Position numbers and translations under genes: made by a program | DNA from: Candidatus Micrarchaeum acidiphilum ARMAN-2 | GTDB lineage: Archaea; Micrarchaeota; Micrarchaeia; Micrarchaeales; Micrarchaeaceae | Length of the DNA: 64,000 bases | Direction: 5' to 3' | Assembly: GCA_009387755.1 (NCBI GenBank) | Contig: GG697240.1 | Coordinates: 1 to 64,000 of the forward strand | The notes under the pieces: model-generated | The model's input: only the letters and a program-made list of their open reading frames with translations | The model's database searches: none | What the model was told of the DNA's origin: nothing | Part shown: positions 1 through 64,000 of the stretch, piece by piece | Numbering within the stretch: the first letter of the stretch is position 1 | Layout: each line of letters opens with the position of its first letter

Positions 1-1
1 T

Positions 2-706
2 AAAAAATTGAAACAAGTATTTATAAATTTACAAAAAGCCATAAGAGTACAAAATAGACTTGATGAAAAAAAGTTAATAAGTATGGGTTATAAAGGTAAA
101 ATATATAATATACCTCCATTTATAAATATTCCCAAAAAGACCTCCTCTACCAAATCAGAAAGATTTATTGCTCTCTCGGTTAGCCGTTTAAGTATTAAGC
201 ATAAAGGCATAGATTTATTGTGCGAGGTCATAGAAAAGACATTAAACAAGACCGATAAGATCATATTTTATATTGTGGGTTCTGGGGATGACGGCGAAAC
301 ACTAATTAGAAATTTAGAAAATAAGTACCCTAAAAATGTAAAATGGTTTGGGTTTATTGATGAAACTATATTGTACAAAATATATCAAAGATCAAATTTG
401 TTTATCTCAACTTCTCGTGGTGAGAATTTCGGGATTAATGTAGGGGAGGCTCAAATAAGCGGGCTTCCAACAATAGCATTTGATGTTATGGGTTCTCAGG
501 ATATAATAACAAACAAGATTCAGGGCGAATTAATAAAACCGTTTGATGTAAATAAGTTTTCAAATTCAATAATAAAGTTCTATGATTTTTACAATAAAAA
601 CGAAGCTGGATATAAGAACTTAAAAAAGAAAATATCAGATATAAGTATAAAAAGATATAATTATAAACTAATCATAAAACTGCTTATAAAAATGTTTATT
701 GATTGA
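2..706 (+). CDS. Glycosyltransferase family 1 (GT1/GT-B), C-terminal portion; gene probably continues upstream of the window
   Basis: GT1 C-terminal motifs (GENFGINVGEAQISGLPTIAFDVMGSQDII, EX7E-like). Reading frame is open to the window edge. Lies in a ~30% GC island. Confidence 0.7.
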   Translation, partial: KKLKQVFINLQKAIRVQNRLDEKKLISMGYKGKIYNIPPFINIPKKTSSTKSERFIALSVSRLSIKHKGIDLLCEVIEKTLNKTDKIIFYIVGSGDDGETLIRNLENKYPKNVKWFGFIDETILYKIYQRSNLFISTSRGENFGINVGEAQISGLPTIAFDVMGSQDIITNKIQGELIKPFDVNKFSNSIIKFYDFYNKNEAGYKNLKKKISDISIKRYNYKLIIKLLIKMFID

Positions 707-715
707 GGTACTAAA

Positions 716-1411
716 ATGAAGAGAAAACTTTTTATTTATGGTACTATCTTCAATAATTCTTTGTGGGTAAGGGACAGTATAAAAAGTATACAATTGCTAA
801 AACCTGCTGCAATATATATTTGTGATAATTTTTCTACAGATGGAACTTATGAACTATTAAAAAATCTGAATAGAAGATATAAGAATATATATATAGTTAG
901 AGTAAAAAGCAGCAGGGGTAAAGGCCGTCAAGTTGCGCTTGATTTAGTATACAAAGCGTCTAAAAATACTGACTTGGCCATGTATGTTGATTTTGATACA
1001 ATATATAAAAAGCCTTATTTGTTACTTATTCAAAAATTAATTGAAGCAATAAAAGGTAAAGAAGTATCAATAGGCATGCTTGCTACAATTAAAACAAATA
1101 AACTATGTAAATTTAAGAATTTGAATGCCGCAGAAGATGTTGAAAGATACGCCCACTTTATTGCTTTAGGATGTAAACTAATTGATGTTCCCAAAACAGC
1201 TAAACAATATAAAAATCTGGCGACAGAATCAATTAAGGGTAATAGGTTAATATCGCGCGAATTGTACTATTCGAAAAATCCAATCAGGTTGGTAAGGTGG
1301 ACCATTGATTTATATCGCGGGCATGCATACGATAATTATAAAAATGCATTAACTGATAAAGCATCTCAAATTATAAAGTTTATTGACATTTTTGGCTTTT
1401 TTGATGGCTAA
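716..1411 (+). CDS. Glycosyltransferase family 2-like protein
   Basis: N-terminal 'IYICDNFSTDGTYELL' (DxSxDG motif of GT-A/GT2). AT-rich codon usage matches the preceding GT1 gene. Confidence 0.55.
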   Translation: MKRKLFIYGTIFNNSLWVRDSIKSIQLLKPAAIYICDNFSTDGTYELLKNLNRRYKNIYIVRVKSSRGKGRQVALDLVYKASKNTDLAMYVDFDTIYKKPYLLLIQKLIEAIKGKEVSIGMLATIKTNKLCKFKNLNAAEDVERYAHFIALGCKLIDVPKTAKQYKNLATESIKGNRLISRELYYSKNPIRLVRWTIDLYRGHAYDNYKNALTDKASQIIKFIDIFGFFDG

Positions 1412-1531
1412 AGTTATTGGGACTTATAGATATAACGAGAACTTAGATAATCGTAGTTTAATTACACATAAGAGTGAATACCGATTTTTAAAAAAAAGAA
1501 TAACTATTTCTAGTTCCTGCTGGACAACCGC

Positions 1532-2212
1532 ATGGACCTTTTCGAAGGTGTCAAATACGGCATAATAGGAGAGGCGTCTTTCATGGGCTCTAAAATGAAC
1601 ATGCAGACCGCACAGAAAGGTGCCATGAACATCGATATCACCTTTAGGGGCAAGGCTGCCCACGGCTCAAGGCCGTGGCTGGGCGACAACGCGATACTCA
1701 AGGCGATAAAATTTATAGATTCATACCAGCAGGCGGCGGAAAATCTAAAAACTGAAGACAGACTCCTGGGAAAGGGCTCGGTCAACATAGGCACGATAAA
1801 TGGAGGGACTGCCAGCAACGTGGTACCAGATACTTGCAGGGTTGAGGTAGACAGAAGGTTGGTTCCTGGCGAAACTGCTGAAGAGGCGCTGGGGCAGGTT
1901 AAAAGTGTGCTTGAATCTCTCGGGATAAGCGCGGAGATAAGCGTGCCTGTGTCCAGAGGGGCGTATAAGCTTAGGACCGATTCTAAGATACTGGAGATAA
2001 TGAGGCATGCAGCTGGTGAAAACTTCAGTGAAATAGGCGCAACCGGATATACCGAAGCAGAACTTTACAATGCAAGAGCTGGCATAGATTCTGTTGTATT
2101 TGGACCTGGCGAAAAGGAGGTAATCCACCAAGTCGATGAATATGTACCGATAAAGAACCTTCTTGAGGCTGCAAATGTCTACGAGAAGGTAATACGGGAA
2201 TGGTGCTTCTAG
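1532..2212 (+). pseudogene. M20 (ArgE/DapE/CPG2-like) peptidase, 5'-truncated remnant: only the dimerisation and C-terminal catalytic part is present
   Basis: Homology begins at the dimerisation domain ('IIGEAS...ITFRGKAAHGSRPWLGDNAI') and runs to the C-terminal 'GPGE..HQVDEYV'. N-terminal HxD/metal-binding half is absent. Homology starts exactly at the GC-content boundary (~1510). An intact paralog is at 14076-15293. Confidence 0.55.
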
Positions 2213-2317
2213 CCATAAATTGCATAGAGGGCTTTGATTTTACTTCACTACGATTCAACCTTGCACGGAAGCTTCGCCGAATTTATGCGCTTGCAGACGT
2301 TTTGCCTGCCTCCTGAC

Positions 2318-2337
2318 ACATTTGCGCGCGCAAATGT
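2318..2337. promoter_or_regulatory. Perfect 20-bp palindrome ACATTTGCGCGCGCAAATGT, ~60 nt upstream of the EamA transporter gene
   Basis: Read directly from the sequence. Candidate operator for a dimeric regulator, or an RNA hairpin. Confidence 0.3.
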
Positions 2338-2396
2338 ATTTAGGCGCCCGCGTCATAATTTCTGTGAGGATTTGAATCCGCGCCTGCCGTGGTATT

Positions 2397-3236
2397 ATGT
2401 TTTACCTGTATCTTGCCGGTCTTACTGCCGTGCTGTGGTCAATTTCAGGGATAATAATAAAGATGGTGTCATCCAAGTTCGGGAACCTTTTTGCGACCGC
2501 TTTTGTTGGCATTGGAAACGTAATAGTCCTTTCAGCAATAGTGCTGCTGCTGGGCAATTTGGGGATAAGTGCGTATGCCGCCGCGCTCAGCGTTGCTGGC
2601 GGGATAATAACAGGAATAGGATACCTCTTATTCTACAAATCGCTGCAGAGGCAGCAGGCATCAAACACCTTTTCCACAATAGAGATACAGGTCGCAATTT
2701 TATTTCTCTACGGCGTTTTGGTGCTGGGCGAGGCCGTAAGCACCCTAGATGTGCTTGGCATAGTAACCATAGCGCTGGGTACCCTGGCAGTTTCAATAGA
2801 AAAAGCGAGGTTTAACAGGGGGCTTTTGCCTGCAATTGCAGCGCAAGTCTTTTGGGCTCTGGGCTGGATCTTTCTGGTTTACCCCATATCCGTAACACCC
2901 AACCACATACTGCCAAACTTGGTGAGTTTCACTGCAGCGCTCACAATGGTCTGCCTGATACTGCTGGCCTATAAGATTAATAAAAAGTTGGATGCGCATC
3001 CCGATGGCAGGGGGGTGGCGGTCGGTGTATCCGCAGGGCTGTTCTCGGGATCCGGAAACGCAGTATACACGCTGCTAATCTACCTAAAGGAGCTGGCGCT
3101 GAGCGCGCCGATATCCAACAGCAGCCCAATAATAATAGCAGTTATAGCGCACTTCGTCTACAAAGAAAGGTTAAGCACCATCCAGGCCATTGGAATAATT
3201 GCAGTTGTGCTTGGCGCAGTAATTCTAAGTATATGA
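2397..3236 (+). CDS. EamA/DMT-superfamily membrane transporter (about 10 TM helices)
   Basis: Two similar halves of hydrophobic helices. Gly/Ala-rich TM segments typical of EamA domains. Confidence 0.6.
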   Translation: MFYLYLAGLTAVLWSISGIIIKMVSSKFGNLFATAFVGIGNVIVLSAIVLLLGNLGISAYAAALSVAGGIITGIGYLLFYKSLQRQQASNTFSTIEIQVAILFLYGVLVLGEAVSTLDVLGIVTIALGTLAVSIEKARFNRGLLPAIAAQVFWALGWIFLVYPISVTPNHILPNLVSFTAALTMVCLILLAYKINKKLDAHPDGRGVAVGVSAGLFSGSGNAVYTLLIYLKELALSAPISNSSPIIIAVIAHFVYKERLSTIQAIGIIAVVLGAVILSI

Positions 3237-3407
3237 TTCTGCTTATTTTGGGCCTTGCGCTGCGCAAATAGCTGTGTTTATGCCTAGGCGTTGCGTTTCA
3301 GCTTTTAGGGTTCAAGGAAAAATGCAGCCCTGGCCTAAGCCGCAGGATTATTCATCAGCCAGAGGTTGCCATCTGTAGAATTCGCTTTTATGTCCAAGCG
3401 TTGCGAA

Positions 3408-3920
3408 TCAGATACTCGGCAAAATACTGTTCATCGATATGAACTTGTCTCCTACGGTAATGCCCTTTTTGGATATTAGGATTTTTGGCGCTTGAGCTCC
3501 GAGCTTGCTTTCCTTATCTGTCAAAGGCACAAGGTATAATCCGTCTTCGGAGTATACTATTTTGGAATCCACTCTGTAGGTATCCGCGTCGTAGCCACGA
3601 TAGCCGCTTGGGAGTGCCTCGGCCGTCAAGCCCCCGTCCTTTTCAATGACTATTTCTGCCCCATATTCTTCACGTGCGCCTGACCCTCCATAAAAATTGA
3701 TTGAAATTTTAGTAGTTTTGTTAAAAGTGTCAGTAGCACTATCATACCCTGCCCTCTGGCGTGCAGAAATAACCACTTCAGGATATGCAATTACATGGCC
3801 TTCTTCCTCATTAAAGTACAGGCGAAGCTCTGTTTCTGAATCTGTGTCTATTACCTTCTTCTCGGTTTGTTCGCCCCTCAACTTTATATCGGTATTCTTC
3901 CTTACATTCTCTTTATCCAT
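3408..3920 (-). CDS. Hypothetical protein
   Basis: 170-aa ORF with host-like GC. An AT-rich TATA-like promoter region lies just upstream (3921-4003). No recognisable domain. Confidence 0.4.
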   Translation of the reverse strand: MDKENVRKNTDIKLRGEQTEKKVIDTDSETELRLYFNEEEGHVIAYPEVVISARQRAGYDSATDTFNKTTKISINFYGGSGAREEYGAEIVIEKDGGLTAEALPSGYRGYDADTYRVDSKIVYSEDGLYLVPLTDKESKLGAQAPKILISKKGITVGDKFISMNSILPSI

Positions 3921-4003
3921 ATTATCACCAATATCTATGTGCGCAAGGTTATATATATGCCTTTACCATATTATATATATATTTGCATATGTGATATATT
4001 ATT

Positions 4004-4879
4004 ATGGAAAAGCATATCTTCAAATTCGGAAAAAACAGCCTGGCGTTTATAATACCGAAAAAGTGGGCCGACAAATACGGATTGAGGGCGTCCAGCAGGA
4101 TTTTTGTAGGCGAAGACGATGCTGGAAATCTGACCGTCTCCGGGAGCGGAGCTTCGAGGAGCGAAAAGGAAATAGATATCGATAGCAGCATTAGGCCAGA
4201 TGTGCTAAGCAGATGGGTTGGCCTCCACTACATGCAGGGTACGCAAGCACTCAGGATCCATTCATCCGGAGGGATCACTACAGAGCAGGCAATGGCCGTG
4301 GCAAACAGGATAAGCAGCGAGTGCTCCGGCTTCGAGATAACAAGCCAGTCGAGCAGCGATATCATCATAGAAAATTTCTCAGACATGGGTGAAGTCGAAA
4401 TTGACAGGATACTGATGAGGATAGAGGCGCTGATATCGCAGGAGTTTATTGAGCTTGTGAGGGGAAACCCGGATGTTGTTCCTGAAATAGAAAAACTTGT
4501 AAACAGGTTTTACATGCTTGGAATGAGATATACGAATATGGCAAGGTCGCGCAGTTCAATGGCCTATTTTTCAGCCCTGAGCACGCTTGAGGATATTTCA
4601 GACAAGCTTGATGAGGCGAGTAAAATACGCCCCCTGCCACACCAGCTAATGACGGATCTCAAAGATGCATTTTCACTGTGCAATAAGGCAATGTCCGGCG
4701 ATATTAAGTCAATAAACAGAATATTCGAAATCAGGGCAAAGGTACTTGGCGGCATTCCAAAATTGAAATCCGCCGGCGAGGCAGCAGCTCTGCTCGCTTC
4801 GATTGCATATGACACATCAGGATTGGCAGAGCTAGGCCTCATTAAAATCAAGAGCCTGGCAGAAAGCCTGACAAGCTAG
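4004..4879 (+). CDS. AbrB/SpoVT-like N-terminal domain fused to a PhoU-like domain (phosphate-uptake regulator family)
   Basis: N-terminus 'FKFGKNSLAFIIPKKWADKYGL' resembles a swapped-hairpin AbrB domain. The helical remainder resembles archaeal PhoU homologues. AT-rich promoter immediately upstream. Confidence 0.45.
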   Translation: MEKHIFKFGKNSLAFIIPKKWADKYGLRASSRIFVGEDDAGNLTVSGSGASRSEKEIDIDSSIRPDVLSRWVGLHYMQGTQALRIHSSGGITTEQAMAVANRISSECSGFEITSQSSSDIIIENFSDMGEVEIDRILMRIEALISQEFIELVRGNPDVVPEIEKLVNRFYMLGMRYTNMARSRSSMAYFSALSTLEDISDKLDEASKIRPLPHQLMTDLKDAFSLCNKAMSGDIKSINRIFEIRAKVLGGIPKLKSAGEAAALLASIAYDTSGLAELGLIKIKSLAESLTS

Positions 4880-4923
4880 GCTTTGCGCAGGCACACTGCT
4901 TGTGATTAGGCCTGCCGGCTTAA

Positions 4924-5115
4924 TTATATCTTCTTTACCTTCTTTGCCCTTGGGCCTCTTTCAGCCTGCTCGACTTCGTACTCTACTGCGTCGCCAACCG
5001 CCAGTGTTGCTCCGCCTTCAATAGCCGTGCTGTGCACGTATATGTCTTTTCCGTCTTCTCCCGTAATGAATCCGAAACCCCTTTCAGAGTTAAACATTTT
5101 GACTTTTCCTTTCAC
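4924..5115 (-). CDS. cspA: Cold-shock protein (CSD, CspA family)
   Basis: MKGKVKMFNSERGFGFITGEDGKDIYVH...: RNP1/RNP2 motifs (GFGFI, VHS) of the cold-shock domain. Confidence 0.9.
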   Translation of the reverse strand: MKGKVKMFNSERGFGFITGEDGKDIYVHSTAIEGGATLAVGDAVEYEVEQAERGPRAKKVKKI

Positions 5116-5212
5116 AAAACCACTTTTTGTCAGCTATTTATCGAATTTAGGATATAAAATACTTTGTGAAGTCCGCTTTAATCGGTCGTGCTGCATTTTC
5201 GCGGCGCAGGAG

Positions 5213-5932
5213 CTAAAATTTTTTGGCTTTGTGACTAGGCGACGCCTTCATAAACCTTGAGATAATGTATTTTTTGCTGAAGCCTGCTCTGTTAAAGTAC
5301 TCCCATATCTGCGATGGTATCGTAGACGGGTCGGTGCCGTATAGCGGATGGTTTCGCTTTACCGTTGCTTCAAACTCACTGTTTTTAACGTTTTTATAAA
5401 GCGATACAACCAATGCAAGCGACTTGGCCTCCTTGCGGCGAGCCCTTTCCAACTCTGCCTTGCTAAGGCAGGATTCTGCAGGGCTTTCAATTACAACGTA
5501 TCTGCTTCCGAGGGCCTTTCGGAATATGTATGACGCCCTCGGCATGTGGTACGCTACCGCAACCAGCAGTATGCGTTTTGTGCCTCGCATTTTGCGGATT
5601 ATCTTGGAGCTGTACAGAGCGTTTCCTATGGTGTCCATGGACCTTTTCTCGGTGATAAGAGCCGAGGCAGGTGCGCCCAAAGAAACTGCATATCGCCTCA
5701 TGCCCTCCGACTCGGTAAGCCTTGGCTTCCTTCTATGCTTAAAGCTCCAGCCGCCGCTGAAAAGTATCGCCTTGGCCCTGCCTTCCTTGAGCAGCAGAAC
5801 CGCGTGCTCTACAATTTTTTTCGATTCGCAGGTCAGGGAACCGCCTTGGCTGATTTCCTTGCCAAGCGCCACTATTATGGTATTGCCGCGGTATTGCATC
5901 TCCTCCTTACGGACAAAGAGCTTTCTAGCCAT
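5213..5932 (-). CDS. DUF218 (YdcF/ElyC-like) domain protein
   Basis: 'ILFSGGWS...TIGNALYS...LLVAVAYHMPRA' is characteristic of DUF218. Start placed at MARKLF (5932) to avoid overlap with the neighbouring gene. Confidence 0.5.
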   Translation of the reverse strand: MARKLFVRKEEMQYRGNTIIVALGKEISQGGSLTCESKKIVEHAVLLLKEGRAKAILFSGGWSFKHRRKPRLTESEGMRRYAVSLGAPASALITEKRSMDTIGNALYSSKIIRKMRGTKRILLVAVAYHMPRASYIFRKALGSRYVVIESPAESCLSKAELERARRKEAKSLALVVSLYKNVKNSEFEATVKRNHPLYGTDPSTIPSQIWEYFNRAGFSKKYIISRFMKASPSHKAKKF

Positions 5933-5988
5933 GCTGTAATCAATCTTACTTTTTACGATCCGGACGCAGCGGCATCTTCCGTGCACGG

Positions 5989-6939
5989 CTATCTTGTCCT
6001 CAACACTATCCTGGCGTTTGCAGAGTATATCTTCTCTGTCTGGGCATCGTCCAGGGAAAGCTGTTTTATGCTGCCCATTATCCTTTCTGTGCTGCCCCAC
6101 GGGTAGTCAGTCCCGAAAATCACATGGTCAATACCGAAAAAGTCCAATGCGATCCTTAGCCACGGCCACCACATCCCTTCTGCTGTATCGACATAAAGGC
6201 TTTTCAGGACGTCGAGCGGATTCTTCCTGTGGGTTTGTGCATATGTTGCGTCCTGCATCGCAAAATCTGAAATCCTTCCCGCAAGGAGCGGCACTATCGA
6301 GCCCAGGTGATGGACCACCACTTTCAGCCTGTCGTGCTTTTCGAGCACTCCGGACCTGAAAAGCCTGAATAGTGCAAGCGTCGTGTCCATGTCCCATCCA
6401 AGCGCTATGTCCGCATTGTAATCCTTAAGCCATGGATATGAATTTGCCATAAATGTCGGGTGTATCCAAAGTCCGGATCCTATGGATTCCAGGACCGAGT
6501 AAAATCCATCCAGCTCCGGTCCGTCTATGGGCTTGCCGTTGACATTAGACACTACCTGTATGCCGGAAAGCCCGAGGTCGTGAATGCACCTCTTCGCTTC
6601 ATCAGCTGCGAAACCAGGATCAGAAAGCGAGACCGTGCCTATCCCAAGGAACCTGTCTTTGTACTTTTCAACAAGGCTTCTTATGCCGTTGTTGGCCTCT
6701 ACGGTTATATGCTTTGTAGACTTTTCGTCTAGGCCCAGCCCATCGATCGCAGGCATGGCAAGAGAGAGCACTTCTTGATCTATGCCTAGCCTGTCCATTA
6801 CAGACAGCCTGTATTCCACATCGCGCAGTGCCCTGAGGGAATTCGCCATGTTTTTTACCATGTCTGGAATGCTTCCCATGGCATTGATATATTCATCCGG
6901 ATATATGTGGTTGAATATGTCAATTTTCATAATAAGCAT
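5989..6939 (-). CDS. Amidohydrolase-2 family metal-dependent hydrolase (ACMSD-like TIM barrel)
   Basis: N-terminus 'MKIDIFNHIYP' (iDxHxH-type motif) and 'WGSTERIMG'. TATA-like CTTATAAATTTAG about 15 nt upstream of the MLIMK start. Confidence 0.6.
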   Translation of the reverse strand: MLIMKIDIFNHIYPDEYINAMGSIPDMVKNMANSLRALRDVEYRLSVMDRLGIDQEVLSLAMPAIDGLGLDEKSTKHITVEANNGIRSLVEKYKDRFLGIGTVSLSDPGFAADEAKRCIHDLGLSGIQVVSNVNGKPIDGPELDGFYSVLESIGSGLWIHPTFMANSYPWLKDYNADIALGWDMDTTLALFRLFRSGVLEKHDRLKVVVHHLGSIVPLLAGRISDFAMQDATYAQTHRKNPLDVLKSLYVDTAEGMWWPWLRIALDFFGIDHVIFGTDYPWGSTERIMGSIKQLSLDDAQTEKIYSANARIVLRTR

Positions 6940-7042
6940 TGGCGAATCTAAATTTATAAGCATTATCGCTGTTTTGCCGCATATGCATTGTATGGATGCA
7001 GGCACAGCACTATACATAAATATCTATTGATAAAATTGATAT

Positions 7043-7423
7043 GTGATTGATATGGAAAGGATTGAAATGTGCCCAACACTCGAAGTGCTCCACTTATTGG
7101 GGAGAAAGTGGGCCGTTCCAGTGCTTGACGAAATATATTTTTCAGAGAAATACGCAAGATTCAACGATATGGCGAGCTCTCTGCACCCAATAACTCCGAG
7201 AGAGCTGAACCTTATGCTATTAAAGCTGGTTGATTCCGGCATTGTAGAAAAGGTTGATCTTCGCGGGAAAACCGCCTACACCCTGACAAAAAGAGGCGTA
7301 CTAGTGCACGATCTAATAAAAGCCATAAAACGTCAGGGCAACAAGTTAGGAAATGAAGGGTACGACTGCGTGAACACGAGGTGCAGTCAGTGCGCGCAGT
7401 TCAAAGTCTGCCTTAACGAATAG
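7043..7423 (+). CDS. HxlR-family winged-helix transcriptional regulator with a Cys-rich C-terminal tail
   Basis: 'CPTLEVLHLLGRKWAVPVLDEI' is the HxlR signature. C-terminal CVNTRCSQCAQFKVC. Confidence 0.7.
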   Translation: MIDMERIEMCPTLEVLHLLGRKWAVPVLDEIYFSEKYARFNDMASSLHPITPRELNLMLLKLVDSGIVEKVDLRGKTAYTLTKRGVLVHDLIKAIKRQGNKLGNEGYDCVNTRCSQCAQFKVCLNE

Positions 7424-7448
7424 CCAGTCTGCGCTGGCATACTGCAGA

Positions 7449-8270
7449 TTATGCACGATTCTTAATTATATGTTCAATCCCAAAAGCGGTAACCGACATA
7501 GTTGCGAGCTCAACCGCGTTTTTGAGCGCTGACTCTGGGCCTGCTCCCGCTGCGGTTTGGGCCATAAATGCCCCTCCGAGTATGTCTCCGGAACCGCTTT
7601 TTTCCACCTGCTTTACTCTTGGTGCCTGCGCATGGAATGCAGTGCCTTTGCCAGAGTACACTGCCCCGTACCTGCCGAGCTTGTAGACAAACGCCTTGCT
7701 TTCTAGCAGTGGCTTGTCAATAAGCCTAAATTCGTTCATGTCAAAGAAAAGCACGTCGGCAACTGCCATTGCGGCAGATATTTCTGCGTGCCTGCTCACC
7801 AGGTACTCTTTTACAGTGTCAATGCCTATCACAGCGCCTTTCACCGTGGACCTGATGTAGGACGCCACATCGCCTTGCTTTTTTGGGTCCGTAGTTGCTA
7901 TGTAGTAATATTTACACTTCAGATAATGCTCAGGAATCATCCGGATCGAAAATCTTTCGCGCACACCCGGAAAAATCTGGATGTCCCGCTTATAGCCGTC
8001 CTTGGCGTATTTGCACACGCACAAGAAGCTGCTTCCCGGTGAAGTTTGAACGCCTTCTGTGTCTGCGCCAAGGAGTGCAAGTTTGCCCATGTCATAATCG
8101 CTACCTACTATTGAGAGCAGTCCTACCCTGTCCGAGAACCTCGAGGCACCAGCTGCAGCATAATATGCAGATCCGCCCTGCATTTTCATGTTGATATCCG
8201 GTGCATGCAGTTCGTCATAGCCCAGGTCTCCGAATATCACAAGTTCTGGCGCTTTTTTAACTTCGTCCAT
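7449..8270 (-). CDS. PfkB/ribokinase-family sugar or metabolite kinase
   Basis: C-terminal 'KSGSGDILGGAF' matches PfkB signature 2. N-terminal GG dipeptide region. Last gene of an overlapping four-gene operon. Confidence 0.7.
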   Translation of the reverse strand: MDEVKKAPELVIFGDLGYDELHAPDINMKMQGGSAYYAAAGASRFSDRVGLLSIVGSDYDMGKLALLGADTEGVQTSPGSSFLCVCKYAKDGYKRDIQIFPGVRERFSIRMIPEHYLKCKYYYIATTDPKKQGDVASYIRSTVKGAVIGIDTVKEYLVSRHAEISAAMAVADVLFFDMNEFRLIDKPLLESKAFVYKLGRYGAVYSGKGTAFHAQAPRVKQVEKSGSGDILGGAFMAQTAAGAGPESALKNAVELATMSVTAFGIEHIIKNRA

Positions 8271-8296
8271 AGGTTCCGCCTTTCAGGTCATGCGGT

Positions 8297-8830
8297 TCAT
8301 TCGTCAAACTTTAAGGTTTTAAAGCTTTTCAAATCCATGCCGTGCATGGCGTAGACCTTTTCCCAGCTTATATTCCCAAGCTCCCTTCCAGCTATTCCTA
8401 TCTCAGATATGGCCGACCGCACCTCTCTTTCGGACTTTGCCTCGACTTCAGCTACCGGCTTAAGCTTCGGCCATTCGTTTATGGTTATCTCTGCATTTTT
8501 GTAGATGTAAGTATATCTGACGTTTTCCTGATACAGCCCGTCGCCCAGTGCTTTCTGGAATATCTTTACGGCGGTGTCAAAGTCTTCAACAGCGGTTTCC
8601 AGCTCTTCGGTATTGGCGAGGCCGCTGCCGGTCCTGTACTTGTAGGTGACTGTGGCGGTTTTTCCGTCGGTCCTCACGCGTATGAATCTGTCCTCGTTTT
8701 CGGCCTTCTTTAAAGCGAAGACCCACCTTTTTTGCAGTGTCTTGCCAGCGAATTTAGCGCCGTTTTTTTCCAACTTTGCAATCAGGCCGTCCTTGTCTAT
8801 GTCGATTATCTTAGTTTCAATTTCGATCAT
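8297..8830 (-). CDS. CYTH-domain protein (triphosphate tunnel metalloenzyme; CyaB / thiamine-triphosphatase-like)
   Basis: N-terminal 'MIEIETKI' (ExExK motif) with alternating acidic and basic beta-strands. Overlaps the upstream gene by 4 nt. Confidence 0.65.
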   Translation of the reverse strand: MIEIETKIIDIDKDGLIAKLEKNGAKFAGKTLQKRWVFALKKAENEDRFIRVRTDGKTATVTYKYRTGSGLANTEELETAVEDFDTAVKIFQKALGDGLYQENVRYTYIYKNAEITINEWPKLKPVAEVEAKSEREVRSAISEIGIAGRELGNISWEKVYAMHGMDLKSFKTLKFDE

Positions 8831-9870
8831 TCAATCACTGCAGCAAGATTTTCGTATAGTATCTTTCCTCCGCTTAAAAGGCTTTTATATATTTGCTCGT
8901 GGCTTACTGCATCATTTTTTAGGTCTATGAGGTTGTCGGTCCTGGCCCCGCAGGGCTGCAGTATGCCTGTGGGTGAGAGCCTGGCATAATATCTGCAGCC
9001 CTCTAGGCATGCGCTTCGGGCTTTGCAGTTAACTACGGGGCAGTTGTTTGTCAGCGAATCCTTCAGGTCGATTATTGCGTTGCCTATTATGAAAATCTTG
9101 CCGTAGTAAGGCTGTATGTATGAATATGCAGAAGATGCCCGGGCGTCAAGCCTTTTTTCGAATTCCTTAAGCAACTGGTCAAAATGCTCCTGGTTCTGCC
9201 CGCTCTGGTCAATTATATGGAAAAATTTTATTCTGATGCCGAGGTTGTCTGAAAGCGCTATGTAATCGTCCAATTCCGCAAACGTTTCGTCTCTGATAAG
9301 CACATTTACACTTGTTTTGAGCCCGGAGCCTATTGCGCTTATTACGCCTTTCATTACAGCTTCTTGCGCGTCTATTCCAGTTATGCGCTTGAATTCGGTC
9401 CTGTCAAGTGAGTGCATCGACACATTTACCTCATTCAAGCCGGCATCCTTTAGGCGTGAGGCAAGGTTAGGATTCCCGCCAGAAAGCCGTGTTCCGTTCG
9501 TCGTAAGTTTGATATTTTTTATGTACCCTATTTTGCGCATTCTTGAAATAAGGTCTAAAAGTTCAGTTTCAAACAGCGTGGGCTCGCCATCGCCTGCAAT
9601 GTGAACGTTTATGTCCACCGAAGTAGCCGAATGCAGCTTTTCTACAATTGCAATTATTTCATTGTTCGATATTGCATTGCCGCTCCCTCTGTAGCTGTTG
9701 TCATCGTGGCATGCCACGCCAAGCTTCTTGTCGAAAATGCAGTTTTCATTGCATATACGTTTGCTTACGACTACTCCTTGCGGCACTGTTTTGTCTATTC
9801 TGAGATTCAATGATTTTGTCCTACCCAATTTTTTTTCTATTATTTCTATTGCCTTTTCCTCTGGGGTCAT
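8827..9870 (-). CDS. MoaA-like radical-SAM-fold protein with a non-canonical cluster motif
   Basis: MoaA-like core ('IAGDGEPTLF', 'KLTTNGTRL', 'AGLNEVNVSMHSLD') and a C-terminal Cys cluster (CPVVNCKARSACLEGC). The usual CxxxCxxC is 'CNENCIFD...AC' here. Start taken at MTPEEK. Confidence 0.6.
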   Translation of the reverse strand: MTPEEKAIEIIEKKLGRTKSLNLRIDKTVPQGVVVSKRICNENCIFDKKLGVACHDDNSYRGSGNAISNNEIIAIVEKLHSATSVDINVHIAGDGEPTLFETELLDLISRMRKIGYIKNIKLTTNGTRLSGGNPNLASRLKDAGLNEVNVSMHSLDRTEFKRITGIDAQEAVMKGVISAIGSGLKTSVNVLIRDETFAELDDYIALSDNLGIRIKFFHIIDQSGQNQEHFDQLLKEFEKRLDARASSAYSYIQPYYGKIFIIGNAIIDLKDSLTNNCPVVNCKARSACLEGCRYYARLSPTGILQPCGARTDNLIDLKNDAVSHEQIYKSLLSGGKILYENLAAVIE

Positions 9871-9880
9871 TGGAACACCA

Positions 9881-10537
9881 TTAGAGTCTTTCGCGCCTCT
9901 TGATGGCCCGTATTTTGCCAAGCGCAATCTTTGAGATTATGCAATCAACAGTCTCTTCAGGAGTGAGATTCGTGTTGTCTATCTCAATTACCTGTGCCTT
10001 GCCTCTTTCCCTTAGCTCCGCGGCGTACTTATAGAATTCCGAATCAATAAATGCCATTATCTTCGAGTCCCAGTCCAAACTGCTGTTTTTCACAGCTTCT
10101 CTTCGTGCAATCCTTCTAACCCGCTCTTCTTTGCCAACATGAAGGAACACCACAATGTCCGGATGCACTAGAGATCTTTCGGCAGAAGCAACAATGTCAT
10201 TTATTACAGATTTGTTGGCATCGCCATCGTACAGGGCATCGTAGGCAAAGTGATACGCCTTTGTGGAGTAAATGGATCTAACGAGTATTGTATCGATACC
10301 CTTCCTTTCGTTTTCAGCGGCCTCGTTGGAGGATAACTGATTAGTTCCTAGGAAGTATATCAGCCTGGCTAAAATTAGATCGCCAGCCTGGCCATTTAGA
10401 AAGTCCCGGAGGTCCGGCAGGAAGTCAACCCTCTTGGATTGCTCTATGACCTTAGATCCTGGCATTCTTTCAGAGAGCATTGCAGATATGGTAGATTTGC
10501 CGGAACCGTCACACCCTTCTATCGCTAAGATGACCAT
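9881..10537 (-). CDS. Thymidylate-kinase-like P-loop (d)NMP kinase
   Basis: 'ILAIEGCDGSGKST' is a Tmk-type P-loop. Start at MVILAI. First gene of the overlapping operon. AT-rich promoter region upstream. Confidence 0.6.
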   Translation of the reverse strand: MVILAIEGCDGSGKSTISAMLSERMPGSKVIEQSKRVDFLPDLRDFLNGQAGDLILARLIYFLGTNQLSSNEAAENERKGIDTILVRSIYSTKAYHFAYDALYDGDANKSVINDIVASAERSLVHPDIVVFLHVGKEERVRRIARREAVKNSSLDWDSKIMAFIDSEFYKYAAELRERGKAQVIEIDNTNLTPEETVDCIISKIALGKIRAIKRRERL

Positions 10538-10829
10538 GCGGATACACCTGCTAAGAGTTGCCACTCACTCCCATTTATAGTATAGCTGTTTTTCACGTTT
10601 GGTTATAATTTAAATATAATACTGCGCGGCGGTGCAATATCGATTGGGATGGAAACGCGAAAAATGCTGAAAAAAGTAAGTATGCAGGTATTTTGGCGTT
10701 AGACGATAGTATAGCTTAGCGACGTCAGAATTGATAGCTCGGCAACTAATTTATTTTTATATATATAAATCTTTTGCTATGTAGAAAGGTATAAATATAT
10801 GATAAAATAATATATTTACTGGTGTAAAT

Positions 10830-11312
10830 ATGACCAAACAAAAAACCAATTCGGATGGCATAACAAGAAGGATCTTCACGAAGGAAGTCGTAAAGTTGCG
10901 GGAGAGTTATAACGGCAAGGTAAGCGAGGAAGAGATGAAGAGCATAGGTGCAATACTGGAAACGGTAGATGCGACGTTTATTGGAACAAGCCGCTACAGC
11001 AAACCAGAAAATGGCTATGATCTCATAGCAAGCAGCATATACGCGGCGGCAGTTCAGGCAAAAATGAATGGCCATGACAACCTCTGGAAGGATTTGGCAT
11101 CCGTAGAGAATTCTGACTCGCTAATAAACAAGTTCAGCAGGTTTGTTAAATCAGATGCCGCCATTGTGGAGCAGAGAAAGAAGAAGTTTGATAAATTACA
11201 GTATCTCAGGGAAGTTGAAAACACACCGGGAGGGCTCGCAAGCATTCTTTCAAGCGAAAAAGGCAGGGCGGATCTGCTCAAGCAGCTCAGGAGGATAGAG
11301 AAGGAATCCTAA
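10830..11312 (+). CDS. Hypothetical protein
   Basis: 160-aa ORF immediately downstream of an AT-rich divergent promoter. No recognisable domain. Confidence 0.4.
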   Translation: MTKQKTNSDGITRRIFTKEVVKLRESYNGKVSEEEMKSIGAILETVDATFIGTSRYSKPENGYDLIASSIYAAAVQAKMNGHDNLWKDLASVENSDSLINKFSRFVKSDAAIVEQRKKKFDKLQYLREVENTPGGLASILSSEKGRADLLKQLRRIEKES

Positions 11313-11384
11313 ATCTAGGTAATTGCGAGATTTCATGCTCGCAATGCCAAGCCGTTGTGTATTGGAGAATGCGCAGGCGTGAAC

Positions 11385-12053
11385 TCAGATAGTGGCGCGT
11401 GGTCTTTTGCGCCTGCGGCCCATCTCTTTCAGGTAAAGCCTGAAGAGGTCCATTCTTCTGCTTGCGTTTCTGAGCAAAAAGTCAGTCATGCCCATTGAGT
11501 AAATGCTGCCCCTATATATGTTCTTCGTTACGAATCTCATTCCGAAGCCGGTGGCGCGCTTCACTGCCCCGGGTGTAACGGCGTTGGTAATCCTTTCGGT
11601 AAAAAATACACCGCTTCTTGCGAAGTCGTAAACCGCATCATAGAACGATTCGTCAAGCATGGCAACCGCGTCGGTATTTCTTATGTCGGGGTGCGTTACG
11701 GTTTCTACGAAATACATCATGTAGCGCCCCCTTTTCTCCAGCGAGTATACGTTGTTTGCGGTTATCTCCTGATCTAGCATAAGGCCCTTTTTGGCTTTCC
11801 TGAACATTTTTTCCTTTAGTGCAACAAAATGCCAGTAACCAAGTATGTTCAAATTTCCATCGACAAGATACCTCGAAGAGTAAGGGCTCTTCTTGAAAAC
11901 CGGTACCCAGTTCTCGCGCGTCCCTTCCTCCTCCTTGGTTATGCCCTTCATGTCTGCGTAATCCAGATAGATAAGCCTGTCAAGCAGGGATTCGTAGCTG
12001 TATTTTCCGCTTAGAAATGGGTGATATGGAATTACGGCAAGTGTTTCGAACAT
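11385..12053 (-). CDS. Hypothetical protein
   Basis: 222-aa ORF with host-like composition. No recognisable domain. Confidence 0.4.
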   Translation of the reverse strand: MFETLAVIPYHPFLSGKYSYESLLDRLIYLDYADMKGITKEEEGTRENWVPVFKKSPYSSRYLVDGNLNILGYWHFVALKEKMFRKAKKGLMLDQEITANNVYSLEKRGRYMMYFVETVTHPDIRNTDAVAMLDESFYDAVYDFARSGVFFTERITNAVTPGAVKRATGFGMRFVTKNIYRGSIYSMGMTDFLLRNASRRMDLFRLYLKEMGRRRKRPRATI

Positions 12054-12330
12054 TGTATCGCGCTTTGATCAGTTTAATAATCCAGCAAAGATTATGCGTC
12101 ATGCAAGTTATAAAAACTTTCATCGGATTGCAGTACAGTTTGCATCCCTATACTCCGCAAGAATCAGATACGGATGGGTAAAGCGACAAGAACCATTTGC
12201 TTTGCTTCGCCCTTTTTCCAGGATGGCTCGTATGTTGATATGCCACTCTTGCTTCATTCTGCAACTCTCATGCACACTGCAATTATTAAAAAGTGTCTCA
12301 GCTCTACAGTAACAGTTAAAAGATTTTATA

Positions 12331-14070
12331 TTGATAATCAAATCAGTGCGTTCTATGGAAGATATATATCATAGTGTATTGGAAATCTCCGGAGATAAAC
12401 TTAAGATAGAGGACATTGTCCGCGTAGGCAATTCTATCCCTGGAACAGTTATGGTGAGACTGTCCAAAAATGCAGAAGACTCCATGCGCAAATCTAGGAA
12501 GTTTGTGGATGAAGCTGTTGAAAACAAATTAACAATATATGGCATTAACACTGGTTTCGGTTCACAGGCTGAGAATGTGATATCGAGCGAAGATGTTGCT
12601 CTCCTGCAGCGCTACCTGATAGTAAGCCATTCTGCAGGGGTAGGAGACCCTTTCAGTCAGGAACTGATAAGAGCTTCAATGCTGATAAGGGCAAATACGC
12701 TGGCAAAGGGCAACTCAGGAATCAGGATAGAAGTAGTGCAAACGCTCATAGATATGATAAACAAAGGCGTGGCCCCGTTTGTGCCTAGGAAGGGATCGCT
12801 AGGCGCCAGTGGAGATCTGGCCCCGTTATCGCATATTGCGCTAGTAATGACACGCGACCCGAGGGATACACACATAAAGATTGAGGATGAGCTAGCCAAG
12901 AAAGCAGCTTCTGGGATGCATTTCGATGATGACGAACGCAGAAAATCTCTAAAGGAGTCTGGAGAGGCATATCTTTGGTCGTCTGAAAGAAGCTCATGGG
13001 AGCGGATGACCGGAATTGAAGCAATGGCAAAGGCCGGAATCAAAAGGATAACCTTGAGCGCAAAGGAAGGTCTTGCATTGAACAATGGAAGCACGGTTTC
13101 GGCCGCTATGGCGGCATACGCCATCCATTACGGAGAAAACTTGCAGCGCAGCGCAGACATAATAGCCGCGCTAACCACGGAATCTGTTAAGGGTTTCGAG
13201 TCCGCATTCTATGAAGAGCTTCATGCGACACGTCCGCACCCGGGGCAGGCTGAATCTGCCAAAAGGATACGCAATTACTTGAAATCTAGTGGAATGGTTA
13301 CGCACATAGAGCAGATACAAAACTCGCGAAATGTATATCAGGACTTTAAAAAGGTTCAGGACTCGTATTCTATAAGGTGTATTCCCCAGGTTCATGGCCC
13401 GGTGATAGACACGCTGAGGTCCTCGAGAGAAATGATTGATAAGGAGATCAATTCTGCAACCGATAATCCATTGATAATGCCGGACAACAGCTACTTTAAC
13501 AAGAGTTTCAGCGGAGGCAATTTCCACGGCCAGTACATAAGCCTCTACATGGATAATCTCGGCACAGCACTCGGCATACTCGGCAACATAGCCGAGAGAA
13601 GGATTTTCAAGCTCGTGACAAGGAATCTGAGCGAAGGGCTGCCAGGGTTTCTGATATCTCCAGCACCGGATAAGGCCGGGCTCATGAATGGTGCGATGAT
13701 ACTTCAGTATACTGCAGCACACCTGGTATCGGAGAACAAGGTATTCTCGCATCCAGCGTCAGCTGATAGCATACCCTCGTGCGAAGACAAAGAAGATTTC
13801 GTAAGCATGGCGCCCATAGCAGCCAGCAAGGCACTGGCGATACTGGAAAACTCTGAGAATATACTTGCAATAGAGCTTTGGTGCGATATAGTCGCCCTCA
13901 GGATCAGGATGAAAGAGGGCCTTACACCAAGCGATAACGCCAAAAAGGTCCTTGGTCTCTTCAAGGACAAGGTTGCGGAGTTTGAGGAGGACAGAGTAGT
14001 CTATGACGAGGTGAGGGAGCTGAAGGCGTTCATACACGATGGCGGGCTGCAGTCCATGACCCGGCAGTAA
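12331..14070 (+). CDS. hutH: Aromatic amino acid ammonia-lyase (HAL/PAL family; MIO-forming)
   Basis: 'GSLGASGDLAPLSHIAL' contains the Ala-Ser-Gly triad that forms the MIO cofactor. Full-length collinear similarity to histidine ammonia-lyase. Confidence 0.8.
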   Translation: MIIKSVRSMEDIYHSVLEISGDKLKIEDIVRVGNSIPGTVMVRLSKNAEDSMRKSRKFVDEAVENKLTIYGINTGFGSQAENVISSEDVALLQRYLIVSHSAGVGDPFSQELIRASMLIRANTLAKGNSGIRIEVVQTLIDMINKGVAPFVPRKGSLGASGDLAPLSHIALVMTRDPRDTHIKIEDELAKKAASGMHFDDDERRKSLKESGEAYLWSSERSSWERMTGIEAMAKAGIKRITLSAKEGLALNNGSTVSAAMAAYAIHYGENLQRSADIIAALTTESVKGFESAFYEELHATRPHPGQAESAKRIRNYLKSSGMVTHIEQIQNSRNVYQDFKKVQDSYSIRCIPQVHGPVIDTLRSSREMIDKEINSATDNPLIMPDNSYFNKSFSGGNFHGQYISLYMDNLGTALGILGNIAERRIFKLVTRNLSEGLPGFLISPAPDKAGLMNGAMILQYTAAHLVSENKVFSHPASADSIPSCEDKEDFVSMAPIAASKALAILENSENILAIELWCDIVALRIRMKEGLTPSDNAKKVLGLFKDKVAEFEEDRVVYDEVRELKAFIHDGGLQSMTRQ

Positions 14071-14075
14071 GCTCT

Positions 14076-15293
14076 TCACTTCTGCCTAAACAGGCCCAAG
14101 AAGACCTTTGCATCGTTTACCATGTTTTCGATACTTGCATATTCATTAGGCTGATGCGCTACGTCGTCCCCCGTGAACCAAACGGCGGTCGGGAAGCCCT
14201 TCCTCCTAAAGAATGTGGCGCACGTGCCTCCACCTATGCCCACGGGTTTCAGCTCAAAGCCCCTATATTCCTTTACTGTTCCGCGCAGAAGCTTTACAAT
14301 TTCGGCCGACACGGGAGTCGCCTGTGGTGCAGCATTCTTCTCTTCTATATCTATGGTTATCTTTGCAGGGCTGAATTCAGGAGATTTGGAAAATTCTTCG
14401 ATATCTCTAAGTACCTGATTTATGTCGTAACATGGCAATATTCTAGAGTCAAGGTAGAACACCTCCTTGCCTGGAACAATGTTTACGCTGTCTACATTCT
14501 TTTCGTGCTTCGTCATTTCAAAAGTAGAAACGCTAGGTTCGAATATAGGGTCGCGGGCGCTGTACTTTTCATGGAGAAGGTTGTCCAGTCTATAGAAGAA
14601 CTTGATTGCCACGCGAAGTGCGTTGACTCCATCGTCAGGCGTACTTGCATGCACCTGCTTTCCCTCAAACGTGAATTTGAGCCAGAGAACGCTCTTTTCG
14701 GCAACCTCAACCTTACTACCATCACTTGTGCTCCAGTCGGGGACCATGAACATGTCGGAACTGGAAAACAGTCCCTTTTCTTCAACAAGTTTTTCAATGC
14801 CATATACGCTTCCCAGCTCCTCGTCCGCCACTATTGCCAGCCCAAAGTTAATGGGGGGGTTTGAGCCTGAATCCTTTAGTGCCCTGAGCGCGTATAGGGC
14901 GCTAACAAGGCTTTGCCCGTCATCCATGCTGCCCCTGCCATATATCTTACCATCCCTTATAGTTGCGGTAAAAGGGTCAGTTTTCCAAGCTTCCAAATCG
15001 CCTGCCGCCACCGTGTCCATATGCGGCACCAACCAAAGTGTTCTATCATTATCGCCATACTTGACAACGAGGTTTGGCCTCTTTACGCCATCGGAATCAG
15101 TGTAATCATATTCTTTCACTTCAAAACCCCAGCGTTCTAGAATGGACCTCAAGAATTGCGCCCTTTCCATCTCGCCTGCGCCGCCACTCTTTGGTGATAT
15201 CGCCTTTATAGCTATCATCTTCGATAGTGTGTCAACCATTTCCTTCGTATCTAAGAGTTCACCAATATTTTTTCTCGTTGTTGTCATATCCAC
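14076..15293 (-). CDS. M20-family metallopeptidase (ArgE/DapE/succinyl-diaminopimelate desuccinylase-like), intact
   Basis: 'LWLVPHMDTVAAGD' (HxD metal site), 'ADEELGS', C-terminal 'HQPNEY'. Converges on hutH with a 5-nt gap. Confidence 0.75.
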   Translation of the reverse strand: MDMTTTRKNIGELLDTKEMVDTLSKMIAIKAISPKSGGAGEMERAQFLRSILERWGFEVKEYDYTDSDGVKRPNLVVKYGDNDRTLWLVPHMDTVAAGDLEAWKTDPFTATIRDGKIYGRGSMDDGQSLVSALYALRALKDSGSNPPINFGLAIVADEELGSVYGIEKLVEEKGLFSSSDMFMVPDWSTSDGSKVEVAEKSVLWLKFTFEGKQVHASTPDDGVNALRVAIKFFYRLDNLLHEKYSARDPIFEPSVSTFEMTKHEKNVDSVNIVPGKEVFYLDSRILPCYDINQVLRDIEEFSKSPEFSPAKITIDIEEKNAAPQATPVSAEIVKLLRGTVKEYRGFELKPVGIGGGTCATFFRRKGFPTAVWFTGDDVAHQPNEYASIENMVNDAKVFLGLFRQK

Positions 15294-15350
15294 ACCACAT
15301 ATAACTATTCTATGATTACTCTTTCAATATTTATCATTTTGGATAACCGG

Positions 15351-15914
15351 CTATGATTTGGCGTCGCCATCGTACTTCAGCCTGTAGAGTTCTGCCTCTT
15401 TAAACGCTTCTTCTACCGCCTCTTCGGGAGTCTTTGCCGGATAAACTTGCCTGCGTTTCCTTCCGTCAAAGAATTTGCCTGCCATGTCGTCCGCCCATCC
15501 GCCAAAGCCCTGGAGTGCTATCAGTGGTATGTCCGCTTGGTACGCAACGGCCAGCTCGTTGAGCGTCCCGGAGCCGCCGCTCACTCCTATGACCGCGTCG
15601 CACGCCAGGACAAGCACGAATTCCCTGCCCCCACCTCTCTCCATGCCGCAGGGCACTATAACATCAACGCCCTCCTTCTGGTAGATATCCTTTCTCTTGC
15701 CATATGTCACCCCCACGGTAAGACCACCTCCTTTCTTGGCTCCCCTACATGCTGCAGTGGAGAGCGAGTCATAATCCTTTTCGGCACCAAAAACCAGAAT
15801 CCCGCCCTTTTTGGCTATTAGCTCGCCCATCCTCTCGGCGGCACGCTCCGCCTCCTTGGCATACTTCAGATCTGCAGCAGAACCCATCACACCTATCTGC
15901 AATCTCCTTGGCAT
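15351..15914 (-). CDS. TIGR00725/LOG-like (SLOG) Rossmann-fold protein
   Basis: 'IGVMGSA...GGILVFGAEKD...VIGVSGGSGTLNELA' is typical of LOG/DprA-like SLOG proteins. Confidence 0.55.
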   Translation of the reverse strand: MPRRLQIGVMGSAADLKYAKEAERAAERMGELIAKKGGILVFGAEKDYDSLSTAACRGAKKGGGLTVGVTYGKRKDIYQKEGVDVIVPCGMERGGGREFVLVLACDAVIGVSGGSGTLNELAVAYQADIPLIALQGFGGWADDMAGKFFDGRKRRQVYPAKTPEEAVEEAFKEAELYRLKYDGDAKS

Positions 15915-15984
15915 TATATCACAAAATCAAATAAGCTTAAAGGCTTATAAAACTACCTAAAAGTTTTACAATAAATCTTCCATT

Positions 15985-16890
15985 TCATGAAACTACCGTC
16001 TCCAGTTCTGACAGCCCGAGTTTGGCGTAATAAGCGGACTTTGACTTGTCAGTGTTTATCCTGACAAAAGAGGACAATGAGAACTGCAGGGCACGGCCCA
16101 AGGCTAACTGCCTTCTCGTTTTGTCTTCGCCGAGGTCCAAGAGCTTTGCTACCTTGCCGACCAAATCATTCAGATGCTGCGCCTGTGCCGCCATAGGAAT
16201 CTGATAGACATCTGCCAGCAATGCGGTAAATATGCCGATGCAGGGAAGCATTGTGCCCCTATATGTAGACTGCGGCCAGGGATCGATAAATTTAATCGAA
16301 TCATTATGTACAAAGAAATTGTCTGGCGTCGAGTCCAGCACCATAATAGTACTGTTCCTAGAGGCAATATCTTCCGGCTTCAGCCTTGTCAAAAGGTCCC
16401 TGTACCTAGTGTCTATCACACTATTTTGTTCCAACACTCCGTACCATTTCTTAATTTGCGACGCTATTTCTACGATTCCTGCATACTGTTCATCCGTGTT
16501 CTTCACCAGCGTTTTCTCTGCAAGCGACTGCAATTTATCGAAAAAAGTGTCTAGCACAGCAGGATTGTCTCTAGCGCATTGTGTAATATTTTTGCCCAGA
16601 TATGGCATTACCAGCGCGCTAAACTGCTTTTCTTTCAACACCATCAATCTATCTGGCACTAATGCTCTCCCGCCTTCTCTGGAAATCATAGCGTAGCCAT
16701 TTACATTGTTTGACACTTCATTCATGCTTTCCTTATCTACCCCTATCTTTGCCACCATCTGTTGTTTGCCCTTGCGGCACAGGTAAAGCTTAGTTGTCGT
16801 GTGTCCCTGTATTGCCAACGGCTCGAAATCATAGAGCGAGAATTTCTTTGCCAAATGCTCTAAAATCCTATTTTGGGTGCTTTCCGACAA
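15985..16890 (-). CDS. Protein-kinase-like / aminoglycoside-phosphotransferase-like fold protein (putative small-molecule kinase)
   Basis: 'VLDSTPDNFFVHNDSIKFIDPW' resembles the catalytic loop HxDxxxxN...D of APH/choline-kinase enzymes. Assignment is weak. Confidence 0.35.
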   Translation of the reverse strand: MSESTQNRILEHLAKKFSLYDFEPLAIQGHTTTKLYLCRKGKQQMVAKIGVDKESMNEVSNNVNGYAMISREGGRALVPDRLMVLKEKQFSALVMPYLGKNITQCARDNPAVLDTFFDKLQSLAEKTLVKNTDEQYAGIVEIASQIKKWYGVLEQNSVIDTRYRDLLTRLKPEDIASRNSTIMVLDSTPDNFFVHNDSIKFIDPWPQSTYRGTMLPCIGIFTALLADVYQIPMAAQAQHLNDLVGKVAKLLDLGEDKTRRQLALGRALQFSLSSFVRINTDKSKSAYYAKLGLSELETVVS

Positions 16891-17731
16891 TTGCCTCAGT
16901 CCTTAAAAATTTAGTCAGTATCTCAATCACGCCGCCGGTTATGTTATTTTCAGCAACGTATATTGCCTTGTCCTTAAATTCATTACCGGCATTTCCAACC
17001 GCATAATGCAAAGCTATGTCTTCGCCCAAATAATCGGACATGGAGTTGCCTATCATACCTATCTGCTTCAAACCTAATTCCTGCATTAAAAGTTTTGTTC
17101 CATCGCGCTTGCTTCCGCCCTTCGGCGCAATTATTATAACTCCATCCCCTGCGTTTAAATCGTTATGTGTACCAATAGTTTGCCAGTTCAAAACAGGTTT
17201 TATCACTTCAAGAATCTTATTGTATTCATCAAATTCTGGAAACCTAAAGTGCGTGCCATCGTTTATTCTTACAAACAATCCAAGACTGCATTTGCGCAAT
17301 GGGTTTAACATAACAACTGTTTCCCCACGCCCTCCTATCAGTTCTCCGTTGCGGATTCTTGCCACTGGATCTCCGCCCGACCACACCGTTATACCTTCAG
17401 CCTCCAGCAAAGTTTGAGCCGTCTTGAACATCTTTTCAAATTCGATAGGGATATCCCTATCCTTTACGATGGTTTTGCCATCAATCATTAAGAGTTGGCC
17501 CTTTTCTGCCACGACAGGTCCGTTAAGTCCTATCTCGTTTTCCCAATTTACCAATACTTGAAGCGGCGTGTCTGAGTTCAACCCTATTTTCCAGCCCGCA
17601 TTTTCCATGCTTTCTACTACTCTACGTAGCTGCTGAAGTGGCCATGTAAAATTATAATTTTTGTCTATAAGGGTTGCATCTAGATCCAACAGCACTAATT
17701 TATTAAGTGGAATTTTCATGTAACGGGACAT
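16868..17731 (-). CDS. HAD-superfamily hydrolase, subfamily IIB-like (Cof/MpgP-like phosphatase)
   Basis: Motif I 'LLDLDATLID', cap region 'NGPVVAEKG', motif IV 'GNSMSD'. Paralog of 18860-19738. Confidence 0.65.
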   Translation of the reverse strand: MSRYMKIPLNKLVLLDLDATLIDKNYNFTWPLQQLRRVVESMENAGWKIGLNSDTPLQVLVNWENEIGLNGPVVAEKGQLLMIDGKTIVKDRDIPIEFEKMFKTAQTLLEAEGITVWSGGDPVARIRNGELIGGRGETVVMLNPLRKCSLGLFVRINDGTHFRFPEFDEYNKILEVIKPVLNWQTIGTHNDLNAGDGVIIIAPKGGSKRDGTKLLMQELGLKQIGMIGNSMSDYLGEDIALHYAVGNAGNEFKDKAIYVAENNITGGVIEILTKFLRTEAIVGKHPK

Positions 17732-17774
17732 AAATTAATCACTCTGTGCCTAACGCGTTTTATGCCAATCGATC

Positions 17775-18662
17775 TTAGTCAGCATTCCGTGATTTGACTA
17801 AAGGTACAAACTCGCCAACGCGTTTTTTTACATCGACACCTGCATTTCTGAGCATTCCTGTGATCTGGCCGTATGAATTTCTGCAGAGAGCCTTGCATTC
17901 CTCTATTTTGTCTTTAGGTATACTGGCAAAGGACTGCAAGTCTTCTGTATATGGTATATATCTCCTGATTCCATCTGCAGTGTAACTATCTGGTACTTTC
18001 CTTCCATCAATCAAGAGTAAATCCCTCATTTCAAGCCACTCATATTCCATAGACTGGTCTATGTTTACCACTTCGGTAACTATACCGTTGTCATTGTACT
18101 TGTTTTTCAACTTGTTAGTTAGTATGTCAGACGAGGCGCCAAGAACCACACCTGCGACAGGTATACCGAATTTTTCAATTTCTTTTGTGATAAATTCGAG
18201 TGTCTTGCCCTCAAATGATCCAACATCAGTTAGGATTACAGCGTCATATCTGCGTTTGTCATTCATCATCTGCTTTAGCATTGCCATTTGAACGTCCACT
18301 GCAGGCGCGCCAAACCTATTTGCTATTCTGTAGGTACCGTCCAGCGGATTGGTTTCTCTTGTCACTTCAAGATAAAAATCTGCATTTGGGCAGTATACCC
18401 TGTCAAGACTTACGACCATAGCCGTTTCATTCATTATTTTGACTTTGGCGATTGCAGCATCCATTTTTTTAGAAACGTCTGAAGCATAAATAATCTTAAG
18501 CGTATATTCTGGCGAAATCACATTCTTCATAGCTGTTGCAAGGTTTTCCTGAATTTCAATTAGGGCATTCCTCAGGTCAGGCATATCATTGACCTCATTT
18601 ATTCCTAGCTTGCGGGCCAGTACTTCGATTCCATCCATAGTTATCAGATATGGTTTGGACAT
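17775..18662 (-). CDS. Hypothetical protein with a phosphoribosyltransferase-like motif
   Basis: 'YDAVILTDVGSFEGKTL' resembles the PRPP-binding motif of type I PRTases. Flanked by two HAD-IIB paralogs. Confidence 0.3.
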   Translation of the reverse strand: MSKPYLITMDGIEVLARKLGINEVNDMPDLRNALIEIQENLATAMKNVISPEYTLKIIYASDVSKKMDAAIAKVKIMNETAMVVSLDRVYCPNADFYLEVTRETNPLDGTYRIANRFGAPAVDVQMAMLKQMMNDKRRYDAVILTDVGSFEGKTLEFITKEIEKFGIPVAGVVLGASSDILTNKLKNKYNDNGIVTEVVNIDQSMEYEWLEMRDLLLIDGRKVPDSYTADGIRRYIPYTEDLQSFASIPKDKIEECKALCRNSYGQITGMLRNAGVDVKKRVGEFVPLVKSRNAD

Positions 18663-18859
18663 TCACTCACACCTTTGAATTCTATTTTATTACGTGCGGT
18701 TCAGATATAAATATGTTGACCTAAGTGCTTAATAGAAAGCTTTGTTGCGCCCGACCGCATGCAAGATTTCCACAATAATTGACACTTTTGCTTCTGCACA
18801 TGCAATTGCGTGGAATCCGTATTCAAAAACATCTGTGAATTGTCCTTATGGTTTGTTCA

Positions 18860-19738
18860 CTAACGCCACAGCCATGGTGTTTTTGGAAGTTTGGCGCTCA
18901 ATACGCATAGCAATTCGATTACTCCCTTCGAGTACTTGTGCCTTGCATATGCATACGCTTTCTTCTTCAACGTCTGGCTTGCATTGCCAACCGCCATAAA
19001 CTTTCCAATCCTGTTGACCATTTTGTAGTCATTATCTTCGTCTCCTATGGCGTAGAGATTGCAGGAGCCTGTCGTCTTTTTCAGCCATTTAACTGCAGTG
19101 CGCTTGGACACTTTCGATGTGTAAAACAGCATGTTTCCGAACTGCGAGACCACGATTGTGAACTCCTTTTTGTTTTTGAAAAGCGTTTTCATATGCACCT
19201 CCAACCCGGACATGATTCCCGGGGCATCTACTAGCTTCTTGTGCTGTACGAGTTTCAGGTATAAGCTTGTAGTATACACCCTCGATTTTGTGTTCAGAAT
19301 CAGAAGCGTGCCATCAGGGTAGTTGAATCTGCCCTGGCGTTTTAACGCTGCAACAGTGTCTGTCTCCAACCATATTACTCTGCGCCCTGACGAACCTGCC
19401 AGGTAGGACAGGACAGCCCTTTGAAATTTCAGTTTGGCATTTCTGATAGCTTTCAGGTCGTTCACGCCAAGAAGTGCGATCGCCTTCCTGCCTCTAGAAA
19501 CTTTGGCAATCAGACCATTCTCGGCGACCAGCGGCCCGTTGAAGCCAAACTTCCTGTAAACGGGCAGCATGTCACTCATTGATCTGTTCGAATTCAGGCC
19601 GAATAGGAATCCGTGCTTTGCCAGCTTATTCATCTCAGATCTAATTCTAACGGCGTCTCCTTCGCTAACATGATACTTATTCTTCGTGTTAACGAGCGTG
19701 CCATCTATGTCTATAAAAACTATTGTTTTCTTAGCCAT
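18860..19738 (-). CDS. HAD-superfamily hydrolase, subfamily IIB-like (second paralog)
   Basis: Motif I 'VFIDIDGTLV', cap region 'NGPLVAENG', motif IV 'IGDEDND'. Start at MAKKTIV. Confidence 0.65.
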   Translation of the reverse strand: MAKKTIVFIDIDGTLVNTKNKYHVSEGDAVRIRSEMNKLAKHGFLFGLNSNRSMSDMLPVYRKFGFNGPLVAENGLIAKVSRGRKAIALLGVNDLKAIRNAKLKFQRAVLSYLAGSSGRRVIWLETDTVAALKRQGRFNYPDGTLLILNTKSRVYTTSLYLKLVQHKKLVDAPGIMSGLEVHMKTLFKNKKEFTIVVSQFGNMLFYTSKVSKRTAVKWLKKTTGSCNLYAIGDEDNDYKMVNRIGKFMAVGNASQTLKKKAYAYARHKYSKGVIELLCVLSAKLPKTPWLWR

Positions 19739-20082
19739 GTTGGGACGAGACCTTCCCATATCTGAACGGTGGTTCAGAAAAGAACCATTAACAATAATCA
19801 CAGTAATTTAGGAAGTTGAATTCTTAAATAATTTTGTACCAATAATAAATTTATGGTGCTTTCTCTCTTCTTTTTATTATTGGGTGATATGCGGTCTAGC
19901 TGGGAGAGAGAATCTGTTCTTCGAATAAAAGAGCATTGTTTGATGCGCATCTTCTCCGCGTTGCAGAAACTGTTCACAGAAAACGCGATTACAAAATCTT
20001 GGCATATGTCTATTGGTGCCATATTCCTCATCGCAAGAGTAAGAGGATAAATATATAAAAGCCATTTATACTAATCTAAAAT

Positions 20083-20090
20083 CTAAGGAG
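20083..20090 (+). promoter_or_regulatory. Shine-Dalgarno-like AAGGAG 9 nt upstream of the SET-domain gene start
   Basis: 'ctAAGGAGttgattgcATGATG' read from the sequence. Confidence 0.4.
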
Positions 20091-20098
20091 TTGATTGC

Positions 20099-20494
20099 AT
20101 GATGCTCATAAAAACTAGGATAGGGCCTAGCAGGATACAGGGCATAGGGCTTTTTGCCGACCAAGATATAAAGAAGGGCACGCCTGTATGGAAGTTTACG
20201 CCCGGATTCGATCTGAGGTTTACCGAAGAACAGCTCAGGCGCTTACCTCCCAGGGCAAGGAGGTATGTAATCAGATACGGATGGAAAAGTGACAAGAGCC
20301 ATTTGCTTTGCTTCGCCCTGGATGACGGGAAATACTTCAACCACTCAGACAATCCGAACACGCTGAGCAGATACTACGATGACGAAGAGGAGGTCGTTAC
20401 CAAGGCCATAAGGGACATAAGGAAGGGAGAAGAGATCACGGATAACTACAGGTCCTTTGAAAGCACATTCAGAAAGCCCAAGAACTATAAGTAG
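20099..20494 (+). CDS. SET-domain protein (putative protein lysine methyltransferase)
   Basis: 'GIGLFA', 'NHSDNPN' (NHSCxPN SET signature), C-terminal 'EEIT.NY'. 131 aa, like minimal archaeal and bacterial SET proteins. Confidence 0.7.
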   Translation: MMLIKTRIGPSRIQGIGLFADQDIKKGTPVWKFTPGFDLRFTEEQLRRLPPRARRYVIRYGWKSDKSHLLCFALDDGKYFNHSDNPNTLSRYYDDEEEVVTKAIRDIRKGEEITDNYRSFESTFRKPKNYK

Positions 20495-20605
20495 AAAACT
20501 GCGCCGTGAAGAACATTGAAAGCTTGTTATATTTTGTCGCTTTTGCGGCAATAGCATTAAATAGGGAAAGGAAAAATCAGTTATTGAATACTTTTACGTG
20601 ATACC

Positions 20606-21145
20606 ATGTCAGAGCAATCAAGCAATGCGCGAAGCAAAAGCAGTAAACAGAGCACATATCTTGCCAGTGCAATAATATTGATAGTTGTAGTGCTGGCTGT
20701 TGGGTATTTTGCCTACAGCGGCGCGGCGCCGGGCGCTGTGGCGGTCGGCGACAATGTCAGCGTGTTTTATACAGGAAGCTTCACTAACGGAACAGTATTC
20801 AATACCAACGTAGGCAGCGCACCATTTAACTTTACAGTAGGGGCCGGTGAGGTAATACCGGGATTCAACAGCGCAGTCATAGGCATGCATGTAGGGCAGA
20901 ACAAAACAGTAACGCTTCCTCCGAGCGAAGCGTACGGCCCTGTAAACCAGAGCTTGATAGTGCAAGCACCGCTTTCCGAATTTAAGAGCACAAACGTGAC
21001 AGTCGGCCTACATGTTTCTACGCAGTCCGGACTTTCCGGAGTGGTCACTACTGTCACCTCAAACACTGCAACTGTCGATTTTAACCCGCCGCTGGCAGGC
21101 AAAACCCTAATATTCAACATAAAGGTAGTGGCAATAAGAAAATAG
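20606..21145 (+). CDS. Membrane-anchored FKBP-type peptidyl-prolyl cis-trans isomerase
   Basis: N-terminal TM helix, then FKBP core 'VSVFYTGSFTNGTVFNTN...VIPGFNSAVIGMHVGQ...YGP'. Confidence 0.8.
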   Translation: MSEQSSNARSKSSKQSTYLASAIILIVVVLAVGYFAYSGAAPGAVAVGDNVSVFYTGSFTNGTVFNTNVGSAPFNFTVGAGEVIPGFNSAVIGMHVGQNKTVTLPPSEAYGPVNQSLIVQAPLSEFKSTNVTVGLHVSTQSGLSGVVTTVTSNTATVDFNPPLAGKTLIFNIKVVAIRK

Positions 21146-21201
21146 TCTGGCATTCGCACAAAATCCGCATTGAACAGTAAATTAAATCTGAGTGGACTGA
21201 G

Positions 21202-22005
21202 TTAGCCTATTGCACTTGTGTAGTTCTTCAGGTAGTGGTAAAAGGCCTTCCTGAAAACGTATATCAGCACCACTGCAAAAAGCACTATGGCAAGCGAAGC
21301 CCACGCATTTACCCTGCCTAGCAGTATCTCTGCAGGATAGTATACTGCAAGGCCCATTGGAACCAGAAGGGAAAATATGAAGACGCCCACTATACTGTAT
21401 ATCTGCAGCGGATAAGAGGAAAACTCGCTGAAGACATTCATCAAATTGCCCGACCACCTGGCAGATTTCATCAGGGAATACACGACCATGGTGAACACCA
21501 TCATAAACGAGATCATAGCGGCGAGGCCGAATCCAGCAACAACGATAAACTCGAGAAGCTCGGGGACTGTTGGGCCAATGTTAAAGAGCGCATACGAGAT
21601 TATCGCAACGCTGGTAAAGGCGCTTGAAAGCGAATAGATGCTTCCCAAAGCCAGTGACGACAGGTATGGCGAATAAGGTCGGGTAAGGTAAATGTCTAGG
21701 CCTCCTTGTCGCATGAGCGCAACGATGGCTCTGGGAGAAGAGAAATAATTAAGCATCGAAAGAATAAAGGTGGACATGCTGCTAAGGAACAGAAGTTGGT
21801 AATAACTCCATCCCGCGATTCCGCTCGAAACTGAGTATATTATCGTTATAAATATGAAGTTCAAAAGCGGCCCTGTTGCTATGGCGAGCAGCACGAAAAC
21901 TGCAGACGCCCTGTAGGCGAGCACTTCCTTCCATGCGTACAGCTGCATCGCTAGGAATACCCTTGCATTGCGCACCTGACTTCTAATAAATCTGCTGAAT
22001 TGCAT
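21202..22005 (-). CDS. ABC-2 type transporter permease
   Basis: Six-TM hydrophobic protein. Third gene of the ATPase-permease-permease operon. Confidence 0.55.
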   Translation of the reverse strand: MQFSRFIRSQVRNARVFLAMQLYAWKEVLAYRASAVFVLLAIATGPLLNFIFITIIYSVSSGIAGWSYYQLLFLSSMSTFILSMLNYFSSPRAIVALMRQGGLDIYLTRPYSPYLSSLALGSIYSLSSAFTSVAIISYALFNIGPTVPELLEFIVVAGFGLAAMISFMMVFTMVVYSLMKSARWSGNLMNVFSEFSSYPLQIYSIVGVFIFSLLVPMGLAVYYPAEILLGRVNAWASLAIVLFAVVLIYVFRKAFYHYLKNYTSAIG

Positions 22006-22006
22006 T

Positions 22007-22822
22007 TCAACCGCCGGCCGAAGTTATGCTCTTGTAAGCCTGCTTCCAAGTAAAGTGCCCTATCGTGTAAAGCACTGCAAACCATGCGAGGCCGCCTAAA
22101 AACATTTCTGGAGCAACCGCGCTTGGATTTGTGAGGGCAGTTATCGGGAGGTAAAACATGTACTGGAACGGCAGCAATCCTATTATCCCTGCCGCAGCCC
22201 CGGAAAACAGGGAAAGAGGTATCATGGATCCGCCCAGCAGCGATGCAAGCAGCCCCTCGAATATCACGAACCCGTGTATGTCGTTCGCATACGCGCTCAG
22301 AGCACCTATGATGAATTCCATTGAATAGCTTACGCCCATGCCTATGCCCATCATAGCTATGAATTCTATCGCAGCAATTGCACTAAGGTGAACCTTGAAA
22401 ACTACTAGTATTATAACCAGCAAGGGCAGCTCGGCCATGGCCGCCCAGGTAAAGTTTTCAATGATAACGGTTGTAACTGTGTACCTTACGTATCCCATCG
22501 GCAGAGCGAGCTTGGACGCTATCGCGCCGTGCTTTATGTCGTGCTGTATGCTATATGGAAGGTCGGTATACAGTATCAAGCTTACCACGCTTGCAAGGAA
22601 AAAGTAAAGTATCATGCTGTCAAGAGTGTAAGTGCCTATGCGGTTTGTCCTGGTGGTCGCATATATGACAGTCCAAACGAAAACCATGACAAGGGGATAT
22701 AGTATGCGCATTAAGAAGCTCAGGACAAGATCTGACCGGTATGCCAGAAGGTCCTTTGCATTGAGCTTGAACATGGCCCAGTACCTTGCTATGCTCGTTG
22801 CTAGGTCAATCTTTGCTGCCAT
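22007..22822 (-). CDS. ABC-2 type transporter permease
   Basis: Multi-TM protein. Start at MAAKIDLA gives a short overlap with the ATPase gene. Confidence 0.55.
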   Translation of the reverse strand: MAAKIDLATSIARYWAMFKLNAKDLLAYRSDLVLSFLMRILYPLVMVFVWTVIYATTRTNRIGTYTLDSMILYFFLASVVSLILYTDLPYSIQHDIKHGAIASKLALPMGYVRYTVTTVIIENFTWAAMAELPLLVIILVVFKVHLSAIAAIEFIAMMGIGMGVSYSMEFIIGALSAYANDIHGFVIFEGLLASLLGGSMIPLSLFSGAAAGIIGLLPFQYMFYLPITALTNPSAVAPEMFLGGLAWFAVLYTIGHFTWKQAYKSITSAGG

Positions 22823-23837
22823 GGTCTGAAGCCCTTTTCTTGTAGAATTGGTGCAGCGTAATGCCAAAGTCCGGCTCTGCTATGCTGTAATCGGCAACCT
22901 TGTCCGAAGACAGGAATGCGCCAAGTCTCTTATCCTTTATCATCTTGCCCGGAATGCTGAACTTTATGTAGTCTTTAGTACGCTCAAGTGTCCTCACGCC
23001 AGACAGGTGCGGCAGTTTTGTGCTTCCTTTCAGATAAGCGGTCACCTCTCTGTAGTCTCCGAACATCTTTGATATTCCCTGATTTGTGCCGTCATATATC
23101 ACGCTACCATTGTCAAGTATTATGGTCCTTTTGGCGAGTATCTTTATGTCGTCTATTATATGCGTCGCTATTATGAATGTAGTACCGAACCGCTTGTTCA
23201 TATCAAACAGTGCATCCCTTAGCGCGAAGCTCGAAGGCAAGTCAACCCCTATGGTAGGCTCGTCCAAGAAGACTACCTCGGGCATATGGAGCAGCGACGC
23301 CGCGAAATTGCACTTCATCCTTTCGCCAAGGGAAAGCTCGCGCACCTGCCTCTTGTAGACCTTTTCCAGCTCCAGCACACCCACAAGATACCTGACCCGT
23401 CTTTTGAATTCATCGTCAGATATGCCGTATAGGGCCTTCCTGAATTGGAAGGTGTCCAGTGCGGGCAGATTCCAGTAGAGCTGCTCATGCGCCCCGAATA
23501 CAACGCCTATGCGCATGGCAAGAGTTTCCCTCGAAATCCACGGGTCCATTCCCAACACTCTAATAGTGCCGGAGTCTGGATGCAGGACCCCGGTTAGTAC
23601 CTTTATCATTGTCGATTTTCCGCTGCCGTTCTTGCCGAGCAGCGCAACTATCTCGCCCTTTTTGACTGAAAAGCTGACGCCGTTCAGCGCCTGCTTTATT
23701 ATGTACTGCCTGCGTATCGAAGATAGGATGCCCTGCCCATGCTTGGTCTCATAGCTCTTGAATTTTTTTCTTACATCTTCTACCAGCACAGCTAGCGAAT
23801 CATCTTTCATGTTGGCCACTACGACAGTAAGAGTCAA
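22806..23837 (-). CDS. ABC transporter ATP-binding protein (ABC-2 family)
   Basis: Walker A 'GKNGSGKST', signature 'LSLGERMK', Walker B 'VVFLDEPT'. Confidence 0.85.
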   Translation of the reverse strand: MTLTVVVANMKDDSLAVLVEDVRKKFKSYETKHGQGILSSIRRQYIIKQALNGVSFSVKKGEIVALLGKNGSGKSTMIKVLTGVLHPDSGTIRVLGMDPWISRETLAMRIGVVFGAHEQLYWNLPALDTFQFRKALYGISDDEFKRRVRYLVGVLELEKVYKRQVRELSLGERMKCNFAASLLHMPEVVFLDEPTIGVDLPSSFALRDALFDMNKRFGTTFIIATHIIDDIKILAKRTIILDNGSVIYDGTNQGISKMFGDYREVTAYLKGSTKLPHLSGVRTLERTKDYIKFSIPGKMIKDKRLGAFLSSDKVADYSIAEPDFGITLHQFYKKRASDHGSKD

Positions 23838-23930
23838 TATTTTATCTTTAGCACAGTAATTTAACTGTTCTCTTTAATGGCGTTCTTCATCCCAGTAAAG
23901 CTTATAATTTTTTCTTGAGCAGGCTACCTG

Positions 23931-24077
23931 ATGATTGGGACAAGGGATGAAGTTTTTGTAGATGAAAACAGATGCCTTGTGTGCGGGCATCCCATGGTTC
24001 ATGTGCAAGCCTGCCATTTGAAATGCACGAACTGCGGCCGGGAGATGGACTGCTCTGACAAGGGTTTTATCTGGTAA
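23931..24077 (+). CDS. Small (48 aa) four-Cys zinc-ribbon protein, absent from the ORF track
   Basis: Manual translation: MIGTRDEVFVDENRCLVCGHPMVHVQACHLKCTNCGREMDCSDKGFIW. Two CxxC pairs. Lies in the intergenic space before hemC. Confidence 0.4.
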   Translation: MIGTRDEVFVDENRCLVCGHPMVHVQACHLKCTNCGREMDCSDKGFIW

Positions 24078-24143
24078 ATTAGTGCTGTGGCTGCATGGGC
24101 AGGAATTCTCAGGGATTGCGCAATAGGCTGCAGAGATGTTTAG

Positions 24144-25049
24144 ATGTCTGAAAGCGAGATAACAATTGGCACGCGGGGAAGCGAGCTTGCAGTGGCGCAG
24201 GCGGAGATTGTAAGAAATAAACTTGCTGCAATCGAGCCGAGGATTTCCTTCAGGATTGTCAAAATAAAAACACTCAATGAGAAGGTAGACAGATCCAAGG
24301 CAAGAACAGAAAAGGATATCTACACCAAGGAAATAGACGAGGCCATTTTGGAACGCAGGATAGACATTGCAGTTCATAGCCTGAAGGACCTGAAGTTCAA
24401 CATGGATGAGAATATGCAGATAGGTGCAGTGCCCGACAGAGACGACCCGAGGGATGTGTTTATAGGAAACACAGAAACGGAATTTGAGCATCTGGGCACG
24501 GACGCGCTTGTAGGTACAAGCAGCATTAGGAGAAGGGTTCAGCTGACAAGGATAAACCCCAAACCAATGATTTCTGACCTGCACGGCAACATTGACACCA
24601 GGCTGTCAAAACTCAATTCTGGGGAATTTTCTGGAATTGTTATTGCAGCCGCTGGGGTAAAGAGGCTTGGAAAGGCAGTTAGAATGCAGTATTTCGATGA
24701 AAGGGATGTGGTGCCGGCCATAGGGCAGGGTGCAATAGCAGTAACAGTACACAAGGACAACTCGGCTGCGGCTGAGCTCCTTAAACGCATAGACAACATG
24801 AAAGCGCGGGTTGAAGTTGGAGAAGAGATAGAATTTGGAAAGGCATTCGGAACCGGCTGCAACCTCCCAATAGGTGCCAATGCGAAAATGCTTGAAAGCG
24901 GGAAGATCGGCATCGTCGGATTCGTAAGTGATCTCGCTGGCAAGACTTTAGTCAAGGGGGAAACCGAGACCGGGCCAGGACACGCAGGAAAAAGCCTGGC
25001 CGAACTGCTAATCAAAAAAGGGGCGGGTAATCTCATTGAAAGGAACTAA
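24144..25049 (+). CDS. hemC: Porphobilinogen deaminase (hydroxymethylbilane synthase)
   Basis: 'ITIGTRGSELAVAQA', 'IAVHSLKD', 'GNIDTRL'. Full-length collinear match. Confidence 0.9.
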   Translation: MSESEITIGTRGSELAVAQAEIVRNKLAAIEPRISFRIVKIKTLNEKVDRSKARTEKDIYTKEIDEAILERRIDIAVHSLKDLKFNMDENMQIGAVPDRDDPRDVFIGNTETEFEHLGTDALVGTSSIRRRVQLTRINPKPMISDLHGNIDTRLSKLNSGEFSGIVIAAAGVKRLGKAVRMQYFDERDVVPAIGQGAIAVTVHKDNSAAAELLKRIDNMKARVEVGEEIEFGKAFGTGCNLPIGANAKMLESGKIGIVGFVSDLAGKTLVKGETETGPGHAGKSLAELLIKKGAGNLIERN

Positions 25050-25749
25050 GCCGCGGGTTTTGGTGCTGAGGTCTTCCGAGAATCTGGCGGAAACCTGCGC
25101 CGAACTGCGAAAGGCGTCGATAGAATGCATTCCTGTCGAGGCAATAAGAGCCGAGGCGGTTGCACAGGAAGGCAGGTTAATGCGCAGCATGATAGCCAGC
25201 GCAGACTACGTGATATTTACATCCAAGAATTCGATTGCGTTTTCAAAGAGCTACTTTTCGGGAGTGTATGCTGGGCACAAGTTCCTAACATGCGGGATAT
25301 CAACGAAAACGTTTGCCGAGGAGTCTGGGTTCAGAGTTTCCTACGCACCAAAGACAGGAGGTATTAACGCAGTAATAAAATGGCTGAAGGCAAAACGGCC
25401 GGGTCCAGTGCTCTGCATATCTGGAGAATCGTCTTCGAACGATTTTTTGCAGGTTTTGCTTCGCGGCTTTACTGTAATCGAGGTAGGAGTTTACCGGATA
25501 AAAAGACTCCGCCCAAAAATACCTGCCGAGGCAATAACTGGGATTTCGCATGTGCTATTTTTCAGCTCTGCCGAAGTTGACGTTTTCAGAGACGCAGTTG
25601 CATCGCATAATGGCCTTGACTTTGACAGCGTCTCCGCGGTTTGCATAGGCAGAAAAACTTTTGAGCGTGCCGCTGCAATTTTTAGGAAACCTGTGCTTTC
25701 CAGGCAGAATGGCATAGCAGGCGCAATTGAGGCGATAAAAAATGGATAA
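25036..25749 (+). CDS. hemD: Uroporphyrinogen-III synthase
   Basis: HemD-like two-domain protein (~240 aa) between hemC and hemE. TTG start overlaps hemC by 14 nt. Confidence 0.65.
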   Translation: MKGTKPRVLVLRSSENLAETCAELRKASIECIPVEAIRAEAVAQEGRLMRSMIASADYVIFTSKNSIAFSKSYFSGVYAGHKFLTCGISTKTFAEESGFRVSYAPKTGGINAVIKWLKAKRPGPVLCISGESSSNDFLQVLLRGFTVIEVGVYRIKRLRPKIPAEAITGISHVLFFSSAEVDVFRDAVASHNGLDFDSVSAVCIGRKTFERAAAIFRKPVLSRQNGIAGAIEAIKNG

Positions 25750-26782
25750 TATAAAGGATAGCCTGTTCATAAGGGCCTGTTATGGAAAGCACGTGGAAAG
25801 GCACCCGGTATGGTTTATGCGCCAGGCAGGCAGGTACCTGCCCGAATACTCCAAGATAAAGGGAGCTAGGAACGTGCTTGATGTGCAGTCCGATCCACTT
25901 GCATCTTCGGAGATAACCGTGCTTCCTGTAGACAAGCTTGGCGTTGATGCGGCCATACTCTACGCTGATATAATGATACCGATAAGGGCGGCAGGGCTTG
26001 GTGTCAGAATAGAGGAAAACATAGGGCCAGTTATGGATTTTGCAGTTGGAGAACCTGACGACCTTGCGCCGCTGGAAAGGTTCAGTTGCGATAGGGATGC
26101 TCCATATGTCCTAGAAAACATAGTCCGTACCAAGGAGAAGCTTGCCGGACGCGTGCCACTGATCGGTTTTGCAGCAGGGCCATTTACCTTGCTGAGCTAT
26201 CTTCTTGAGGGCAGACCTTCAAGGACCTTTGACAGATGCAGGGCCATAATCCAGGATGATCCGGACCTTTGGAGTAGGTTCATGGATATGGCTGCATCTA
26301 TGACAATAAGATACTTAAGGTCGCAAGTAAGGACCGGTGTAGACGCAGTACAGATATTCGACAGCTGGGCCGGATTTCTGGAGCCCGAAGTTTATAGAAA
26401 ACACGTGCTTGAGCATACAAAGCGCATAGTCGACGAGATCAAAGGCATCGTGCCTATAATACATTTCTCCGCAAGAAGCTCGGGCATTATGAGAGACCTG
26501 AGAGAGCTAGACTGCGAGGTGATAAGCATCGGACCCGACGTGGAGCTGAAGCTTGCCAGATCCGCGCTAGGAAATGGAAAGTCGCTGCAGGGCAATCTCG
26601 ACCCAAGCATGGCTGTGCGCGGAGGCGCAGAAATGCTTGCAAGGACAGACAGCATACTGGACGAGATGGATGGCGTTGATGGATTCGTTTTCAACCTTGG
26701 CCATGGAGTTGCAAAAGACACGCCCCCAGAGAACCTTATGAAAATAGTTGAGCGCGTAAAGGCAAGGCCCGCGCATCAGTAG
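25742..26782 (+). CDS. hemE: Uroporphyrinogen decarboxylase
   Basis: 'PVWFMRQAGRYLPEY' (the UroD RQAGR motif). Full-length similarity. Confidence 0.9.
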   Translation: MDNIKDSLFIRACYGKHVERHPVWFMRQAGRYLPEYSKIKGARNVLDVQSDPLASSEITVLPVDKLGVDAAILYADIMIPIRAAGLGVRIEENIGPVMDFAVGEPDDLAPLERFSCDRDAPYVLENIVRTKEKLAGRVPLIGFAAGPFTLLSYLLEGRPSRTFDRCRAIIQDDPDLWSRFMDMAASMTIRYLRSQVRTGVDAVQIFDSWAGFLEPEVYRKHVLEHTKRIVDEIKGIVPIIHFSARSSGIMRDLRELDCEVISIGPDVELKLARSALGNGKSLQGNLDPSMAVRGGAEMLARTDSILDEMDGVDGFVFNLGHGVAKDTPPENLMKIVERVKARPAHQ

Positions 26783-27672
26783 CCCAGAGCCCTTGAACTG
26801 GCTTCGAAAAGCGCTTTCACTATTTCATCAGAATCGTTCGGCATTTTGGAAACCTTGAAGTTTATGCCTTTGCTTTTGCAGAGCGATCCCAATACGATTC
26901 CGGCGTCGTACATTGTTTCGAGGTTGTCAGTTACGAATCCTATCGGTATTATTGCCAGATTCTTGATGCCGGATTCAGCCAGTTCGGCTACTTTCTGCTC
27001 TGCCGAAGGCCCTATCCAGCGGCCCGGCATGTCTGCCGCACTCTGGAAGCAAAGGGTCCAGCTGTTGCCGAACTGCGCCTGCACCTTTGCACATGCCTCC
27101 AGAATCTGATCTGTGTATACTGCAAGATCGTCTTCCGGCGTCACAGGCATGCTGTGCGCAGTAAACAGCAGCATATAGCTGTCATCTATTCCAAGTTTGG
27201 AGATTTCGTTCTGCCAAGCCTTTATAAGTCCGGGCTCCGCGCTCCACGAATTAACCTTGAAGATCTCCGGTTTCCATCCTATAGACGCAGCTGCAGCATC
27301 GACCATGCCAAAGTAGCTTTCGGCACTTATCTTTGAGTAGAAGGGGGCCACAGGCACGCACGCTAGCCTTTCTATGCCCGCATCTGCAGCGGATTTTAGC
27401 GAATCTAGTATGTAGGGCCTTGAATACTTCATCCCCACAAACACCTCTGCGGCTTTCCCGGTCTCAGACATCATGCGCTGCAATTTTTTTGCCTGGCTGA
27501 AGGTTACTTCAAGGAGCGGGGATCTGCCGCCTATAGCCCTGTATCTTTCGATCAGCCTTTTGAGCTGCTCTGGTGGCGGCTTTTTGCCCCGGAGTATGTT
27601 TGTATAGTATTCTTCGACCCCGTCGATGCCCGGCGGAGTGCCATAAGCCATCAGCATTATTCCATCAGTCAT
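26776..27672 (-). CDS. hemH: Ferrochelatase (possibly coproporphyrin ferrochelatase)
   Basis: 'MLMAYGTP', 'LLFTAHSMP'. Overlaps hemQ by 4 nt (ATGA). Converges on hemE with a 7-nt overlap. Confidence 0.85.
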   Translation of the reverse strand: MTDGIMLMAYGTPPGIDGVEEYYTNILRGKKPPPEQLKRLIERYRAIGGRSPLLEVTFSQAKKLQRMMSETGKAAEVFVGMKYSRPYILDSLKSAADAGIERLACVPVAPFYSKISAESYFGMVDAAAASIGWKPEIFKVNSWSAEPGLIKAWQNEISKLGIDDSYMLLFTAHSMPVTPEDDLAVYTDQILEACAKVQAQFGNSWTLCFQSAADMPGRWIGPSAEQKVAELAESGIKNLAIIPIGFVTDNLETMYDAGIVLGSLCKSKGINFKVSKMPNDSDEIVKALFEASSRALGY

Positions 27673-28286
27673 GAGATGAGCCCGTCAATTCTTTTTATCC
27701 CGGTCAATATAGGAGTTTCATTCCTTATCCACTTTCTTGCTTCGGCGTGCCTGAGTTCTTCAGTAACTGCGACCCACTTTGCTATATTGCGTAGCTCGTA
27801 TATTACTACGAATTCCCAGTCTCCTATGCCGAACGATTCGGTGGTGTAAGATATAACTCCATAATTGTTGCTGCTTTCAATTGCAATTTTCACATGTGCT
27901 GCAATTATGCTTTTCCTTTCAGCCTCAGGTAGAAGGTACCAGCTCGGATCCTTAGACATAGGATACGCAACGAAATACTTGTACTCGCTGGTTGTGCTGC
28001 GCTTCCTGGCGTCTTTGAAGACTGAAAGCATGCCGTGCCGCGGCTTGGCAAAACCCGCAAGCTCCTTTTCAATATAGAACCTTGCATCCGACACGGTCGC
28101 GGGATCCTCGGCCATGAACCAGAAAATGATGTCGCAGTCGTTCCTCAGGGATTCATAAATATTAAAGCGCGCGCCTCCGCTTTTCTTCCATGATTCCGCC
28201 CACTTGGATATCTTTTCGAGTTTTTTTGCCCTCTCAGACCTTCCGGTTGACCACCAGCGGCTGCCCAGCGAAAAAGAAATCACCAT
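27669..28286 (-). CDS. hemQ: Chlorite-dismutase-like / HemQ family protein (putative coproheme decarboxylase); N-terminus uncertain
   Basis: Cld/HemQ-family sequence similarity. Translationally coupled to hemH. The 336-aa track ORF has an implausible N-terminal extension, so the start is taken at MVISF. Confidence 0.6.
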   Translation of the reverse strand: MVISFSLGSRWWSTGRSERAKKLEKISKWAESWKKSGGARFNIYESLRNDCDIIFWFMAEDPATVSDARFYIEKELAGFAKPRHGMLSVFKDARKRSTTSEYKYFVAYPMSKDPSWYLLPEAERKSIIAAHVKIAIESSNNYGVISYTTESFGIGDWEFVVIYELRNIAKWVAVTEELRHAEARKWIRNETPILTGIKRIDGLIS

Positions 28287-28359
28287 GGAGGTAAGTTCGT
28301 TCAAGCTTACACCGTAGACAATTCTCACGTAAAATATAAATACGGCAGCAGCTGCAAGC

Positions 28360-28998
28360 TTGTGCCGCGTGCCATGCGGCGAGCATAAATATAATAAGAT
28401 GCCAAACGAATTGTTTCTGCAAGAAGGCGATGGTTTTATGGTCAAACCCAAGCACCACAGGTATATACCAGGAAAGAAAAAGTATGTATTCAGGAAGGCC
28501 AGCACTGCATATGCCAAGACCTTTAAAACTGAGAAGGCGCGGCTTTCCAAGTGCATCAAGGGCGATTTGGCAGCCATAGAGCACGTGGGCAGCACCGCAG
28601 TTCCTGGTTTGGGCGGAAAGAACATACTTGACATATTAGTAGGGATTAAAAAACCAGATAGACGGGCACTTAAGGGCATGCTGGAGGAATTGGGCTACGA
28701 CTTTATGCCGGAAGCAGGCTCTCAGCGCAGGCTGTTCTTTGTTAGAGACGCGCGCTTTGAGGGAAAGCAGATGAGAATACACCTGCACCTTGTCAAATTC
28801 GAAGGCACCGAATGGAAACAGAAGATCTCCTTCAGGGATTACCTCAGAAAGCACAAGGAACTCGTCAAAGAATACGAAAGAGTGAAGAAAGAAGCAGTTA
28901 AAAAGGCAAATGGAAACAAAGAGGCTTATCTTAAGGCCAAAAGCAGGTTCATAGATAGTGTGACCCGAAAGGCGCTTGGACGTAAGATAAAATCCTGA
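28360..28998 (+). CDS. GrpB/UPF0157 nucleotidyltransferase-like protein
   Basis: 'AIEHVGSTAVPGLGGKNILDILVGI' is the GrpB family signature. Confidence 0.7.
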   Translation: MCRVPCGEHKYNKMPNELFLQEGDGFMVKPKHHRYIPGKKKYVFRKASTAYAKTFKTEKARLSKCIKGDLAAIEHVGSTAVPGLGGKNILDILVGIKKPDRRALKGMLEELGYDFMPEAGSQRRLFFVRDARFEGKQMRIHLHLVKFEGTEWKQKISFRDYLRKHKELVKEYERVKKEAVKKANGNKEAYLKAKSRFIDSVTRKALGRKIKS

Positions 28999-29125
28999 AT
29001 TAGGCTTACTTAATTTTCGATTAGTTGAAGCATCACTTTTAGTACAAATGCATGTTTCCGGGATATGCTTAATACTGCCCTAGCCCGGCTTTGGTTTCCA
29101 TAGCCCGGGTTGCCTCGACCGCTTT

Positions 29126-30283
29126 CTATTTCGGCTGGCTCTTTGATAGCGTGACTGTGTCACTGCCGCTTCCTGAATCGTCATCGGCGTCTTGCTTGAC
29201 GGACATGCCCTTGGCGGCCTTTTGGGCCTTTTTGCCCTGCTGCTTTGCCTGGCTGTCCTGTTGAGGCTGCGGCCTCTCAGTCTCTCCCACTATTGAGCCC
29301 ATGTCAGCAGATGCTGGAGCGCTGCTGCTGGGCTGTGCGGCGTTGTCGCCGCTCTTTGATGTGTCATCGCCGACATTTCCAATTCCGGTAAGCTTGTCTA
29401 TGCCGAGCACGCCTATCGGAGTCGGTATGCCTAGTCCTCTAGACTCCGTCGGGATGAATATCAGGTGGTTCTTGCCGCTTATGCCTATTTCGTACAGCAT
29501 GTTAAGGGCCCTTAGCTGCATTGCGTAGACATTGGAGTTGTATGCATGTGCAGCCGCAACCATGTTGGTAGCAGCAAGCTTTTCAGATTCCGCAAGTATC
29601 ACCCTAGCATCGCGCTCCCTTGATGCTATGGCCACCTTAGCCATTGCGTCTTGCAGGTCGTCAGGTATCTTTACATCACGTATTTCAACAGATATGACGT
29701 TGACGCCCCAGGGCGTAACCCTCTGGTCTATAAGCGTCTTGACCTGCGAGGCTATTTCGCTCCTGCCTATTATCATGTTGCTGAGGTTCACTTTTCCGAT
29801 GACATCCCTGAGCGCAGTCTGAGCTGCAAGGGAAACAGCCTGATCTACATTGTTTACCTGAAGCGCTGTGCTTTCCGGATTCTCGATCCTTGTGAACATT
29901 ATGGCTTCGACATCGACGCTGACATTGTCCTGCGTCAGTGTCTTCTCCGCAGAGAACGATGCCGAGAAGGTCCTAAGGTCGAACTTATAGGGCATGCTCT
30001 GAACCAAAGGCATTATGAAGAAAAGCCCTGGGCCGTAGGTGCCCTTGTACTTTCCAAGAGTGAGGATTGGCGCCCTTTTCCACTCCGGCAGTATCTTTAT
30101 GCTCAGGCCCACATATATTATAAGTATGAAGACGAACAGCCCCGCAGCGACCTCGTAGCTGAGGGTTGCCAAGTATCCAAGGGCAGCAAATATGGCGGAT
30201 ATTATTACCCCCAGAAATAGTGTAAGAACGGAGTTGCCGTGCATTCCCTGCGTGCTTTTGTACAAGTAAATCTGATTTTCCAT
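29126..30283 (-). CDS. SPFH/band-7 (stomatin/prohibitin-like) membrane protein with a low-complexity Gln/Ala/Ser-rich tail
   Basis: N-terminal TM helices, SPFH core ('VDVEAIMFTRI...ALQVNN'), C-terminal coiled coil and a disordered tail. Confidence 0.8.
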   Translation of the reverse strand: MENQIYLYKSTQGMHGNSVLTLFLGVIISAIFAALGYLATLSYEVAAGLFVFILIIYVGLSIKILPEWKRAPILTLGKYKGTYGPGLFFIMPLVQSMPYKFDLRTFSASFSAEKTLTQDNVSVDVEAIMFTRIENPESTALQVNNVDQAVSLAAQTALRDVIGKVNLSNMIIGRSEIASQVKTLIDQRVTPWGVNVISVEIRDVKIPDDLQDAMAKVAIASRERDARVILAESEKLAATNMVAAAHAYNSNVYAMQLRALNMLYEIGISGKNHLIFIPTESRGLGIPTPIGVLGIDKLTGIGNVGDDTSKSGDNAAQPSSSAPASADMGSIVGETERPQPQQDSQAKQQGKKAQKAAKGMSVKQDADDDSGSGSDTVTLSKSQPK

Positions 30284-30387
30284 CTATTCACCACAAGCCG
30301 GTAGCGCACCCGGAGAAGCGCGTAGCGGGCATCACTAGTACATTTCGGTGCTAGAATTTAAATAGTTACGTGACATCCACTTACCCT

Positions 30388-30425
30388 AAACAGCACAGGT
30401 TTTCCCGCTCACGGCGCTAAATACG
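30388..30425 (+). repeat. 37-nt intergenic motif, copy A (AAACAGCACAGGTTTTCCCGCTCACGGCGCTAAATACG)
   Basis: Shares about 80% identity with copy B at 31871-31907, same orientation. The two copies flank the DAHP synthase gene. Confidence 0.5.
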
Positions 30426-30515
30426 ATTCCACTTGTCAATTGCTGCGCGGAATTATTGACCCTCCACTAGCTCACTTGTCTGTAGACTGATAGTTGAATT
30501 ATTGTAGATATGCGG

Positions 30516-31520
30516 TTACTTTCTGAGCAGCCTATGCGCATCGAGAATCAATTTCTCAGTCTCTTCCCACCCTATGCATGAATCCGTCACCGAGACGCCA
30601 TACTTGAGGTCCTTTGCACGCTTAGGAATTGGTTGCGATCCCTCATTTATGTTCGACTCGAGCATGAGCCCCCTTATGCCGGTGTTGCCCCGGAGTATCT
30701 GCCCGATTACATCTTTAAAAACCTTAGACTGCATCCTATAGTCCTTGTTTGAATTTCCATGGGAGCAGTCGACCATTAGCGTGTCGCTTAGCCCGTTTTC
30801 CTTGAGTATTACCTGCGCCTTCTCTACACTCGCAGCGTCGTAATTCGGCCCGTTGTCTCCACCCCTCAGTATTATGTGGGTGTTGGAGTTCCCTTTGGTA
30901 GTTACTGCAGATACCGTCCCGTTCTGGTCTATTCCTAAAAACCATTGGGGTTTGGATGCGGCAATTACTGCGTGCATTGCTACTGTAATATCTCCCTGCG
31001 TGCTGTTTTTGAACCCTATCGGCATGGAGAGTCCCGATGCCATCTGGCGATGCACAGAGGATTGCACGGTTCTTGCGCCTATCGCAGCCCATGAGATGGT
31101 GCCGCCGAGATATTGTGGTACAAACGGGTCCAAGAATTCCGTTCCAGAGAGGAGTCCCATCTCCGCATTCCTCACCAGTATTTCCCTGGCAAGCCTGAGC
31201 CCTTTATTGATATTCTCCGTGCCGTCAAGGTTAGGATCGTATATGAGCCCTTTCCACCCCACAGTTGTCCTCGGCTTTTCGAAATATACGCGCTTTACTA
31301 TTATGAAAACGTCATCGACAGCCTTGCTCAGGGAGAGCAGCCTCTTGGAGTACTCCGCATCCGACGCCACATCGTGTATGGAACACTGGCCCACTACAAG
31401 GACTATTCTTTTGTCCCTTCCATGTATTGATTCTATGACATCGTACCTTCCACGCGCGACGGTTTCCCTACCGCGGCTGGTCAGGGGCACCTCCTGCTTT
31501 AATGCCGCAGGGGTTATCAA
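30516..31520 (-). CDS. aroG: 3-deoxy-7-phosphoheptulonate (DAHP) synthase, class I-alpha
   Basis: 'KPRTTVGWKGLIYDP', 'GQCSIHD', C-terminal 'IGWEETE'. Typical length of 334 aa. Confidence 0.85.
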   Translation of the reverse strand: MITPAALKQEVPLTSRGRETVARGRYDVIESIHGRDKRIVLVVGQCSIHDVASDAEYSKRLLSLSKAVDDVFIIVKRVYFEKPRTTVGWKGLIYDPNLDGTENINKGLRLAREILVRNAEMGLLSGTEFLDPFVPQYLGGTISWAAIGARTVQSSVHRQMASGLSMPIGFKNSTQGDITVAMHAVIAASKPQWFLGIDQNGTVSAVTTKGNSNTHIILRGGDNGPNYDAASVEKAQVILKENGLSDTLMVDCSHGNSNKDYRMQSKVFKDVIGQILRGNTGIRGLMLESNINEGSQPIPKRAKDLKYGVSVTDSCIGWEETEKLILDAHRLLRK

Positions 31521-31870
31521 CGGGCGATATCCAGTTATGTTGCTGTCTTCTATTTTCCTTTTTGTGGATTGTGGCGTTATAGCACCTATTTGCCATTTTA
31601 CCTGCGATTAATGATAGGTAGATATGTTAAGAGCAGTATGGTTAATATTCTTTTTGTACAACTGCTTCCAGAAAATGTGTATCGCAGTCATACCGCGCAG
31701 GATGACTTTTGAAAGGGAGAGTTTATCGCAGGGGCGGGGCAGTGTGCTTTGTCAACTGGCCGCGATGATGGGGTCGATGCTTTTATAATATTAGTATATT
31801 GACATCCTCTCCCAACTGGAGGTTGGTAATTAAAATTCTCGGTGGCATCCCCCCCCACGCAAACAGCACA

Positions 31871-31907
31871 AGGTTCCAGCCTACGGCGCTAAAATTCGCG
31901 CCTGTAC
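31871..31907 (+). repeat. 37-nt intergenic motif, copy B (AAACAGCACAAGGTTCCAGCCTACGGCGCTAAAATTCG)
   Basis: Sits in a 600-nt ORF-free region (31521-32125), preceded by a poly-C tract and a TATA-like TTTTATAATA at 31771. Confidence 0.5.
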
Positions 31908-32125
31908 GCAATGCACGTGCCGCTTGTAAGCGTGTTCATTCCGTTCCTGTATTCTATGCCGGACTCAGAAGGCTGCTCCGTTAGGAGCTGAAATCCATCA
32001 AGGTTGTAGGACATCACGTCTTAGATGAAGGCGCAACTGCGCCGTAGCAATGCCAATATTCATTATATTAGCATTGAGTTGTAGCTTGGACATGCAAAGG
32101 CTGCGCTAAGCTTCACATCGTGCAG

Positions 32126-33121
32126 CTAGTGCTCTGTTATCCGTATAGACACTCCGCTTTCATTGGCACTAATCTTCGCCTTTCCGCCTATTGGAAAAGT
32201 GACAAGCGGTGTTGTATGTCCAAAGTCCGCGCCGCTTATTACGGGGATTCCTTCAAGTTCCTTCTTTGTCTTTATTATCTTTTCAAGAAGCGGCTGGGTC
32301 ATCTGGCTCTTGAGTTCAAACCTGCCTATCACTATGCCTCTGACGCCATCAAACCCGGGCTGCTGTATTACAGACTGTAAGTCCCTGGCAAAAGTCACTG
32401 GGTTTGTTGCCTCGTCGTCCTCAAGAAAAAGTATGGAGTCTTTTAGGCTCGGCATGTACTGCGTTCCCTGGAGCAAGTTAAAGGTGCACAGATTGCCCCC
32501 AAGTATAGTCCCTTCTGCAGAGCCTTTGTTTATGACCTTGTAGCCTTCATTTCTGAGAAATTTCCTGTTTTCCTGGTCCTTGTACCAGGAGTCGTTGCTC
32601 CACTCCTTTGAAGGCACTATGTCGTACGGTTCTTCAGACATTATGCATTTTTTGAAGTAGTCTATTGTGTACTCATTACCCTTTAGCATTCCAAATGTGG
32701 TAAAATGCGGGCCCGAATATGAAACCATACCGGTTTTGGCGAATATTGCATCTTGCAGTGCGGTTATATCTGAAAAGCCGCATAGCGGCTTTGGATTCTT
32801 AGCAATCAGGCCAAAGTCAATATAGTCAAGAAGCTCGTTGCTATTGAATCCGCCTATCACGGTAAGCATGCCTTGTATCTCCTTACTTTCAAAGGCCCTA
32901 GTAAGATCCTCGACCCTAGACGCAACGGAAGATGACTCAAATTCGTCTGTTTCTTCTGCATGCCTGGATACCTCTACTTCGAGCCCTAGCCTCCTGAGGC
33001 ACTCGGTTGCATATCTGCGGGTTTCGTTGTTCAATATCGACATGCTGCGTGCAGGAGCTATAACGGCGACTTTGTCCCCTCTTGCCAGCTTTCTAGGCAC
33101 TATCATAAAAACACCAAGCAT
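32126..33121 (-). CDS. LD-carboxypeptidase (peptidase S66; LdcA/MccF-like)
   Basis: 'ARGDKVAVIAPA', 'GFSDITAL', C-terminal 'GHTTP'. TTATATAT box just upstream of the MLGVF start. Confidence 0.7.
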   Translation of the reverse strand: MLGVFMIVPRKLARGDKVAVIAPARSMSILNNETRRYATECLRRLGLEVEVSRHAEETDEFESSSVASRVEDLTRAFESKEIQGMLTVIGGFNSNELLDYIDFGLIAKNPKPLCGFSDITALQDAIFAKTGMVSYSGPHFTTFGMLKGNEYTIDYFKKCIMSEEPYDIVPSKEWSNDSWYKDQENRKFLRNEGYKVINKGSAEGTILGGNLCTFNLLQGTQYMPSLKDSILFLEDDEATNPVTFARDLQSVIQQPGFDGVRGIVIGRFELKSQMTQPLLEKIIKTKKELEGIPVISGADFGHTTPLVTFPIGGKAKISANESGVSIRITEH

Positions 33122-33236
33122 GTTAAATTCAAGATATATAATTATTGCTTTTGTACAAGGGGGCTTGCAGCTTGCAACACTGGCCAGAATTCCCAATAGA
33201 AAACGCTTAAATATCTAGCCGGGCACAAAAAATACT

Positions 33237-33863
33237 ATGTCAAAAAAGGCGAAGACTTGGCAGAACAGGGACAGGGAGTACAACATAACCCCGCTTGAAC
33301 TGCTGGACATTTATCACAGGCTTGAAAAGCTGTTCGACGATGTCGCAATACTGGGCGGAAGGGCCGTAAACATATACATATCGGGAGACAAAAGGTTTAC
33401 CAAGGATATAGATGTAGTCGTAAAGCTTCCAGATATTCCTTTGAACATGCTCAAGGATGCAATACTTGAAAACGGGTTCATATACGAAACATACGATAAT
33501 GGAAACCTTAAAAAACTAATAAACAAAGAAACCAATACCTCGATAGACCTGTATTACTCCGCCAACTTGGGCGGCATACGCATCCAGGATCTGCTTGACC
33601 TTGCAAAGACCAGGATCCTAGGCCACGACAACGAAACAGTCAAAGTAGTGCATCCGGCGCTGCTAATTCTGATGAAACTGAAGAGCAACAGGCCAAAGGA
33701 TATAGAGGACGTCGGCAAGCTCGTCCACAACCTGTATGGCACGCCAGAAAAGTTCATAGAAAGGGAGAATGCCGTGCTGTCGCGCTATCTTGACCTGTCC
33801 GATTTCGGTTTCCTGAGATCTAGGCTGGAGACCACACGCTACGAGCAGCTTCTGCGAAACTGA
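33237..33863 (+). CDS. Putative minimal nucleotidyltransferase-fold protein
   Basis: 'ILGGRAVNIYISGDKRFTKDIDVVV' resembles the Pol-beta-type NTase G[SG]...D.D motif. Assignment is weak. Confidence 0.35.
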   Translation: MSKKAKTWQNRDREYNITPLELLDIYHRLEKLFDDVAILGGRAVNIYISGDKRFTKDIDVVVKLPDIPLNMLKDAILENGFIYETYDNGNLKKLINKETNTSIDLYYSANLGGIRIQDLLDLAKTRILGHDNETVKVVHPALLILMKLKSNRPKDIEDVGKLVHNLYGTPEKFIERENAVLSRYLDLSDFGFLRSRLETTRYEQLLRN

Positions 33864-34016
33864 GCGACGGCAGCTAAGCTCTGCCTACGCGCAGGTAAAC
33901 TCTTTTTTTAGATAGATTTAAATACCTTAAATACATTAGATTAAAAATAAACTAGTTTATAATTAAAATAGCTTATTGGGGTGCACTGCTTGCCGCGCGG
34001 AAACGAAGGAAACGAA

Positions 34017-34355
34017 ATGCAGAACTACATGACCAAGGACATGTACCATCTCATAATGAAGCTGGTTATACTTGGCTCTATAAAAAAGAAGAAGATGTAC
34101 CCCTACGAACTCATAAACCGCGTCGCAATGCACGTGCCGAAGTACAAAAGCGACAAGAAGGAGATAAAAAACGACGTTTACAACACCCTTGCCGTTCTGG
34201 AAAGGATTGGTTATATACGCCTGGAAAGGAAGCTTGCCGGAGGCAGGGTCAAAAACTTCTACACGATTACAAAGAAGGGTAATGAATCGCTTCTTGCATC
34301 TAAAAGGATACTTGCGGAAGCGATGATAAACGTCACAAAGCAACTGAAGGGATGA
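34017..34355 (+). CDS. PadR-family transcriptional regulator
   Basis: 'LVILGSIKKKKMYPYELINRV' winged-helix PadR signature. TTTATAATTAAAAT box upstream. 4-nt overlap with the ABC ATPase gene. Confidence 0.65.
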   Translation: MQNYMTKDMYHLIMKLVILGSIKKKKMYPYELINRVAMHVPKYKSDKKEIKNDVYNTLAVLERIGYIRLERKLAGGRVKNFYTITKKGNESLLASKRILAEAMINVTKQLKG

Positions 34356-35347
34356 CAATGAATAACTCTGTTGAAATATACGGGCTGACAAAGAAATTCG
34401 GGGATTTGACCGCGGTCAACAATATAGACCTTACCATAAAGAAGGGCGAGATATTCGGCCTATTGGGGCCCAACGGCGCGGGCAAGACCACTACCATAAG
34501 CATGCTGCTAGGCATAGTCAAACCCACTTCGGGCAGGATAATAATAGAAGGCTACAACGCGCAGAAGGAAAGCGCAAAGGTTAAGCAGGTTGTCGGCTTC
34601 ATGGCGCAGGAAACCATAGTGGACAGCGACCTTACCGCATACCAGAACCTGGAGATAGCGGCTAGGCTGTACCACATGCCCAGGAACGAATGGGCGGAGA
34701 GGATATCGGGGGCCCTGAAGTCCGCGCAGCTGGAGCAGTTCGCAGACAAAAAGGCGGGTACATTCTCAGGAGGCATGAAAAGGAGGCTTTACCTGGTAAA
34801 GTCAATGCTGCATGCGCCGCAGCTTATCATACTGGACGAGCCGACCACTGGCTTGGACGTCCAGAACAGGATAGAGATGTGGAGGCAGATACGGGAGCTT
34901 AACAAGAGCGGCGTTACAGTAATAATTACCACGCAGTACCTTGAGGAGGCAGACAACCTGTGCAACAGGATAGCGATAATAGACCACGGGCAGCTAAAGG
35001 CGATAGGCACGCCCTCGGAGCTTAAAAGGAGCGTGTCAGAGGGCCAGATACTCGAGATAATAAGCACGGCTTCAGAGGTAGAAGGCATATCGAAACTGCT
35101 CAAGTCAAAGTTCGGGATAAACTCGGAATTCAAGGACGACAAGGTTACCGGCCTGATAGAGAAGGATCCGATAGGCATGCTGCCAAAGATACTTAACGAG
35201 CTCAAGAAGGAGAAGCTTTATGTTGCAGCGGTTAACATGCACCTGCCCACCATGGATGACGTGTTCATAAAGCTTACGGGCTCAACGATACGCGACAAGG
35301 CAGGCGAATTCCAGTCGGACAGGAATATGCTGCTGACAATGAGATGA
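34352..35347 (+). CDS. ABC transporter ATP-binding protein (ABC-2/DrrA-like)
   Basis: Walker A 'GPNGAGKTT', signature 'FSGGMKRRL', Walker B 'LIILDEPT'. Confidence 0.85.
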   Translation: MTMNNSVEIYGLTKKFGDLTAVNNIDLTIKKGEIFGLLGPNGAGKTTTISMLLGIVKPTSGRIIIEGYNAQKESAKVKQVVGFMAQETIVDSDLTAYQNLEIAARLYHMPRNEWAERISGALKSAQLEQFADKKAGTFSGGMKRRLYLVKSMLHAPQLIILDEPTTGLDVQNRIEMWRQIRELNKSGVTVIITTQYLEEADNLCNRIAIIDHGQLKAIGTPSELKRSVSEGQILEIISTASEVEGISKLLKSKFGINSEFKDDKVTGLIEKDPIGMLPKILNELKKEKLYVAAVNMHLPTMDDVFIKLTGSTIRDKAGEFQSDRNMLLTMR

Positions 35348-35351
35348 AATC

Positions 35352-36485
35352 ATGGGTTTCTTCGAAGACACTATGACGATATTCAGGCGCGAGATGCTCG
35401 TATTCAAGAGCAACCTTAGGACCAACATAATCAGGTCGATAATATTCCCGATAGTGATAATTTTCTTCTTCGGCAACATAAACGCAAGCACGTTTAACAC
35501 TGCGGTTGCGGTAGTAAACTATGCGAACAACCCCGCCTCGATAGCGTTCATTAGCGACCTGCAGCAGGGCCAGGCCCTTGCCATATCGACAGTCACAACC
35601 CAGCAAACGGCATTGACGATGCTGCACAACAGCCAGGTGTCGGCCGTTGTCGTGATTCTGCCGAATTTTCCAGATGGCAATCCGTCCGGCGCAACAGATG
35701 TCGATGTATATTACAGCGAGAGCAACTTTGCCGCTGTTCCGGAGGCCTTGGCGACCATACAGGCAGTGTCGGAAAAGTTTGCTGTAAGCCCATCAGAATT
35801 TGCTGAAGGATCCGTAACTCCGCCAAAGCCGACTAACTACGGCCTCTCGCAGGTACTGCTTTACGGGGCCAACACCAATTATAAAACCTTCCTTACCGCA
35901 GGCATAATAGCCATGGTGGCTGCGTTCGGCTCGCTTTTCGGAGGAGGCGTATCGCTTATAACAGACAGGCAGCTTGGAAACCTGAAGGCATTCCTTCTTT
36001 CCCCGATATCGAAAAACGCCGTGATACTTGGAAAGGTGCTGTCCGGCACTGCCCAGTCGGTACTATACGGCATCCTGGCTCTCATTGTGGGCCTAGTGGC
36101 TGGCGCAAGCATAGCCATGGGGATTATAGGCGTTCTTTGGATAGTGCTTATAGTAATAATGATATCCCTGGGTTTCAGCGGGGTCACCATAATACTCGCG
36201 TCGAGAATGTCGCAGATACAAACCTATTCAATCTTAGGGAACGTCATAGTGCTGCCCATGTGGTTTCTTTCAGGCGCGTTCTTCCCGGCAAGCTCGCTGC
36301 CGTCGTTCATGCAGCCTTTTAGCACGTTCAACCCCATGACTTACGCAGTCTCCGGAATGCGCGACGTGATGCTGGTCGGATATTTCCCCATAGGGTCGAT
36401 AATATTGGATATAGGCGTGCTGGTAATATTCCTGGCGTTCGGCGTTCTTGCAACATTCAAGCTTTTCAAGCCGAATATAAGTTGA
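35352..36485 (+). CDS. ABC-2 type transporter permease
   Basis: N-terminal TM helix, large extracytoplasmic loop, then five C-terminal TM helices. Typical ABC-2 permease. Confidence 0.7.
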   Translation: MGFFEDTMTIFRREMLVFKSNLRTNIIRSIIFPIVIIFFFGNINASTFNTAVAVVNYANNPASIAFISDLQQGQALAISTVTTQQTALTMLHNSQVSAVVVILPNFPDGNPSGATDVDVYYSESNFAAVPEALATIQAVSEKFAVSPSEFAEGSVTPPKPTNYGLSQVLLYGANTNYKTFLTAGIIAMVAAFGSLFGGGVSLITDRQLGNLKAFLLSPISKNAVILGKVLSGTAQSVLYGILALIVGLVAGASIAMGIIGVLWIVLIVIMISLGFSGVTIILASRMSQIQTYSILGNVIVLPMWFLSGAFFPASSLPSFMQPFSTFNPMTYAVSGMRDVMLVGYFPIGSIILDIGVLVIFLAFGVLATFKLFKPNIS

Positions 36486-36514
36486 ATTTTTTATGATAAT
36501 AAACTGGTGTAAAC

Positions 36515-38257
36515 ATGTCGCAAAAAATAAGGATTTCGATGTTTTCGGTCGCTGCGGTGCTGCTGGCAGTATTCATGCTTCAGGCGGCATATGCACAGCC
36601 TGCAGGGTCCACCGGCGGAGCTCCGACAGGCAGCGGCGCTCTTTCGATACAGGATCTGTCGGTGTCACCAAACTATGTGGTTTCAGGCGACAACATAAGC
36701 CTGTCATTCCAGCTCTACAATTCTTATTCCAGCAGCCTCAGGAACGTAAACTTGGACCTTGAAGCTTCCAACCCGCTCCTCAACGTGTCGCCATCTTACA
36801 CCAGCTTGGCTGACAGCATAGGCAGCGGGACGTATGGCGGCCTGGGCCTTGATGTATACAGCTACAAGATTCATGTGCCATCCACCCTGCCGGAGGGGGT
36901 TTATACCATTTCCGTAGTAGCCACTTACGAGACAACGGTCAGCGACGGGCTGCTGAGCTACGACGTTCCGGGCGAATCTGTGATGCCGATATACATATAC
37001 GTGCATGGGCTGCCGAAGCTCGGCATCAATCTGGCGCCTTCATCGCAGATAGAGCCAAACCAGAACGTTCAGATGCAGATTGCGGCGACCAACTTCGGAA
37101 CCGGAACCGCTTACAACGTGACTGCGGTTCTTGAGAATTCGACATATTTCAAGCCGTTTGGAAATAAGGTTTTTGTGCTGGGCAACATGGAGCCCGGGAC
37201 ACCCGCAACTGCAGACGCAAACGTGTACGTGGCCAGAAACATAGTAAACGGCACGCAGTTCATCAACATGACAGTATCCTACCAGTACGACAACGGAACG
37301 CATGCCGAGAGCAATGTGAGCGTGCCCGTGGGCGTGCTGCTGAACTCGCCGGATGTGATCGCAACGGTGCAGTCCACTGAGCCGTCAGAACTCTACATTG
37401 GCTCCAACCAGTCGGTGCAGATAGCAATACAGAACGTAGGCTCCGGGCTTGCAAGGAACGTAAGCGTATCAGTATTAAGCGGCAGAGGCACGATAGTCGG
37501 AAGCTCGTCAAGGAGCTTTTTCATAAGTTCGCTGCAGCCAGGACAAAGTGCAACTGAAAGCGTCATGGTAAGCTCCAATGAGAGCAACCCGCAGAACTCG
37601 TCAGACATCTATGCGATGATAGGGTATGAGGGCGCCAACTACATGGGCAATTACTCAAAGACCGTTGCGATACCACTCAGCCTGTTCCCATCGGCAGAAT
37701 TCAACGTGACAGCAGTAAGGGGCAGCCTGACACCTGGAGGAACGTACCTGCCGGTCACTTACGAAATAAAGAATATAGGGAACGAGCCGGCAAAGGAGGT
37801 GTCGCTCTCGCTGCAGTCAATATACCCGATAACTCCTGTCTCAGGAACTGCATATGTGGAAAGCATAATGCCCGGCGAAGCCGCCAATGTGACCTTCTAC
37901 GTGGATGTTGATCCGAACGGCGCACAGGGCTCCTACCCTGTAACGATATATGAGCAGTGGAGGCAGCCGAACGGGGCGTCTTCCCAGCAGTTCTCAGGAT
38001 CCAGCAGCTATTACATAAAGGTAGGAGATGCTGGAGCCAGTTCAAGCTCAGGGGCAGGCTCAAATGCAGGGCAGCAGGGTGCTGGTCAAAGCGCAATTGG
38101 CATAGTAATTGCAGTTGTTGTGATATTGGCGATAGCTGCGTTCGTAATGCGCAAAAGGTCTTCGGCGTCGAGGGCCAGTGCCAAAAGAGATTCAAATGAG
38201 CAGCAGGACGAAAAGCGAGGAGAAGGCCGCAGGAGGGGCGTGAAACAGGGTAGCTGA
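36515..38257 (+). CDS. Secreted, heavily N-glycosylated cell-surface protein with a C-terminal TM anchor (CARDB/COG1361-like 'S-layer domain' architecture)
   Basis: Signal peptide (MSQKIRISMFSVAAVLLAVFMLQAAYA). Repeated beta-rich modules with many NxS/T sequons. C-terminal 'IGIVIAVVVILAIAAFVMRKR' followed by a basic tail. Confidence 0.6.
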   Translation: MSQKIRISMFSVAAVLLAVFMLQAAYAQPAGSTGGAPTGSGALSIQDLSVSPNYVVSGDNISLSFQLYNSYSSSLRNVNLDLEASNPLLNVSPSYTSLADSIGSGTYGGLGLDVYSYKIHVPSTLPEGVYTISVVATYETTVSDGLLSYDVPGESVMPIYIYVHGLPKLGINLAPSSQIEPNQNVQMQIAATNFGTGTAYNVTAVLENSTYFKPFGNKVFVLGNMEPGTPATADANVYVARNIVNGTQFINMTVSYQYDNGTHAESNVSVPVGVLLNSPDVIATVQSTEPSELYIGSNQSVQIAIQNVGSGLARNVSVSVLSGRGTIVGSSSRSFFISSLQPGQSATESVMVSSNESNPQNSSDIYAMIGYEGANYMGNYSKTVAIPLSLFPSAEFNVTAVRGSLTPGGTYLPVTYEIKNIGNEPAKEVSLSLQSIYPITPVSGTAYVESIMPGEAANVTFYVDVDPNGAQGSYPVTIYEQWRQPNGASSQQFSGSSSYYIKVGDAGASSSSGAGSNAGQQGAGQSAIGIVIAVVVILAIAAFVMRKRSSASRASAKRDSNEQQDEKRGEGRRRGVKQGS

Positions 38258-38285
38258 TTCATTGCCACGGCATAAATGCGCGTTC

Positions 38286-38696
38286 TTATGTCCTTGTTGC
38301 GCTTTCCGCTTCGCCTGCCATATCTAGGGCTCCCCGTAAATCTTTGCTTATGGCCTTGTTACGCTTCATTCTCAGATATGAAAATCCTGAGAGTGTAGCG
38401 AAAACTCCGCCGAATATGGAAAATGTGGCAGCCATGGATGCGCCTGCGCCCGAAAATATTGACCAGGCGGCACCGGCAGCCTCTGCCACTGCTAGCGCTG
38501 CGTTATAAACTGCTAGCGTCCTGTATCTTATGCTTGAGTTCTTGAACGTATCGGACATTTTTTCGAAGAATTCTTGCCCGGAAGATGATTTCCTAAGCGG
38601 AATCGTGGCCGGTGGCCATACTTCCTTTCTTATAATAGACGCAACGCTGGATTTTTTCTCCATTTCACCGCTTTGCGGCATCTTCTGGATATTCAT
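38286..38696 (-). CDS. Small membrane protein (hypothetical)
   Basis: Two Ala/Gly-rich TM helices in the C-terminal half. Confidence 0.35.
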   Translation of the reverse strand: MNIQKMPQSGEMEKKSSVASIIRKEVWPPATIPLRKSSSGQEFFEKMSDTFKNSSIRYRTLAVYNAALAVAEAAGAAWSIFSGAGASMAATFSIFGGVFATLSGFSYLRMKRNKAISKDLRGALDMAGEAESATRT

Positions 38697-38786
38697 AGCA
38701 CCACAGTAAATTATGCTTACCAGATATTTATACTTGCCAGTGCTGGGATTGGATTTGCATTAGCAGAGCACACGCCACTACACATC

Positions 38787-39416
38787 TCAGCGGTACAGGC
38801 CGCTGGGATCCGTTGGGCCCTTTTCCGAGCCCTCAGAGTAATCGTCTTCGTCGTCGTATGCACGGAGCAGCGTGGTAAGCTGCTTTTCAGCAAATTTTGA
38901 GAGGTTCAGATCAAGGCCTTTTGAAGCCTTTGAAAGGTAGCCCAGGCCGGTTTCAATGTCTGTTGCGGTCATCGCATTCTTGGCAATAAGTACTGCATTC
39001 CAGGCGCCTCTGACCTGCGCATCTGATTCGGGTCCTGATGCCGCGGAAAGCAGCTTGTTTCTCTCGCCGAGCAGCATTACCTGGATAGTGCTGTAGAACG
39101 CCGCCTCCTCGGATCCCGGTGTGACTTCGTCAAGGCATATCTTGACCCTGTCCATGTAAATGTCTATTATTATCATTGAGAATATCCTGTAAAAGCCCTC
39201 TTTGTCTAATCCCTTGAGGTTTTTTGAGTCCTTCAGGATAGGCATTGCAACATCGGAAAGGTACTTGTATTCGGACTCGGCCAGCTTCTTTTGCACCTGC
39301 GTGCCGTTCTCAAGGCCAAGGTATTCCATGCCAATTACATTGCCGTGTGTCCTTTGATGGACTTCTGCGGCTCTCTTTTCCATCATATACTTTGCGTTCG
39401 TTCTTTTATCAGGCAT
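38787..39416 (-). CDS. Hypothetical protein
   Basis: 209-aa ORF with host-like composition. No recognisable domain. Confidence 0.4.
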   Translation of the reverse strand: MPDKRTNAKYMMEKRAAEVHQRTHGNVIGMEYLGLENGTQVQKKLAESEYKYLSDVAMPILKDSKNLKGLDKEGFYRIFSMIIIDIYMDRVKICLDEVTPGSEEAAFYSTIQVMLLGERNKLLSAASGPESDAQVRGAWNAVLIAKNAMTATDIETGLGYLSKASKGLDLNLSKFAEKQLTTLLRAYDDEDDYSEGSEKGPTDPSGLYR

Positions 39417-39594
39417 ACTTAATTCACCATTCTCAAAGCCACCATATTCTTATACAGTTGGGCTGCCATTTTTGTGCAGTCTGCCACCAATCATTTACTG
39501 ATCTAAGATATTTATTTATTGCCGCAATACGCCTTTTGTCTTATGCCAAGGCGTAGTGTTTAAAGTTGCATAGACGTCTCTATAATTAGATATT

Positions 39595-40098
39595 GTGAAA
39601 TGGAGACGGCGACTGCCACCTATAGAGATTACATCTGTCGAATCAGAAACTGACAGCTATGCCAATATATGCAGCGACGTAGCCTCAATGCTTAGGGACG
39701 CAATTGACAGCATGGCTTTGAAGGCATGCATAGAGCGCCAGGATGTAGCAAAGATGCATGCGTCTGATACTGCTTTCAAAATGCTTGTTGCAAGGCTGGA
39801 AGAAGACAATCGGGCATCTGAGGATGCATTATCCAGGATTGAGCCAAGCAGGCGCAGCTCTGAGCCATACTGCGAATACGCCGAGATACTTGACCACAAC
39901 ATGAAAATAAGAAATATGCTCTTTTCATGTCCTGACGCGCTATTCCTGGACGCCGTAACCGGAATCGAAAGGGATTATGGCGGCTTTCTCAGGGCTGTTG
40001 AGGACTTCAATTTCCTTGAGCGCTATAAGGGCTGGATAAAGGAAAAGATTATAAAGGAAGTAAAAGAAGGCTGGGCAGGGCCTGAAAATAATGAATAG
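39595..40098 (+). CDS. Hypothetical protein
   Basis: 167-aa ORF. No recognisable domain. Confidence 0.35.
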   Translation: MKWRRRLPPIEITSVESETDSYANICSDVASMLRDAIDSMALKACIERQDVAKMHASDTAFKMLVARLEEDNRASEDALSRIEPSRRSSEPYCEYAEILDHNMKIRNMLFSCPDALFLDAVTGIERDYGGFLRAVEDFNFLERYKGWIKEKIIKEVKEGWAGPENNE

Positions 40099-40117
40099 AT
40101 TGCCCAAATGAAATGGC

Positions 40118-40450
40118 TTACTCCGCGAACAGCTCTTCCGCAAGCTCCTCCTTGGCGTCTGCGTACTCCTTGTTCTTTATTATGTCTTCGACCTTGCTGC
40201 TCTTTATCAGTGCGTATTTTATGCTCCCCTGGGACATCATGTAGGAGCCTGGGCACATCACGCCCTCGCGCACTGCAATAACATCAGGGCTAAGCCTAAG
40301 TATGCTCGCCATTGTGGCCTCCTTGCTGCCATAGCCTGGATTTTCGCTTTCAGAAAGCTTGCCGCTCTGGTCGTCGTATATTTCTATGAATTCCGCCTGG
40401 TCGAGGGGCACTATTTCCTTGTCTTTGCTGCATGCTATTGCCACTTTCAT
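40118..40450 (-). CDS. NifX/NifB-C-terminal-like (dinitrogenase FeMo-cofactor-binding family) small protein
   Basis: 'MKVAIACSKDK...FIEIYD...PDVIAVREGVMCPGSYMMSQ' matches the ~110-aa PF02579-type fold. Confidence 0.45.
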   Translation of the reverse strand: MKVAIACSKDKEIVPLDQAEFIEIYDDQSGKLSESENPGYGSKEATMASILRLSPDVIAVREGVMCPGSYMMSQGSIKYALIKSSKVEDIIKNKEYADAKEELAEELFAE

Positions 40451-40537
40451 AATATCACAAGCATATATCGTTCTAAAAATTATTTAATTTGGTAGGCAAG
40501 CGGCCTTTTATGTGCGTAAAATTTGTGCAGCGATGCG

Positions 40538-42673
40538 TTACCTGCCCTTTTGCCTGCGGGCAAGCGCATAAGCGAATATTACCGCCACCACTATTATTAT
40601 TAATGCAGCAATTATGCCGCTGTCGTTGCTGGAGGGTTTTGGCACGGCTGGTACGGTTGTCGCGGGTGTAGTGGTAGGCGCAATAGTGGTGGTTGGAACT
40701 GTGGTGTTTGCGTATAGTGCGACTATCGGGTCTGATGAAACGCTGAATGATATAGTGCATGTTACCGGGTTTACAGTGTAAGGCACTATTGGTTGCAGCG
40801 AACCGTTCACGAGTTCGTATGGCGCAGTTGGGTATCCTGATGCGCAGTCATAGGTAGTGGTTATGTTTGCGGTTATGCTGCCTGCAGAGGTAAAGTTTAG
40901 TATGAATGCCTTAACCATTGTGTGGTTGGCGAAGAACGGCAATGTGCCAGTGTAGTTTGCAATTGTGAAATTGACGTTAGTCGAATTTGGAGAAGGAGTT
41001 GCAAATGAAACGAACATGCCCAGGTTGCCGAAGCTAATGTTAAAGGGCTTTCCGGCCGATGTACCGAAAGATCCAGTATATGAAGCTGTTGAACTGGATA
41101 TGTTTAGAGTGTGTTGCGGCACGGTTGTCGTTGCAGTAGAGGTTGTAGTTGAATTGACAATGTACAGCACGGTTGTCGTTGCAATCGAGGTAGATGTGCT
41201 GGTTGCATGGCCTGAACCCGGCGCTTGCACTTCGTATGCGTAGGTTATGGAGTCTGCGGAATAGTTGGCGTTGCCTGTTTCATTGAAAGTGTAGGTATAG
41301 AGCCCTATTGAGTTTGAACCAGTGTAAGTTATAGTGTTGGACGTGCTGCCTACAAGCGTTCCGTTTAGATAGAGTTTGGCGGTTATCTGGCTGTTGTATG
41401 TTTCTATCGAAGCAATCGTATTGCATGACAGACCATCGACAGTATAGGTGCTGCAGGACTGGGGGAACGACATTTTCGGCGCTGCCTTGTATATAGAATA
41501 ATTTCCAATCGAGAATCCTTCTGCATATACAACGTTGCCTGTGTTGTAGAACTCAAAGGAGTAGTTGCCAGCAACTGCGGGTGCGTTGTAGGCAATCGAC
41601 CCAAAACCGGCTGTGGAAGAGTCAACCTTTGAATATGGGCCACCGTTCACTGACATGTATAGGTTGCCTATTGCGTTTGACGGAGATATTGAAGCGGTTA
41701 CGGTTGCATTAGAGCCATTGTATACGAAGCTGCGTGGCACAGAAATTGAAGTATGCGCAGCCGCAGCAGATATCACAAAATTTTCTATTATGTTTGCTGG
41801 GGTGTAGTTTGCATTTCCAGGCGTTTCGAATTCAAGTGTGTAGTTGCCCACGTTTATTGCGTTGATCGGCGCGGTCTGTACATGGCCCGGCGCATTTGCC
41901 GAATAGGTTGCGATAGTATTGCCATTTAGCATCAGTGTGCCGCCTAGTGGCTGCAATGTATTGGATATTGAGAATGTTGCAGTTGCGTTTATGGAATTGC
42001 CAGTGTATACGTAGCTAGAAGCTATTCCAGACAAGTGGATGTCTGGCGTTGCCTTTGATATAGTGTATATGTCGTTTGAAACGCCTATGCCGGTGTAGTT
42101 CGAATTTGGTATCTGGAAGTCAAGCGCATATGTGCCTGCAGCTGCAGGGAGAGAATATTCGGTTTCAGGGCTTAGTTTTATTGCGACAATCGTATAGTTA
42201 TTTGCTTCGTTTTCATATCCAGAAGGTCCTATAAGGTAAACCGTCCCATTTTTTCCCGTAAAGGCATAGTAAGGATCTTCGTAGAATGGTACTGTTTGAA
42301 TGCCGCCGACTTGGGCGTTTGTAGTGGTATTCAGAACTACTACGCCGTACGCATATGATCCAGAATACCCGCTAGAAGATGGATCGTAGCTAAAAAGATA
42401 GACATTGCCTCCGGACACGGCAGATATATACGGATAGTATACCGGAACGTTTTTTACAGTAGATCTTGTATGGGTGTTGTACACTTCAACATACTCTCCA
42501 TAATATATAGGTATATACAAGTATTCACCATTGGATGATATTGATATTTGGCCGGTATCCTCCTCGGATGTTGGTATTCTGTATTGCAAGGTGTTTGTAG
42601 TTGTATTTATTACTGTAAAATCATAGTAGTATCCTGAAACATAGAGGTGCCTGCCGCTGGGCGAAAGCACCAT
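40538..42673 (-). CDS. Giant surface glycoprotein, C-terminal segment: Ig-like repeats, Thr/Pro linker and a C-terminal TM anchor
   Basis: Begins with a YVTN-type repeat that is in frame with upstream sequence beyond the annotated ATG. Repeats such as 'MSVNGGPYSKVDSS..AYNAPAVAGNYSF' match those in the upstream ORF. C-terminal 'IIAALIIIVVAVIFAYALARRQKGR'. Confidence 0.6.
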   Translation of the reverse strand: MVLSPSGRHLYVSGYYYDFTVINTTTNTLQYRIPTSEEDTGQISISSNGEYLYIPIYYGEYVEVYNTHTRSTVKNVPVYYPYISAVSGGNVYLFSYDPSSSGYSGSYAYGVVVLNTTTNAQVGGIQTVPFYEDPYYAFTGKNGTVYLIGPSGYENEANNYTIVAIKLSPETEYSLPAAAGTYALDFQIPNSNYTGIGVSNDIYTISKATPDIHLSGIASSYVYTGNSINATATFSISNTLQPLGGTLMLNGNTIATYSANAPGHVQTAPINAINVGNYTLEFETPGNANYTPANIIENFVISAAAAHTSISVPRSFVYNGSNATVTASISPSNAIGNLYMSVNGGPYSKVDSSTAGFGSIAYNAPAVAGNYSFEFYNTGNVVYAEGFSIGNYSIYKAAPKMSFPQSCSTYTVDGLSCNTIASIETYNSQITAKLYLNGTLVGSTSNTITYTGSNSIGLYTYTFNETGNANYSADSITYAYEVQAPGSGHATSTSTSIATTTVLYIVNSTTTSTATTTVPQHTLNISSSTASYTGSFGTSAGKPFNISFGNLGMFVSFATPSPNSTNVNFTIANYTGTLPFFANHTMVKAFILNFTSAGSITANITTTYDCASGYPTAPYELVNGSLQPIVPYTVNPVTCTISFSVSSDPIVALYANTTVPTTTIAPTTTPATTVPAVPKPSSNDSGIIAALIIIVVAVIFAYALARRQKGR

Positions 42674-45600
42674 ATAGAAAGGATAGGAAACGAATCTGAG
42701 CCAAGGCTTATCTGTGTTATTGCATTTGTGGCAAGGTTTATGGCATCTATGCTGTTTGTACCGTAGTTTGACGCGTAGAGCACTGTGTCGTTCTTGCTAA
42801 GGACGTCGTAGTAAATCTCCGACGAGCTGTTTGGAAGAACTATGCTGTTTACAATCTTGTTTGTTGCAAGATTTAGTACCAATATGGTATTTCCTGCGTA
42901 TGATGATACATATGCATAGTCGGTAACGTTTGATATTGCAATGCCGTAAGATTCGAATCCGCTAGGCAGATATATTATGTCGTTGCCAAAGGTTGAGCCA
43001 GGAGGATAATAATAGACAGTATTAGACTCTGTAGTGAAATATGCAGTTCCGTTTTTACTTTCTGCCCCGGCATAGAATGGTACTGTTGTTATTCCGTTTG
43101 AGTTTAAAAGTGATGGTTTTGGCAGCGTATTGCCGTTTAAGGTTGCACTAAGGCCGAGCTGCGAGGCATTGGCATTATATGCAGTTACAGTGAAGTTTGT
43201 TCCTGTGTAAACTGAGTTTGAAGGAAGAGAGCTCACAACCTTTAGAGAGGCAGGGGATATTGTTAGTGTAGACACTGCGTTTGAGGGAACGTAATTGCCA
43301 GAAAGGACAGGAACCGCTTTCAAAGAATAGCTGCCTACTGCTGCAGGGCCTGTGTAAGCAAAGTTAAACTTTGTCGGGGCAGATATATTTTTTATTACAG
43401 TAATATTTTTAAGCTCGGTAAAGTTTTCATAGTTGATTAAGTATATGTCACTGCCATCCGTAACTGAATATTCAGTATAATTTGAACCTGTGTTTATTGA
43501 CCCCATCAGACTCCCAGAAGAAACGTTCACAATATAGGTAACGCTATTGGCTCTTAAAGAGCTATTGCTTGCGAAGACATACCCACCCAAAGCAGAAACT
43601 GCAGTCATCCCGCTTGGAATTCCAGAAATGGCGCTTAATGTGCCAGTAGCTGTATTGTATACAACAACACCAGTGCTGCCAGCATCTGCAGGTATGTACA
43701 GGTTAGAGCCGACCAGTGCCATATTTGAACCTGCTTTTGTTAAGTATTGGGAAAGTGATACAGCTGTTACTGTGTAGGTACTTGTGTTTATCAAATAAAG
43801 TGAAGAGGAATTTTCTGCCACATATATCGTATTTCCGTTCTGAGACAGTGCTATTGAGTACGGACCCGAGGAGCTCGGAAGCGACACATTTTTTATTACT
43901 GTGCCCGTGCTTGTGTTTACCACAGTTATGCTGTCAGTACCGTAGTCCGTTACATATAACAATTTCCCATCTGGCGAAGCAGCTATGTAATATGGTTTTA
44001 TTGAAGAAAGTAGCAAAGAGTTGCTGCTCAGTGGTATGTCTTTTTCCACTGTATTGGTGGATAAGTTAAAAACCGCCAAAGTGCCGTTAAGGTAGTTGGT
44101 AATGTAAGCATTGCCCGTGTTGTTCGGAATCACGATCCCTGTGGGGCCGTTTAGAAGGCTTGAGTTTATGTTTTTTACAACTGCACTGGTCTTGGTATTA
44201 ATTACTGATATTAAATTATAATAGTACGCTGGAGAATAAAGGTAAGTGCCGTTTTGCGACACTGCGGCGCCATAATAGCCGTAATAGGGGCTTGTCTTTA
44301 TGGGCATCAGCTCCAAATTTACTGGGAGTTCGGTGCTGCTTTGGACAAGAGTGTTGTTAACGTATAGGTCAATTCCAATCGTATTGCTGTAATATGTTGT
44401 AAGGCCGTAGCTTATTATCGCATTTGAGCCGTCGTAAGTGAAGCTGTTTGACGGAAGCACGGATATGCTTGGCTTGGGGTTATACTGGCTTATTATGTAG
44501 TTTGCCGTGGTGCTTTCTGCGCTGTAAATCGCGTTTGCGTCAGTAGCCAAAGTAAACGAGTACGATCCAGCAGATGCAGGTGCGTTGTATGTTATGGTAT
44601 TGGATGAAGACGTAAGCGCGACAACGTCAATGCCCGTGCCTCCGTTGACAGACATTATCAGGTTTCCGGTCAGGCCGGAAGGATACACCGACGCGGTTAC
44701 GGTTGCGTTTACTGCATTGTAGGTAAAGCTGGATGGGACCTCAAGAGACAGCGATGGAGTCAGGCTGTTTACCGTAAATAGTTTCGATGAAAACGCGGTT
44801 ACTGCGGGTGAAGCGCTGTCTGTAAGGGTCACGTTGGCGAAATATGTGCCTGGGTCCAGAGTGCCTGTTGAGTAGTTTGCAATGCCGTTATTTGCATTTA
44901 TTGTTACGCTATTGCTTTCGGTAAAGCCTGTGAATGGATTTGAAATTGATATAGCAACCGAATACGGCGGAGTGCCATTGACAGCCTTTATCTTGACCGT
45001 TGGGAAATTTGGATATGTCAATGAGTTAGATGATAGTGTCTCTATTATTTTTGGGGCTGCAGTTATCACGAAGTTGCCGGATAGGGATGAGTTTGTTTCG
45101 GGACCTGTGCCGCTAGAGTCTGCAACAGTTGCCTTCAGGTAGTATGTTCCTGGTGCAAGATCATTGCTCTGTATTGGTATATTCGCAGTATCAGAGGAAA
45201 TTCCGCCCAGGCTGAGGCCAGGTAGCCCTGTCATTAACGCATTTGATGTTGCATTATAAATGTAAACGTTGGCAGTGTATGGCTCTGTGCCGCCGGTCCA
45301 CGACAGCGATGCGCTGAAAGGCTGCCCCTGCTCTATGAGATTTGAGCTCAGGGATATGGAAGGTACGGACAAGGTGGGGCTTACGGTATATGTGATGCTG
45401 TCTGGAGAGCCGGAAGACTCAAATGTGTAGGGACTTGCACCGCCGTTGTTCGTTTCTTCATCTATCGCCTTTACGTAATAGCTGTAACTGCCAGGAGTGT
45501 TAGGCAAGTTAAATGTGAAGCTGCCTGAAGAGCCTGGCGAGTTTAATGTTAATGTATTGCCTATCTGTGAGCCGTTTTGCGCGGATATCAAAGACACTTC

Positions 45601-46461
45601 GAACGGGCCTATCCCACCATTAAGAGCGAAGCCAAACGTAGCAGACTGACCCTGATCATAATTAAAATTAGTGACTGATAGTCTGATTGTAGGCGTCCCT
45701 GCAACATATAGCGGCATTGCAGTAGAACTTTTAGTTTCCGGATTCCCATAGGAGCTGTCTTTCACTACTGCACAATAATATATGGTGCCTGTAGTCGTAG
45801 GAGACACAGTAAACGATTCTGAGTAAGTGGTTATGTCATTTGATGAATCTACAAGTGTAGCGCCAGATCCCCCACAGGAACTCGTAGAGCTTGAATACAA
45901 ATTAACTGTGAACGGAGGAGTTCCTGTAGCGAACGAGTTATTCGGGTAATTCCATTTGACCGTCATAATGGCTGATTGGCCAACGTCCAATGCGTTTGTA
46001 GAAAGAGAGAGTGTTGGAGTTACAAGGTTGTAATTTACAGTATATGTTGCTTTGGCCGATGCGATTTCAGCGCCGTTACCCGAATCATTGTATGTAGTAA
46101 ATGTTATGTTATATGGACCGTAAAGTGGCGCAAATGTCAAAGATCCATTATCCAGACAACCAGTATTTATATTAGTCCCGTTAGATATTAGGCTATAGTT
46201 ATAAGATTGGCCATTTGTTTCAGATGTTTCATTTATAAAACATTCACCGCCAAGACTTGTTTCGGCTTTTATTTGTATATCGTATGCCATAGTTGGAGTT
46301 CCGCTTCCGTTTGGGGGAAGACCAACCCCGGTTCCGGTAAAAGTAAATACGGTTGTTGTATAATTGTGGGAGCTTCTGGTGTCAACACTGACGTTCTGCG
46401 GGCTAATTGTGGCTGTACCTGCATGGCTTAGATGTATTATCGGTAAAGTAAAAACTAGCAC
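42610..46461 (-). CDS. Giant surface glycoprotein, N-terminal segment: signal peptide, Ig-like domains and YVTN beta-propeller repeats
   Basis: Signal peptide 'MLVFTLPIIHLSHAGTAT'. Dense NxS/T sequons. Repeats such as 'LLYVTDYGTDSITVVNTSTGTV'. Ends in a stop after a frame change. Confidence 0.65.
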   Translation of the reverse strand: MLVFTLPIIHLSHAGTATISPQNVSVDTRSSHNYTTTVFTFTGTGVGLPPNGSGTPTMAYDIQIKAETSLGGECFINETSETNGQSYNYSLISNGTNINTGCLDNGSLTFAPLYGPYNITFTTYNDSGNGAEIASAKATYTVNYNLVTPTLSLSTNALDVGQSAIMTVKWNYPNNSFATGTPPFTVNLYSSSTSSCGGSGATLVDSSNDITTYSESFTVSPTTTGTIYYCAVVKDSSYGNPETKSSTAMPLYVAGTPTIRLSVTNFNYDQGQSATFGFALNGGIGPFEVSLISAQNGSQIGNTLTLNSPGSSGSFTFNLPNTPGSYSYYVKAIDEETNNGGASPYTFESSGSPDSITYTVSPTLSVPSISLSSNLIEQGQPFSASLSWTGGTEPYTANVYIYNATSNALMTGLPGLSLGGISSDTANIPIQSNDLAPGTYYLKATVADSSGTGPETNSSLSGNFVITAAPKIIETLSSNSLTYPNFPTVKIKAVNGTPPYSVAISISNPFTGFTESNSVTINANNGIANYSTGTLDPGTYFANVTLTDSASPAVTAFSSKLFTVNSLTPSLSLEVPSSFTYNAVNATVTASVYPSGLTGNLIMSVNGGTGIDVVALTSSSNTITYNAPASAGSYSFTLATDANAIYSAESTTANYIISQYNPKPSISVLPSNSFTYDGSNAIISYGLTTYYSNTIGIDLYVNNTLVQSSTELPVNLELMPIKTSPYYGYYGAAVSQNGTYLYSPAYYYNLISVINTKTSAVVKNINSSLLNGPTGIVIPNNTGNAYITNYLNGTLAVFNLSTNTVEKDIPLSSNSLLLSSIKPYYIAASPDGKLLYVTDYGTDSITVVNTSTGTVIKNVSLPSSSGPYSIALSQNGNTIYVAENSSSLYLINTSTYTVTAVSLSQYLTKAGSNMALVGSNLYIPADAGSTGVVVYNTATGTLSAISGIPSGMTAVSALGGYVFASNSSLRANSVTYIVNVSSGSLMGSINTGSNYTEYSVTDGSDIYLINYENFTELKNITVIKNISAPTKFNFAYTGPAAVGSYSLKAVPVLSGNYVPSNAVSTLTISPASLKVVSSLPSNSVYTGTNFTVTAYNANASQLGLSATLNGNTLPKPSLLNSNGITTVPFYAGAESKNGTAYFTTESNTVYYYPPGSTFGNDIIYLPSGFESYGIAISNVTDYAYVSSYAGNTILVLNLATNKIVNSIVLPNSSSEIYYDVLSKNDTVLYASNYGTNSIDAINLATNAITQISLGSDSFPILSIWCFRPAAGTSMFQDTTMILQ

Positions 46462-46732
46462 CGCGAACAGGAGAATTAGGGGCTTTATCGCATTGCTGCT
46501 TATTTTATCACGTTATTATACAAACAAACTGTGCTATGCTTGTTTATACTATACTTGATTATACTCTTTTTATTGTTTTTTCATGCGGTTGTTATAAATA
46601 CTTTTTGCTTTTCCGTAGCGTAGTTGAATACAAGAAATTGGATTTGCCAGGCTGCCTATTTGGCGCACGAATCAGAGTGCGGCTGAGACTTCCGGTTGAT
46701 ACCTGCTTTGCATTTTGCGCGTACCGGGCCTT

Positions 46733-47368
46733 TTAAGATTTGCCGCGCCTGCCAACAGTCTCCATCATGCCGCTGCCTTGGGCCTTTGCGCCCCTGTGCT
46801 GCATGGAGCCAGATGCCTTCCTATAGCCGTGCTTGTACGCGGCATGCACCATTACTGCTGCAATTAGGACGGCTATCAGAATTATCATGTATGCATTTCC
46901 CTGGCTGCGCCGGCCGGTAGAGCGTATCACACCCATAGATTCCTTGAATGAGGATATGTACATGCTTATGTCGAATGCCATTGCAAAGGAGTTGTAAAGT
47001 GCTATTATTATGCTCCATGCGCCGGGCTTCCTTACAGCTATTATTATTGACTGCACGGTTATTATGAATCCGAAGCCTATGATCAGTATGCCCAGGAAAA
47101 TGAAGTCAAAGCTGAGCAGGAACTGGAAGGAGGAAAGCGTTATGTACGAAGCGTAGTATGCCAGGAATCCCAGGACTATCGCCATTACGTAAGTGGCTCC
47201 CACGAGGCCGAGACCGACAGCAGAGTACGCCGCTGCCTTCCTGAACTTCGACTTGTCGCCCTTGGCTTTTATCGCGCCCAAGCTGTACCCGCCGGCATAG
47301 GCGTCCCACATCGATATGAGGAAGTCTACCGCAATTATTATTACTATGAATATGGCTCCGAGGCCCAA
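46733..47368 (-). CDS. Integral membrane protein (hypothetical, 4-5 TM helices)
   Basis: Hydrophobic helices with a basic C-terminal tail. Confidence 0.4.
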   Translation of the reverse strand: MGLGAIFIVIIIAVDFLISMWDAYAGGYSLGAIKAKGDKSKFRKAAAYSAVGLGLVGATYVMAIVLGFLAYYASYITLSSFQFLLSFDFIFLGILIIGFGFIITVQSIIIAVRKPGAWSIIIALYNSFAMAFDISMYISSFKESMGVIRSTGRRSQGNAYMIILIAVLIAAVMVHAAYKHGYRKASGSMQHRGAKAQGSGMMETVGRRGKS

Positions 47369-47485
47369 AGCGTCACCTTATGAAAGCTTTTTGCGTTTGC
47401 ACACTCTAGAAGGCATGCGCACGCACCGTAGCGCTTGCGCTTTTTATATTTTTATACATGGCGCAAAATAATTAGTATTTGATTG

Positions 47486-49324
47486 CTATTGCGCGCCCTT
47501 TTCCTTAGAGCTTTCGGCTGTGTCCCTGCCTGCGTTTTCATCCCTTTTCAGACTGAACACGCCCAGGCTCCTCATTATTTCTTCGTACCTGTCGCCCAGG
47601 TCTATGGCGAAGTACGGGCTTGCATCCCCGTGGCCGTCAACGAAGTGCGTCACCTCGTGGGCTATGACATTTATGGTTTTGTATGGATCGTCAAGGATGT
47701 CAGTCTTTATCATTATCCTGTCCCTGTATGTGATTCCCTCGGTATCGCCATCGCTTGAAGCAGTGTAGAAACCTACCGGCACTATGTCCACGTCCTTGAA
47801 GCGGCCGCTCAGCACACGTAGCTTGCTGCGGTCCAAAACGTCCGCGATGCCGGTGGCGCGCAGCAGCCCCGATGCCATGGCCTGGAACTCTATCACCGGA
47901 GGGGGCTTCTTTCCTTCCAGCGGCAGCAGCTTTATGCCTATGCCCTCGAAGAGCTTTGCAGCCTTGTCGAAGTTTTGCCTTTGGATCTCGGTCAGCGACT
48001 CCTGGCTTACCTGCTCCACGTTTGTCTTCTGCTCCACCACTTTTGGCGAATAGAATGGTATGCCCAGGCACCTGTTGAAGAACATTTCCCATTCAATGTT
48101 TGGGAGCTCTATTATCGAGCTTTCTGACAGTGTGTACTCCGCCTCTTTCCTCTGCGACGGATCCCTAAGGATTACAGGGTCCTCGCCGTATATCTCTTTT
48201 ATGGCCTCAATCCATTCCTTCTTTGCCGGCGCGTCTGCCACCGCGTCGAAATCGACGTTTGCTTCGAACGAGTCCTGGTTTTTATTTATCCAGTATATGA
48301 GCTCCTTTATGTGCTCCTTGCTGGCCAGGTTGGCTATTAGCCTGCCTGCGGCCATCTTTGCGCGGTACCAGTTCGGCACTATTCTGTCCTCGCCTGACAT
48401 CATGTCCTTTCCGCCGGGCGCGACGCCGTTGAAGTCGTAGCTGAACAGGCCGGTAAACCCGTAGTCGTTCCTGCCGTCGAGATCCGCAAGCGCTATGCCC
48501 CTTACATATATCTTGGGCGACCTTTCGACCATGAGCTTGTCGGTCAGGACCGATTTCTTTGATCTTATATCGTTGACTGCTATTATGTCCCTTGGGGCAA
48601 GGTCCACGAACATGCTGCGCATGAGCTTTGCCATCCTGCCCTCTCCTTCAACCATGTAGCACGTGCCCTTGAAGGCCGCCGAGTCCAGCTTCTTTATTTC
48701 CAAGGTAAGGACCTCCTTGCCGTTTTTGTCCTTTGACATTTTCGGCTCTATTATAGTATCGTTGGCAATGACCTTTATGTTTATGCCGGACCTTAGCAGG
48801 ACCAAGTATGCAATCTTCAGCCCGGAGCCGAAAACGCCTGCCAGGCCTTCCGCATTCTTCTTGTCGCCCTCTCCCAGGTACACTAGGCCGTCCATTGCCG
48901 CGCCCCTGCCGTTGTCCCATACATATAGGTCTCCGCCTTTGCTTGACACTCCGAACGTCGTTGCATAGCCCAGGGCTTTTTCGTCCCTGACGTTTTGGAC
49001 CAATTCCCTTATCGCCATCTCCTTGGACCAATCAAGCTTCCATTCTGAAGTTATGTTGGTGTCCTTGATGAAGGTCTCCTTGGGCATTCTCTCGAATATG
49101 CTGTGGTCCAGCTCTATGTCGTAGCTTTCTCGTTCCTTTTCTTTCTCCTTTTCCATCCGGCTTAGCGCAACGCGCTGCTGCCTTCTTGCAAGCGCGGGCT
49201 TTATCTCTGCTTTTGCAATTCGCGCGGAGCCATATGTAACTAAGAATGTTCCGAATATGGCGTCGAATGTCACGTTTGTGCCGAAAAACGGAGCAGATGG
49301 GTTCAGGAAGGGCAGCGCGCCCAC
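47486..49324 (-). CDS. Membrane-anchored GHKL/Bergerat-fold ATPase fused to a C-terminal HExxH zinc-metallopeptidase-like domain
   Basis: N-terminal TM helix and a coiled-coil segment (EKEKEKERE). N-box 'ELVQNVRDE', G1 'WDNGRGAAMDG', G2 'GVFGSGLKIAY'. C-terminal 'VIAHEVTHFVDGHGD'. Confidence 0.5.
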   Translation of the reverse strand: MGALPFLNPSAPFFGTNVTFDAIFGTFLVTYGSARIAKAEIKPALARRQQRVALSRMEKEKEKERESYDIELDHSIFERMPKETFIKDTNITSEWKLDWSKEMAIRELVQNVRDEKALGYATTFGVSSKGGDLYVWDNGRGAAMDGLVYLGEGDKKNAEGLAGVFGSGLKIAYLVLLRSGINIKVIANDTIIEPKMSKDKNGKEVLTLEIKKLDSAAFKGTCYMVEGEGRMAKLMRSMFVDLAPRDIIAVNDIRSKKSVLTDKLMVERSPKIYVRGIALADLDGRNDYGFTGLFSYDFNGVAPGGKDMMSGEDRIVPNWYRAKMAAGRLIANLASKEHIKELIYWINKNQDSFEANVDFDAVADAPAKKEWIEAIKEIYGEDPVILRDPSQRKEAEYTLSESSIIELPNIEWEMFFNRCLGIPFYSPKVVEQKTNVEQVSQESLTEIQRQNFDKAAKLFEGIGIKLLPLEGKKPPPVIEFQAMASGLLRATGIADVLDRSKLRVLSGRFKDVDIVPVGFYTASSDGDTEGITYRDRIMIKTDILDDPYKTINVIAHEVTHFVDGHGDASPYFAIDLGDRYEEIMRSLGVFSLKRDENAGRDTAESSKEKGAQ

Positions 49325-49451
49325 TAGGGCGCCGTCTGCAGCCAGGACTGTGCCAATCAGCCCTGCGCTATGCCTTTTTATCCCTTCCTTTGCCGTTTTA
49401 AAGATTTGCGTCTTTTCACCTTTTTGGTTGCCGCATGCCCGCTGATTTCGC

Positions 49452-49886
49452 CTATTCCCTCAGGCCGAATCCATCCAATGTGGTTTTGCCCACAAAGGTA
49501 TCGTCTCTGTTTAAGAACTCAAGCTCCGAATCCGCAAGCCTGGCCTCGAAATAGAACGGGTAGTCCCTGCTGCTCAGGTCTCTGCGCTTCTGCACGCGCA
49601 GCCTTGCGAAGGTCAGTGCGCTGTCGTGGTGCGCTTCCATGAATTCCTTGACGGTCTTTTCAGCGGTGCCGCCGTCCACGTTATATATGAATATGTACAC
49701 ATTCTTTCCCGAATCGTGCTTGTACTTTGTCTTTATGAAAAGCGTGCAGCTTGCATTCTGCTCTGTATTCTTAGTTATGCCGACGAATTCTGCAGGCACG
49801 CATATCTTTCCGCCGCTGCCATAGGGTATGCGGTACAGGTCGAACACGCTATCGACCCTGAAGTCTTTTGCGTTTTTTGTCACCAT
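49452..49886 (-). CDS. Hypothetical protein
   Basis: 144-aa ORF. No recognisable domain. Confidence 0.35.
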   Translation of the reverse strand: MVTKNAKDFRVDSVFDLYRIPYGSGGKICVPAEFVGITKNTEQNASCTLFIKTKYKHDSGKNVYIFIYNVDGGTAEKTVKEFMEAHHDSALTFARLRVQKRRDLSSRDYPFYFEARLADSELEFLNRDDTFVGKTTLDGFGLRE

Positions 49887-49929
49887 TTAATTACCCAAGA
49901 TTTTACATATGGCAATTCTTTGCTTTTTG

Positions 49930-50286
49930 CTACTGCCATTCCGGGTGCATTGCGTAGGTCCAGAATTTGCTTATGGCTGCCTCGCTTGCCATGTTATCTA
50001 TCATTTCAGCGAAATTTTTGTTGCTGAACCTGTAAAGGTCGAGTATGAACCTTCCTGCTATGCCTTCGTCCTTGAGCTTTGCGAGTATGGAGGGTGCGTC
50101 GTAGGAGTTGCGTTTTGCGTACTCTGTAAAATCCTTCACGAGCCTTTCGACTGCTTCGTCATCCATTGTAAGCGCTTTGATGGCTGGCACGTCTGCGTCC
50201 AGCTGCTGCTTTGCATCCGCGTTTGAGGCTTCGGGCCTACTTGAGCTCTTTTTTGGATTAGGTACGGTTACCATATTTTGCACCAT
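49930..50286 (-). CDS. Hypothetical protein
   Basis: 118-aa ORF. Transcribed divergently from the mevalonate operon via a shared AT-rich promoter. Confidence 0.35.
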   Translation of the reverse strand: MVQNMVTVPNPKKSSSRPEASNADAKQQLDADVPAIKALTMDDEAVERLVKDFTEYAKRNSYDAPSILAKLKDEGIAGRFILDLYRFSNKNFAEMIDNMASEAAISKFWTYAMHPEWQ

Positions 50287-50313
50287 CGCATCTTTAACGC
50301 AGAATGCATTTGG

Positions 50314-50331
50314 TTATATATAATATTTATA
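50314..50331. promoter_or_regulatory. TATA-box-like element TTATATATAATATTTATA in the divergent promoter region between 49930-50286 (-) and the MVK gene (+)
   Basis: Read from the sequence. It is the only AT-rich block in a 110-nt intergenic spacer. Confidence 0.4.
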
Positions 50332-50397
50332 CTTTTCACAGCCCCTGGCGCGAGGACTGATTCGCCGATTGACGAATACGCTGCAAGGTTAATAAGA

Positions 50398-51468
50398 ATG
50401 CTAGGGCATAAAATAGCGTTGAATATGGAAGCCAGAGCGCCAGGAGTGATTAAGCTGTTCGGCGAGCATGCTGTGGTATACGACAGGCTTGCAGTTGCCA
50501 TGGCTATAGACAAATACGCCTACGCCAACGTTGGAAAGGCTGCTGGAGAATTTTCGGTCGGCCTGCTTGATTTCGGCAGGTCAGGAAATTTCTCAGAGAA
50601 GGAGCTCGAATCTATTTACATTTCTTATTTTGCAAAGGACTCCATCCCCGACCAGAAAGGCAAGACGGAGCACATACTTAAATTCATAGGCGAGAACAGC
50701 GCAGTAGACGCAGATCTGCTGCCTTTTGCCGTCATAGCGTCAAGGATACACAAACAGTATGGCGCAGGGCTTAACGGCATCAAGGCCGAAATAAGGTCAG
50801 AAATACCCACGCAAAAAGGATTTGCAAGCAGCGCGTCATGCTATACCGCATTTACATTGGCAATGCTGAACTATCTTGGAATATCGTTGGGTCACGATGA
50901 GATAATCGAGATAGCCAAGGATGGCGAAAGGGTGCGGCACAAAAACGAAGGCGCAGGAAAGATAGACGTCAGCACTTCATATTATGGGGGCTTCGTAAGC
51001 TACAGAGGCTCATCTGGCGCAAAAAAGGAAAACGATATAAATACAAATATAGTTCTGCATGCAATAGACACCGGACCCAAGAAGAGCACTGCTGAGATGG
51101 TTGGGCGCGTGAGGGAGATTTATGAAAGCAACCGAGAATACGCGAACTACCTGCTAGATAGGATAGAGGCCTGCAGCACAAGGGGCATAGCCGCGCTGAA
51201 AAGTGATGATGCTGAGAGCCTTGGAAAGATTATGGATGAAAACCACTCCTATCTGAGGATGCTTGGAGTTTCCAGCGAATCGCTTGAAGACGCTATTGCC
51301 CTGACCAAAGCTGCAGGTGGCCTTGGCGCGAAGCTGTCAGGTGGAGGAGGCGGAGGAATCGCCATTGCAATTACAAAAGACCACGACGCTCTTGAAAAGG
51401 AGTTGGCATTGCATGGCTACGTAAACTACTCTGTTGGTGTTTCGAAGAGCGGCGCGTCGGTTAATTAG
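50398..51468 (+). CDS. mvk: Mevalonate kinase (GHMP kinase)
   Basis: 'APGVIKLFGEHAVVYD' (MVK N-terminal motif) and GHMP motif 'PTQKGFASSAS'. The track ORF is extended 5' across the promoter, so the start is taken at MLGHK. Confidence 0.8.
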   Translation: MLGHKIALNMEARAPGVIKLFGEHAVVYDRLAVAMAIDKYAYANVGKAAGEFSVGLLDFGRSGNFSEKELESIYISYFAKDSIPDQKGKTEHILKFIGENSAVDADLLPFAVIASRIHKQYGAGLNGIKAEIRSEIPTQKGFASSASCYTAFTLAMLNYLGISLGHDEIIEIAKDGERVRHKNEGAGKIDVSTSYYGGFVSYRGSSGAKKENDINTNIVLHAIDTGPKKSTAEMVGRVREIYESNREYANYLLDRIEACSTRGIAALKSDDAESLGKIMDENHSYLRMLGVSSESLEDAIALTKAAGGLGAKLSGGGGGGIAIAITKDHDALEKELALHGYVNYSVGVSKSGASVN

Positions 51469-51479
51469 ATGGTGAAATT

Positions 51480-52541
51480 ATGGAAGATAGAATTTACACT
51501 GCGATTGGATCCTCGAACATAGCCTTCATAAAGTACTGGGGCAAGAGGGATGGCAAGATAAACCTTCCAAATAACTCCAGCATAAGCATGACCCTTGACA
51601 GGAATGTTGGCACCAAGACTAGCGTGCTTTTTTCCAGCAAGCTGAAAAGCGATAGACTGTTCATAAACGGGAAGGAGGAGAACATCAAAGAGGGTGCAAA
51701 CGAGAAATCTAGGTTTATAAGCGAGATGCTTGCCTATTGCAAAAAGGCGGCAGGAATAAACACGAATGCACTGATAGTGTCAGAAAATAATTTTCCATCA
51801 GACAGCGGCCTGGCTTCAAGCGCATCCGGCGGTGCGACTCTTGCATTCCTGCTGTCTAACGCCCTTGATCTGAAGATGGACTCCAGAGAGATATCAATAA
51901 TGGCAAGAAAGATAAGTGGAAGCGCGTGCAGAAGCGTTTACGGGGGCATAGTGAAATGGGATGCGGGAAGCAAGCAAGATGGCAGCGACTCCTTTGCAGA
52001 GCAGGTAGTTGATCATCGATACTGGCCTGATTTGATGGACATAATCGCAATAGTTGATCCTTCTAAGAAAAAAGTTTCTAGCAGTGCAGGGCATGCTATT
52101 ACTGTAAAGACTAGTTCACTATACAGGGTTAGACCGCAGGTGGCGGAGGAAGGCGTAAAAAAAGTTGTTAATGCAGTCACGAACAAAGATTTCCAGGTCC
52201 TTGCCGAAACTGTGATGCGCGACAGCAACAACATGCACGCCACGATGATGGACAGCTGGCCGCCAATAATGTACCTGAGCGATGCATCACGCAGCATAAT
52301 ATACGCAATGCACGAGCTCAACGAAAGCGAGGGCAAGTATGTCGCAGCGTACACGTTTGACGCAGGGCCGAATGCACATATAATAACTACCTCGAGCAAC
52401 AGAAGCAAGGTGATTAAGATGCTTGAAGAAATCGGAGTTGCAAGAAGCATAATAGAATCTAAGATGGGTGCAGGGCCGGAGATGCTGGAAGGAGAAGAGT
52501 CGCTTATCGACCAAGAATCTATGGCTCCTGTGCATAAATAA
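51480..52541 (+). CDS. Mevalonate-phosphate/diphosphate decarboxylase family protein (MDD/PMD-like GHMP)
   Basis: 'NIAFIKYWGKRD' (MDD N-terminal signature), 'SDSGLASSAS'. Lies between mvk and the IPK gene. Confidence 0.75.
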   Translation: MEDRIYTAIGSSNIAFIKYWGKRDGKINLPNNSSISMTLDRNVGTKTSVLFSSKLKSDRLFINGKEENIKEGANEKSRFISEMLAYCKKAAGINTNALIVSENNFPSDSGLASSASGGATLAFLLSNALDLKMDSREISIMARKISGSACRSVYGGIVKWDAGSKQDGSDSFAEQVVDHRYWPDLMDIIAIVDPSKKKVSSSAGHAITVKTSSLYRVRPQVAEEGVKKVVNAVTNKDFQVLAETVMRDSNNMHATMMDSWPPIMYLSDASRSIIYAMHELNESEGKYVAAYTFDAGPNAHIITTSSNRSKVIKMLEEIGVARSIIESKMGAGPEMLEGEESLIDQESMAPVHK

Positions 52542-52582
52542 TAAATATTAAATAAACCTATTAACTTAGACGCAGTGAAGAA

Positions 52583-53392
52583 ATGGCAAAGAAGCTCTAC
52601 ATGATAAAGCTTGGAGGAGGCGTAGTATCTGATATAGCGACTGCCAGGAAACCACTTGTTGACGAAATCAGTAGGGTTATCAACGAGGTAAAGGCTGCAA
52701 AGGATGAAGGGGGTTTCGACCTTATAATAGGCCACGGCTCGGGGTCTTTTGGCCACATACCAGCACACACCTACAGGGTAAACGAAGGGCTTGTCGGACC
52801 TGAGAGCAGGAAAGGAGCCGCAATAACCCAGCAGGTGGCGCAGGAGCTCAACAGGATAATAATTAGTGAGGCGATAAACGCAGGGCTAGATCCATTCCCG
52901 TTCTCGCCTTCCTCATTCATGATAGCGGATGGCGGCGTGCCCTCTGAAGGCAGCGCAGCGCACATCAGGCATGCAATAGACAGGGGCTTTGTTCCTATAG
53001 TTTACGGCGATGTGGTCATGGACAGGAAGATGGGCGTTAGCATAGCCTCTACAGAAAAGGTATTCAGCTTCCTGGCGAGGCAGATTGGCGTAGACAGGTT
53101 TGTGCTTGCAACCGACGTTGACGGCGTGTTCGACAAGGATCCGAGGACTAATCCTGATGCAAAGCTTGTAAGGCTCATAGACGGATCAAATATAGACAGC
53201 ATATTGGAGCACGCAGAAACCAACAAGATGAAAATAGACGTTACAGGGGGCATGAAAACAAAGGTCTTGGGCATGCATGAGATGGTATCTTTAAGCGGCA
53301 CCGAGGGCATAATAATAAACGGCAAGGTTCCAGGCAGGATACGCGACGCGCTTCTTGGAAAGGATGTGCCAGGGACCATAGTCAGGCCATAA
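52583..53392 (+). CDS. ipk: Isopentenyl phosphate kinase (amino-acid-kinase fold)
   Basis: 'MIKLGGGVVSD', 'GHGSGSFGH' (IPK His motif), 'VVMDRKMGVSIASTEKVF'. Confidence 0.8.
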   Translation: MAKKLYMIKLGGGVVSDIATARKPLVDEISRVINEVKAAKDEGGFDLIIGHGSGSFGHIPAHTYRVNEGLVGPESRKGAAITQQVAQELNRIIISEAINAGLDPFPFSPSSFMIADGGVPSEGSAAHIRHAIDRGFVPIVYGDVVMDRKMGVSIASTEKVFSFLARQIGVDRFVLATDVDGVFDKDPRTNPDAKLVRLIDGSNIDSILEHAETNKMKIDVTGGMKTKVLGMHEMVSLSGTEGIIINGKVPGRIRDALLGKDVPGTIVRP

Positions 53393-53771
53393 CGGGAATT
53401 GCTGGCCTTAGAATAGTAATTTGAAGACTTTTTTGCCTACCGCAGTCAAAATGGAAAGAAATAAAAAGGTATATTGAGAATTGGATAATGCGGTGGCAGA
53501 GATGAGTGGACAATCTGGTGGCTAAAGCGATTAGAGGATAAGATAAACACATCGTTTGACTTTGTTGGACTCCCATGATACGAATATAGTGCTATTGGGT
53601 AGAATCAACTGGTTTATATTAATGCCGAAATCTGTAACTGTTGTTTTATTCAAGTTGTGATGAAGATGATACGGTTCGATGTTGCTTTGTTTAAGTATCT
53701 GTAAAATGACACGCCACCAGTGCCCTGGGCACAACCCTTAAAAGCAAGCCTTGCATCAGCTGCTAGCTCTT

Positions 53772-54443
53772 TCAACTCTTTTTTAGGCTTTTCAGTATCT
53801 TGATTATATCTTTGAAGCTTCCCGCGGCGTAGTCGGCACTTTGATGGCCTTTGTATGATATCGTTGTCATGCCCATCAGTTTTGCGCCGTCAAGCTCATC
53901 CTTGTCATGGCCGACGAAAACTGCGTTTTCGGGCCGGGCCTTGAAGTGCGCAAGCGCAACTTCATATGCTTCGCGGTCCGGCTTCCTGTGACCCGTGTCC
54001 ATTGGCACAAATATCTCGTCGAATATGCTTCCGAGGCCTGCGTATGCGAGCATGTCCTCTTTCTCCTTCTTCGAATTTATGGAATCGGTTAGCACTGCCA
54101 GGTATATGCCCAAGCGCTTTATCTTCGTCAGGGACTGCCTTAGGTCCTGCTCCGTTGCCCTATACAGCTTGGTCGAAGACTTGTGCAGCGCTACGAATTC
54201 TGATTGAAGATTTGGTGGTGCGCCGAGCAGCTTCGTGAACCTGCCCATTGTTATGTAGAGCTCATCCTCCCCGGGAGTTGTGCCTCGCATAGCCTTGATC
54301 CATGCGCTGTCCAGCATTTTTGCAGTGGCCGCTATTCCGGCAGCCTTGAGCAGCTTTATTGCCTCTTTGTTGAAGTATTCGTTGGATTCACTGCCGTCCA
54401 GCAGCACCCCGTTAGAGTCAAATATTGCAACGTATATTGACAT
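53772..54443 (-). CDS. HAD-superfamily hydrolase, subfamily IA
   Basis: Motif I 'VAIFDSNGVL', motif IV 'FVGHDKDELDGA'. Confidence 0.65.
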   Translation of the reverse strand: MSIYVAIFDSNGVLLDGSESNEYFNKEAIKLLKAAGIAATAKMLDSAWIKAMRGTTPGEDELYITMGRFTKLLGAPPNLQSEFVALHKSSTKLYRATEQDLRQSLTKIKRLGIYLAVLTDSINSKKEKEDMLAYAGLGSIFDEIFVPMDTGHRKPDREAYEVALAHFKARPENAVFVGHDKDELDGAKLMGMTTISYKGHQSADYAAGSFKDIIKILKSLKKS

Positions 54444-54577
54444 GTGATTACCGTCCTTGCTGCTATACGTATGTCCAGCTATAAAACCTTTACTGCATGA
54501 TAGAAATATGCGGCATTGTCAAAAGTGTTAGGTAAAATCTAAATATTTCAAAAAGCGGATATATTAATCGGATATTC

Positions 54578-54901
54578 ATGCAAACGACTGAAAATACTTA
54601 TGGGCATGCAGCACAGGCGCGAAATGAAAAACTGTCAAGTGGCATCAGGAGGGCGCTTGGCAAAGCGGCGCTTCTGGCCGGCAGCGCGCTTGAGGGGGTT
54701 TCGGCATACCTTATGATACGCCTTGATCCGCATGAGATTGCTGCTTACAATTCAAATGTTACGCTCCCTGCGCAGTATATGCTAGGACATCCATTGCAAA
54801 ATGATATTGCCATTGGCGCGACGATTGCGGGCGTACCCGGCATAATCGCACTTGCTGCCGGGCTAAAAATGCTTTTAAGGAAGGATGATGAAGAACAATG
54901 A
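54578..54901 (+). CDS. Small hypothetical protein with a predicted C-terminal TM helix
   Basis: 107-aa ORF. No recognisable domain. Confidence 0.3.
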   Translation: MQTTENTYGHAAQARNEKLSSGIRRALGKAALLAGSALEGVSAYLMIRLDPHEIAAYNSNVTLPAQYMLGHPLQNDIAIGATIAGVPGIIALAAGLKMLLRKDDEEQ

Positions 54902-54915
54902 GGTTATGGAAGTAA

Positions 54916-55665
54916 ATGACCAATACATATAATTCCAGAAAAGCAGGTGCATCAAGCCTAGCATGGACCGCCGAAGAAGAAAAGTCGTTCGCGCGGTGCA
55001 GCTCCAAATCTAAAAAACTGCGGGTTGAAATCGTAGGCATGGCAGACCTGCTTAGGAGCGAGGACAGGCCTGAATGCTTTCAATATCCGTACACCAACGA
55101 AACCTACAGCATCTTAACCCTGGACAAGCTAAGGCGGGTGGTTAGGGGCAAAAAAAGGCTTTTGTTTGTGGTTGGAGGAGGAGGGATATTGAAACTTCTG
55201 CCTGCGCTGGCTGAAGGCAATGATTTCGAAAGCATTACTGGAATTGATATAAACCTTGGACAGCTGCTCAATTTCAAGCATCTCTGCAAAAAGATAAACG
55301 AAGGCAAGGATGTATTCATAAGAAGGAATACCAGTTATGGAAACACTGTGTCGCTAAAGCAAACTGTGATAGCAGGCTCGGAGTGGCTCGGAAATGTTGG
55401 GCTTCATAGATATGAGTTCTTCTTAGTTCCTGGGATAAAGCTTGAAAGGAACATACCAGGGATAAACCTTATTCATGACAGCATTGAAAGATATCTTCAA
55501 AGGGTGCCTGATAAGCACGCTCCCGATGTCCTATACCTATCTAACGTGCTTGAATGGAACAGCGATCTGTACTCTGTAATACATAAAAGCAGGAAGATAC
55601 CTAAGAACGCAGTAATAATGGCGTATAAAACAGCGCGCGATGGACTAGGTTTTTACAGAAAGTAG
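54916..55665 (+). CDS. Hypothetical protein
   Basis: 249-aa ORF. 'LLFVVGGGGILKLL' is a possible nucleotide-binding Gly-rich loop. No confident family. Confidence 0.35.
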   Translation: MTNTYNSRKAGASSLAWTAEEEKSFARCSSKSKKLRVEIVGMADLLRSEDRPECFQYPYTNETYSILTLDKLRRVVRGKKRLLFVVGGGGILKLLPALAEGNDFESITGIDINLGQLLNFKHLCKKINEGKDVFIRRNTSYGNTVSLKQTVIAGSEWLGNVGLHRYEFFLVPGIKLERNIPGINLIHDSIERYLQRVPDKHAPDVLYLSNVLEWNSDLYSVIHKSRKIPKNAVIMAYKTARDGLGFYRK

Positions 55666-55669
55666 CGCG

Positions 55670-56836
55670 CTACTTTATCAGTTTCTTGTAGGCGAAGCCG
55701 CTGGCTGCCTGCAATACACCGCCTATAATTAGTGGCGCCGGAAGTGCTATGTCCATTAGATAGCCGCTGGTGCCAGCTGTCATCTGCGATGCCCTGGTAG
55801 CTATACCCTGAACGCTTGTTGCAGTTCCATAATCCTCAACGTCCACGCCGCGCACCATGACAGTTGACCTCGCGGGGGAGCCGAAGGATGCCACTACACC
55901 CCTTAACACGAAAAATGCAGATGCAAGCACAGGTATAGGCGACAGTGCCATTGCAATAAGCAGCAGCCCGTTTGAAAGCCTTGTTGCAAGCACAACATTA
56001 ATCAGGTTATACTTGAAAGATATCGCCCTTGCAAGGTACGACCCCAGTATGCCCATTGCGTAGTAGACTATGTAGACCGTGCCTATGTATGAAGTGCCTA
56101 TGCCAAACGATAACTCGAACCATAGCGGCAGTATCGGTATTGACATGCCTATGCCTGCGCCACTAAGGCTGTTTGCAGCGATTATGCGCAGTATGTATTT
56201 CATGCTCGTGCGCTTCATCACCTTAGTAGTCTTTGCAGGGCGCTTGATCTCCGAGAGTAGGAACAGCGAGAGCAGGGAAAGAAGAAGAAGCACAGCTGAA
56301 ATTTCGAACACCACCCTAAATGCGGAAATGTTTCCGTATATAGTTGCAAAGTAAGAATGGAGCGAGACCAGCAGGGCGCCGATTACACTGCCAAACCCCC
56401 CGAGCAGCATTAGCAGGGACATGCGCCTTACTCTTTCCTTTTCGTCGCGCCAGTTGTTTGCCAGGAAGGGCATCAGCCCGTTTGAGAAGGTGCCCCTGGC
56501 GGTGCCTCCTCCGCCGCTGAGTCCGCCCAGTATGATAGCCGCTATTATTAGGTAGATAGACGTGGAAACGGACAGCAGCAATATCCCGGCAAACGATATT
56601 CCCTCGGATATTATCAATGATTTTTTATATCCATATCTGTCCCCTATGGCGCCCCCAATAAGCACAACAACCATGCTGAACAGTACTGTTGCAAATATTA
56701 CTATTCCTATGGATATTAGGTCAAGATGCAGCGCGTACAGATACAGCGGAAAAGATACGTTTACGGCTATCAGCCCTATGCTCCTAAATATCCTGGATGC
56801 TCCCAGTGCTGCGTATCCGTAGCTGCGCTGTTCCAT
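55670..56836 (-). CDS. MFS transporter
   Basis: About 12 TM helices in two 6-TM halves. 'GAIGDRYGYKK' resembles the MFS loop 2-3 motif (G-x-L-aD-R-x-G-r-[KR]). Confidence 0.7.
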   Translation of the reverse strand: MEQRSYGYAALGASRIFRSIGLIAVNVSFPLYLYALHLDLISIGIVIFATVLFSMVVVLIGGAIGDRYGYKKSLIISEGISFAGILLLSVSTSIYLIIAAIILGGLSGGGGTARGTFSNGLMPFLANNWRDEKERVRRMSLLMLLGGFGSVIGALLVSLHSYFATIYGNISAFRVVFEISAVLLLLSLLSLFLLSEIKRPAKTTKVMKRTSMKYILRIIAANSLSGAGIGMSIPILPLWFELSFGIGTSYIGTVYIVYYAMGILGSYLARAISFKYNLINVVLATRLSNGLLLIAMALSPIPVLASAFFVLRGVVASFGSPARSTVMVRGVDVEDYGTATSVQGIATRASQMTAGTSGYLMDIALPAPLIIGGVLQAASGFAYKKLIK

Positions 56837-56883
56837 GCTATTGATTTGCCAGCAAACTAATTTATCATTTTATGCTCAGAGGG

Positions 56884-57621
56884 CTAATCCTGCGCAGCTC
56901 CAGAACCAATGTGCCTCATCATGTAGGCGAGAAAAATAAGGGCGATTATAGTTGATGGTATCCAAACAATAAGTTCTCCTGCAGCATATGAAAAGCCTAA
57001 CAGCGCCGTAGCTATGGTTATATAGATTAGCATGCCATCTATGTATGAGTGGGCCAGGAAAGTAACCAAAAAATTTCTGGGCGCCTTCTTCCTTGCAATG
57101 CCGCCTTTCAAAAAGACCGCTGTGCTAGTGTGGAATATCATTGAAAATGGCGCTTGCAGGACTATGCCTATCAGCAAAAATGCGCCGGTTGCAGCAGCAG
57201 TGCCAGACGTAGAAAGGCCAGGGAGTAGCCCGAAGACAAAAATTGCGATGTCGACAACCGCAAAACCAAAGCCAATCCAGGACGCATCCTGCACCGTGCG
57301 GTACTTTACTGCAAAAAGCTTCGCGCCTTCCTGCCAAAGCCCAGCCATTATTCCCAAGAAAGCGGCTATTGCAAGGGGGTATTCCTTTTGAAGGGCAACG
57401 TATTTCAGGCTTGCGGCGGACAAGCTCTTTGAAGACTCAAGTATGAGTATGAATGGGATCTCCTGGAAAATCGACTGCGCCACAAGCGCTATGGCCATTG
57501 CACCTATGCCTATCATGACTGCAAGCACTGCGCCTGATCTTGATTTTTTGAGTAGAAGCCCGGCTGCAAGCAGCATTACTGCAACGGAGATTGTTATGCC
57601 GAGCAAAGATGCGAGCACCAT
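56884..57621 (-). CDS. Polytopic membrane protein, possibly CPBP/Abi-family intramembrane protease-like
   Basis: Seven or eight TM helices. 'WQEGAKLF', 'FH' and 'HSYID' loosely resemble the CPBP motifs EExxxR/FxxxH/HxxxD. Assignment is weak. Confidence 0.3.
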   Translation of the reverse strand: MVLASLLGITISVAVMLLAAGLLLKKSRSGAVLAVMIGIGAMAIALVAQSIFQEIPFILILESSKSLSAASLKYVALQKEYPLAIAAFLGIMAGLWQEGAKLFAVKYRTVQDASWIGFGFAVVDIAIFVFGLLPGLSTSGTAAATGAFLLIGIVLQAPFSMIFHTSTAVFLKGGIARKKAPRNFLVTFLAHSYIDGMLIYITIATALLGFSYAAGELIVWIPSTIIALIFLAYMMRHIGSGAAQD

Positions 57622-57721
57622 TATAATACCCTTAAAATAGCCAAACCTAAAATTTTTATACAGCCCTGTGCACTAGAAAAAATATAAATATCATGGCAGG
57701 TGCAGTATATATAGTGTTTGC

Positions 57722-60244
57722 ATGGATGCTGACGTGAAGGATATCTTTGACCTGGCATACGAGAACGCGCTTGCGCGCCGCGCACATGTCGATAGCAACT
57801 ACATTGATGCACTCAATCATGGCATTGAAGTTGCCCTTGGCAAGAAGGACGCCGCAGACTTAAGCGTAGAAGCAGGAAAGCTTGATTCCGTACTGCTTGC
57901 CTTGGAAAGCATAAATAGCATATGCGAAGCAAAGGCGTACAGCGAAAGCTTGGAATTCTTTCCGGTCAGGCACAGCATTTCTAGAGACACAAAGAGGAAG
58001 AGTATGGTAACCATAAGGCTAAGGGCGGGAGAGGCTAAATTCAAGACTCCGGATAGCGCCAAACCGGCAAATTCAAGCGCCACTACAATTGAGCGTAATG
58101 TGCATGAAACTGTAGCACAGGTTACAGCACGGCCAAAAAAGGAAACACCCGGCGCTATGGGATTTGCCGAAGTGGTAAACAGCAGCTATGAAAAAATTGC
58201 AGAGCATTACAAGAGGCTGAGCAAGGAAGAGTACGGCATAGAATTCAAAGTACCTGAAGTCAGAATGTTTTCAGATGACAAAGCAGAGCCCGACAACGAA
58301 TCGAAATTTAAAGCGGGCGTCTTGGGCTACTACAAAGACTCTGAAAACACCATTCATCTAACTAGGGCGCTATATGAAAAATATTTATTAAATGATACCT
58401 CGATCCGCAATGAGGATATTTATTTGACATTGGAGCATGAACTCGGACATGCATTTGCTACGCAGATGGGCTATGACAAAACTTATGGGCTACGCGGCGA
58501 ATACTATGGCAGCAGCCGCCTAAGATACAGGGGGATAAGAGATATTGTTGCCTCAGAATTTTTGGCAAACCTTTTCGGGGCAAGGATTGATATCGAGATT
58601 AAAGGCGCATCTCCCACAAATAAAGCTCTGGCCGATGAGCTCCTCAATCAGGCGACACTTGACTACTTATACAAGGATACAGATGCAGCAAAGATTTATT
58701 TTGATACGCTTTTGAAAAAATCCAAGGAGCTCATGGATAAGCACGCCGAAATTAAGACTGAATTCAAGAAAAAGAAGCGCGACTACACTGACAATGGTGG
58801 TGAGATAGACTTGGGATACTTTAAAACTTACCTTCTTGAAGCCACTGCAGAGGCCATAACGTACTTGAAATTCATAGAAGACGGGCTTTCTGCGCTGGAG
58901 ATTTATGGCGGACCTGTGCTAGGGGCTGTAAAGGCTCTTGAGGAGGGAATGAGTTTCGACAGGCTGGTCAGCAAGGCGTCGAAAAATATAAAATCCTTGA
59001 AATATGTAAAAGAATACTTTCCTGGCGCGGCCGCGGTAGAATACTCAAGCCTGTATTCGTCTTTTGATCTCTTTGAAAGCCTGGGCCCGTATATGACGGA
59101 CGTGCTTGGCCTGAGCACAGATCAAAACAAAAATTTGAATCCAGAAAAGCGCATGCGCGATGAACTTGAAAAATGTGAGGATGCAATAGGAGGGATGGAG
59201 GGGTACTTTAAAAGGATGGAGCGCGTGGGCAGGGACATGTACGAAAACGAAAAGAAGGTCCTTGGCGAAATGGAAAGGCTTAAGAAAGAATTGAATGGCG
59301 CCCTACCTGGGCCGGGCGGGAACAAAGTCCAAGCGGCCAATGCGGATATGCAGATGTACAACATGCTGGATAACAGCGCAATCGAGCTTCATGACATTGC
59401 CAGGCGCCTCGAATCCGAGTTTAATGGAGCAAGTGCCAAAGAAAAACTGCAAGACAAAGCATTCTTATATTCATTATTGGATGACCTCGGGAAAATGGTG
59501 TTGCGCGATCTGAATGGAATGATGAGGCTTGCGGCTGGAGACGCGTGGATTGACTTGAAGCCAAGCGATTTCAAAGTGGGGGAGGATATAGACGTCCCTG
59601 TATCTTTAGGAATTCTAGGAATTTACAAATCGAAGAGTTTCAGAGTAGATCCGTTTGAAGGTATCAAGAACCTCATTGAACCCATGGAAAGATATGAAGG
59701 AAACATTAGCGAACGCACTGCATACGATTTAGTAAGGCACCTATATCAGTTAGTAGTCCATGAGGGCTTTCATGCAGTACAGAATGAAAGATTAAATTCG
59801 GAAAAACAGGTAAATAGGGTCCTGCACGGCAAGGATACGGATATTTTCATAGAAGGCGGAGCCCATTTTGTGGAAAGGTATGTGAAGGCGCTCATAGAAG
59901 CTAGGGAGCGGGACAGGATTAGAAGCGCGGATGATATAAAACATATGTTCCTAGATGAATTTAATTTGTCGTCAGTTGCAAAATTGCTCGATGAAAAGCC
60001 CAGAAGTATAGCAGGTAAGCTGCATAAATATAGCGCGTATGACGTCGGCATGTTTATGTTTACGGTCAGGTACGTTGCGAACGGCAGCTTCATAAGCACG
60101 CTAAATGAAATCCGTAAAATGGCAGACGAAGATGGTACAGGCGGTATAAGCAACAGGAAACTTTACCAGATGTTGGACAGGGACATTGAAAATGGCAACG
60201 TTGCCAAGCTGAAAAGAGAGATTCAAGCGTACCGAATAAAGTAA
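57722..60244 (+). CDS. Large (840 aa) soluble protein with two HExxH zincin-like motifs; uncharacterised family
   Basis: 'LTLEHELGHAF' and 'LVVHEGFHAVQ'. Coiled-coil stretches. The N-terminal ~115 aa are homologous to the partial ORF at 63645-64000. Confidence 0.5.
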   Translation: MDADVKDIFDLAYENALARRAHVDSNYIDALNHGIEVALGKKDAADLSVEAGKLDSVLLALESINSICEAKAYSESLEFFPVRHSISRDTKRKSMVTIRLRAGEAKFKTPDSAKPANSSATTIERNVHETVAQVTARPKKETPGAMGFAEVVNSSYEKIAEHYKRLSKEEYGIEFKVPEVRMFSDDKAEPDNESKFKAGVLGYYKDSENTIHLTRALYEKYLLNDTSIRNEDIYLTLEHELGHAFATQMGYDKTYGLRGEYYGSSRLRYRGIRDIVASEFLANLFGARIDIEIKGASPTNKALADELLNQATLDYLYKDTDAAKIYFDTLLKKSKELMDKHAEIKTEFKKKKRDYTDNGGEIDLGYFKTYLLEATAEAITYLKFIEDGLSALEIYGGPVLGAVKALEEGMSFDRLVSKASKNIKSLKYVKEYFPGAAAVEYSSLYSSFDLFESLGPYMTDVLGLSTDQNKNLNPEKRMRDELEKCEDAIGGMEGYFKRMERVGRDMYENEKKVLGEMERLKKELNGALPGPGGNKVQAANADMQMYNMLDNSAIELHDIARRLESEFNGASAKEKLQDKAFLYSLLDDLGKMVLRDLNGMMRLAAGDAWIDLKPSDFKVGEDIDVPVSLGILGIYKSKSFRVDPFEGIKNLIEPMERYEGNISERTAYDLVRHLYQLVVHEGFHAVQNERLNSEKQVNRVLHGKDTDIFIEGGAHFVERYVKALIEARERDRIRSADDIKHMFLDEFNLSSVAKLLDEKPRSIAGKLHKYSAYDVGMFMFTVRYVANGSFISTLNEIRKMADEDGTGGISNRKLYQMLDRDIENGNVAKLKREIQAYRIK

Positions 60245-60385
60245 GGTCATTCCCGCGGAGGATGAAGGCGAACTGCAGGCAAGTATAATGCCTCCTTATG
60301 CCGTTTGAGACTATGACTTAATACCCTGTTTAGTTTGGTATGCTCCCCATTGAATTTGCCTAATTGGAAGTTAGATCTTACATTT

Positions 60386-61876
60386 TCATCTGCAAAATTT
60401 ATCCTTCTGAATTCCGTAGTGTCCTAGCACAAGGTACGACCTTACTGAAGTATAAATATATAAAGCTGCTTATCCACAACACTATTGGTGTTTGTTTCAA
60501 AAAATGACATAAATAGCGGACTGTGGTATAATGAGTTTTGTGGATTTTTTTGTTGAATCTTACAGGAAGGCATTCGGAATAATGCTTCATCCTGGGAAAA
60601 ACGCAAGAGGTGCACTTAGCGTTGGCGATGCACTGAAATTCTATTACACTATAGCGATAATACCTTTGATACTTGGAGTTGCCTTGTCCCTGCTGACAAA
60701 TGCAAGCTTCCTCAGCGTATTTGGAGGGTTTTCCGGAAGCAGTGCGTTGGGACCTGGCGCAGCCGCACCTGGTGGCGGACTGTATTTTGCATTATACCTT
60801 ATAGCGTTTTTCGCAGTCCTTGTGCCACTTGGCCTGTTATTTGACACCGCGATGTACCACGTAATAATAAAGTCGCTTTTAAAGATGTACAACAAGCCAT
60901 ACTCGACGGCATTTACTGCGTTCACCTACGCCATGATACCGGCGGTGCTTGTTTATTGGCTACTTCCATTAGGCATACTTGGGTATCTGGTAATACTGCT
61001 GTTTGGCTTGTGGAGCTTAGTAATAGAAATAATCTCACTTTCGAACCTGCTTTCTATAAGCAGGCTTATGGCGTTAGGTAGCCTCATACTTGACGAGCTT
61101 ATAGTTGCGGTAATATTATTCGGGGCGCTGTTCCTGGCAATTCTTGGTTCGGCGGGGCCGATGCTGCTAAATTCCTCCGTAATAAGCAGCAACCATTCCG
61201 TGCCTACAACCATACCCAACTATATTAACACAACCAGCATTGCAGTTCCGGCCACAACAATCCCAAGCACTAACACTAGCCAGAGCGGACCTTATTCCAG
61301 CATAGTAGGCACACAACCTGCTAGCACATCGTCTGCGAACTACTCTTCGTGTGCAAATTTTACAATATCAAATCCTAATGAATATAACCAGACAAGCCAC
61401 GCCAGCACTTTAGTATACGCCACATGCAAATGGGGTGGGGGCATGCTCTACGTTTATACGGCTGGAGGAAACTCCGGTTATGCGCATCTGAACATAAACG
61501 GAAGCAACGGCAAGACATATTTTGCCAATTCGACGAACTCGAGGTGCTATGCATATGCAGGTTCCTTCTATGCCCCGGCGCAGGATTACAAGCTTTGGAT
61601 AAGTGCGGGAGGAGGAGGCGGAATTTGCGGCAATGCAGCTGCACTGATCGTATCGGCCAACCATGTAAATACTTCGGCTGCAGCGCCCGGATCAAGCATA
61701 AAGCTTCCGTTCGGCAGCATGCTATTCTCCTCGAGCAGCACGCCGTCCAATGTCAGCTCCGCGGCCAACAGGATTCTTGGCAGCACGCAGCTTGATTTTT
61801 ATTCGAATGACAGTGCAAGAGTACTGCTTCAGAACGGAACAGAGATCTGGCTGGGCACCATCCCGTTAAACGAATC
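60386..61876. repeat. Tandem duplication unit, copy 1 (1,491 bp; promoter plus a Yip1-like gene lacking its last ~51 codons)
   Basis: Sequence from 60386 matches 61877 onward base for base as far as compared, apart from a 21-nt indel. Junction lies at ...AACGAATC|TCATCTGCAAAATTT. Confidence 0.85.
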
Positions 61877-61901
61877 TCATCTGCAAAATTTATCCTTCTG
61901 A
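60531..61901 (+). CDS. Yip1-like multi-TM membrane protein with a Ser/Thr/Asn-rich extracytoplasmic C-terminal domain; C-terminally truncated copy
   Basis: Five TM helices after 'MSFVDFFVESYRKAF'. The last 7 codons (HLQNLSF*) are read from duplicated promoter sequence across the duplication junction. Confidence 0.55.
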   Translation: MSFVDFFVESYRKAFGIMLHPGKNARGALSVGDALKFYYTIAIIPLILGVALSLLTNASFLSVFGGFSGSSALGPGAAAPGGGLYFALYLIAFFAVLVPLGLLFDTAMYHVIIKSLLKMYNKPYSTAFTAFTYAMIPAVLVYWLLPLGILGYLVILLFGLWSLVIEIISLSNLLSISRLMALGSLILDELIVAVILFGALFLAILGSAGPMLLNSSVISSNHSVPTTIPNYINTTSIAVPATTIPSTNTSQSGPYSSIVGTQPASTSSANYSSCANFTISNPNEYNQTSHASTLVYATCKWGGGMLYVYTAGGNSGYAHLNINGSNGKTYFANSTNSRCYAYAGSFYAPAQDYKLWISAGGGGGICGNAAALIVSANHVNTSAAAPGSSIKLPFGSMLFSSSSTPSNVSSAANRILGSTQLDFYSNDSARVLLQNGTEIWLGTIPLNESHLQNLSF

Positions 61902-63388
61902 ATTCCGTAGTGTCCTAGCACAAGGTACGACCTTACTGAAGTATAAATATATAAAGCTGCTTATCCACAACACTATTGGTGTTTGTTTCAAAAAATGACA
62001 TAAATAGCGGACTGTGGTATAATGAGTTTTGTGGATTTTTTTGTTGAATCTTACAGGAAGGCATTCGGAATAATGCTTCATCCTGGGAAAAACGCAAGAG
62101 GTGCACTTAGCGTTGGCGATGCACTGAAATTCTATTACACTATAGCGATAATACCTTTGATACTTGGAGTTGCCTTGTCCCTGCTGACAAATGCAAGCTT
62201 CCTCAGCGTATTTGGAGGGTTTTCCGGAAGCAGTGCGTTGGGACCTGGCGCAGCCGCACCTGGTGGCGGACTGTATTTTGCATTATACCTTATAGCGTTT
62301 TTCGCAGTCCTTGTGCCACTTGGCCTGTTATTTGACACCGCGATGTACCACGTAATAATAAAGTCGCTTTTAAAGATGTACAACAAGCCATACTCGACGG
62401 CATTTACTGCGTTCACCTACGCCATGATACCGGCGGTGCTTGTTTATTGGCTACTTCCATTAGGCATACTTGGGTATCTGGTAATACTGCTGTTTGGCTT
62501 GTGGAGCTTAGTAATAGAAATAATCTCACTTTCGAACCTGCTTTCTATAAGCAGGCTTATGGCGTTAGGTAGCCTCATACTTGACGAGCTTATAGTTGCG
62601 GTAATATTTTACATAATAATTGCTGTGATATTCGGGGCGCTGTTCCTGGCAATTCTTGGTTCGGCGGGGCCGATGCTGCTAAATTCCTCCGTAATAAGCA
62701 GCAACCATTCCGTGCCTACAACCATACCCAACTATATTAACACAACCAGCATTGCAGTTCCGGCCACAACAATCCCAAGCACTAACACTAGCCAGAGCGG
62801 ACCTTATTCCAGCATAGTAGGCACACAACCTGCTAGCACATCGTCTGCGAACTACTCTTCGTGTGCAAATTTTACAATATCAAATCCTAATGAATATAAC
62901 CAGACAAGCCACGCCAGCACTTTAGTATACGCCACATGCAAATGGGGTGGGGGCATGCTCTACGTTTATACGGCTGGAGGAAACTCCGGTTATGCGCATC
63001 TGAACATAAACGGAAGCAACGGCAAGACATATTTTGCCAATTCGACGAACTCGAGGTGCTATGCATATGCAGGTTCCTTCTATGCCCCGGCGCAGGATTA
63101 CAAGCTTTGGATAAGTGCGGGAGGAGGAGGCGGAATTTGCGGCAATGCAGCTGCACTGATCGTATCGGCCAACCATGTAAATACTTCGGCTGCAGCGCCC
63201 GGATCAAGCATAAAGCTTCCGTTCGGCAGCATGCTATTCTCCTCGAGCAGCACGCCGTCCAATGTCAGCTCCGCGGCCAACAGGATTCTTGGCAGCACGC
63301 AGCTTGATTTTTATTCGAATGACAGTGCAAGAGTACTGCTTCAGAACGGAACAGAGATCTGGCTGGGCACCATCCCGTTAAACGAATC
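61877..63388. repeat. Tandem duplication unit, copy 2 (1,512 bp; contains a 21-nt insertion relative to copy 1)
   Basis: Extra 'tttacataataattgctgtga' gives FYIIIAV in the protein. Otherwise identical to copy 1. Confidence 0.85.
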
Positions 63389-63566
63389 TGTCAGCCAGAT
63401 GAGCCTGTACTACAAGTCCTGGCCCGGCGGCTACGTTTCGGAGGGCATCAGATTCGAGAACATTGACTTGCTGATATCAGGCAGCGCCACTTCTGCAGTA
63501 GTTACGGCAACATATCCTGCAGATTCGAACTACACATTCGTAGTGGATTATGGAGGCGTGGGCTGA
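62022..63566 (+). CDS. Yip1-like multi-TM membrane protein with a glycosylated extracytoplasmic C-terminal domain; full-length copy
   Basis: 514 aa. Same N-terminus as copy 1 and an intact C-terminus (...YTFVVDYGGVG). Many NxS/T sequons, plus 'ISAGGGGGICGN'. Confidence 0.6.
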   Translation: MSFVDFFVESYRKAFGIMLHPGKNARGALSVGDALKFYYTIAIIPLILGVALSLLTNASFLSVFGGFSGSSALGPGAAAPGGGLYFALYLIAFFAVLVPLGLLFDTAMYHVIIKSLLKMYNKPYSTAFTAFTYAMIPAVLVYWLLPLGILGYLVILLFGLWSLVIEIISLSNLLSISRLMALGSLILDELIVAVIFYIIIAVIFGALFLAILGSAGPMLLNSSVISSNHSVPTTIPNYINTTSIAVPATTIPSTNTSQSGPYSSIVGTQPASTSSANYSSCANFTISNPNEYNQTSHASTLVYATCKWGGGMLYVYTAGGNSGYAHLNINGSNGKTYFANSTNSRCYAYAGSFYAPAQDYKLWISAGGGGGICGNAAALIVSANHVNTSAAAPGSSIKLPFGSMLFSSSSTPSNVSSAANRILGSTQLDFYSNDSARVLLQNGTEIWLGTIPLNESVSQMSLYYKSWPGGYVSEGIRFENIDLLISGSATSAVVTATYPADSNYTFVVDYGGVG

Positions 63567-63644
63567 TTTTAGAGGTAATGCGTTAAAATCAGCAGACACT
63601 GCACTGGTTTTAAATATTATTTAAGCCGATATAATAATGAGTCT

Positions 63645-64000
63645 ATGGCGGACGAAAAGCTGCTAGAGGTTGTGGACAGGGTGCAGACCGAGGCATTGGG
63701 CTTTAGCATTGCCGAGGGAGCAGGGGATCCAGACAGACTCAACAACATAATTGACGCTATCTTTTCTGGCAGAGAAGAAATTGAAGTTGGCATTGGAGAG
63801 AAGCGGCTTAAGCCCTTCCTGGAAACACTTGAAGCAATAAATCTTGTATGTTCTGCAAAGGCGAACTATTCTGGATGGGAGTTTGAACCTATAAAGCACA
63901 GTACTGTAGAAAGCGACGTTGCAGGAGACAACGTCACCGTAAAGCTAAAAAGGGGCGCGATAAAATTCAGGCAGCCAGAGGAAAAACCGCTAGTGCAAAA
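63645..64000 (+). CDS. Paralog of the 840-aa double-HExxH protein; N-terminal part only (truncated by the window end)
   Basis: 'LETLEAINLVCSAKANYSGWEFEPIKHS...VTVKLKRGAIKFRQPEEKP' aligns with 'LLALESINSICEAKAYSESLEFFPVRHS...VTIRLRAGEAKFKTPDSAKP' from 57722-60244. Confidence 0.55.
   Translation, partial: MADEKLLEVVDRVQTEALGFSIAEGAGDPDRLNNIIDAIFSGREEIEVGIGEKRLKPFLETLEAINLVCSAKANYSGWEFEPIKHSTVESDVAGDNVTVKLKRGAIKFRQPEEKPLVQ

Follow-up and report, generated by a model that had tools for sequence, protein, structure and literature searches.

The window, that is the whole 64,000-nt stretch of the Candidatus Micrarchaeum acidiphilum ARMAN-2 reference that was analysed, contains two adjacent ORFs on the minus strand whose products are identical to deposited GenBank proteins (Table 1). 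The upstream product, EET89936.1, consists of 1257 native residues followed by 26 residues translated out of frame (FPILSIWCFRPAAGTSMFQDTTMILQ) up to a double stop, such that its C-terminus reads ...ISLGSDSFPILSIWCF...ILQ. The peptide PAAGTSMFQDTTMILQ is part of this aberrant tail, and the truncated product reads ...SDSFPILSIWCFR at the junction, where the intact protein has the peptide NDTVLYASNYGTNSIDAINLATNAITQISLGSDSYPFYMVLSPSGR. The downstream product, EET89935.1, starts with MVLSPSGRHLYVSG... and corresponds to residues 1262–1972 of the intact protein. No Shine-Dalgarno-like motif was found for the downstream ORF. It also has no signal peptide, in agreement with a preliminary description of the locus, which had also stated correctly that the downstream frame is open upstream of its ATG (41 codons, back to a stop at 42797–42799). 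The codon starts on the minus strand fall at coordinates 0 mod 3 in the upstream ORF and 1 mod 3 in the downstream ORF; the latter is thus in the -1 (= +2) frame relative to the former, rather than in the +1 frame given previously.

Both ORFs are colinearly covered by single proteins of 1938–1985 residues, which places the link between them far beyond chance, and two proteins of 1972 residues (P0023 and P0028) match the two ORFs exactly after deletion of 5 nt. EET89935.1 and EET89936.1 represent the two parts of a single conserved gene with about 1972 codons, broken, as had been proposed, by one frame-shifting lesion. A literature search for this frameshift or for the locus tags of the ORF pair returned nothing relevant.

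Table 1. Features of the interrupted gene in the window (positions in nt; residues numbered on the intact protein).
Feature	Position	Strand	Remarks
Whole interrupted gene	40538..46461	-	1972 codons from the GTG start in all other assemblies
Upstream ORF	42610..46461	-	Identical to GenBank EET89936.1 (1283 aa)
Downstream ORF	40538..42673	-	Identical to GenBank EET89935.1 / UNLARM2_0379 (711 aa)
Putative short signal peptide	46420..46461	-	MLVFTLPIIHLSHA, then G; counted from the GTG start, cleavage site predicted from sequence
First YVTN-type beta-propeller	43402..44271	-	Residues ~731-1020; TIGR02276, PF10282, 1l0q_A
Private 5-nt insertion interval	42687..42694	-	Absent from L001-L007
Second beta-propeller	42182..43080	-	Residues ~1128-1425; seven blades predicted
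Membrane-proximal beta-sandwich domain	40691..41113	-	Residues ~1782-1922; conserved, two invariant cysteines
Thr/Pro-rich linker, single TM helix (40559-40618) and basic tail RRQKGR	40541..40690	-	Sequence; AF2 helix

Translation from the first canonical start of the gene, the GTG at 46461, yields a leader of 14 residues. The hydrophobic stretch runs on in frame upstream to about 46491 (AIKPLILLFA), and this extension contains no in-frame ATG, GTG or TTG. The signal peptide formerly assigned to the upstream half is borne out only as an h- and c-region (LILLFAVLVFTLPIIHLSHA followed by G), with no in-frame ATG before it. An out-of-frame ATG (gcaATGcgaTAA) just before the leader prompted consideration of a second frameshift at the 5' end. 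This was rejected, since the ATG is not conserved (the orthologous locus L009 reads AACGCT) and the 5' end is identical in all eight assemblies.

The intact protein is a surface protein of the type-I, membrane-anchored kind. Its architecture apparently comprises, from the N-terminus, the hydrophobic leader, an Ig-like stalk and two YVTN propellers, each nested in an Ig-like domain; these are followed by further Ig-like domains, the membrane-proximal beta-sandwich, the Thr/Pro linker and the transmembrane anchor. Membership of the YVTN repeat family is supported by the 40-residue TIGR02276 model, which matches four stretches of the intact protein with 31.9 bits, above its curated cutoff of 27.85. 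The first propeller matches 1l0q_A by sequence (E 8.4e-18 over residues 731–898). The AF2 model of the second propeller shows approximately seven four-stranded blades with a core pLDDT of 70–90 and a pTM of 0.68, and its best PDB match in a fold search is again 1l0q_A (E 1.5e-13); the model and the fold and sequence matches together point to a seven-bladed fold like that of this solved archaeal example. A PF25174 match at residues 1182–1340 spans the junction of the two ORFs and is obtained with the intact protein only. In the model of the second propeller, the insertion point separates blade 3 from blade 4.

An Ig-like character of the remaining regions is suggested by a Pfam Ig_Pom152 match (41.2 bits, cutoff 27), with AF2 pLDDT values below 50 for the Ig-like parts of the modelled segment; the Pfam search of the intact protein gave no match to a PKD family. 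The motif YNAPA.AG.YSF, previously noted on both sides of the break, does occur in both halves, once in each (residues 625 and 1623). Self-BLAST detected no internal repeats at E < 1e-3, and the Ig-like repeats are therefore too diverged to be recognized in this way, the short motif alone being recurrent. The membrane-proximal domain is conserved in an alignment of 11 archaeal surface proteins and is modelled with an AF2 pLDDT of 80–90. A fold search with this C-terminal domain against the PDB gave no significant match; weak ZU5/GAIN-like matches (E 0.04–0.13) are a lead only. The downstream ORF does carry the Thr/Pro linker and membrane anchor attributed to it, with one strongly hydrophobic segment (residues ~1947–1966), an AF2 helix at residues 209–233 of the modelled segment, and the basic tail.

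The closest known structure is that of a surface-layer-related protein from Methanosarcina mazei, which contains tandem YVTN beta-propeller and PKD domains (PDB 1L0Q; Jing et al. 2002, as summarized in PMC5498576) and is the top PDB match for both propellers of the ARMAN-2 protein. Both are archaeal extracellular proteins that combine seven-bladed YVTN propellers with Ig-like beta-sandwich domains; however, their sequence identity is just ~21%, and the ARMAN-2 protein differs in having no Pfam PKD match, two propellers, each apparently set within an Ig-like domain, a long N-terminal Ig-like stalk, a membrane-proximal domain and a TM anchor. Mia14, a relative of ARMAN-2, encodes giant strain-specific surface proteins in which the PKD fold and Kelch/YVTN propellers are fused to CARDB (Golyshina et al. 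2017, PMC5498576). Likened by description, these share phylum, lifestyle, domain vocabulary and a proposed cell-cell or host role with the ARMAN-2 protein, which differs in lacking a CARDB module. A separate CARDB protein (36515..38257) is encoded 2.3 kb from the split gene in the window. The layout of Thr/Pro linker, TM helix and basic tail is also that of archaeosortase substrates, but the likeness is limited to this general layout, as the NCBIfam models PGF-CTERM and PGF-pre-PGF gave no match at E <= 1.

The S-layer protein of Micrarchaeota, SLP_Mh (Micr_00292), is an abundant lattice protein with a PF05123 domain, and its ARMAN-2 homologue is a different protein under another accession (bioRxiv 10.1101/2021.04.28.441871). 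SLP_Mh and the split-gene product are presumably both glycosylated Micrarchaeum envelope proteins. PF05123 has no match in the intact protein at E <= 1, nor in either ORF at E <= 0.01. Judged by its sequence, the split-gene product is not the Micrarchaeota S-layer protein, and its earlier designation as the major surface protein does not hold. Its role is probably adhesin-like, in cell-cell or host contact.

The lesion was located by comparison with intact alleles in seven independent samples or assemblies of the ARMAN-2 population (L001–L007: the NCBI MAG GCA_026127865.1, three ENA assemblies, two JGI metagenomes and one Logan assembly), each of which agrees with the window at every base over 9–25.6 kb, save for a 5-nt gap. 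It lies within the interval predicted earlier (42,670–42,700) and proves to be a 5-nt insertion instead of the one-nucleotide indel that had been supposed; it shifts the downstream half into the -1/+2 frame. The minus strand reads GATTC(GTTTC)CTATCC, or equivalently GA(TTCGT)TTCCTATCC, the inserted bases being in parentheses, and the exact placement of the extra bases is ambiguous because TTC is present on both flanks. The insertion-bearing allele is GATTCGTTTCCTATCC and the intact allele GATTCCTATCC. Homopolymer runs, to which the preliminary description had drawn particular attention, do not mark the site: none of four or more bases lies nearer than 42620, and no tandem repeat was found at or next to the insertion.

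The intact protein is encoded on at least 28 contig records: one gene call accounts for 24 contigs, and other calls for four further records. Public runs that gave intact contigs include SRR5037039, SRR359025 and SRR191844. Both fragment products are found on one contig only, the 335,072-bp ARMAN-2 contig. An exact-product look-up of both ORFs in the contig index had returned no match; they were found later as cluster members, in the ARMAN-2 record. A search for either allele (CCTTGGCTCAGATTCN{0,5}CTATCC...) gave 0 matches in metagenome_contigs and genome_contigs; as the pattern works on the window and the loci, these collections simply do not contain the ARMAN-2 population. Comparison with orthologues, which had been suggested as a check, showed the gene to be uninterrupted at all five diverged loci (65–79% identity; 77, 73, 65 and 79% for individual orthologues). 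Three of them (L008–L010) share the 11-mer of the intact allele at the insertion site, L011 reads GATTTCGATCC, and both L011 and L024 are in frame there.

These intact alleles refute, for practical purposes, any native design in which the two ORFs are joined by programmed -1/+2 ribosomal frameshifting or encode two separately functional proteins, and the probability of either is negligible. The required shift is indeed -1, the commonest programmed type, and the ORFs overlap by 64 nt; however, no X XXY YYZ slippery heptamer occurs in the 190-nt region of two-frame overlap, and no relative, identical or diverged, shares the shift. As a separate protein, the downstream ORF would be without a signal peptide or RBS-like motif, and the cut would bisect a beta-propeller. 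Reversible phase variation by slipped-strand mispairing at the insertion site is very improbable as well. Surface protein genes are a class in which contingency loci occur, and the surroundings of the insertion are loosely pentamer-like (GATTC GTTTC CTATC CTTTC), but the inserted GTTTC matches each adjoining pentamer only imperfectly and does not reproduce a repeat unit. The site and its immediate flanks contain neither a homopolymer nor a perfect short tandem repeat, the orthologues have no repeat tract at this position, and the assemblies give a single OFF record and at least 28 ON records, without any intermediate allele. Among the three explanations offered previously (sequencing or assembly error, recent inactivating mutation and phase variation), the last is disfavoured and largely refuted, as the repeat tract of a contingency locus is missing, and the first two survive.

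The split of the gene is likely to be an artefact of the 2010 ARMAN-2 reference assembly, caused by five extra bases. These would represent a local error of the reference consensus, possibly introduced through a badly trimmed read or a contig join, and GTTTC looks like a miscalled version of the CTATC after it. The organism would then make one full-length protein, and neither half would be functional alone: the first would end with three of seven blades and 26 junk residues and have no membrane anchor, and the second, with four blades and the anchor, would lack a signal peptide. Over ~60 kb, the window shows no private substitutions relative to the other assemblies and three private structural anomalies, namely the 5-nt insertion, a 1.49-kb tandem duplication and a break into DNA of 28.7% GC. 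The duplication is located at 60386–63388, and the break (join ~1512) truncates a peptidase gene. Real divergence would be expected to produce substitutions before indels, and in prokaryotes small real insertions mostly duplicate neighbouring sequence exactly and in tandem, which GTTTC does not; both considerations favour an artefact. Spurious split genes due to local consensus errors in draft or metagenome-derived references likewise have one private indel, flanks that otherwise match all other assemblies, two adjacent ORFs annotated separately, and further private structural anomalies on the contig. On the other hand, a 5-nt lesion outside a homopolymer is atypical of platform base-calling errors and is not a classic Sanger or 454 error type, and the assembly is otherwise highly accurate at small scale: ~60 kb contain no second small private difference, so that consensus errors must be rare. 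Of the three structural anomalies, two may be genuine (a strain-specific island) or may reflect collapses in the short-read assemblies.

A genuine and very recent loss-of-function allele, which would have truncated the giant surface protein in cells of the biofilm sampled for the reference, is possible but doubtful. It may have been the majority allele there, or possibly a single cloned variant caught in a mosaic consensus. The deposited record carries the insertion and annotates two proteins, and neither half contains a further lesion, as a very young mutation predicts; exactly one lesion with all other bases identical to the intact alleles is not the pattern of a decaying pseudogene, for which multiple lesions or relaxed constraint were sought. 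Null alleles are common in large surface proteins of microbes that depend on hosts or are exposed to viruses, symbiont surface proteins are frequently hit by genuine loss-of-function mutations, and the family is modular and tolerates large changes, as two relatives (P0005 and P0006) lack both propeller cassettes. Such an allele is, however, found in none of the seven assemblies compared and on no recorded contig that encodes the protein, a comparison at the level of assemblies; the other assemblies may derive from later samples, and a real allele may have been transient in the original one. With zero private substitutions in ~60 kb, far fewer than one real private indel would be expected. The insert does not duplicate its flank exactly, and no donor or template-switch source (a copy of the junction 9-mers or longer) was found within 3 kb.

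The split itself is ordinary and probably an assembly artefact, and the main value of the result is for annotation: UniProt C7DH33 and C7DH34 (EET89935.1 and EET89936.1) are fragments of one 1972-aa protein. ARMAN-2 often serves as a reference in DPANN comparative genomics and proteomics, so searches against the split models would overlook peptides across the junction and give a wrong domain architecture. The other two private structural anomalies on the contig call for caution in fine-scale inference from this assembly. It is rather unlikely that the insertion naturally inactivated a candidate host-contact adhesin of 1972 residues in the acid-mine biofilm sampled for the reference. If it did, the knock-out would have occurred in a host-dependent cell, ARMAN-2 being an obligately host-associated DPANN archaeon, and the protein would at times be dispensable or counter-selected, for example as a virus receptor, with the intact allele dominant in later samples. 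In Micrarchaeum, the intact protein may reasonably be considered a candidate for contact with a host or between cells.

The two minus-strand reading frames that the preliminary description assigned to one surface-protein gene are present in the window, and both correspond to deposited products. By cluster membership, ORF1 is GenBank EET89936.1 and ORF2 is EET89935.1 (UNLARM2_0379), both from a 335,072-bp contig of Candidatus Micrarchaeum acidiphilum ARMAN-2, and the two entries were verified to be identical to the window translations. The ORFs overlap by 64 nt. On the minus strand, the first bases of codons have coordinates equal to 0 mod 3 in ORF1 and to 1 mod 3 in ORF2, which puts ORF2 in the -1 (equivalently +2) frame rather than the +1 frame first proposed. 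Its frame is indeed open well upstream of the ATG (41 codons), and the YNAPA.AG.YSF motif reported from both sides of the split occurs once in each half. ORF2 terminates in a Thr/Pro-rich linker, one strongly hydrophobic segment and RRQKGR, in agreement with the linker and membrane anchor described for the C-terminal part, and its hydrophilic N-terminus agrees with the absence of a signal peptide of its own. No GGTGA-like motif was found upstream of ORF2.

Coordinates of the two ORFs and of regions of the intact gene
Feature	Position	Strand	Remarks
ORF1	42610..46461	-	1283 aa, GTG start, ends ...AITQISLGSDSFPILSIWCFRPAAGTSMFQDTTMILQ (double stop)
ORF2	40538..42673	-	711 aa, begins MVLSPSGRHLYVSGYYYDFTVINTTTN
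Both beta-propeller cassettes	42182-44271		absent from relatives P0005 and P0006
Membrane-proximal beta-sandwich domain	40691-41113		signature P..NG.W..I.P..VN...C.VSF..SDP..GL(Y/F)
5'-end region examined	46420-46560; L009 (orthologue locus) 5700-6000; L011 (orthologue locus) 230-330		

A search with the repaired full-length sequence returned a 100%-identical protein that is uninterrupted through the junction, together with three more distant orthologues, full-length and likewise uninterrupted (1938, 1985 and 1974 aa; 77, 73 and 65% identity). The comparison with orthologues, suggested earlier as a check, thus joins ORF1 and ORF2 into one gene. Other members of their cluster, of 1972, 1972, 1865, 1724 and 1059 aa, all have ...ISLGSDSYPFYMVLSPSG... 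at the junction; they differ only because gene callers picked different start codons or because a contig end truncates them.

The lesion was defined by alignment to seven loci, each from a different sample or assembly (NCBI MAG GCA_026127865.1; ENA ERZ27237514, ERZ27237492 and ERZ27237019; JGI 3300030398 and 3300038729; Logan SRR5037039). Against each of them, every base of the window is identical over 9 to 25.6 kb except for one 5-nt gap, where the window reads GGCTCAGATTCGTTTCCTATCC and all seven other loci read GGCTCAGATTCCTATCC. With TTC on both flanks, the exact placement of the extra bases within 42687-42694 is arbitrary (TTCGT ... GTTTC). GATTCCTATCC is also found at this site in three diverged orthologue loci (L008, L009 and L010), which makes the window's state the derived one; a fourth locus, L011 (GATTTCGATCC), and a GTDB representative MAG at 79% identity are likewise uninterrupted. 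The intact product is encoded from one start codon on 24 contigs and appears under other gene calls in four further contig records; the two fragment products are found only on the ARMAN-2 contig. What splits the gene is thus an insertion of 5 nt, private to the window's assembly, and not the one-nucleotide indel of the preliminary description.

The split is real in the deposited sequence, and the gene is otherwise intact and conserved. Over the ~60 kb of the window compared with other assemblies, no private substitution was found; the few SNPs are private to some other contigs, with the remaining contigs matching the window exactly. Structural differences private to the window number three: the 5-nt insertion, a tandem duplication of 1.49 kb and a break at ~1512. 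Since real divergence is expected to give substitutions before indels, this pattern favors an artefact or a non-representative consensus, which is the probable explanation. Genuine short insertions tend to be exact tandem duplications. The inserted GTTTC resembles a garbled copy of the following CTATC, such as an untrimmed read or a contig join might produce. That the original sample contained a real null allele of very recent origin is distinctly less likely. The otherwise excellent small-scale accuracy of the assembly does count against an artefact, as does the fact that surface-protein genes gain genuine null alleles, but the lack of private substitutions and an insert that is not an exact tandem duplication both speak against a real allele. 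Of the origins proposed earlier, sequencing or assembly error and recent inactivation keep unequal shares. Phase variation, the third, is not borne out: the inserted bases do not exactly repeat those beside them, and Tandem Repeats Finder reported no repeat at the site. A search for a donor copy within 3 kb found none. Both frames are open over 190 nt; this stretch lacks any X XXY YYZ heptamer, and its sole homopolymer of at least 4 bases is a TTTT at 42620, distant from the lesion. Phase variation and recoding together are very improbable. The split is ordinary and most likely not a biological feature, and the value of the finding lies mainly in the correction of the annotation.

The tandem direct duplication (60386-63388) comprises copies at 60386-61876 and 61877-63388 that are identical except for 21 nt missing from copy 1 after 61116; three other assemblies carry the unit only once, with the 21 nt present. 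It yields a truncated 456-aa ORF (60531..61901) beside a full 514-aa ORF (62022..63566), neither with a Pfam match, and represents either two strain alleles set in tandem by this assembly or a real duplication collapsed by short-read assemblers. GC content is 28.7% in window 1-1512, vs about 47% elsewhere. Two glycosyltransferase genes (GT4 and GT2) lie in this segment, and four other assemblies have unrelated sequence at its position. The join at ~1512 truncates an M20 peptidase gene, intact in those four assemblies, to a 226-aa remnant at 1532..2212 (373 aa elsewhere); the segment is a foreign island or the product of a chimeric join. One ENA contig has four substitutions in 38 nt (7965, 7968, 7978, 8002), where other contigs are identical to the window; this may be a strain variant or a small recombination tract. 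Some contigs share scattered SNPs, at 8874, 18873 and 24969.

The intact protein matches TIGR02276 (YVTN repeat) above the curated cutoff (31.9 vs 27.85 bits) and an Ig-like family, Ig_Pom152, also above cutoff. Two propellers are marked by PF10282 and PF25174, and the PF25174 match crosses the junction only in the intact protein. At the sequence level, propeller 1 matches 1l0q_A, the tandem YVTN beta-propeller and PKD domains of an archaeal surface-layer protein, with an E of 8.4e-18. An AlphaFold2 model of residues 1071-1469, from a four-sequence alignment, is a beta-propeller of about seven four-stranded blades (core pLDDT 70-90, pTM 0.68; Ig-like flanks below 50), whose best PDB match is also 1l0q_A (E 1.5e-13). 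In the model, residue 1257 (187 of the segment) is the last before the junction, which places the break after the final strand of blade 3 and ahead of the first strand of blade 4. Three blades and 26 junk residues, with no membrane anchor, would make up the 1283-aa product; the 711-aa product would have the other four blades and the anchor, and no leader.

Over its C-terminal 190 residues the protein is modelled as a beta-sandwich (pLDDT 80-90) containing two invariant cysteines, after which come the Thr/Pro linker and TM helix. This domain is common to many archaeal surface proteins from metagenomes; it has no Pfam or NCBIfam match and no significant PDB fold match, its resemblance to ZU5 and GAIN being weak and non-significant (E 0.04-0.13). 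Ser, Thr, Asn and Tyr are abundant in the protein, which has 66 potential N-x-S/T sequons by sequence, vs about 48 expected from composition.

At the 5' end, gene-caller starts disagree (products of 1972, 1865 and 1724 aa). In ARMAN-2 (all eight assemblies) and in L009, the syntenic 77% orthologue, the hydrophobic leader has no in-frame ATG ahead of it, whereas L008 and L011 have one. A 20-nt element, GTGATAAAATAAGCAGCAA(T/C), just upstream of the leader is conserved in three lineages, and an in-frame ATA-AAG in ARMAN-2 and L009. Candidate starts are the GTG at 46461 (14-residue leader) or a non-canonical codon such as this ATA-AAG. A second frameshift, suspected from an out-of-frame ATG, was rejected, as that ATG is not conserved.

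Synteny of the immediate neighbors (612-aa, 211-aa membrane and 110-aa ORFs) is kept in L009, not in L008. Other predicted envelope proteins are abundant nearby (36515-38257 and 57722-63566), including a 580-aa CARDB-domain protein (36515-38257) adjoining an ABC-2 transporter, and 840-aa and 514-aa ORFs (57722-63566) without a family match.

The label of major surface protein is not retained. The S-layer protein SLP_Mh has PF05123, for which profile searches gave no match in the intact protein or the ORFs, and its ARMAN-2 homologue has a different accession; identity with the S-layer protein was thus rejected. In P0005 and P0006 (1132 and 1203 aa), which lack both cassettes, the Ig-like halves are directly joined, which, together with the layout read from the sequence, suggests that each propeller is nested inside an Ig-like domain, with flanking strands completing one Ig unit, and that the family evolves by gain and loss of propeller cassettes. 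In the related Mia14, Golyshina et al. described comparable PKD/YVTN surface proteins of giant size and proposed roles in cell-cell interaction; by analogy, an adhesin-like role for the intact protein is a reasonable inference.

What the first reader, a model, noticed from the sequence alone, without database searches (positions are those of the whole stretch)
47486..49324. Membrane-anchored GHKL-ATPase fused to a zinc-metallopeptidase-like domain
One TM helix and a coiled coil precede a clear Bergerat-fold ATPase with N-box ELVQNVRDE, G1 DNGRGA and G2 GVFGSG. After a long middle region the protein ends in a VIAHEVTHFVDGH zincin motif. GHKL ATPases, as in MORC, Hsp90 and MutL, couple ATP-driven conformational change to a partner activity. 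Fusion to a protease on a membrane tether is not an architecture I can assign to a described family. It could be a quality-control or defence-type effector. The next gene on the same strand, 46733-47368, encodes a small polytopic membrane protein.
Basis: seen in the sequence. Interest (0 to 1): 0.55.

Follow-up and report, generated by a model that had tools for sequence, protein, structure and literature searches.

The report
GHKL ATPase fused to Wss1-like metalloprotease
This archaeal gene encodes a real protein joining an Hsp90/MORC-type ATPase to a Wss1/SprT-type zinc protease; the pairing is the hallmark of a large, unstudied family found mostly in phages and mobile elements, and the proposed membrane anchor is not supported.

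Summary

The fusion is not unique. An exhaustive HMMER search found 708 representative clusters. Most are about 440-aa proteins from phages, prophages and plasmids, and 131 of the top 151 carry the same C-terminal HExxH, usually as HExxH-x6-D. No Pfam, NCBIfam or PADLOC model covers the family, and I found no paper describing it.

The window protein belongs to a rare archaeal branch (Marsarchaeota, Micrarchaeota). This branch adds about 90 N-terminal residues and an insert in the protease domain.

The claimed transmembrane helix fails hydropathy tests. The ancestral ATG is mutated to ACG here. The neighbouring membrane protein is kept only in close relatives.

The most likely function is a nucleotide-gated metalloprotease. 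Its substrate and biological role are unknown. Interest is moderate: an apparently undescribed ATPase-protease combination, but so far only predicted.

The parts
47486..49324 (-). 612-aa ORF (GTG start as called): GHKL ATPase-WLM zincin fusion protein
   Evidence: ORF list. Identical JGI protein and an 86% identical ENA relative. dN/dS 0.144 against the ENA relative. AlphaFold mean pLDDT 81.6.
49325..49411 (-). 29 in-frame codons upstream of the called GTG. They are conserved with the N-terminus of relatives, whose ATG start is ACG here.
   Evidence: Window frame reads TQIFKTAKEGIKRHSAGLIGT...; L007 and P0002 read MQIFKTAKEEIKRHSSGIIGT.... There is no ATG, GTG or TTG between the upstream TGA and 49324.
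49220..49294 (-). Weakly hydrophobic N-terminal segment (residues 11-35). This is the proposed TM helix; it is not supported as a membrane span.
   Evidence: KD19 at most 1.2; Hessa sum +6.5 kcal/mol. pLDDT below 50 for residues 1-28. A similarly placed, weakly hydrophobic stretch occurs in P0003 and P0004.
49124..49270 (-). Long predicted helix (residues 19-67), charged from residue 36. It is part of the roughly 90-residue N-terminal extension specific to the archaeal subfamily.
   Evidence: DSSP on the AlphaFold model. The extension is absent from all of the about 440-aa family members in alignment A3.
48590..49078 (-). GHKL (Bergerat-fold) ATPase domain, residues 83-245
   Evidence: Family profile matches Topo VI-B (E 7e-5), MORC2/4, Hsp90 and MutL. 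Foldseek matches TRAP1 (1.9e-7), MORC2 (3.7e-6), topo II ATPase domains and GyrB. NCBIfam sacsin ATP-binding domain E 1.4e-5, below cut-off. Relatives pass the Pfam HATPase_c_3 threshold. dN/dS 0.028.
48980..49009 (-). N-box / motif I, RELVQNVRDE (E107 general base, N111 Mg ligand)
   Evidence: E107 is invariant; Q110, N111 and D114 are at least 90% conserved.
48899..48916 (-). G1 box / motif II, DNGRGA
   Evidence: G139 and G141 are at least 90% conserved.
48821..48838 (-). G2 box / motif III, GVFGSG
   Evidence: G163, G166 and G168 are invariant.
48395..48589 (-). Beta-rich second domain (residues 246-310), possibly transducer-like or a beta-sandwich
   Evidence: Strands at 246-298 in the model, pLDDT mostly above 80. 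Foldseek alignments to MORC and topo II ATPase modules span 260-380 columns. phrog_6077 covers residues 88-343.
48026..48370 (-). Helical middle domain (residues 319-433), shared with the about 440-aa family
   Evidence: Helices at 319-433. HMMER hits of family members cover the query up to about residue 460.
47531..48016 (-). C-terminal WLM/SprT-type zincin domain (residues 437-598)
47624..47659 (-). Zinc-binding / catalytic motif HEVTHFVDGHGD (H556, E557, H560, G564, D567)
   Evidence: Invariant H, E, H and D. Family consensus HExxH-xx[STG]G-xx-D-x-[TS]-xx-F. It aligns to the WLM signature HELTHN..G.HD.
47789..47920 (-). Insert of about 45 residues (469-512) inside the zincin domain. It is present only in the archaeal full-length subfamily and is modelled with low confidence.
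   Evidence: Alignment A3 columns 621-670 are gapped in all short members. pLDDT 51-59.
46733..47368 (-). Downstream 211-aa polytopic membrane protein. It is context only; no functional link is shown.
   Evidence: Hydropathy. phrog_37671 E 8.7e-8. 89% identical neighbour in L001. Not present next to P0004 or P0003.
49452..49886 (-). Upstream 144-aa ORF of unknown function on the same strand. It lies only about 40 nt from the ancestral start.
   Evidence: No family hits. A 157-aa counterpart lies 38 nt upstream in L001. Not conserved next to P0003 or P0004.

Best explanation
The ORF encodes a functional protein. It is a divergent archaeal member of a large, uncharacterised family whose other members are mostly carried by phages and mobile elements. 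In this family an N-terminal GHKL ATPase module (sacsin/MORC/Hsp90/Topo VI-B-like) is joined, through a beta-rich and a helical domain, to a C-terminal WLM/SprT-type zinc metalloprotease with the signature HExxH-x6-D.

The most likely mechanism is a nucleotide-gated protease. As in other GHKL proteins, ATP binding would close the lid and dimerise the N-terminal domains. That conformational change would then control substrate capture by, or access to, the zincin site (H556 and H560 as zinc ligands, E557 as general base, D567 as probable third ligand).

The archaeal branch adds about 90 N-terminal residues: a weakly hydrophobic stretch followed by a long charged helix. This extension could mediate oligomerisation or peripheral membrane association. 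It is not a clear transmembrane anchor.

Shown: domain identities, motif conservation, family breadth, purifying selection and a stable chromosomal location. Inferred: ATPase activity, protease activity, coupling between the two, and D567 as a zinc ligand. Unknown: the substrate and the biological role.
For: GHKL domain. Motifs I-III are invariant or nearly invariant across the family. The family profile hits Topo VI-B, MORC, Hsp90 and MutL. The AlphaFold model has pLDDT 81.6, and its Foldseek hits are exclusively GHKL ATPases. Relatives pass the Pfam HATPase_c_3 threshold.

Family-wide fusion. There are 708 representative clusters. HExxH is present in 131 of 151 top hits, at a median of 38 residues from the C-terminus, and 113 of 151 combine N-box, G2 and HExxH. 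Full-length structural matches exist among phage proteins (E 4e-25, TM 0.69).

Real gene. dN/dS is 0.144 overall and 0.028 in the GHKL domain. The locus is syntenic in a Marsarchaeota MAG at about 83% nucleotide identity.
Against: No biochemical data exist for any member. The window protein itself reaches no curated threshold: Pfam gives nothing, and the NCBIfam sacsin domain scores 25.4 bits against a cut-off of 50. The canonical WLM third ligand, a His at motif position 11, is not conserved, so D567 as ligand is an inference. Coupling between the ATPase and the protease is inferred only from the conserved fusion. Some phage members lack the zincin, for example Edwardsiella phage KF-1 ORF-14 and the 364-aa Pseudomonas prophage copies, so the ATPase module can work without it. 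The ancestral start codon is lost in this genome.
Confidence: 0.55

Rival explanations
1. This is the first reader's model: a membrane-anchored, FtsH-like quality-control protease. An N-terminal TM helix would tether the ATPase-protease to the membrane, where it would work with the downstream polytopic membrane protein.
For: A moderately hydrophobic stretch followed by basic residues sits at the same relative position in all full-length archaeal homologues. In relatives with the longer N-terminus, one segment reaches KD 1.64-1.84. A polytopic membrane protein follows on the same strand, and this arrangement is kept in L001.
Against: The hydropathy is far below that of real TM helices: KD 1.2 and deltaG +6.5 in the called ORF. 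The better upstream segment has an Asp in its middle, scores deltaG +4.6, and lies largely outside the called ORF here. The membrane-protein neighbour is absent next to P0004 (which has PriS downstream) and P0003. The 117-nt gap allows separate transcription. None of the about 440-aa members has an N-terminal extension.
Confidence: 0.15
2. This concerns the biological role. The protein would be a domesticated conflict-system protein. The family would act in phage and mobile-element establishment or counter-defence (or, in cells, in defence). It would use a MORC/MutL-like ATP-gated clamp to bring a Wss1/SprT/ArdC-like protease to DNA-bound target proteins. The archaeal copy would be a captured version, perhaps working as a DNA-protein crosslink or replication-associated protease.
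For: Family members lie in early or DNA-metabolism regions of phages. Examples are the Exiguobacterium phage (between NrdH and a UvrD helicase, near a ligase), KF-1 (upstream of a helicase) and PH1 (next to the polymerase/primase). They also lie in prophage regions (Sipho_Gp157, DUF2303) and in mobile-element neighbourhoods with Amidoligase_2, RadC, bpMoxR-VWA, DUF932 and HU. The Micrarchaeota homologue lies 37 nt upstream of the primase PriS gene. The best structural relatives of the protease are the DNA-dependent proteases Wss1 and Spartan and the anti-restriction protein ArdC.
Against: PADLOC gives no significant match for the query or for ten relatives. No partner gene is conserved. The window copy lies beside mevalonate-pathway and surface-protein genes, not DNA-metabolism genes. 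The helical and zincin domains are net acidic (-5 and -7), with no obvious DNA-binding patch. No relative was found in IMG/VR viral contigs for the archaeal subfamily. The neighbourhood sample is small and anecdotal.
Confidence: 0.25
3. The C-terminal zincin-fold domain is not a protease. It could be a metal-dependent nuclease like YbeY, another kind of HExxH enzyme, or a purely structural or regulatory module.
Confidence: 0.1
4. In this particular genome the gene is decaying. Loss of the ancestral ATG start leaves a poorly translated or N-terminally truncated remnant.
For: The ATG is ACG at the conserved start, and no canonical start codon lies between the upstream stop and the GTG 29 codons downstream.
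Against: The 612-codon frame is intact. dN/dS is 0.14, and 0.03 in the ATPase domain. All catalytic residues are retained. An in-frame GTG is available. The 29 lost residues lie outside all conserved domains, and most family members lack any N-terminal extension.
Confidence: 0.08

Closest known systems
Wss1 / WLM domain metalloproteases (yeast Wss1p, S. pombe Wss1b; PDB 5xbn, 5ln5, 5jig)
   Different: WLM has a third His ligand at motif position 11 (HExxHx5H). In this family that position is variable, and the Asp at position 12 is the conserved residue. There are no SUMO- or ubiquitin-related or VCP-binding modules. Wss1 is not fused to an ATPase. The window protein has no Pfam WLM or SprT-like hit.
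SprT / Spartan (SPRTN) and plasmid ArdC zincins
   Different: The accessory domains differ: ZBD/BR in Spartan and an ssDNA-binding N-domain in ArdC, against GHKL plus linker domains here. The matches are weaker than to WLM.
GHKL ATPases with a transducer-type second domain: MORC2/4, Topo VI-B, type II topoisomerase ATPase domains, MutL, Hsp90/TRAP1
   Same: They share the Bergerat fold and motifs I-III. Foldseek alignments of 260-380 columns extend beyond the ATP-binding domain itself.
   Different: TM-scores are low (0.2-0.36). None of the DNA-cleavage, CW, coiled-coil or client-binding domains of those families is present. A conserved transducer Lys was not identified.
Sacsin repeat region ATP-binding domain (NCBIfam NF047352; Pfam SACS)
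   Same: It is the only curated model that touches the window protein (E 1.4e-5, residues 104-170), and it recurs in relatives. Long family members (about 1100 aa) have two or three GHKL repeats, as sacsin does.
   Different: The score of 25.4 bits is below the 50-bit cut-off. Only the N-box to G2 segment aligns.
Phage T4 rIIA
   Same: rIIA is a phage-encoded protein with an N-terminal GHKL domain and a variable C-terminal region (PMC7824862). hhalign against the family profile gives probability 80% and E 1.4e-5 over 95 columns. Many rIIA proteins appear in the BFVD fold search (E 1e-8 to 1e-5). Some relatives are auto-annotated 'RIIA lysis inhibitor'.
   Different: The similarity is limited to the GHKL core. 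T4 rIIA has no HExxH. TM-scores are about 0.25. No rIIB-like partner is present. The 'RIIA' labels on relatives look like over-annotation.
FtsH (membrane-anchored AAA+ ATPase fused to an M41 HExxH protease)
   Same: The logic is the same: an ATPase fused N-terminally to a zincin.
   Different: FtsH uses a AAA+ ATPase, not a GHKL one. It has an M41 protease, not a WLM one, and two clear TM helices, whereas no convincing TM helix is found here. It is an analogy only.

Membership tests
GHKL (Bergerat-fold) ATPase superfamily | Motif I / N-box ExxxNxxD, with a catalytic Glu and a Mg-binding Asn | tested here: met
   R-E107-LVQ-N111-VR-D114. E107 is invariant; N111 and D114 are at least 90% conserved in 42 sequences.
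GHKL (Bergerat-fold) ATPase superfamily | Motif II / G1 box DxGxG and motif III / G2 box GxxGxG | tested here: met
   D137-N-G-R-G and G163-VF-G-S-G168. G139 and G141 are at least 90% conserved; G163, G166 and G168 are invariant.
GHKL (Bergerat-fold) ATPase superfamily | Bergerat alpha/beta sandwich fold | tested here: met
   The AlphaFold model has pLDDT above 90 over most of residues 83-245. The top 50 Foldseek PDB hits are all GHKL proteins, the best being TRAP1 at 1.9e-7.
GHKL (Bergerat-fold) ATPase superfamily | Curated HMM threshold (Pfam HATPase_c or HATPase_c_3) | tested here: not met
   The window protein has no Pfam hit even at E up to 10. Relatives P0005, P0011 and P0032 pass the HATPase_c_3 cut-off in the homologous region, so membership is transitive.
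GHKL (Bergerat-fold) ATPase superfamily | ATP binding and hydrolysis | not testable with these tools
   This needs biochemistry.
WLM / SprT-like zincins | HExxH on the active-site helix, with a catalytic Glu | tested here: met
   H556-E557-VT-H560 lies within predicted helix 547-563. It is invariant.
WLM / SprT-like zincins | Third zinc ligand His six residues after the second His (HExxHx5H) | tested here: not met
   Motif position 11 is G, S, D or P in the family; in the window protein the His is at position 10. Asp at position 12 is the conserved residue (107 of 131). This looks like an Asp-for-His variant.
WLM / SprT-like zincins | Minimal zincin fold (mixed sheet, active-site helix, C-terminal helix) | tested here: met
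WLM / SprT-like zincins | Curated HMM threshold (Pfam WLM or SprT-like) | tested here: not met
   There is no hit for the window protein. The only trace is a faint SprT-like hit for P0007 (E 0.08). The PDB-sequence profile hit to Wss1p has E 2.8e-4 to 1.2e-3.
T4 rIIA family | Homology across the rIIA-specific region beyond the GHKL core, and an adjacent rIIB partner | tested here: not met
   hhalign aligns only 95 columns, from N-box to G2. rIIA lacks HExxH. No rIIB-like neighbour is present.
FtsH-like membrane-anchored ATP-dependent zinc proteases | Transmembrane anchor | tested here: not met
   KD at most 1.2; deltaG +6.5 kcal/mol.
FtsH-like membrane-anchored ATP-dependent zinc proteases | AAA+ ATPase and M41 peptidase domains | tested here: not met
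   The domains are GHKL and WLM-like instead.
Known anti-phage defence systems (PADLOC-DB v2) | Significant match to any defence-system protein model | tested here: not met
   No hit for the window protein or its neighbours. Relatives give only weak partial hits to the GHKL part of TmtA.
phrog_6077 (viral protein family of unknown function) | Significant HMM match | tested here: met
   E 2.3e-21, residues 88-343 against profile positions 5-243 of 366. The match covers only the ATPase and beta-rich parts.

The most novel reading that the evidence does not exclude
GHKL-WLM proteins are a previously unrecognised class of ATP-dependent proteases. A dimerising GHKL clamp (MORC/MutL/Hsp90-like), rather than a AAA+ ring, gates a Wss1/SprT-type zincin. 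Phages and mobile elements would use them to remove specific host proteins, possibly DNA-bound ones such as defence factors. A few archaeal lineages (Marsarchaeota, Micrarchaeota) would have captured and extended the protein for a cellular role such as DNA-protein crosslink or membrane-proximal proteolysis.
Probability: 0.25. Interest if true: 0.75.

Novelty: new variant of a known kind. Interest (0 to 1): 0.5.

Why it matters
All well-studied ATP-dependent proteases use AAA+ ATPases, for example FtsH, Lon and Clp. A conserved fusion of a GHKL ATPase to a Wss1/SprT-type zincin would be a different way of coupling nucleotide state to proteolysis. The fusion is found in more than 700 sequence clusters across phages, plasmids, bacteria and some archaea. 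No curated family model or publication that I could find covers it, so about 700 clusters of 'hypothetical' or 'ATP-binding' proteins could receive a testable functional hypothesis. Because Wss1 and SPRTN are DNA-protein crosslink proteases and ArdC is an anti-restriction protease, the family may bear on phage-host conflict or on DNA-protein crosslink repair in prokaryotes. If the domains turn out to act independently, or the protease is inactive, the finding reduces to an unusual domain combination.

Tried and rejected
1. Transmembrane anchor. Kyte-Doolittle and Hessa-scale scans of the called ORF, of the upstream-extended frame and of P0002-P0004 were compared with the neighbour's real TM helices. 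The anchor was rejected as a clear TM helix.

2. Word-indexed homologue search. With the single protein and with the 42-sequence profile it returned only the identical protein, the 86% relative and one fragment. The exhaustive HMMER search was needed.

3. Defence-system identity. PADLOC gave nothing for the query, its neighbours or ten relatives.

4. Functional partner. The downstream membrane protein is not conserved next to P0003 or P0004. It has no phage tblastn hit and no IMG/VR relative.

5. Viral origin of the archaeal subfamily. No IMG/VR contig encodes a relative. The window has no tRNA genes. The locus is syntenic in a related MAG.

6. rIIA membership. Rejected: only the GHKL core aligns, and rIIA has no HExxH.

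7. P0053 as a stand-alone zincin domain. Rejected: the open frame continues upstream with homology to the helical domain, and the contig is only 1085 bp, so it is a fragment or a truncated copy.

8. AFDB50 fold search. The library was unavailable.

9. Pfam PF25856 (MPN635_N). It is listed in precomputed tables for some relatives but is absent from the local Pfam copy, so I could not test the query against it. The only paper that mentions MPN635 is uninformative.

10. Sigma-70 promoter and terminator scan. It is not meaningful for an archaeon and gave nothing useful.

11. Literature. Eight term combinations (GHKL, WLM, SprT, zincin, HATPase_c_3, Hsp90-like, HExxH, MORC, anti-phage) found no description of the fusion.
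Full report
1. The observation

The ORF 47486-49324 on the minus strand encodes 612 aa. All four quoted motifs are present:
- RELVQNVRDE at residues 106-115
- DNGRGA at residues 137-142
- GVFGSG at residues 163-168
- HEVTHFVDGHGD at residues 556-567

An identical protein lies on JGI metagenome contigs. An 86% identical 641-aa protein (P0002) lies on an ENA contig. Against that relative, dN/dS is 0.144 overall. By region it is:
- 0.028 in the ATPase domain
- 0.15 in the middle region
- 0.19 in the C-terminal domain
- 0.28 in the N-terminal 82 residues

This is therefore a real gene under selection. The locus is collinear, at about 83% nucleotide identity, with a contig of a Candidatus Marsarchaeota MAG (L007), including the adjacent mevalonate-pathway genes. 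The window has no tRNA genes, and no relative of this subfamily was found in IMG/VR. The gene is thus a stable chromosomal resident of this archaeal lineage.

2. The start and the N-terminus

P0002 and L007 start 29 codons further upstream, at ATG (MQIFKTAKEE...). In the window the same codon is ACG. The frame stays open and conserved (TQIFKTAKEG...), but it contains no ATG, GTG or TTG before the GTG at 49324. The protein is therefore either 29 residues shorter here or starts at a non-canonical codon.

The claimed TM helix does not stand up:
- The best 19-residue window in the called ORF has Kyte-Doolittle (KD) 1.2 and a summed Hessa deltaG of +6.5 kcal/mol.
- That is comparable with a buried helix of the ATPase domain (+5.7).
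- The real TM helices of the downstream 211-aa protein reach KD 2.7 and deltaG -1.3.
- In the upstream-extended frame one segment reaches KD 1.84, but it has an Asp in its centre and scores deltaG +4.6.

P0003 and P0004 have weakly hydrophobic stretches at a similar position. Peripheral membrane association or a helical hairpin therefore cannot be excluded. AlphaFold predicts residues 1-28 as disordered, followed by one long helix at 19-67 with modest confidence. The 'coiled coil' is thus only a long charged helix with a Pro at residue 43.

3. The ATPase domain

Curated libraries barely see this protein:
- Pfam: nothing.
- PADLOC: nothing.
- NCBIfam: only the sacsin ATP-binding domain at E 1.4e-5, below its cut-off.
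- PHROGs: phrog_6077 ('unknown function') at E 2.3e-21 over residues 88-343.

The exhaustive HMMER search found 708 representative clusters at E up to 1e-3. A 42-sequence alignment (A3, about 23% identity to the query) shows W99, E107, G163, G166 and G168 invariant, and R106, Q110, N111, D114, G139 and G141 at least 90% conserved. These positions are GHKL motifs I-III.

Further support:
- Relatives pass the Pfam HATPase_c_3 threshold in the homologous region.
- The family profile hits Topo VI-B (E 7e-5), MORC4/2, Hsp90 and MutL among PDB sequences.
- The AlphaFold model built on A3 has mean pLDDT 81.6 and pTM 0.65.
- Its Foldseek hits in the PDB are all GHKL ATPases: TRAP1 (1.9e-7), MORC2 (3.7e-6), ASFV and T6 topo II ATPase domains, MORC4, GyrB and Topo VI-B. 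Alignments span 260-380 columns, which suggests a second, transducer-like domain is also matched.

4. The C-terminal domain

H556, E557, H560 and D567 are invariant in both the archaeal set and the 42-sequence family alignment. The family profile hits yeast Wss1p (E 2.8e-4) with HExxH aligned to HExxH. A profile of the C-terminal domain alone (A5) hits Wss1p (1.2e-3), S. pombe WLM (3.9e-3), proabylysin, AIP56 and snake-venom metalloproteinases.

The HExxH therefore lies in a genuine minimal zincin of the WLM/SprT type. One defining WLM feature is not met. The third His ligand, at motif position 11, is variable here, while Asp at position 12 is conserved in 107 of 131 sequences. The family signature is HExxH-xx[STG]G-xx-D-x-[TS]-xx-F. 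I infer that D567 is the third zinc ligand, but I could not check the geometry.

5. The fusion is family-wide

Among the 151 best hits:
- 131 carry HExxH, against 0.014 expected per protein by chance.
- 107 carry HExxH-x6-D.
- The motif lies at a median of 38 residues from the C-terminus.
- 113 combine N-box, G2 and HExxH.
- The median length is 450 aa.

Forms of about 1100 aa carry two or three GHKL repeats before a single zincin.

The BFVD fold search finds full-length structural matches among uncharacterised phage proteins, the best at E 4e-25 and TM 0.69. tblastn finds members in 34 to 75 phage genomes infecting Vibrio, Pseudomonas, Erwinia, Klebsiella, Edwardsiella, Exiguobacterium and others. 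The Exiguobacterium phage protein carries HETIHRVTGANDNTEAF. Some members have lost the zincin, for example KF-1 ORF-14 and the 364-aa Pseudomonas prophage copies.

RefSeq annotates plasmid-borne members as 'ATP-binding protein'. No NCBIfam model covers the family.

Only P0003 (37% identity), P0004 (32%, from a Micrarchaeota MAG) and the close relatives share the N-terminal extension and the insert of about 45 residues in the zincin domain. P0053, which I first took for a stand-alone zincin, is a fragment of a longer gene on a 1-kb contig.

6. Context

In the window the gene lies between two small unknown ORFs (118 and 144 aa) and mevalonate-pathway genes on one side, and a 211-aa polytopic membrane protein and a giant surface protein on the other. 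The membrane neighbour is retained at 89% identity in L001. It is absent next to P0004, whose neighbours are PTH2 and the primase PriS, and next to P0003. No partner is conserved, so the protein probably acts on its own.

Short family members lie in:
- phage early or DNA-metabolism regions;
- a prophage region with Sipho_Gp157 and DUF2303;
- mobile-element neighbourhoods with Amidoligase_2, RadC, bpMoxR-VWA, DUF932, HU and ThyX;
- plasmid regions rich in group II introns, IscB and recombinases.

This pattern is typical of conflict or establishment genes. The sample is small, however.

7. Mechanism

The best-supported reading is a nucleotide-gated metalloprotease. The ATPase has every catalytic residue and is the most constrained part of the protein. 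The zincin has an intact HExxH with its Glu. The two are kept together across hundreds of diverged lineages.

By analogy with other GHKL proteins (my own knowledge of MutL, Hsp90, MORC and GyrB), ATP binding should close the lid and dimerise the N-domains. In a fusion, this is the obvious way to control substrate capture or access to the protease. This coupling is inference.

A DNA-linked role is suggested by three things: the protease's nearest structural relatives (Wss1, Spartan, ArdC), the MORC/topoisomerase-like ATPase, and several neighbourhoods. Against it, the middle and zincin domains are net acidic, and the window context has no DNA-metabolism genes. I rate this role as possible (about 0.25).

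The FtsH-like membrane quality-control model rests on a TM helix that is not there (about 0.15).

8. Comparison with what is known, and novelty

T4 rIIA is the known phage protein with an N-terminal GHKL domain and a variable C-terminal region (PMC7824862). It aligns only over the GHKL core (hhalign probability 80%, 95 columns) and has no HExxH, so this protein is not an rIIA.

Eight full-text literature queries found no description of a GHKL-WLM or GHKL-SprT fusion. A precomputed Pfam hit (PF25856, MPN635_N) on some relatives shows that a recent Pfam model touches part of the family. That model was not in the local library and does not hit the window protein in the precomputed tables.

I class the finding as a new variant of known kinds: two known domains in a conserved but apparently undescribed combination. 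The window protein is a rare archaeal, N-terminally extended member.

Interest is moderate (0.5). The prediction is solid and opens a testable idea about a non-AAA+ ATP-dependent protease. Nothing is yet known about substrate or role, and the specific 'membrane-anchored' twist that made this locus look special is not supported.

Noticed in passing
window 60531-61901 (+) and 62022-63566 (+): Two tandem paralogous genes (456 and 514 aa) are 98% identical apart from a 7-aa indel and different C-terminal ends. Each has a hydrophobic N-terminal half and a Ser/Thr/Asn-rich C-terminal half. Neither has a Pfam hit. This looks like a very recent duplication or an assembly repeat.
   Followed up: partly
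window 40538-46461 (-): The giant surface protein (beta-propeller/YVTN-like and Ig-like repeats) is split into two overlapping ORFs of 1283 and 711 aa in the window. On the 99.98% identical JGI contig L002 it is a single 1972-aa gene, so there is a frameshift or assembly difference near 42610-42673. The ENA relative L001 has an indel of about 2.4 kb inside the same gene.
   Followed up: partly
window 1-2000: GC content is 0.34 here against about 0.47 elsewhere. The region encodes GT4 and GT2 glycosyltransferases, followed by an M20 peptidase fragment. It is possibly a laterally acquired glycan-synthesis cluster.
   Followed up: no
window 49325-49411 (-): The ancestral ATG start of the GHKL-zincin gene is ACG in this genome. 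The 29 upstream codons remain open and conserved, with no canonical start among them.
   Followed up: yes
BFVD entry A0A3Q8Q6V3 (not in the window): A 595-aa 'putative viral structural protein' of Sulfolobales Beppu filamentous phage 1 matches the full model (Foldseek E 4.8e-12, 591 columns, TM 0.34). It may be an archaeal-virus relative of the full-length subfamily. It is not detectable by tblastn.
   Followed up: no
window 46733-47368 (-): The 211-aa polytopic membrane protein matches phrog_37671 (unknown function) nearly end to end (E 8.7e-8). It has no tblastn hit in GenBank phages and no IMG/VR relative.
   Followed up: partly
L021 (ENA contig) 126-9061: One short family member sits in the gene string Amidoligase_2 - unknown - RadC - unknown - GHKL-zincin - Zn-ribbon - bpMoxR AAA - VWA - DUF6744. 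This resembles mobile-element establishment or conflict islands.
   Followed up: no
L003 (Micrarchaeota MAG) 10001-13183: The full-length homologue P0004 lies 37 nt upstream of the primase small-subunit gene (PriS) on the same strand, next to a ribosomal-protein cluster.
   Followed up: no
window 12331-14070 (+): A 579-aa aromatic amino-acid ammonia-lyase (histidine/phenylalanine ammonia-lyase family; Pfam Lyase_aromatic, E 1e-158) is encoded in this archaeal window.
   Followed up: no

Follow-up and report, generated by a model that had tools for sequence, protein, structure and literature searches.

Tandem duplication in a Yip1-like membrane protein gene of the ARMAN-2 reference assembly and its single-copy state in other assemblies

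The public genome sequence of Candidatus Micrarchaeum acidiphilum ARMAN-2 was found to carry a head-to-tail duplication of a 1.5-kb segment that includes most of a gene for a Yip1-like protein, and the same locus was found as a single copy in contigs from other samples. Besides the deposited sequence, at least one further contig derived from the same 2005 data contains the duplication, which is best taken as a mutation of short duration or an artefact of cloning rather than a lasting feature of the genome. A first-pass annotation of the window (the whole 64-kb stretch of DNA analysed here) had proposed either an assembly artefact or a very recent amplification, and this is the right frame. The locus is single-copy elsewhere, yet the junction lies inside a contig that was assembled automatically.

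Structure of the duplicated locus and its products

An exact-match walk along the window found that positions 60386–61117 are the same as positions 61877–62608 at an offset of 1491, and that positions 61117–61877 are the same as positions 62629–63389 at an offset of 1512. The walk and a repeat search identified two head-to-tail copies (Table 1) that are 100% identical outside one 21-nt indel, which bears out the earlier description of copies matching base for base except at that indel. As no further repeat of 60 nt or more was detected by the repeat search anywhere in the window, the duplication is far beyond what chance would produce. There is no N in the 64-kb window, hence none at the junction. 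The repeat is split nearly at its centre by the indel into arms of 732 and 760 nt, close to the length of a single Sanger read in each case. Along one molecule, the deletion in copy 1 comes first, the junction follows 760 nt later and the intact copy comes last, and both of these new joints have a microhomology of 1 nt.

The imperfect direct repeat that had been noted on either side of the indel is present, but its 24-nt spacing is out of register with the 21-nt indel, hence the indel is not the product of in-register slippage. An origin by slippage between the two halves of this repeat, as had been implied, was rejected because the in-register product would also differ from the observed sequence. 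Neither a recombinase nor specialised repeats were found at the breakpoints, with no inverted repeat of at least 30 nt detected within 58–64 kb and no recombinase Pfam family detected among the neighbouring gene calls. A 7-nt inverted match between the start of the repeat (TCATCTG) and the sequence just past its end (CAGATGA) was seen by eye and is compatible with chance.

Table 1. Features of the duplicated locus, in coordinates of the 64-kb window
Feature	Position	Strand	Remarks
Copy 1	60386..61876	+	1,491 nt; 145 nt upstream of the gene and the first 449 native codons; carries the 21-nt deletion
Copy 2	61877..63388	+	1,512 nt; equals the single copy of other assemblies; positions 9856-11368 of contigs L001-L004 map onto both copies
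TATA-like AT-rich element TATAAATATATAAAG	60451..60465	+	66-80 nt upstream of the ATG, inside the repeat; candidate archaeal promoter element, by inspection
Second copy of TATA-like element TATAAATATATAAAG	61942..61956	+	Inside copy 2
Copy 1 ORF (EET89949, UNLARM2_0393)	60531..61901	+	456 aa; C-terminus cut short and ending in 7 foreign residues; shorter last hydrophobic helix
Copy 2 ORF (EET89950)	62022..63566	+	514 aa, intact; N-terminal Yip1-like membrane domain, Ser/Thr/Asn-rich linker, beta-rich C-terminal region
In-frame 21-nt deletion site in copy 1, AVIFYIIIAVIF to AVILF	61117..61118	+	1-nt microhomology; deletion also in UBABS_C4387
Novel duplication junction AACGAATC|TCATCTGC	61876..61877	+	1-nt (T) microhomology; exact same junction in UBABS_C4387
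21 nt found only in copy 2 (ancestral state), TTTACATAATAATTGCTGTGA	62609..62629	+	Located by exact-match walk; the 7 residues are kept in 6/6 homologues
Imperfect direct repeat GCGGTAATATT ... GCTGTGATATT	62598..62632	+	9/11 matches, 24-nt spacing; encodes AVIF...AVIF

The product of copy 1 is letter-for-letter the ARMAN-2 protein EET89949 (P0001 in our set; UniRef entry C7DH47), and the product of copy 2 is EET89950 (UniRef entry C7DH48), both of which are encoded on one 335,072-nt contig of the WGS project ACVJ01. As the first-pass annotation had stated, copy 2 is intact and includes a complete 514-aa ORF, and copy 1 ends 51 codons early when compared with a full-length gene bearing the deletion. 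The copy 1 ORF is native up to ...PLNES, then crosses the junction into the duplicated upstream region, which contributes the residues HLQNLSF before a stop codon is reached, so that 58 native residues, which form a conserved C-terminus, are lost. By our own count, the deletion leaves about 20 of the roughly 27 residues of the last hydrophobic stretch, a length at which a membrane helix would still be possible. As the repeat takes in the 145 nt upstream of the ATG together with the TATA-like element, copy 2 probably keeps its putative promoter. The downstream gene for a 521-aa protein was considered as an older paralogue and rejected, as it has no similarity to the duplicated gene.

The name 'Yip1-like' given to the product in the first-pass annotation holds in part. 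The N-terminal 223 aa matched the Yip1 profile (PF04893) over profile positions 1–165 of 173, but with a score of 13.3 bits that is below the 28.6 cut-off, and the full-length 514-aa protein had no Pfam match. The homologue P0005 (about 41–43% identity) passes PF04893 at 31.8 bits, and two further homologues, P0006 and P0007, also at about 40% identity, come near the cut-off with 23.8 and 24.4 bits, respectively. Both ARMAN-2 products are labelled 'Yip1 domain-containing protein' in UniRef. About five hydrophobic helices are predicted in the N-terminal ~220 residues, with hydropathy segments between residues 34 and 225, and an AlphaFold2 model places helices at residues 31–55, 82–120, 124–147, 149–173 and 179–214. 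This low-confidence model, built from an alignment of 8 sequences, has a mean pLDDT of 42 and a pTM of 0.28, hence it is unusable for a fold search. The protein thus resembles Yip1 proteins in its ~220-residue N-terminal domain with about five hydrophobic helices and in the weak match to nearly the whole profile, but differs from them in its sub-threshold score and in an extra, beta-rich extension of about 290 residues. This C-terminal part (289 residues) is predicted to form beta strands, contains 14 N-x-S/T sequons and was matched to no family in Pfam. The term 'glycoprotein' applied earlier derives from these 14 sequons alone and is best read as putative. Judged from these sequence features, the product is probably anchored in the membrane, with the part that is rich in sequons exposed outside. 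To our knowledge, no function has been tested for any archaeal member of the Yip1 family.

Source of the sequence and contigs from the 2005 dataset

The ARMAN-2 genome is a composite of Sanger end reads from clones of about 3 kb, made from two biofilms of the Richmond Mine, UBA (June 2005) and UBA BS (November 2005), and was assembled and curated with phred/phrap/consed (Dick et al. 2009, PMC2745766). The mean coverage was 15x, and each fragment is likely to come from a separate cell according to the authors (Dick et al. 2009, PMC2745766).

A protein fragment carrying the tail derived from the junction (P0009) was traced to contig UBABS_C4387 (2,295 nt; L009) in JGI dataset 2010484004, an assembly made automatically from the UBA BS sample. 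The unmasked part of this contig (coordinates 347–2270; 1,924 bases) corresponds to positions 61025–62947 of the window, which takes in the deletion, the junction and also copy 2's insertion allele. At about position 1200, in an error-free interior, the junction matches exactly, in data from the same 2005 dataset as the reference. Seven differences from the window were found, all within 160 nt of the left end, around the deletion and beside the masked end. Two other contigs, UBABS_C4388 (window positions 59047–60683) and UBABS_C1364 (from position 63152), cover the left and right flanks in the order expected of tandem copies. UBABS contigs at this locus measure just 2.3–5.6 kb, and their masked ends of 327–410 nt meet at gaps, which suggests a local coverage of roughly 1x. 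Fragment contigs of this kind were seemingly fewer elsewhere in the window, where they were compared to judge whether thin coverage is particular to this locus.

As the masked and error-rich ends of the UBABS contigs read as the 3' tails of single reads, the deletion in UBABS_C4387 probably represents one poor stretch of one read. The final assembly is clean where UBABS_C4387 has its seven errors, suggesting that the combined assembly included at least one further read of good quality bearing the deletion. As few as one independent clone could cross the junction or the deletion. The sole polymorphism between the two copies is the 21-nt indel, which lies within one read length of both ends (732 and 760 nt), as in an un-merged overlap. 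A simple mis-join of overlapping contig ends, which was the first hypothesis given this central indel, was downgraded because the junction is inside UBABS_C4387. With no N at the joint and a junction in the clean interior of that contig, the arrangement is not simply two contig ends placed one after the other.

The locus in other assemblies and in relatives

An identical 514-aa protein was read on 23 contigs, with 30 blocks of the collection listed for it in the index. Four contigs from separate samples (ENA accession number ERZ27237514; JGI accession numbers 3300038729 and 3300030228; NCBI accession number GCA_026127865.1) were aligned to the window, and no mismatches were found over 11.3 kb. 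Each of the four carries one 1.5-kb unit that includes the 21 nt, is the same as copy 2 and follows directly after a gene for an 840-aa protein. Another 20.8 kb of the window, compared with four further contigs, showed 0–2 mismatches. The ARMAN-2 contigs compared here come from a single, nearly clonal population and differ in structure only by the duplication with its deletion. The duplication is hence unlikely to be a stable strain feature, being absent from the four contigs of other samples that match the window without mismatches. The first-pass annotation had named a single copy in long reads beforehand as the result that would speak against the duplication, and at the level of assemblies a single copy is what the four flank-identical contigs show. 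Judged from the other verified assemblies, the population is normally single-copy at this locus.

The 456-aa product of copy 1 was found on no contig with a recorded gene position, and the protein tail derived from the junction is present in two of the five members of the protein cluster, namely the NCBI ARMAN-2 entry and fragment P0009, both of which derive from the Sanger dataset. Neither the junction nor the deletion allele was found in the GTDB representative genomes scanned. The 33- and 37-mers specific for the junction and the deletion were absent from the JGI metagenome contigs scanned, but these negative results weigh little because the old IMG dataset with the junction escaped the metagenome scan as well. 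Literature searches for the accessions of the other samples gave nothing relevant to the origin of the single-copy assemblies.

The 7 residues absent from copy 1 are kept in all six homologues (~40–76% identity), and the C-terminal 58 residues that it lacks are kept in all three close homologues, which identifies copy 2 as the normal gene and copy 1 as derived. By comparison of these sequences, copy 2 is ancestral and copy 1 bears two derived lesions. The closest relative for which the genome context was available (L014; 70% identity) carries a single copy. A distant Micrarchaeota MAG (L016) carries two adjacent, diverged paralogues, one of them without the external tail, and in that lineage a tandem duplication has already occurred in this gene family.

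Origin and meaning of the duplication

The explanation that we prefer, to which we give about an even chance, is a genuine minority or transient haplotype that arose in one microhomology-mediated event and was preserved by a composite assembly of low coverage. Spontaneous tandem duplications can arise through microhomology-mediated template switching, and unstable duplications are known from bacterial genetics, though we know of no data on microhomology-mediated duplication events in the Micrarchaeota. In some of the ARMAN-2 cells sampled at Richmond Mine in 2005, a replication error would have involved two template switches 760 nt apart, the first skipping 21 nt and the second jumping back 1,491 nt, each at a microhomology of 1 nt. 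The outcome would be a head-to-tail duplication of the upstream region and most of the gene for the Yip1-like membrane protein, in which copy 2 would be the unchanged functional gene with its own 145 nt of upstream sequence kept and copy 1 would be a by-product, presumably without function. Thin Sanger coverage would then have fixed the duplicated haplotype in the published reference. As the copies share 1.49 kb of perfect homology, this arrangement should be readily lost by homologous recombination. The head-to-tail copies, the 1-nt joint and the nearby deletion with the same joint signature are features of tandem duplications of the FoSTeS/MMBIR type, although for ARMAN-2 the mechanism is deduced from the anatomy of the joints alone. 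Zero divergence between the copies and their absence from otherwise identical genomes are likewise features of the unstable, unselected duplications of bacterial genetics.

This preferred haplotype has to be set against a clone or assembly artefact, a possible if somewhat doubtful origin, in which the genome would be single-copy and one rearranged or chimeric plasmid clone would have given both the junction and the deletion, with thin coverage letting phrap/consed thread it into the assembly. Both oddities are confined to records from one Sanger dataset, as an artefact at the level of a clone would give, the four verified contigs from other samples are single-copy and the intact 514-aa gene is present on all 23 of the contigs read. 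The geometry of an indel in the middle of a repeat is typical of assembly trouble near a polymorphism, and by our own estimate would occur by chance in about 2% of cases. False segmental duplications arise when allelic overlaps stay un-merged in assemblies, and the ARMAN-2 locus resembles them in its one mid-repeat polymorphism, its arms of about one read length and its low-coverage, composite and curated Sanger source, but differs in having a joint that contains no Ns and lies inside a clean automated contig. By our own reckoning, at least three reads would be needed for the 1,924 unmasked bases in whose error-free interior the junction is found, whereas the deletion sits in the error-rich end of the same contig. 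The local UBABS coverage of about 1x, compared with the ARMAN-2 mean of 15x, would fit under-representation in the clone library, and a rearranged clone may possibly have been selected if the intact membrane protein gene is harmful to E. coli. However, the duplication would not relieve such toxicity, because copy 2 stays intact. A chimera formed by co-ligation of two fragments from the same 1.5-kb locus in direct orientation would be very improbable, on a rough estimate, for an organism at an abundance of a few percent, and the clean curated consensus at the deletion suggests a good-quality deletion read besides UBABS_C4387.

It is unlikely that the duplication is fixed in the strain and that every short-read assembly has collapsed two near-identical copies, because the long contigs cross the locus unbroken. 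A perfect 1.5-kb repeat exceeds short-read and insert lengths, hence collapse could occur in principle, and the Sanger data with 3-kb mate pairs were the sole data able to resolve it. However, a junction edge at full depth normally breaks contigs at the repeat borders, whereas contigs of 94–152 kb from different assemblers pass straight through, and all of the long contigs carry the 21-nt allele. The tail derived from the junction is also found in no member of the five-member cluster beyond the two Sanger-derived records, and the junction and deletion k-mers were not in the JGI contigs scanned, which is weak evidence given that the scan missed a dataset bearing the junction. Programmed or recurrent reversible variation, in copy number or phase, of a surface-exposed protein in a host-dependent archaeon seems barely conceivable, even though the product is probably anchored in the membrane with its sequon-rich part outside, recombination can lengthen or shorten perfect tandem repeats and the distant relative L016 has two adjacent paralogues with one tail-less. 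No recurrence was seen in any other sample compared, the closest relative L014 is single-copy, and the breakpoints have 1-nt microhomology with no flanking repeats through which the event could recur, in a region without inverted repeats of 30 nt or more (58–64 kb) or a recombinase Pfam among the neighbours. The 'possibly reversible variation' raised in the first-pass annotation was not borne out, the tail being present only in two records of one dataset in a five-member cluster, and no recombinase or specialised repeats having been seen at the breakpoints. It is likewise highly improbable that biofilm populations differ in the dosage or the form (full-length versus tail-less and helix-shortened) of a surface protein rich in sequons through recurrent expansion and contraction of the locus.

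In the public reference for ARMAN-2 (ACVJ01) there is a truncated extra gene copy that is absent from other verified assemblies of the near-clonal population, and gene counts, paralogue analyses and proteomic databases therefore inherit a 456-aa protein that is spurious or non-representative. EET89949 should not be counted as a bona fide ARMAN-2 gene. Under every reading considered here the phenomenon is an ordinary one. If it was real in 2005, the duplication would be a small but concrete case of unstable, microhomology-mediated rearrangement in a natural DPANN population, and biologically unsurprising.

Sequence conservation across datasets

Contigs from other samples (among L001-L008, the contigs compared with the window) were found to differ from window positions 11202-32005 by 0-2 mismatches per 20.8 kb, and from positions 50531-64000 by 0 mismatches per 11.3 kb. 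The assemblies compared came from at least six samples and sources other than the 2005 ARMAN-2 reference, and the ARMAN-2 population is remarkably clonal across datasets.

The JGI metagenome contigs were also scanned with a 33-mer, one of the duplication-junction and deletion queries, and returned no match, though the 33-mer is present exactly in UBABS_C4387 (JGI dataset 2010484004), a contig from the 2005 UBA BS sample that contains the duplication junction. The scanned collection therefore does not include that older dataset, and negative scans of it are weaker than they appear.

Other features of the window

The first 2000 nt of the window, which code for glycosyltransferases of families 1 and 2, have a G+C content of 34% compared with ~47% across the remainder, and may represent a laterally acquired glycosylation gene block. 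The exact sequences of three long ORFs, as delimited in the mechanical ORF list, were not found on record, probably because the deposited annotations use other start codons. No tRNA genes were found by ARAGORN in the whole 64-kb window. Heavy intron disruption has been reported for ARMAN-2 tRNAs (PMC3239211), and some tRNAs in the window may thus have escaped detection.

Locations of the features discussed
Feature	Location	Strand	Remark
840-aa gene	window 57722-60244	+	uncharacterised; flanks Yip1-like gene
521-aa gene	window 63645 to window end; complete in L001 11624-13189	+	uncharacterised; flanks Yip1-like gene
Long ORF	window 40538-42673	-	mechanical ORF list
Long ORF	window 8827-9927	-	mechanical ORF list
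Long ORF	window 12331-14070	+	mechanical ORF list
Yip1-like paralogue pair	L016 5959-6975 and 7080-7739		adjacent; DAHXMI010000004.1, Micrarchaeota MAG

Neighbourhood and relatives of the Yip1-like gene

The Yip1-like gene lies between two large genes, and gene calls place the three in the same order (840 aa, Yip1-like, 521 aa) in L001-L004, the contigs from four other samples. In both flanking proteins there are signals of a zincin-like metallopeptidase (Aspzincin_M35; MPTase-PolyVal, Peptidase_M78 and SprT-like), but these are weak and none reaches the cut-off. The 840-aa protein includes two HExxH motifs (HELGH and HEGFH).

Adjacent Yip1-like genes are also carried by L016, a contig from a distant Micrarchaeota MAG. 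These paralogues have diverged to ~70% nucleotide identity across 370 nt and differ in form, one product of 338 aa having an extracellular tail and the other, of 219 aa, consisting of the membrane domain alone. The pair is an old tandem duplication within the gene family to which the ARMAN-2 Yip1-like gene belongs.
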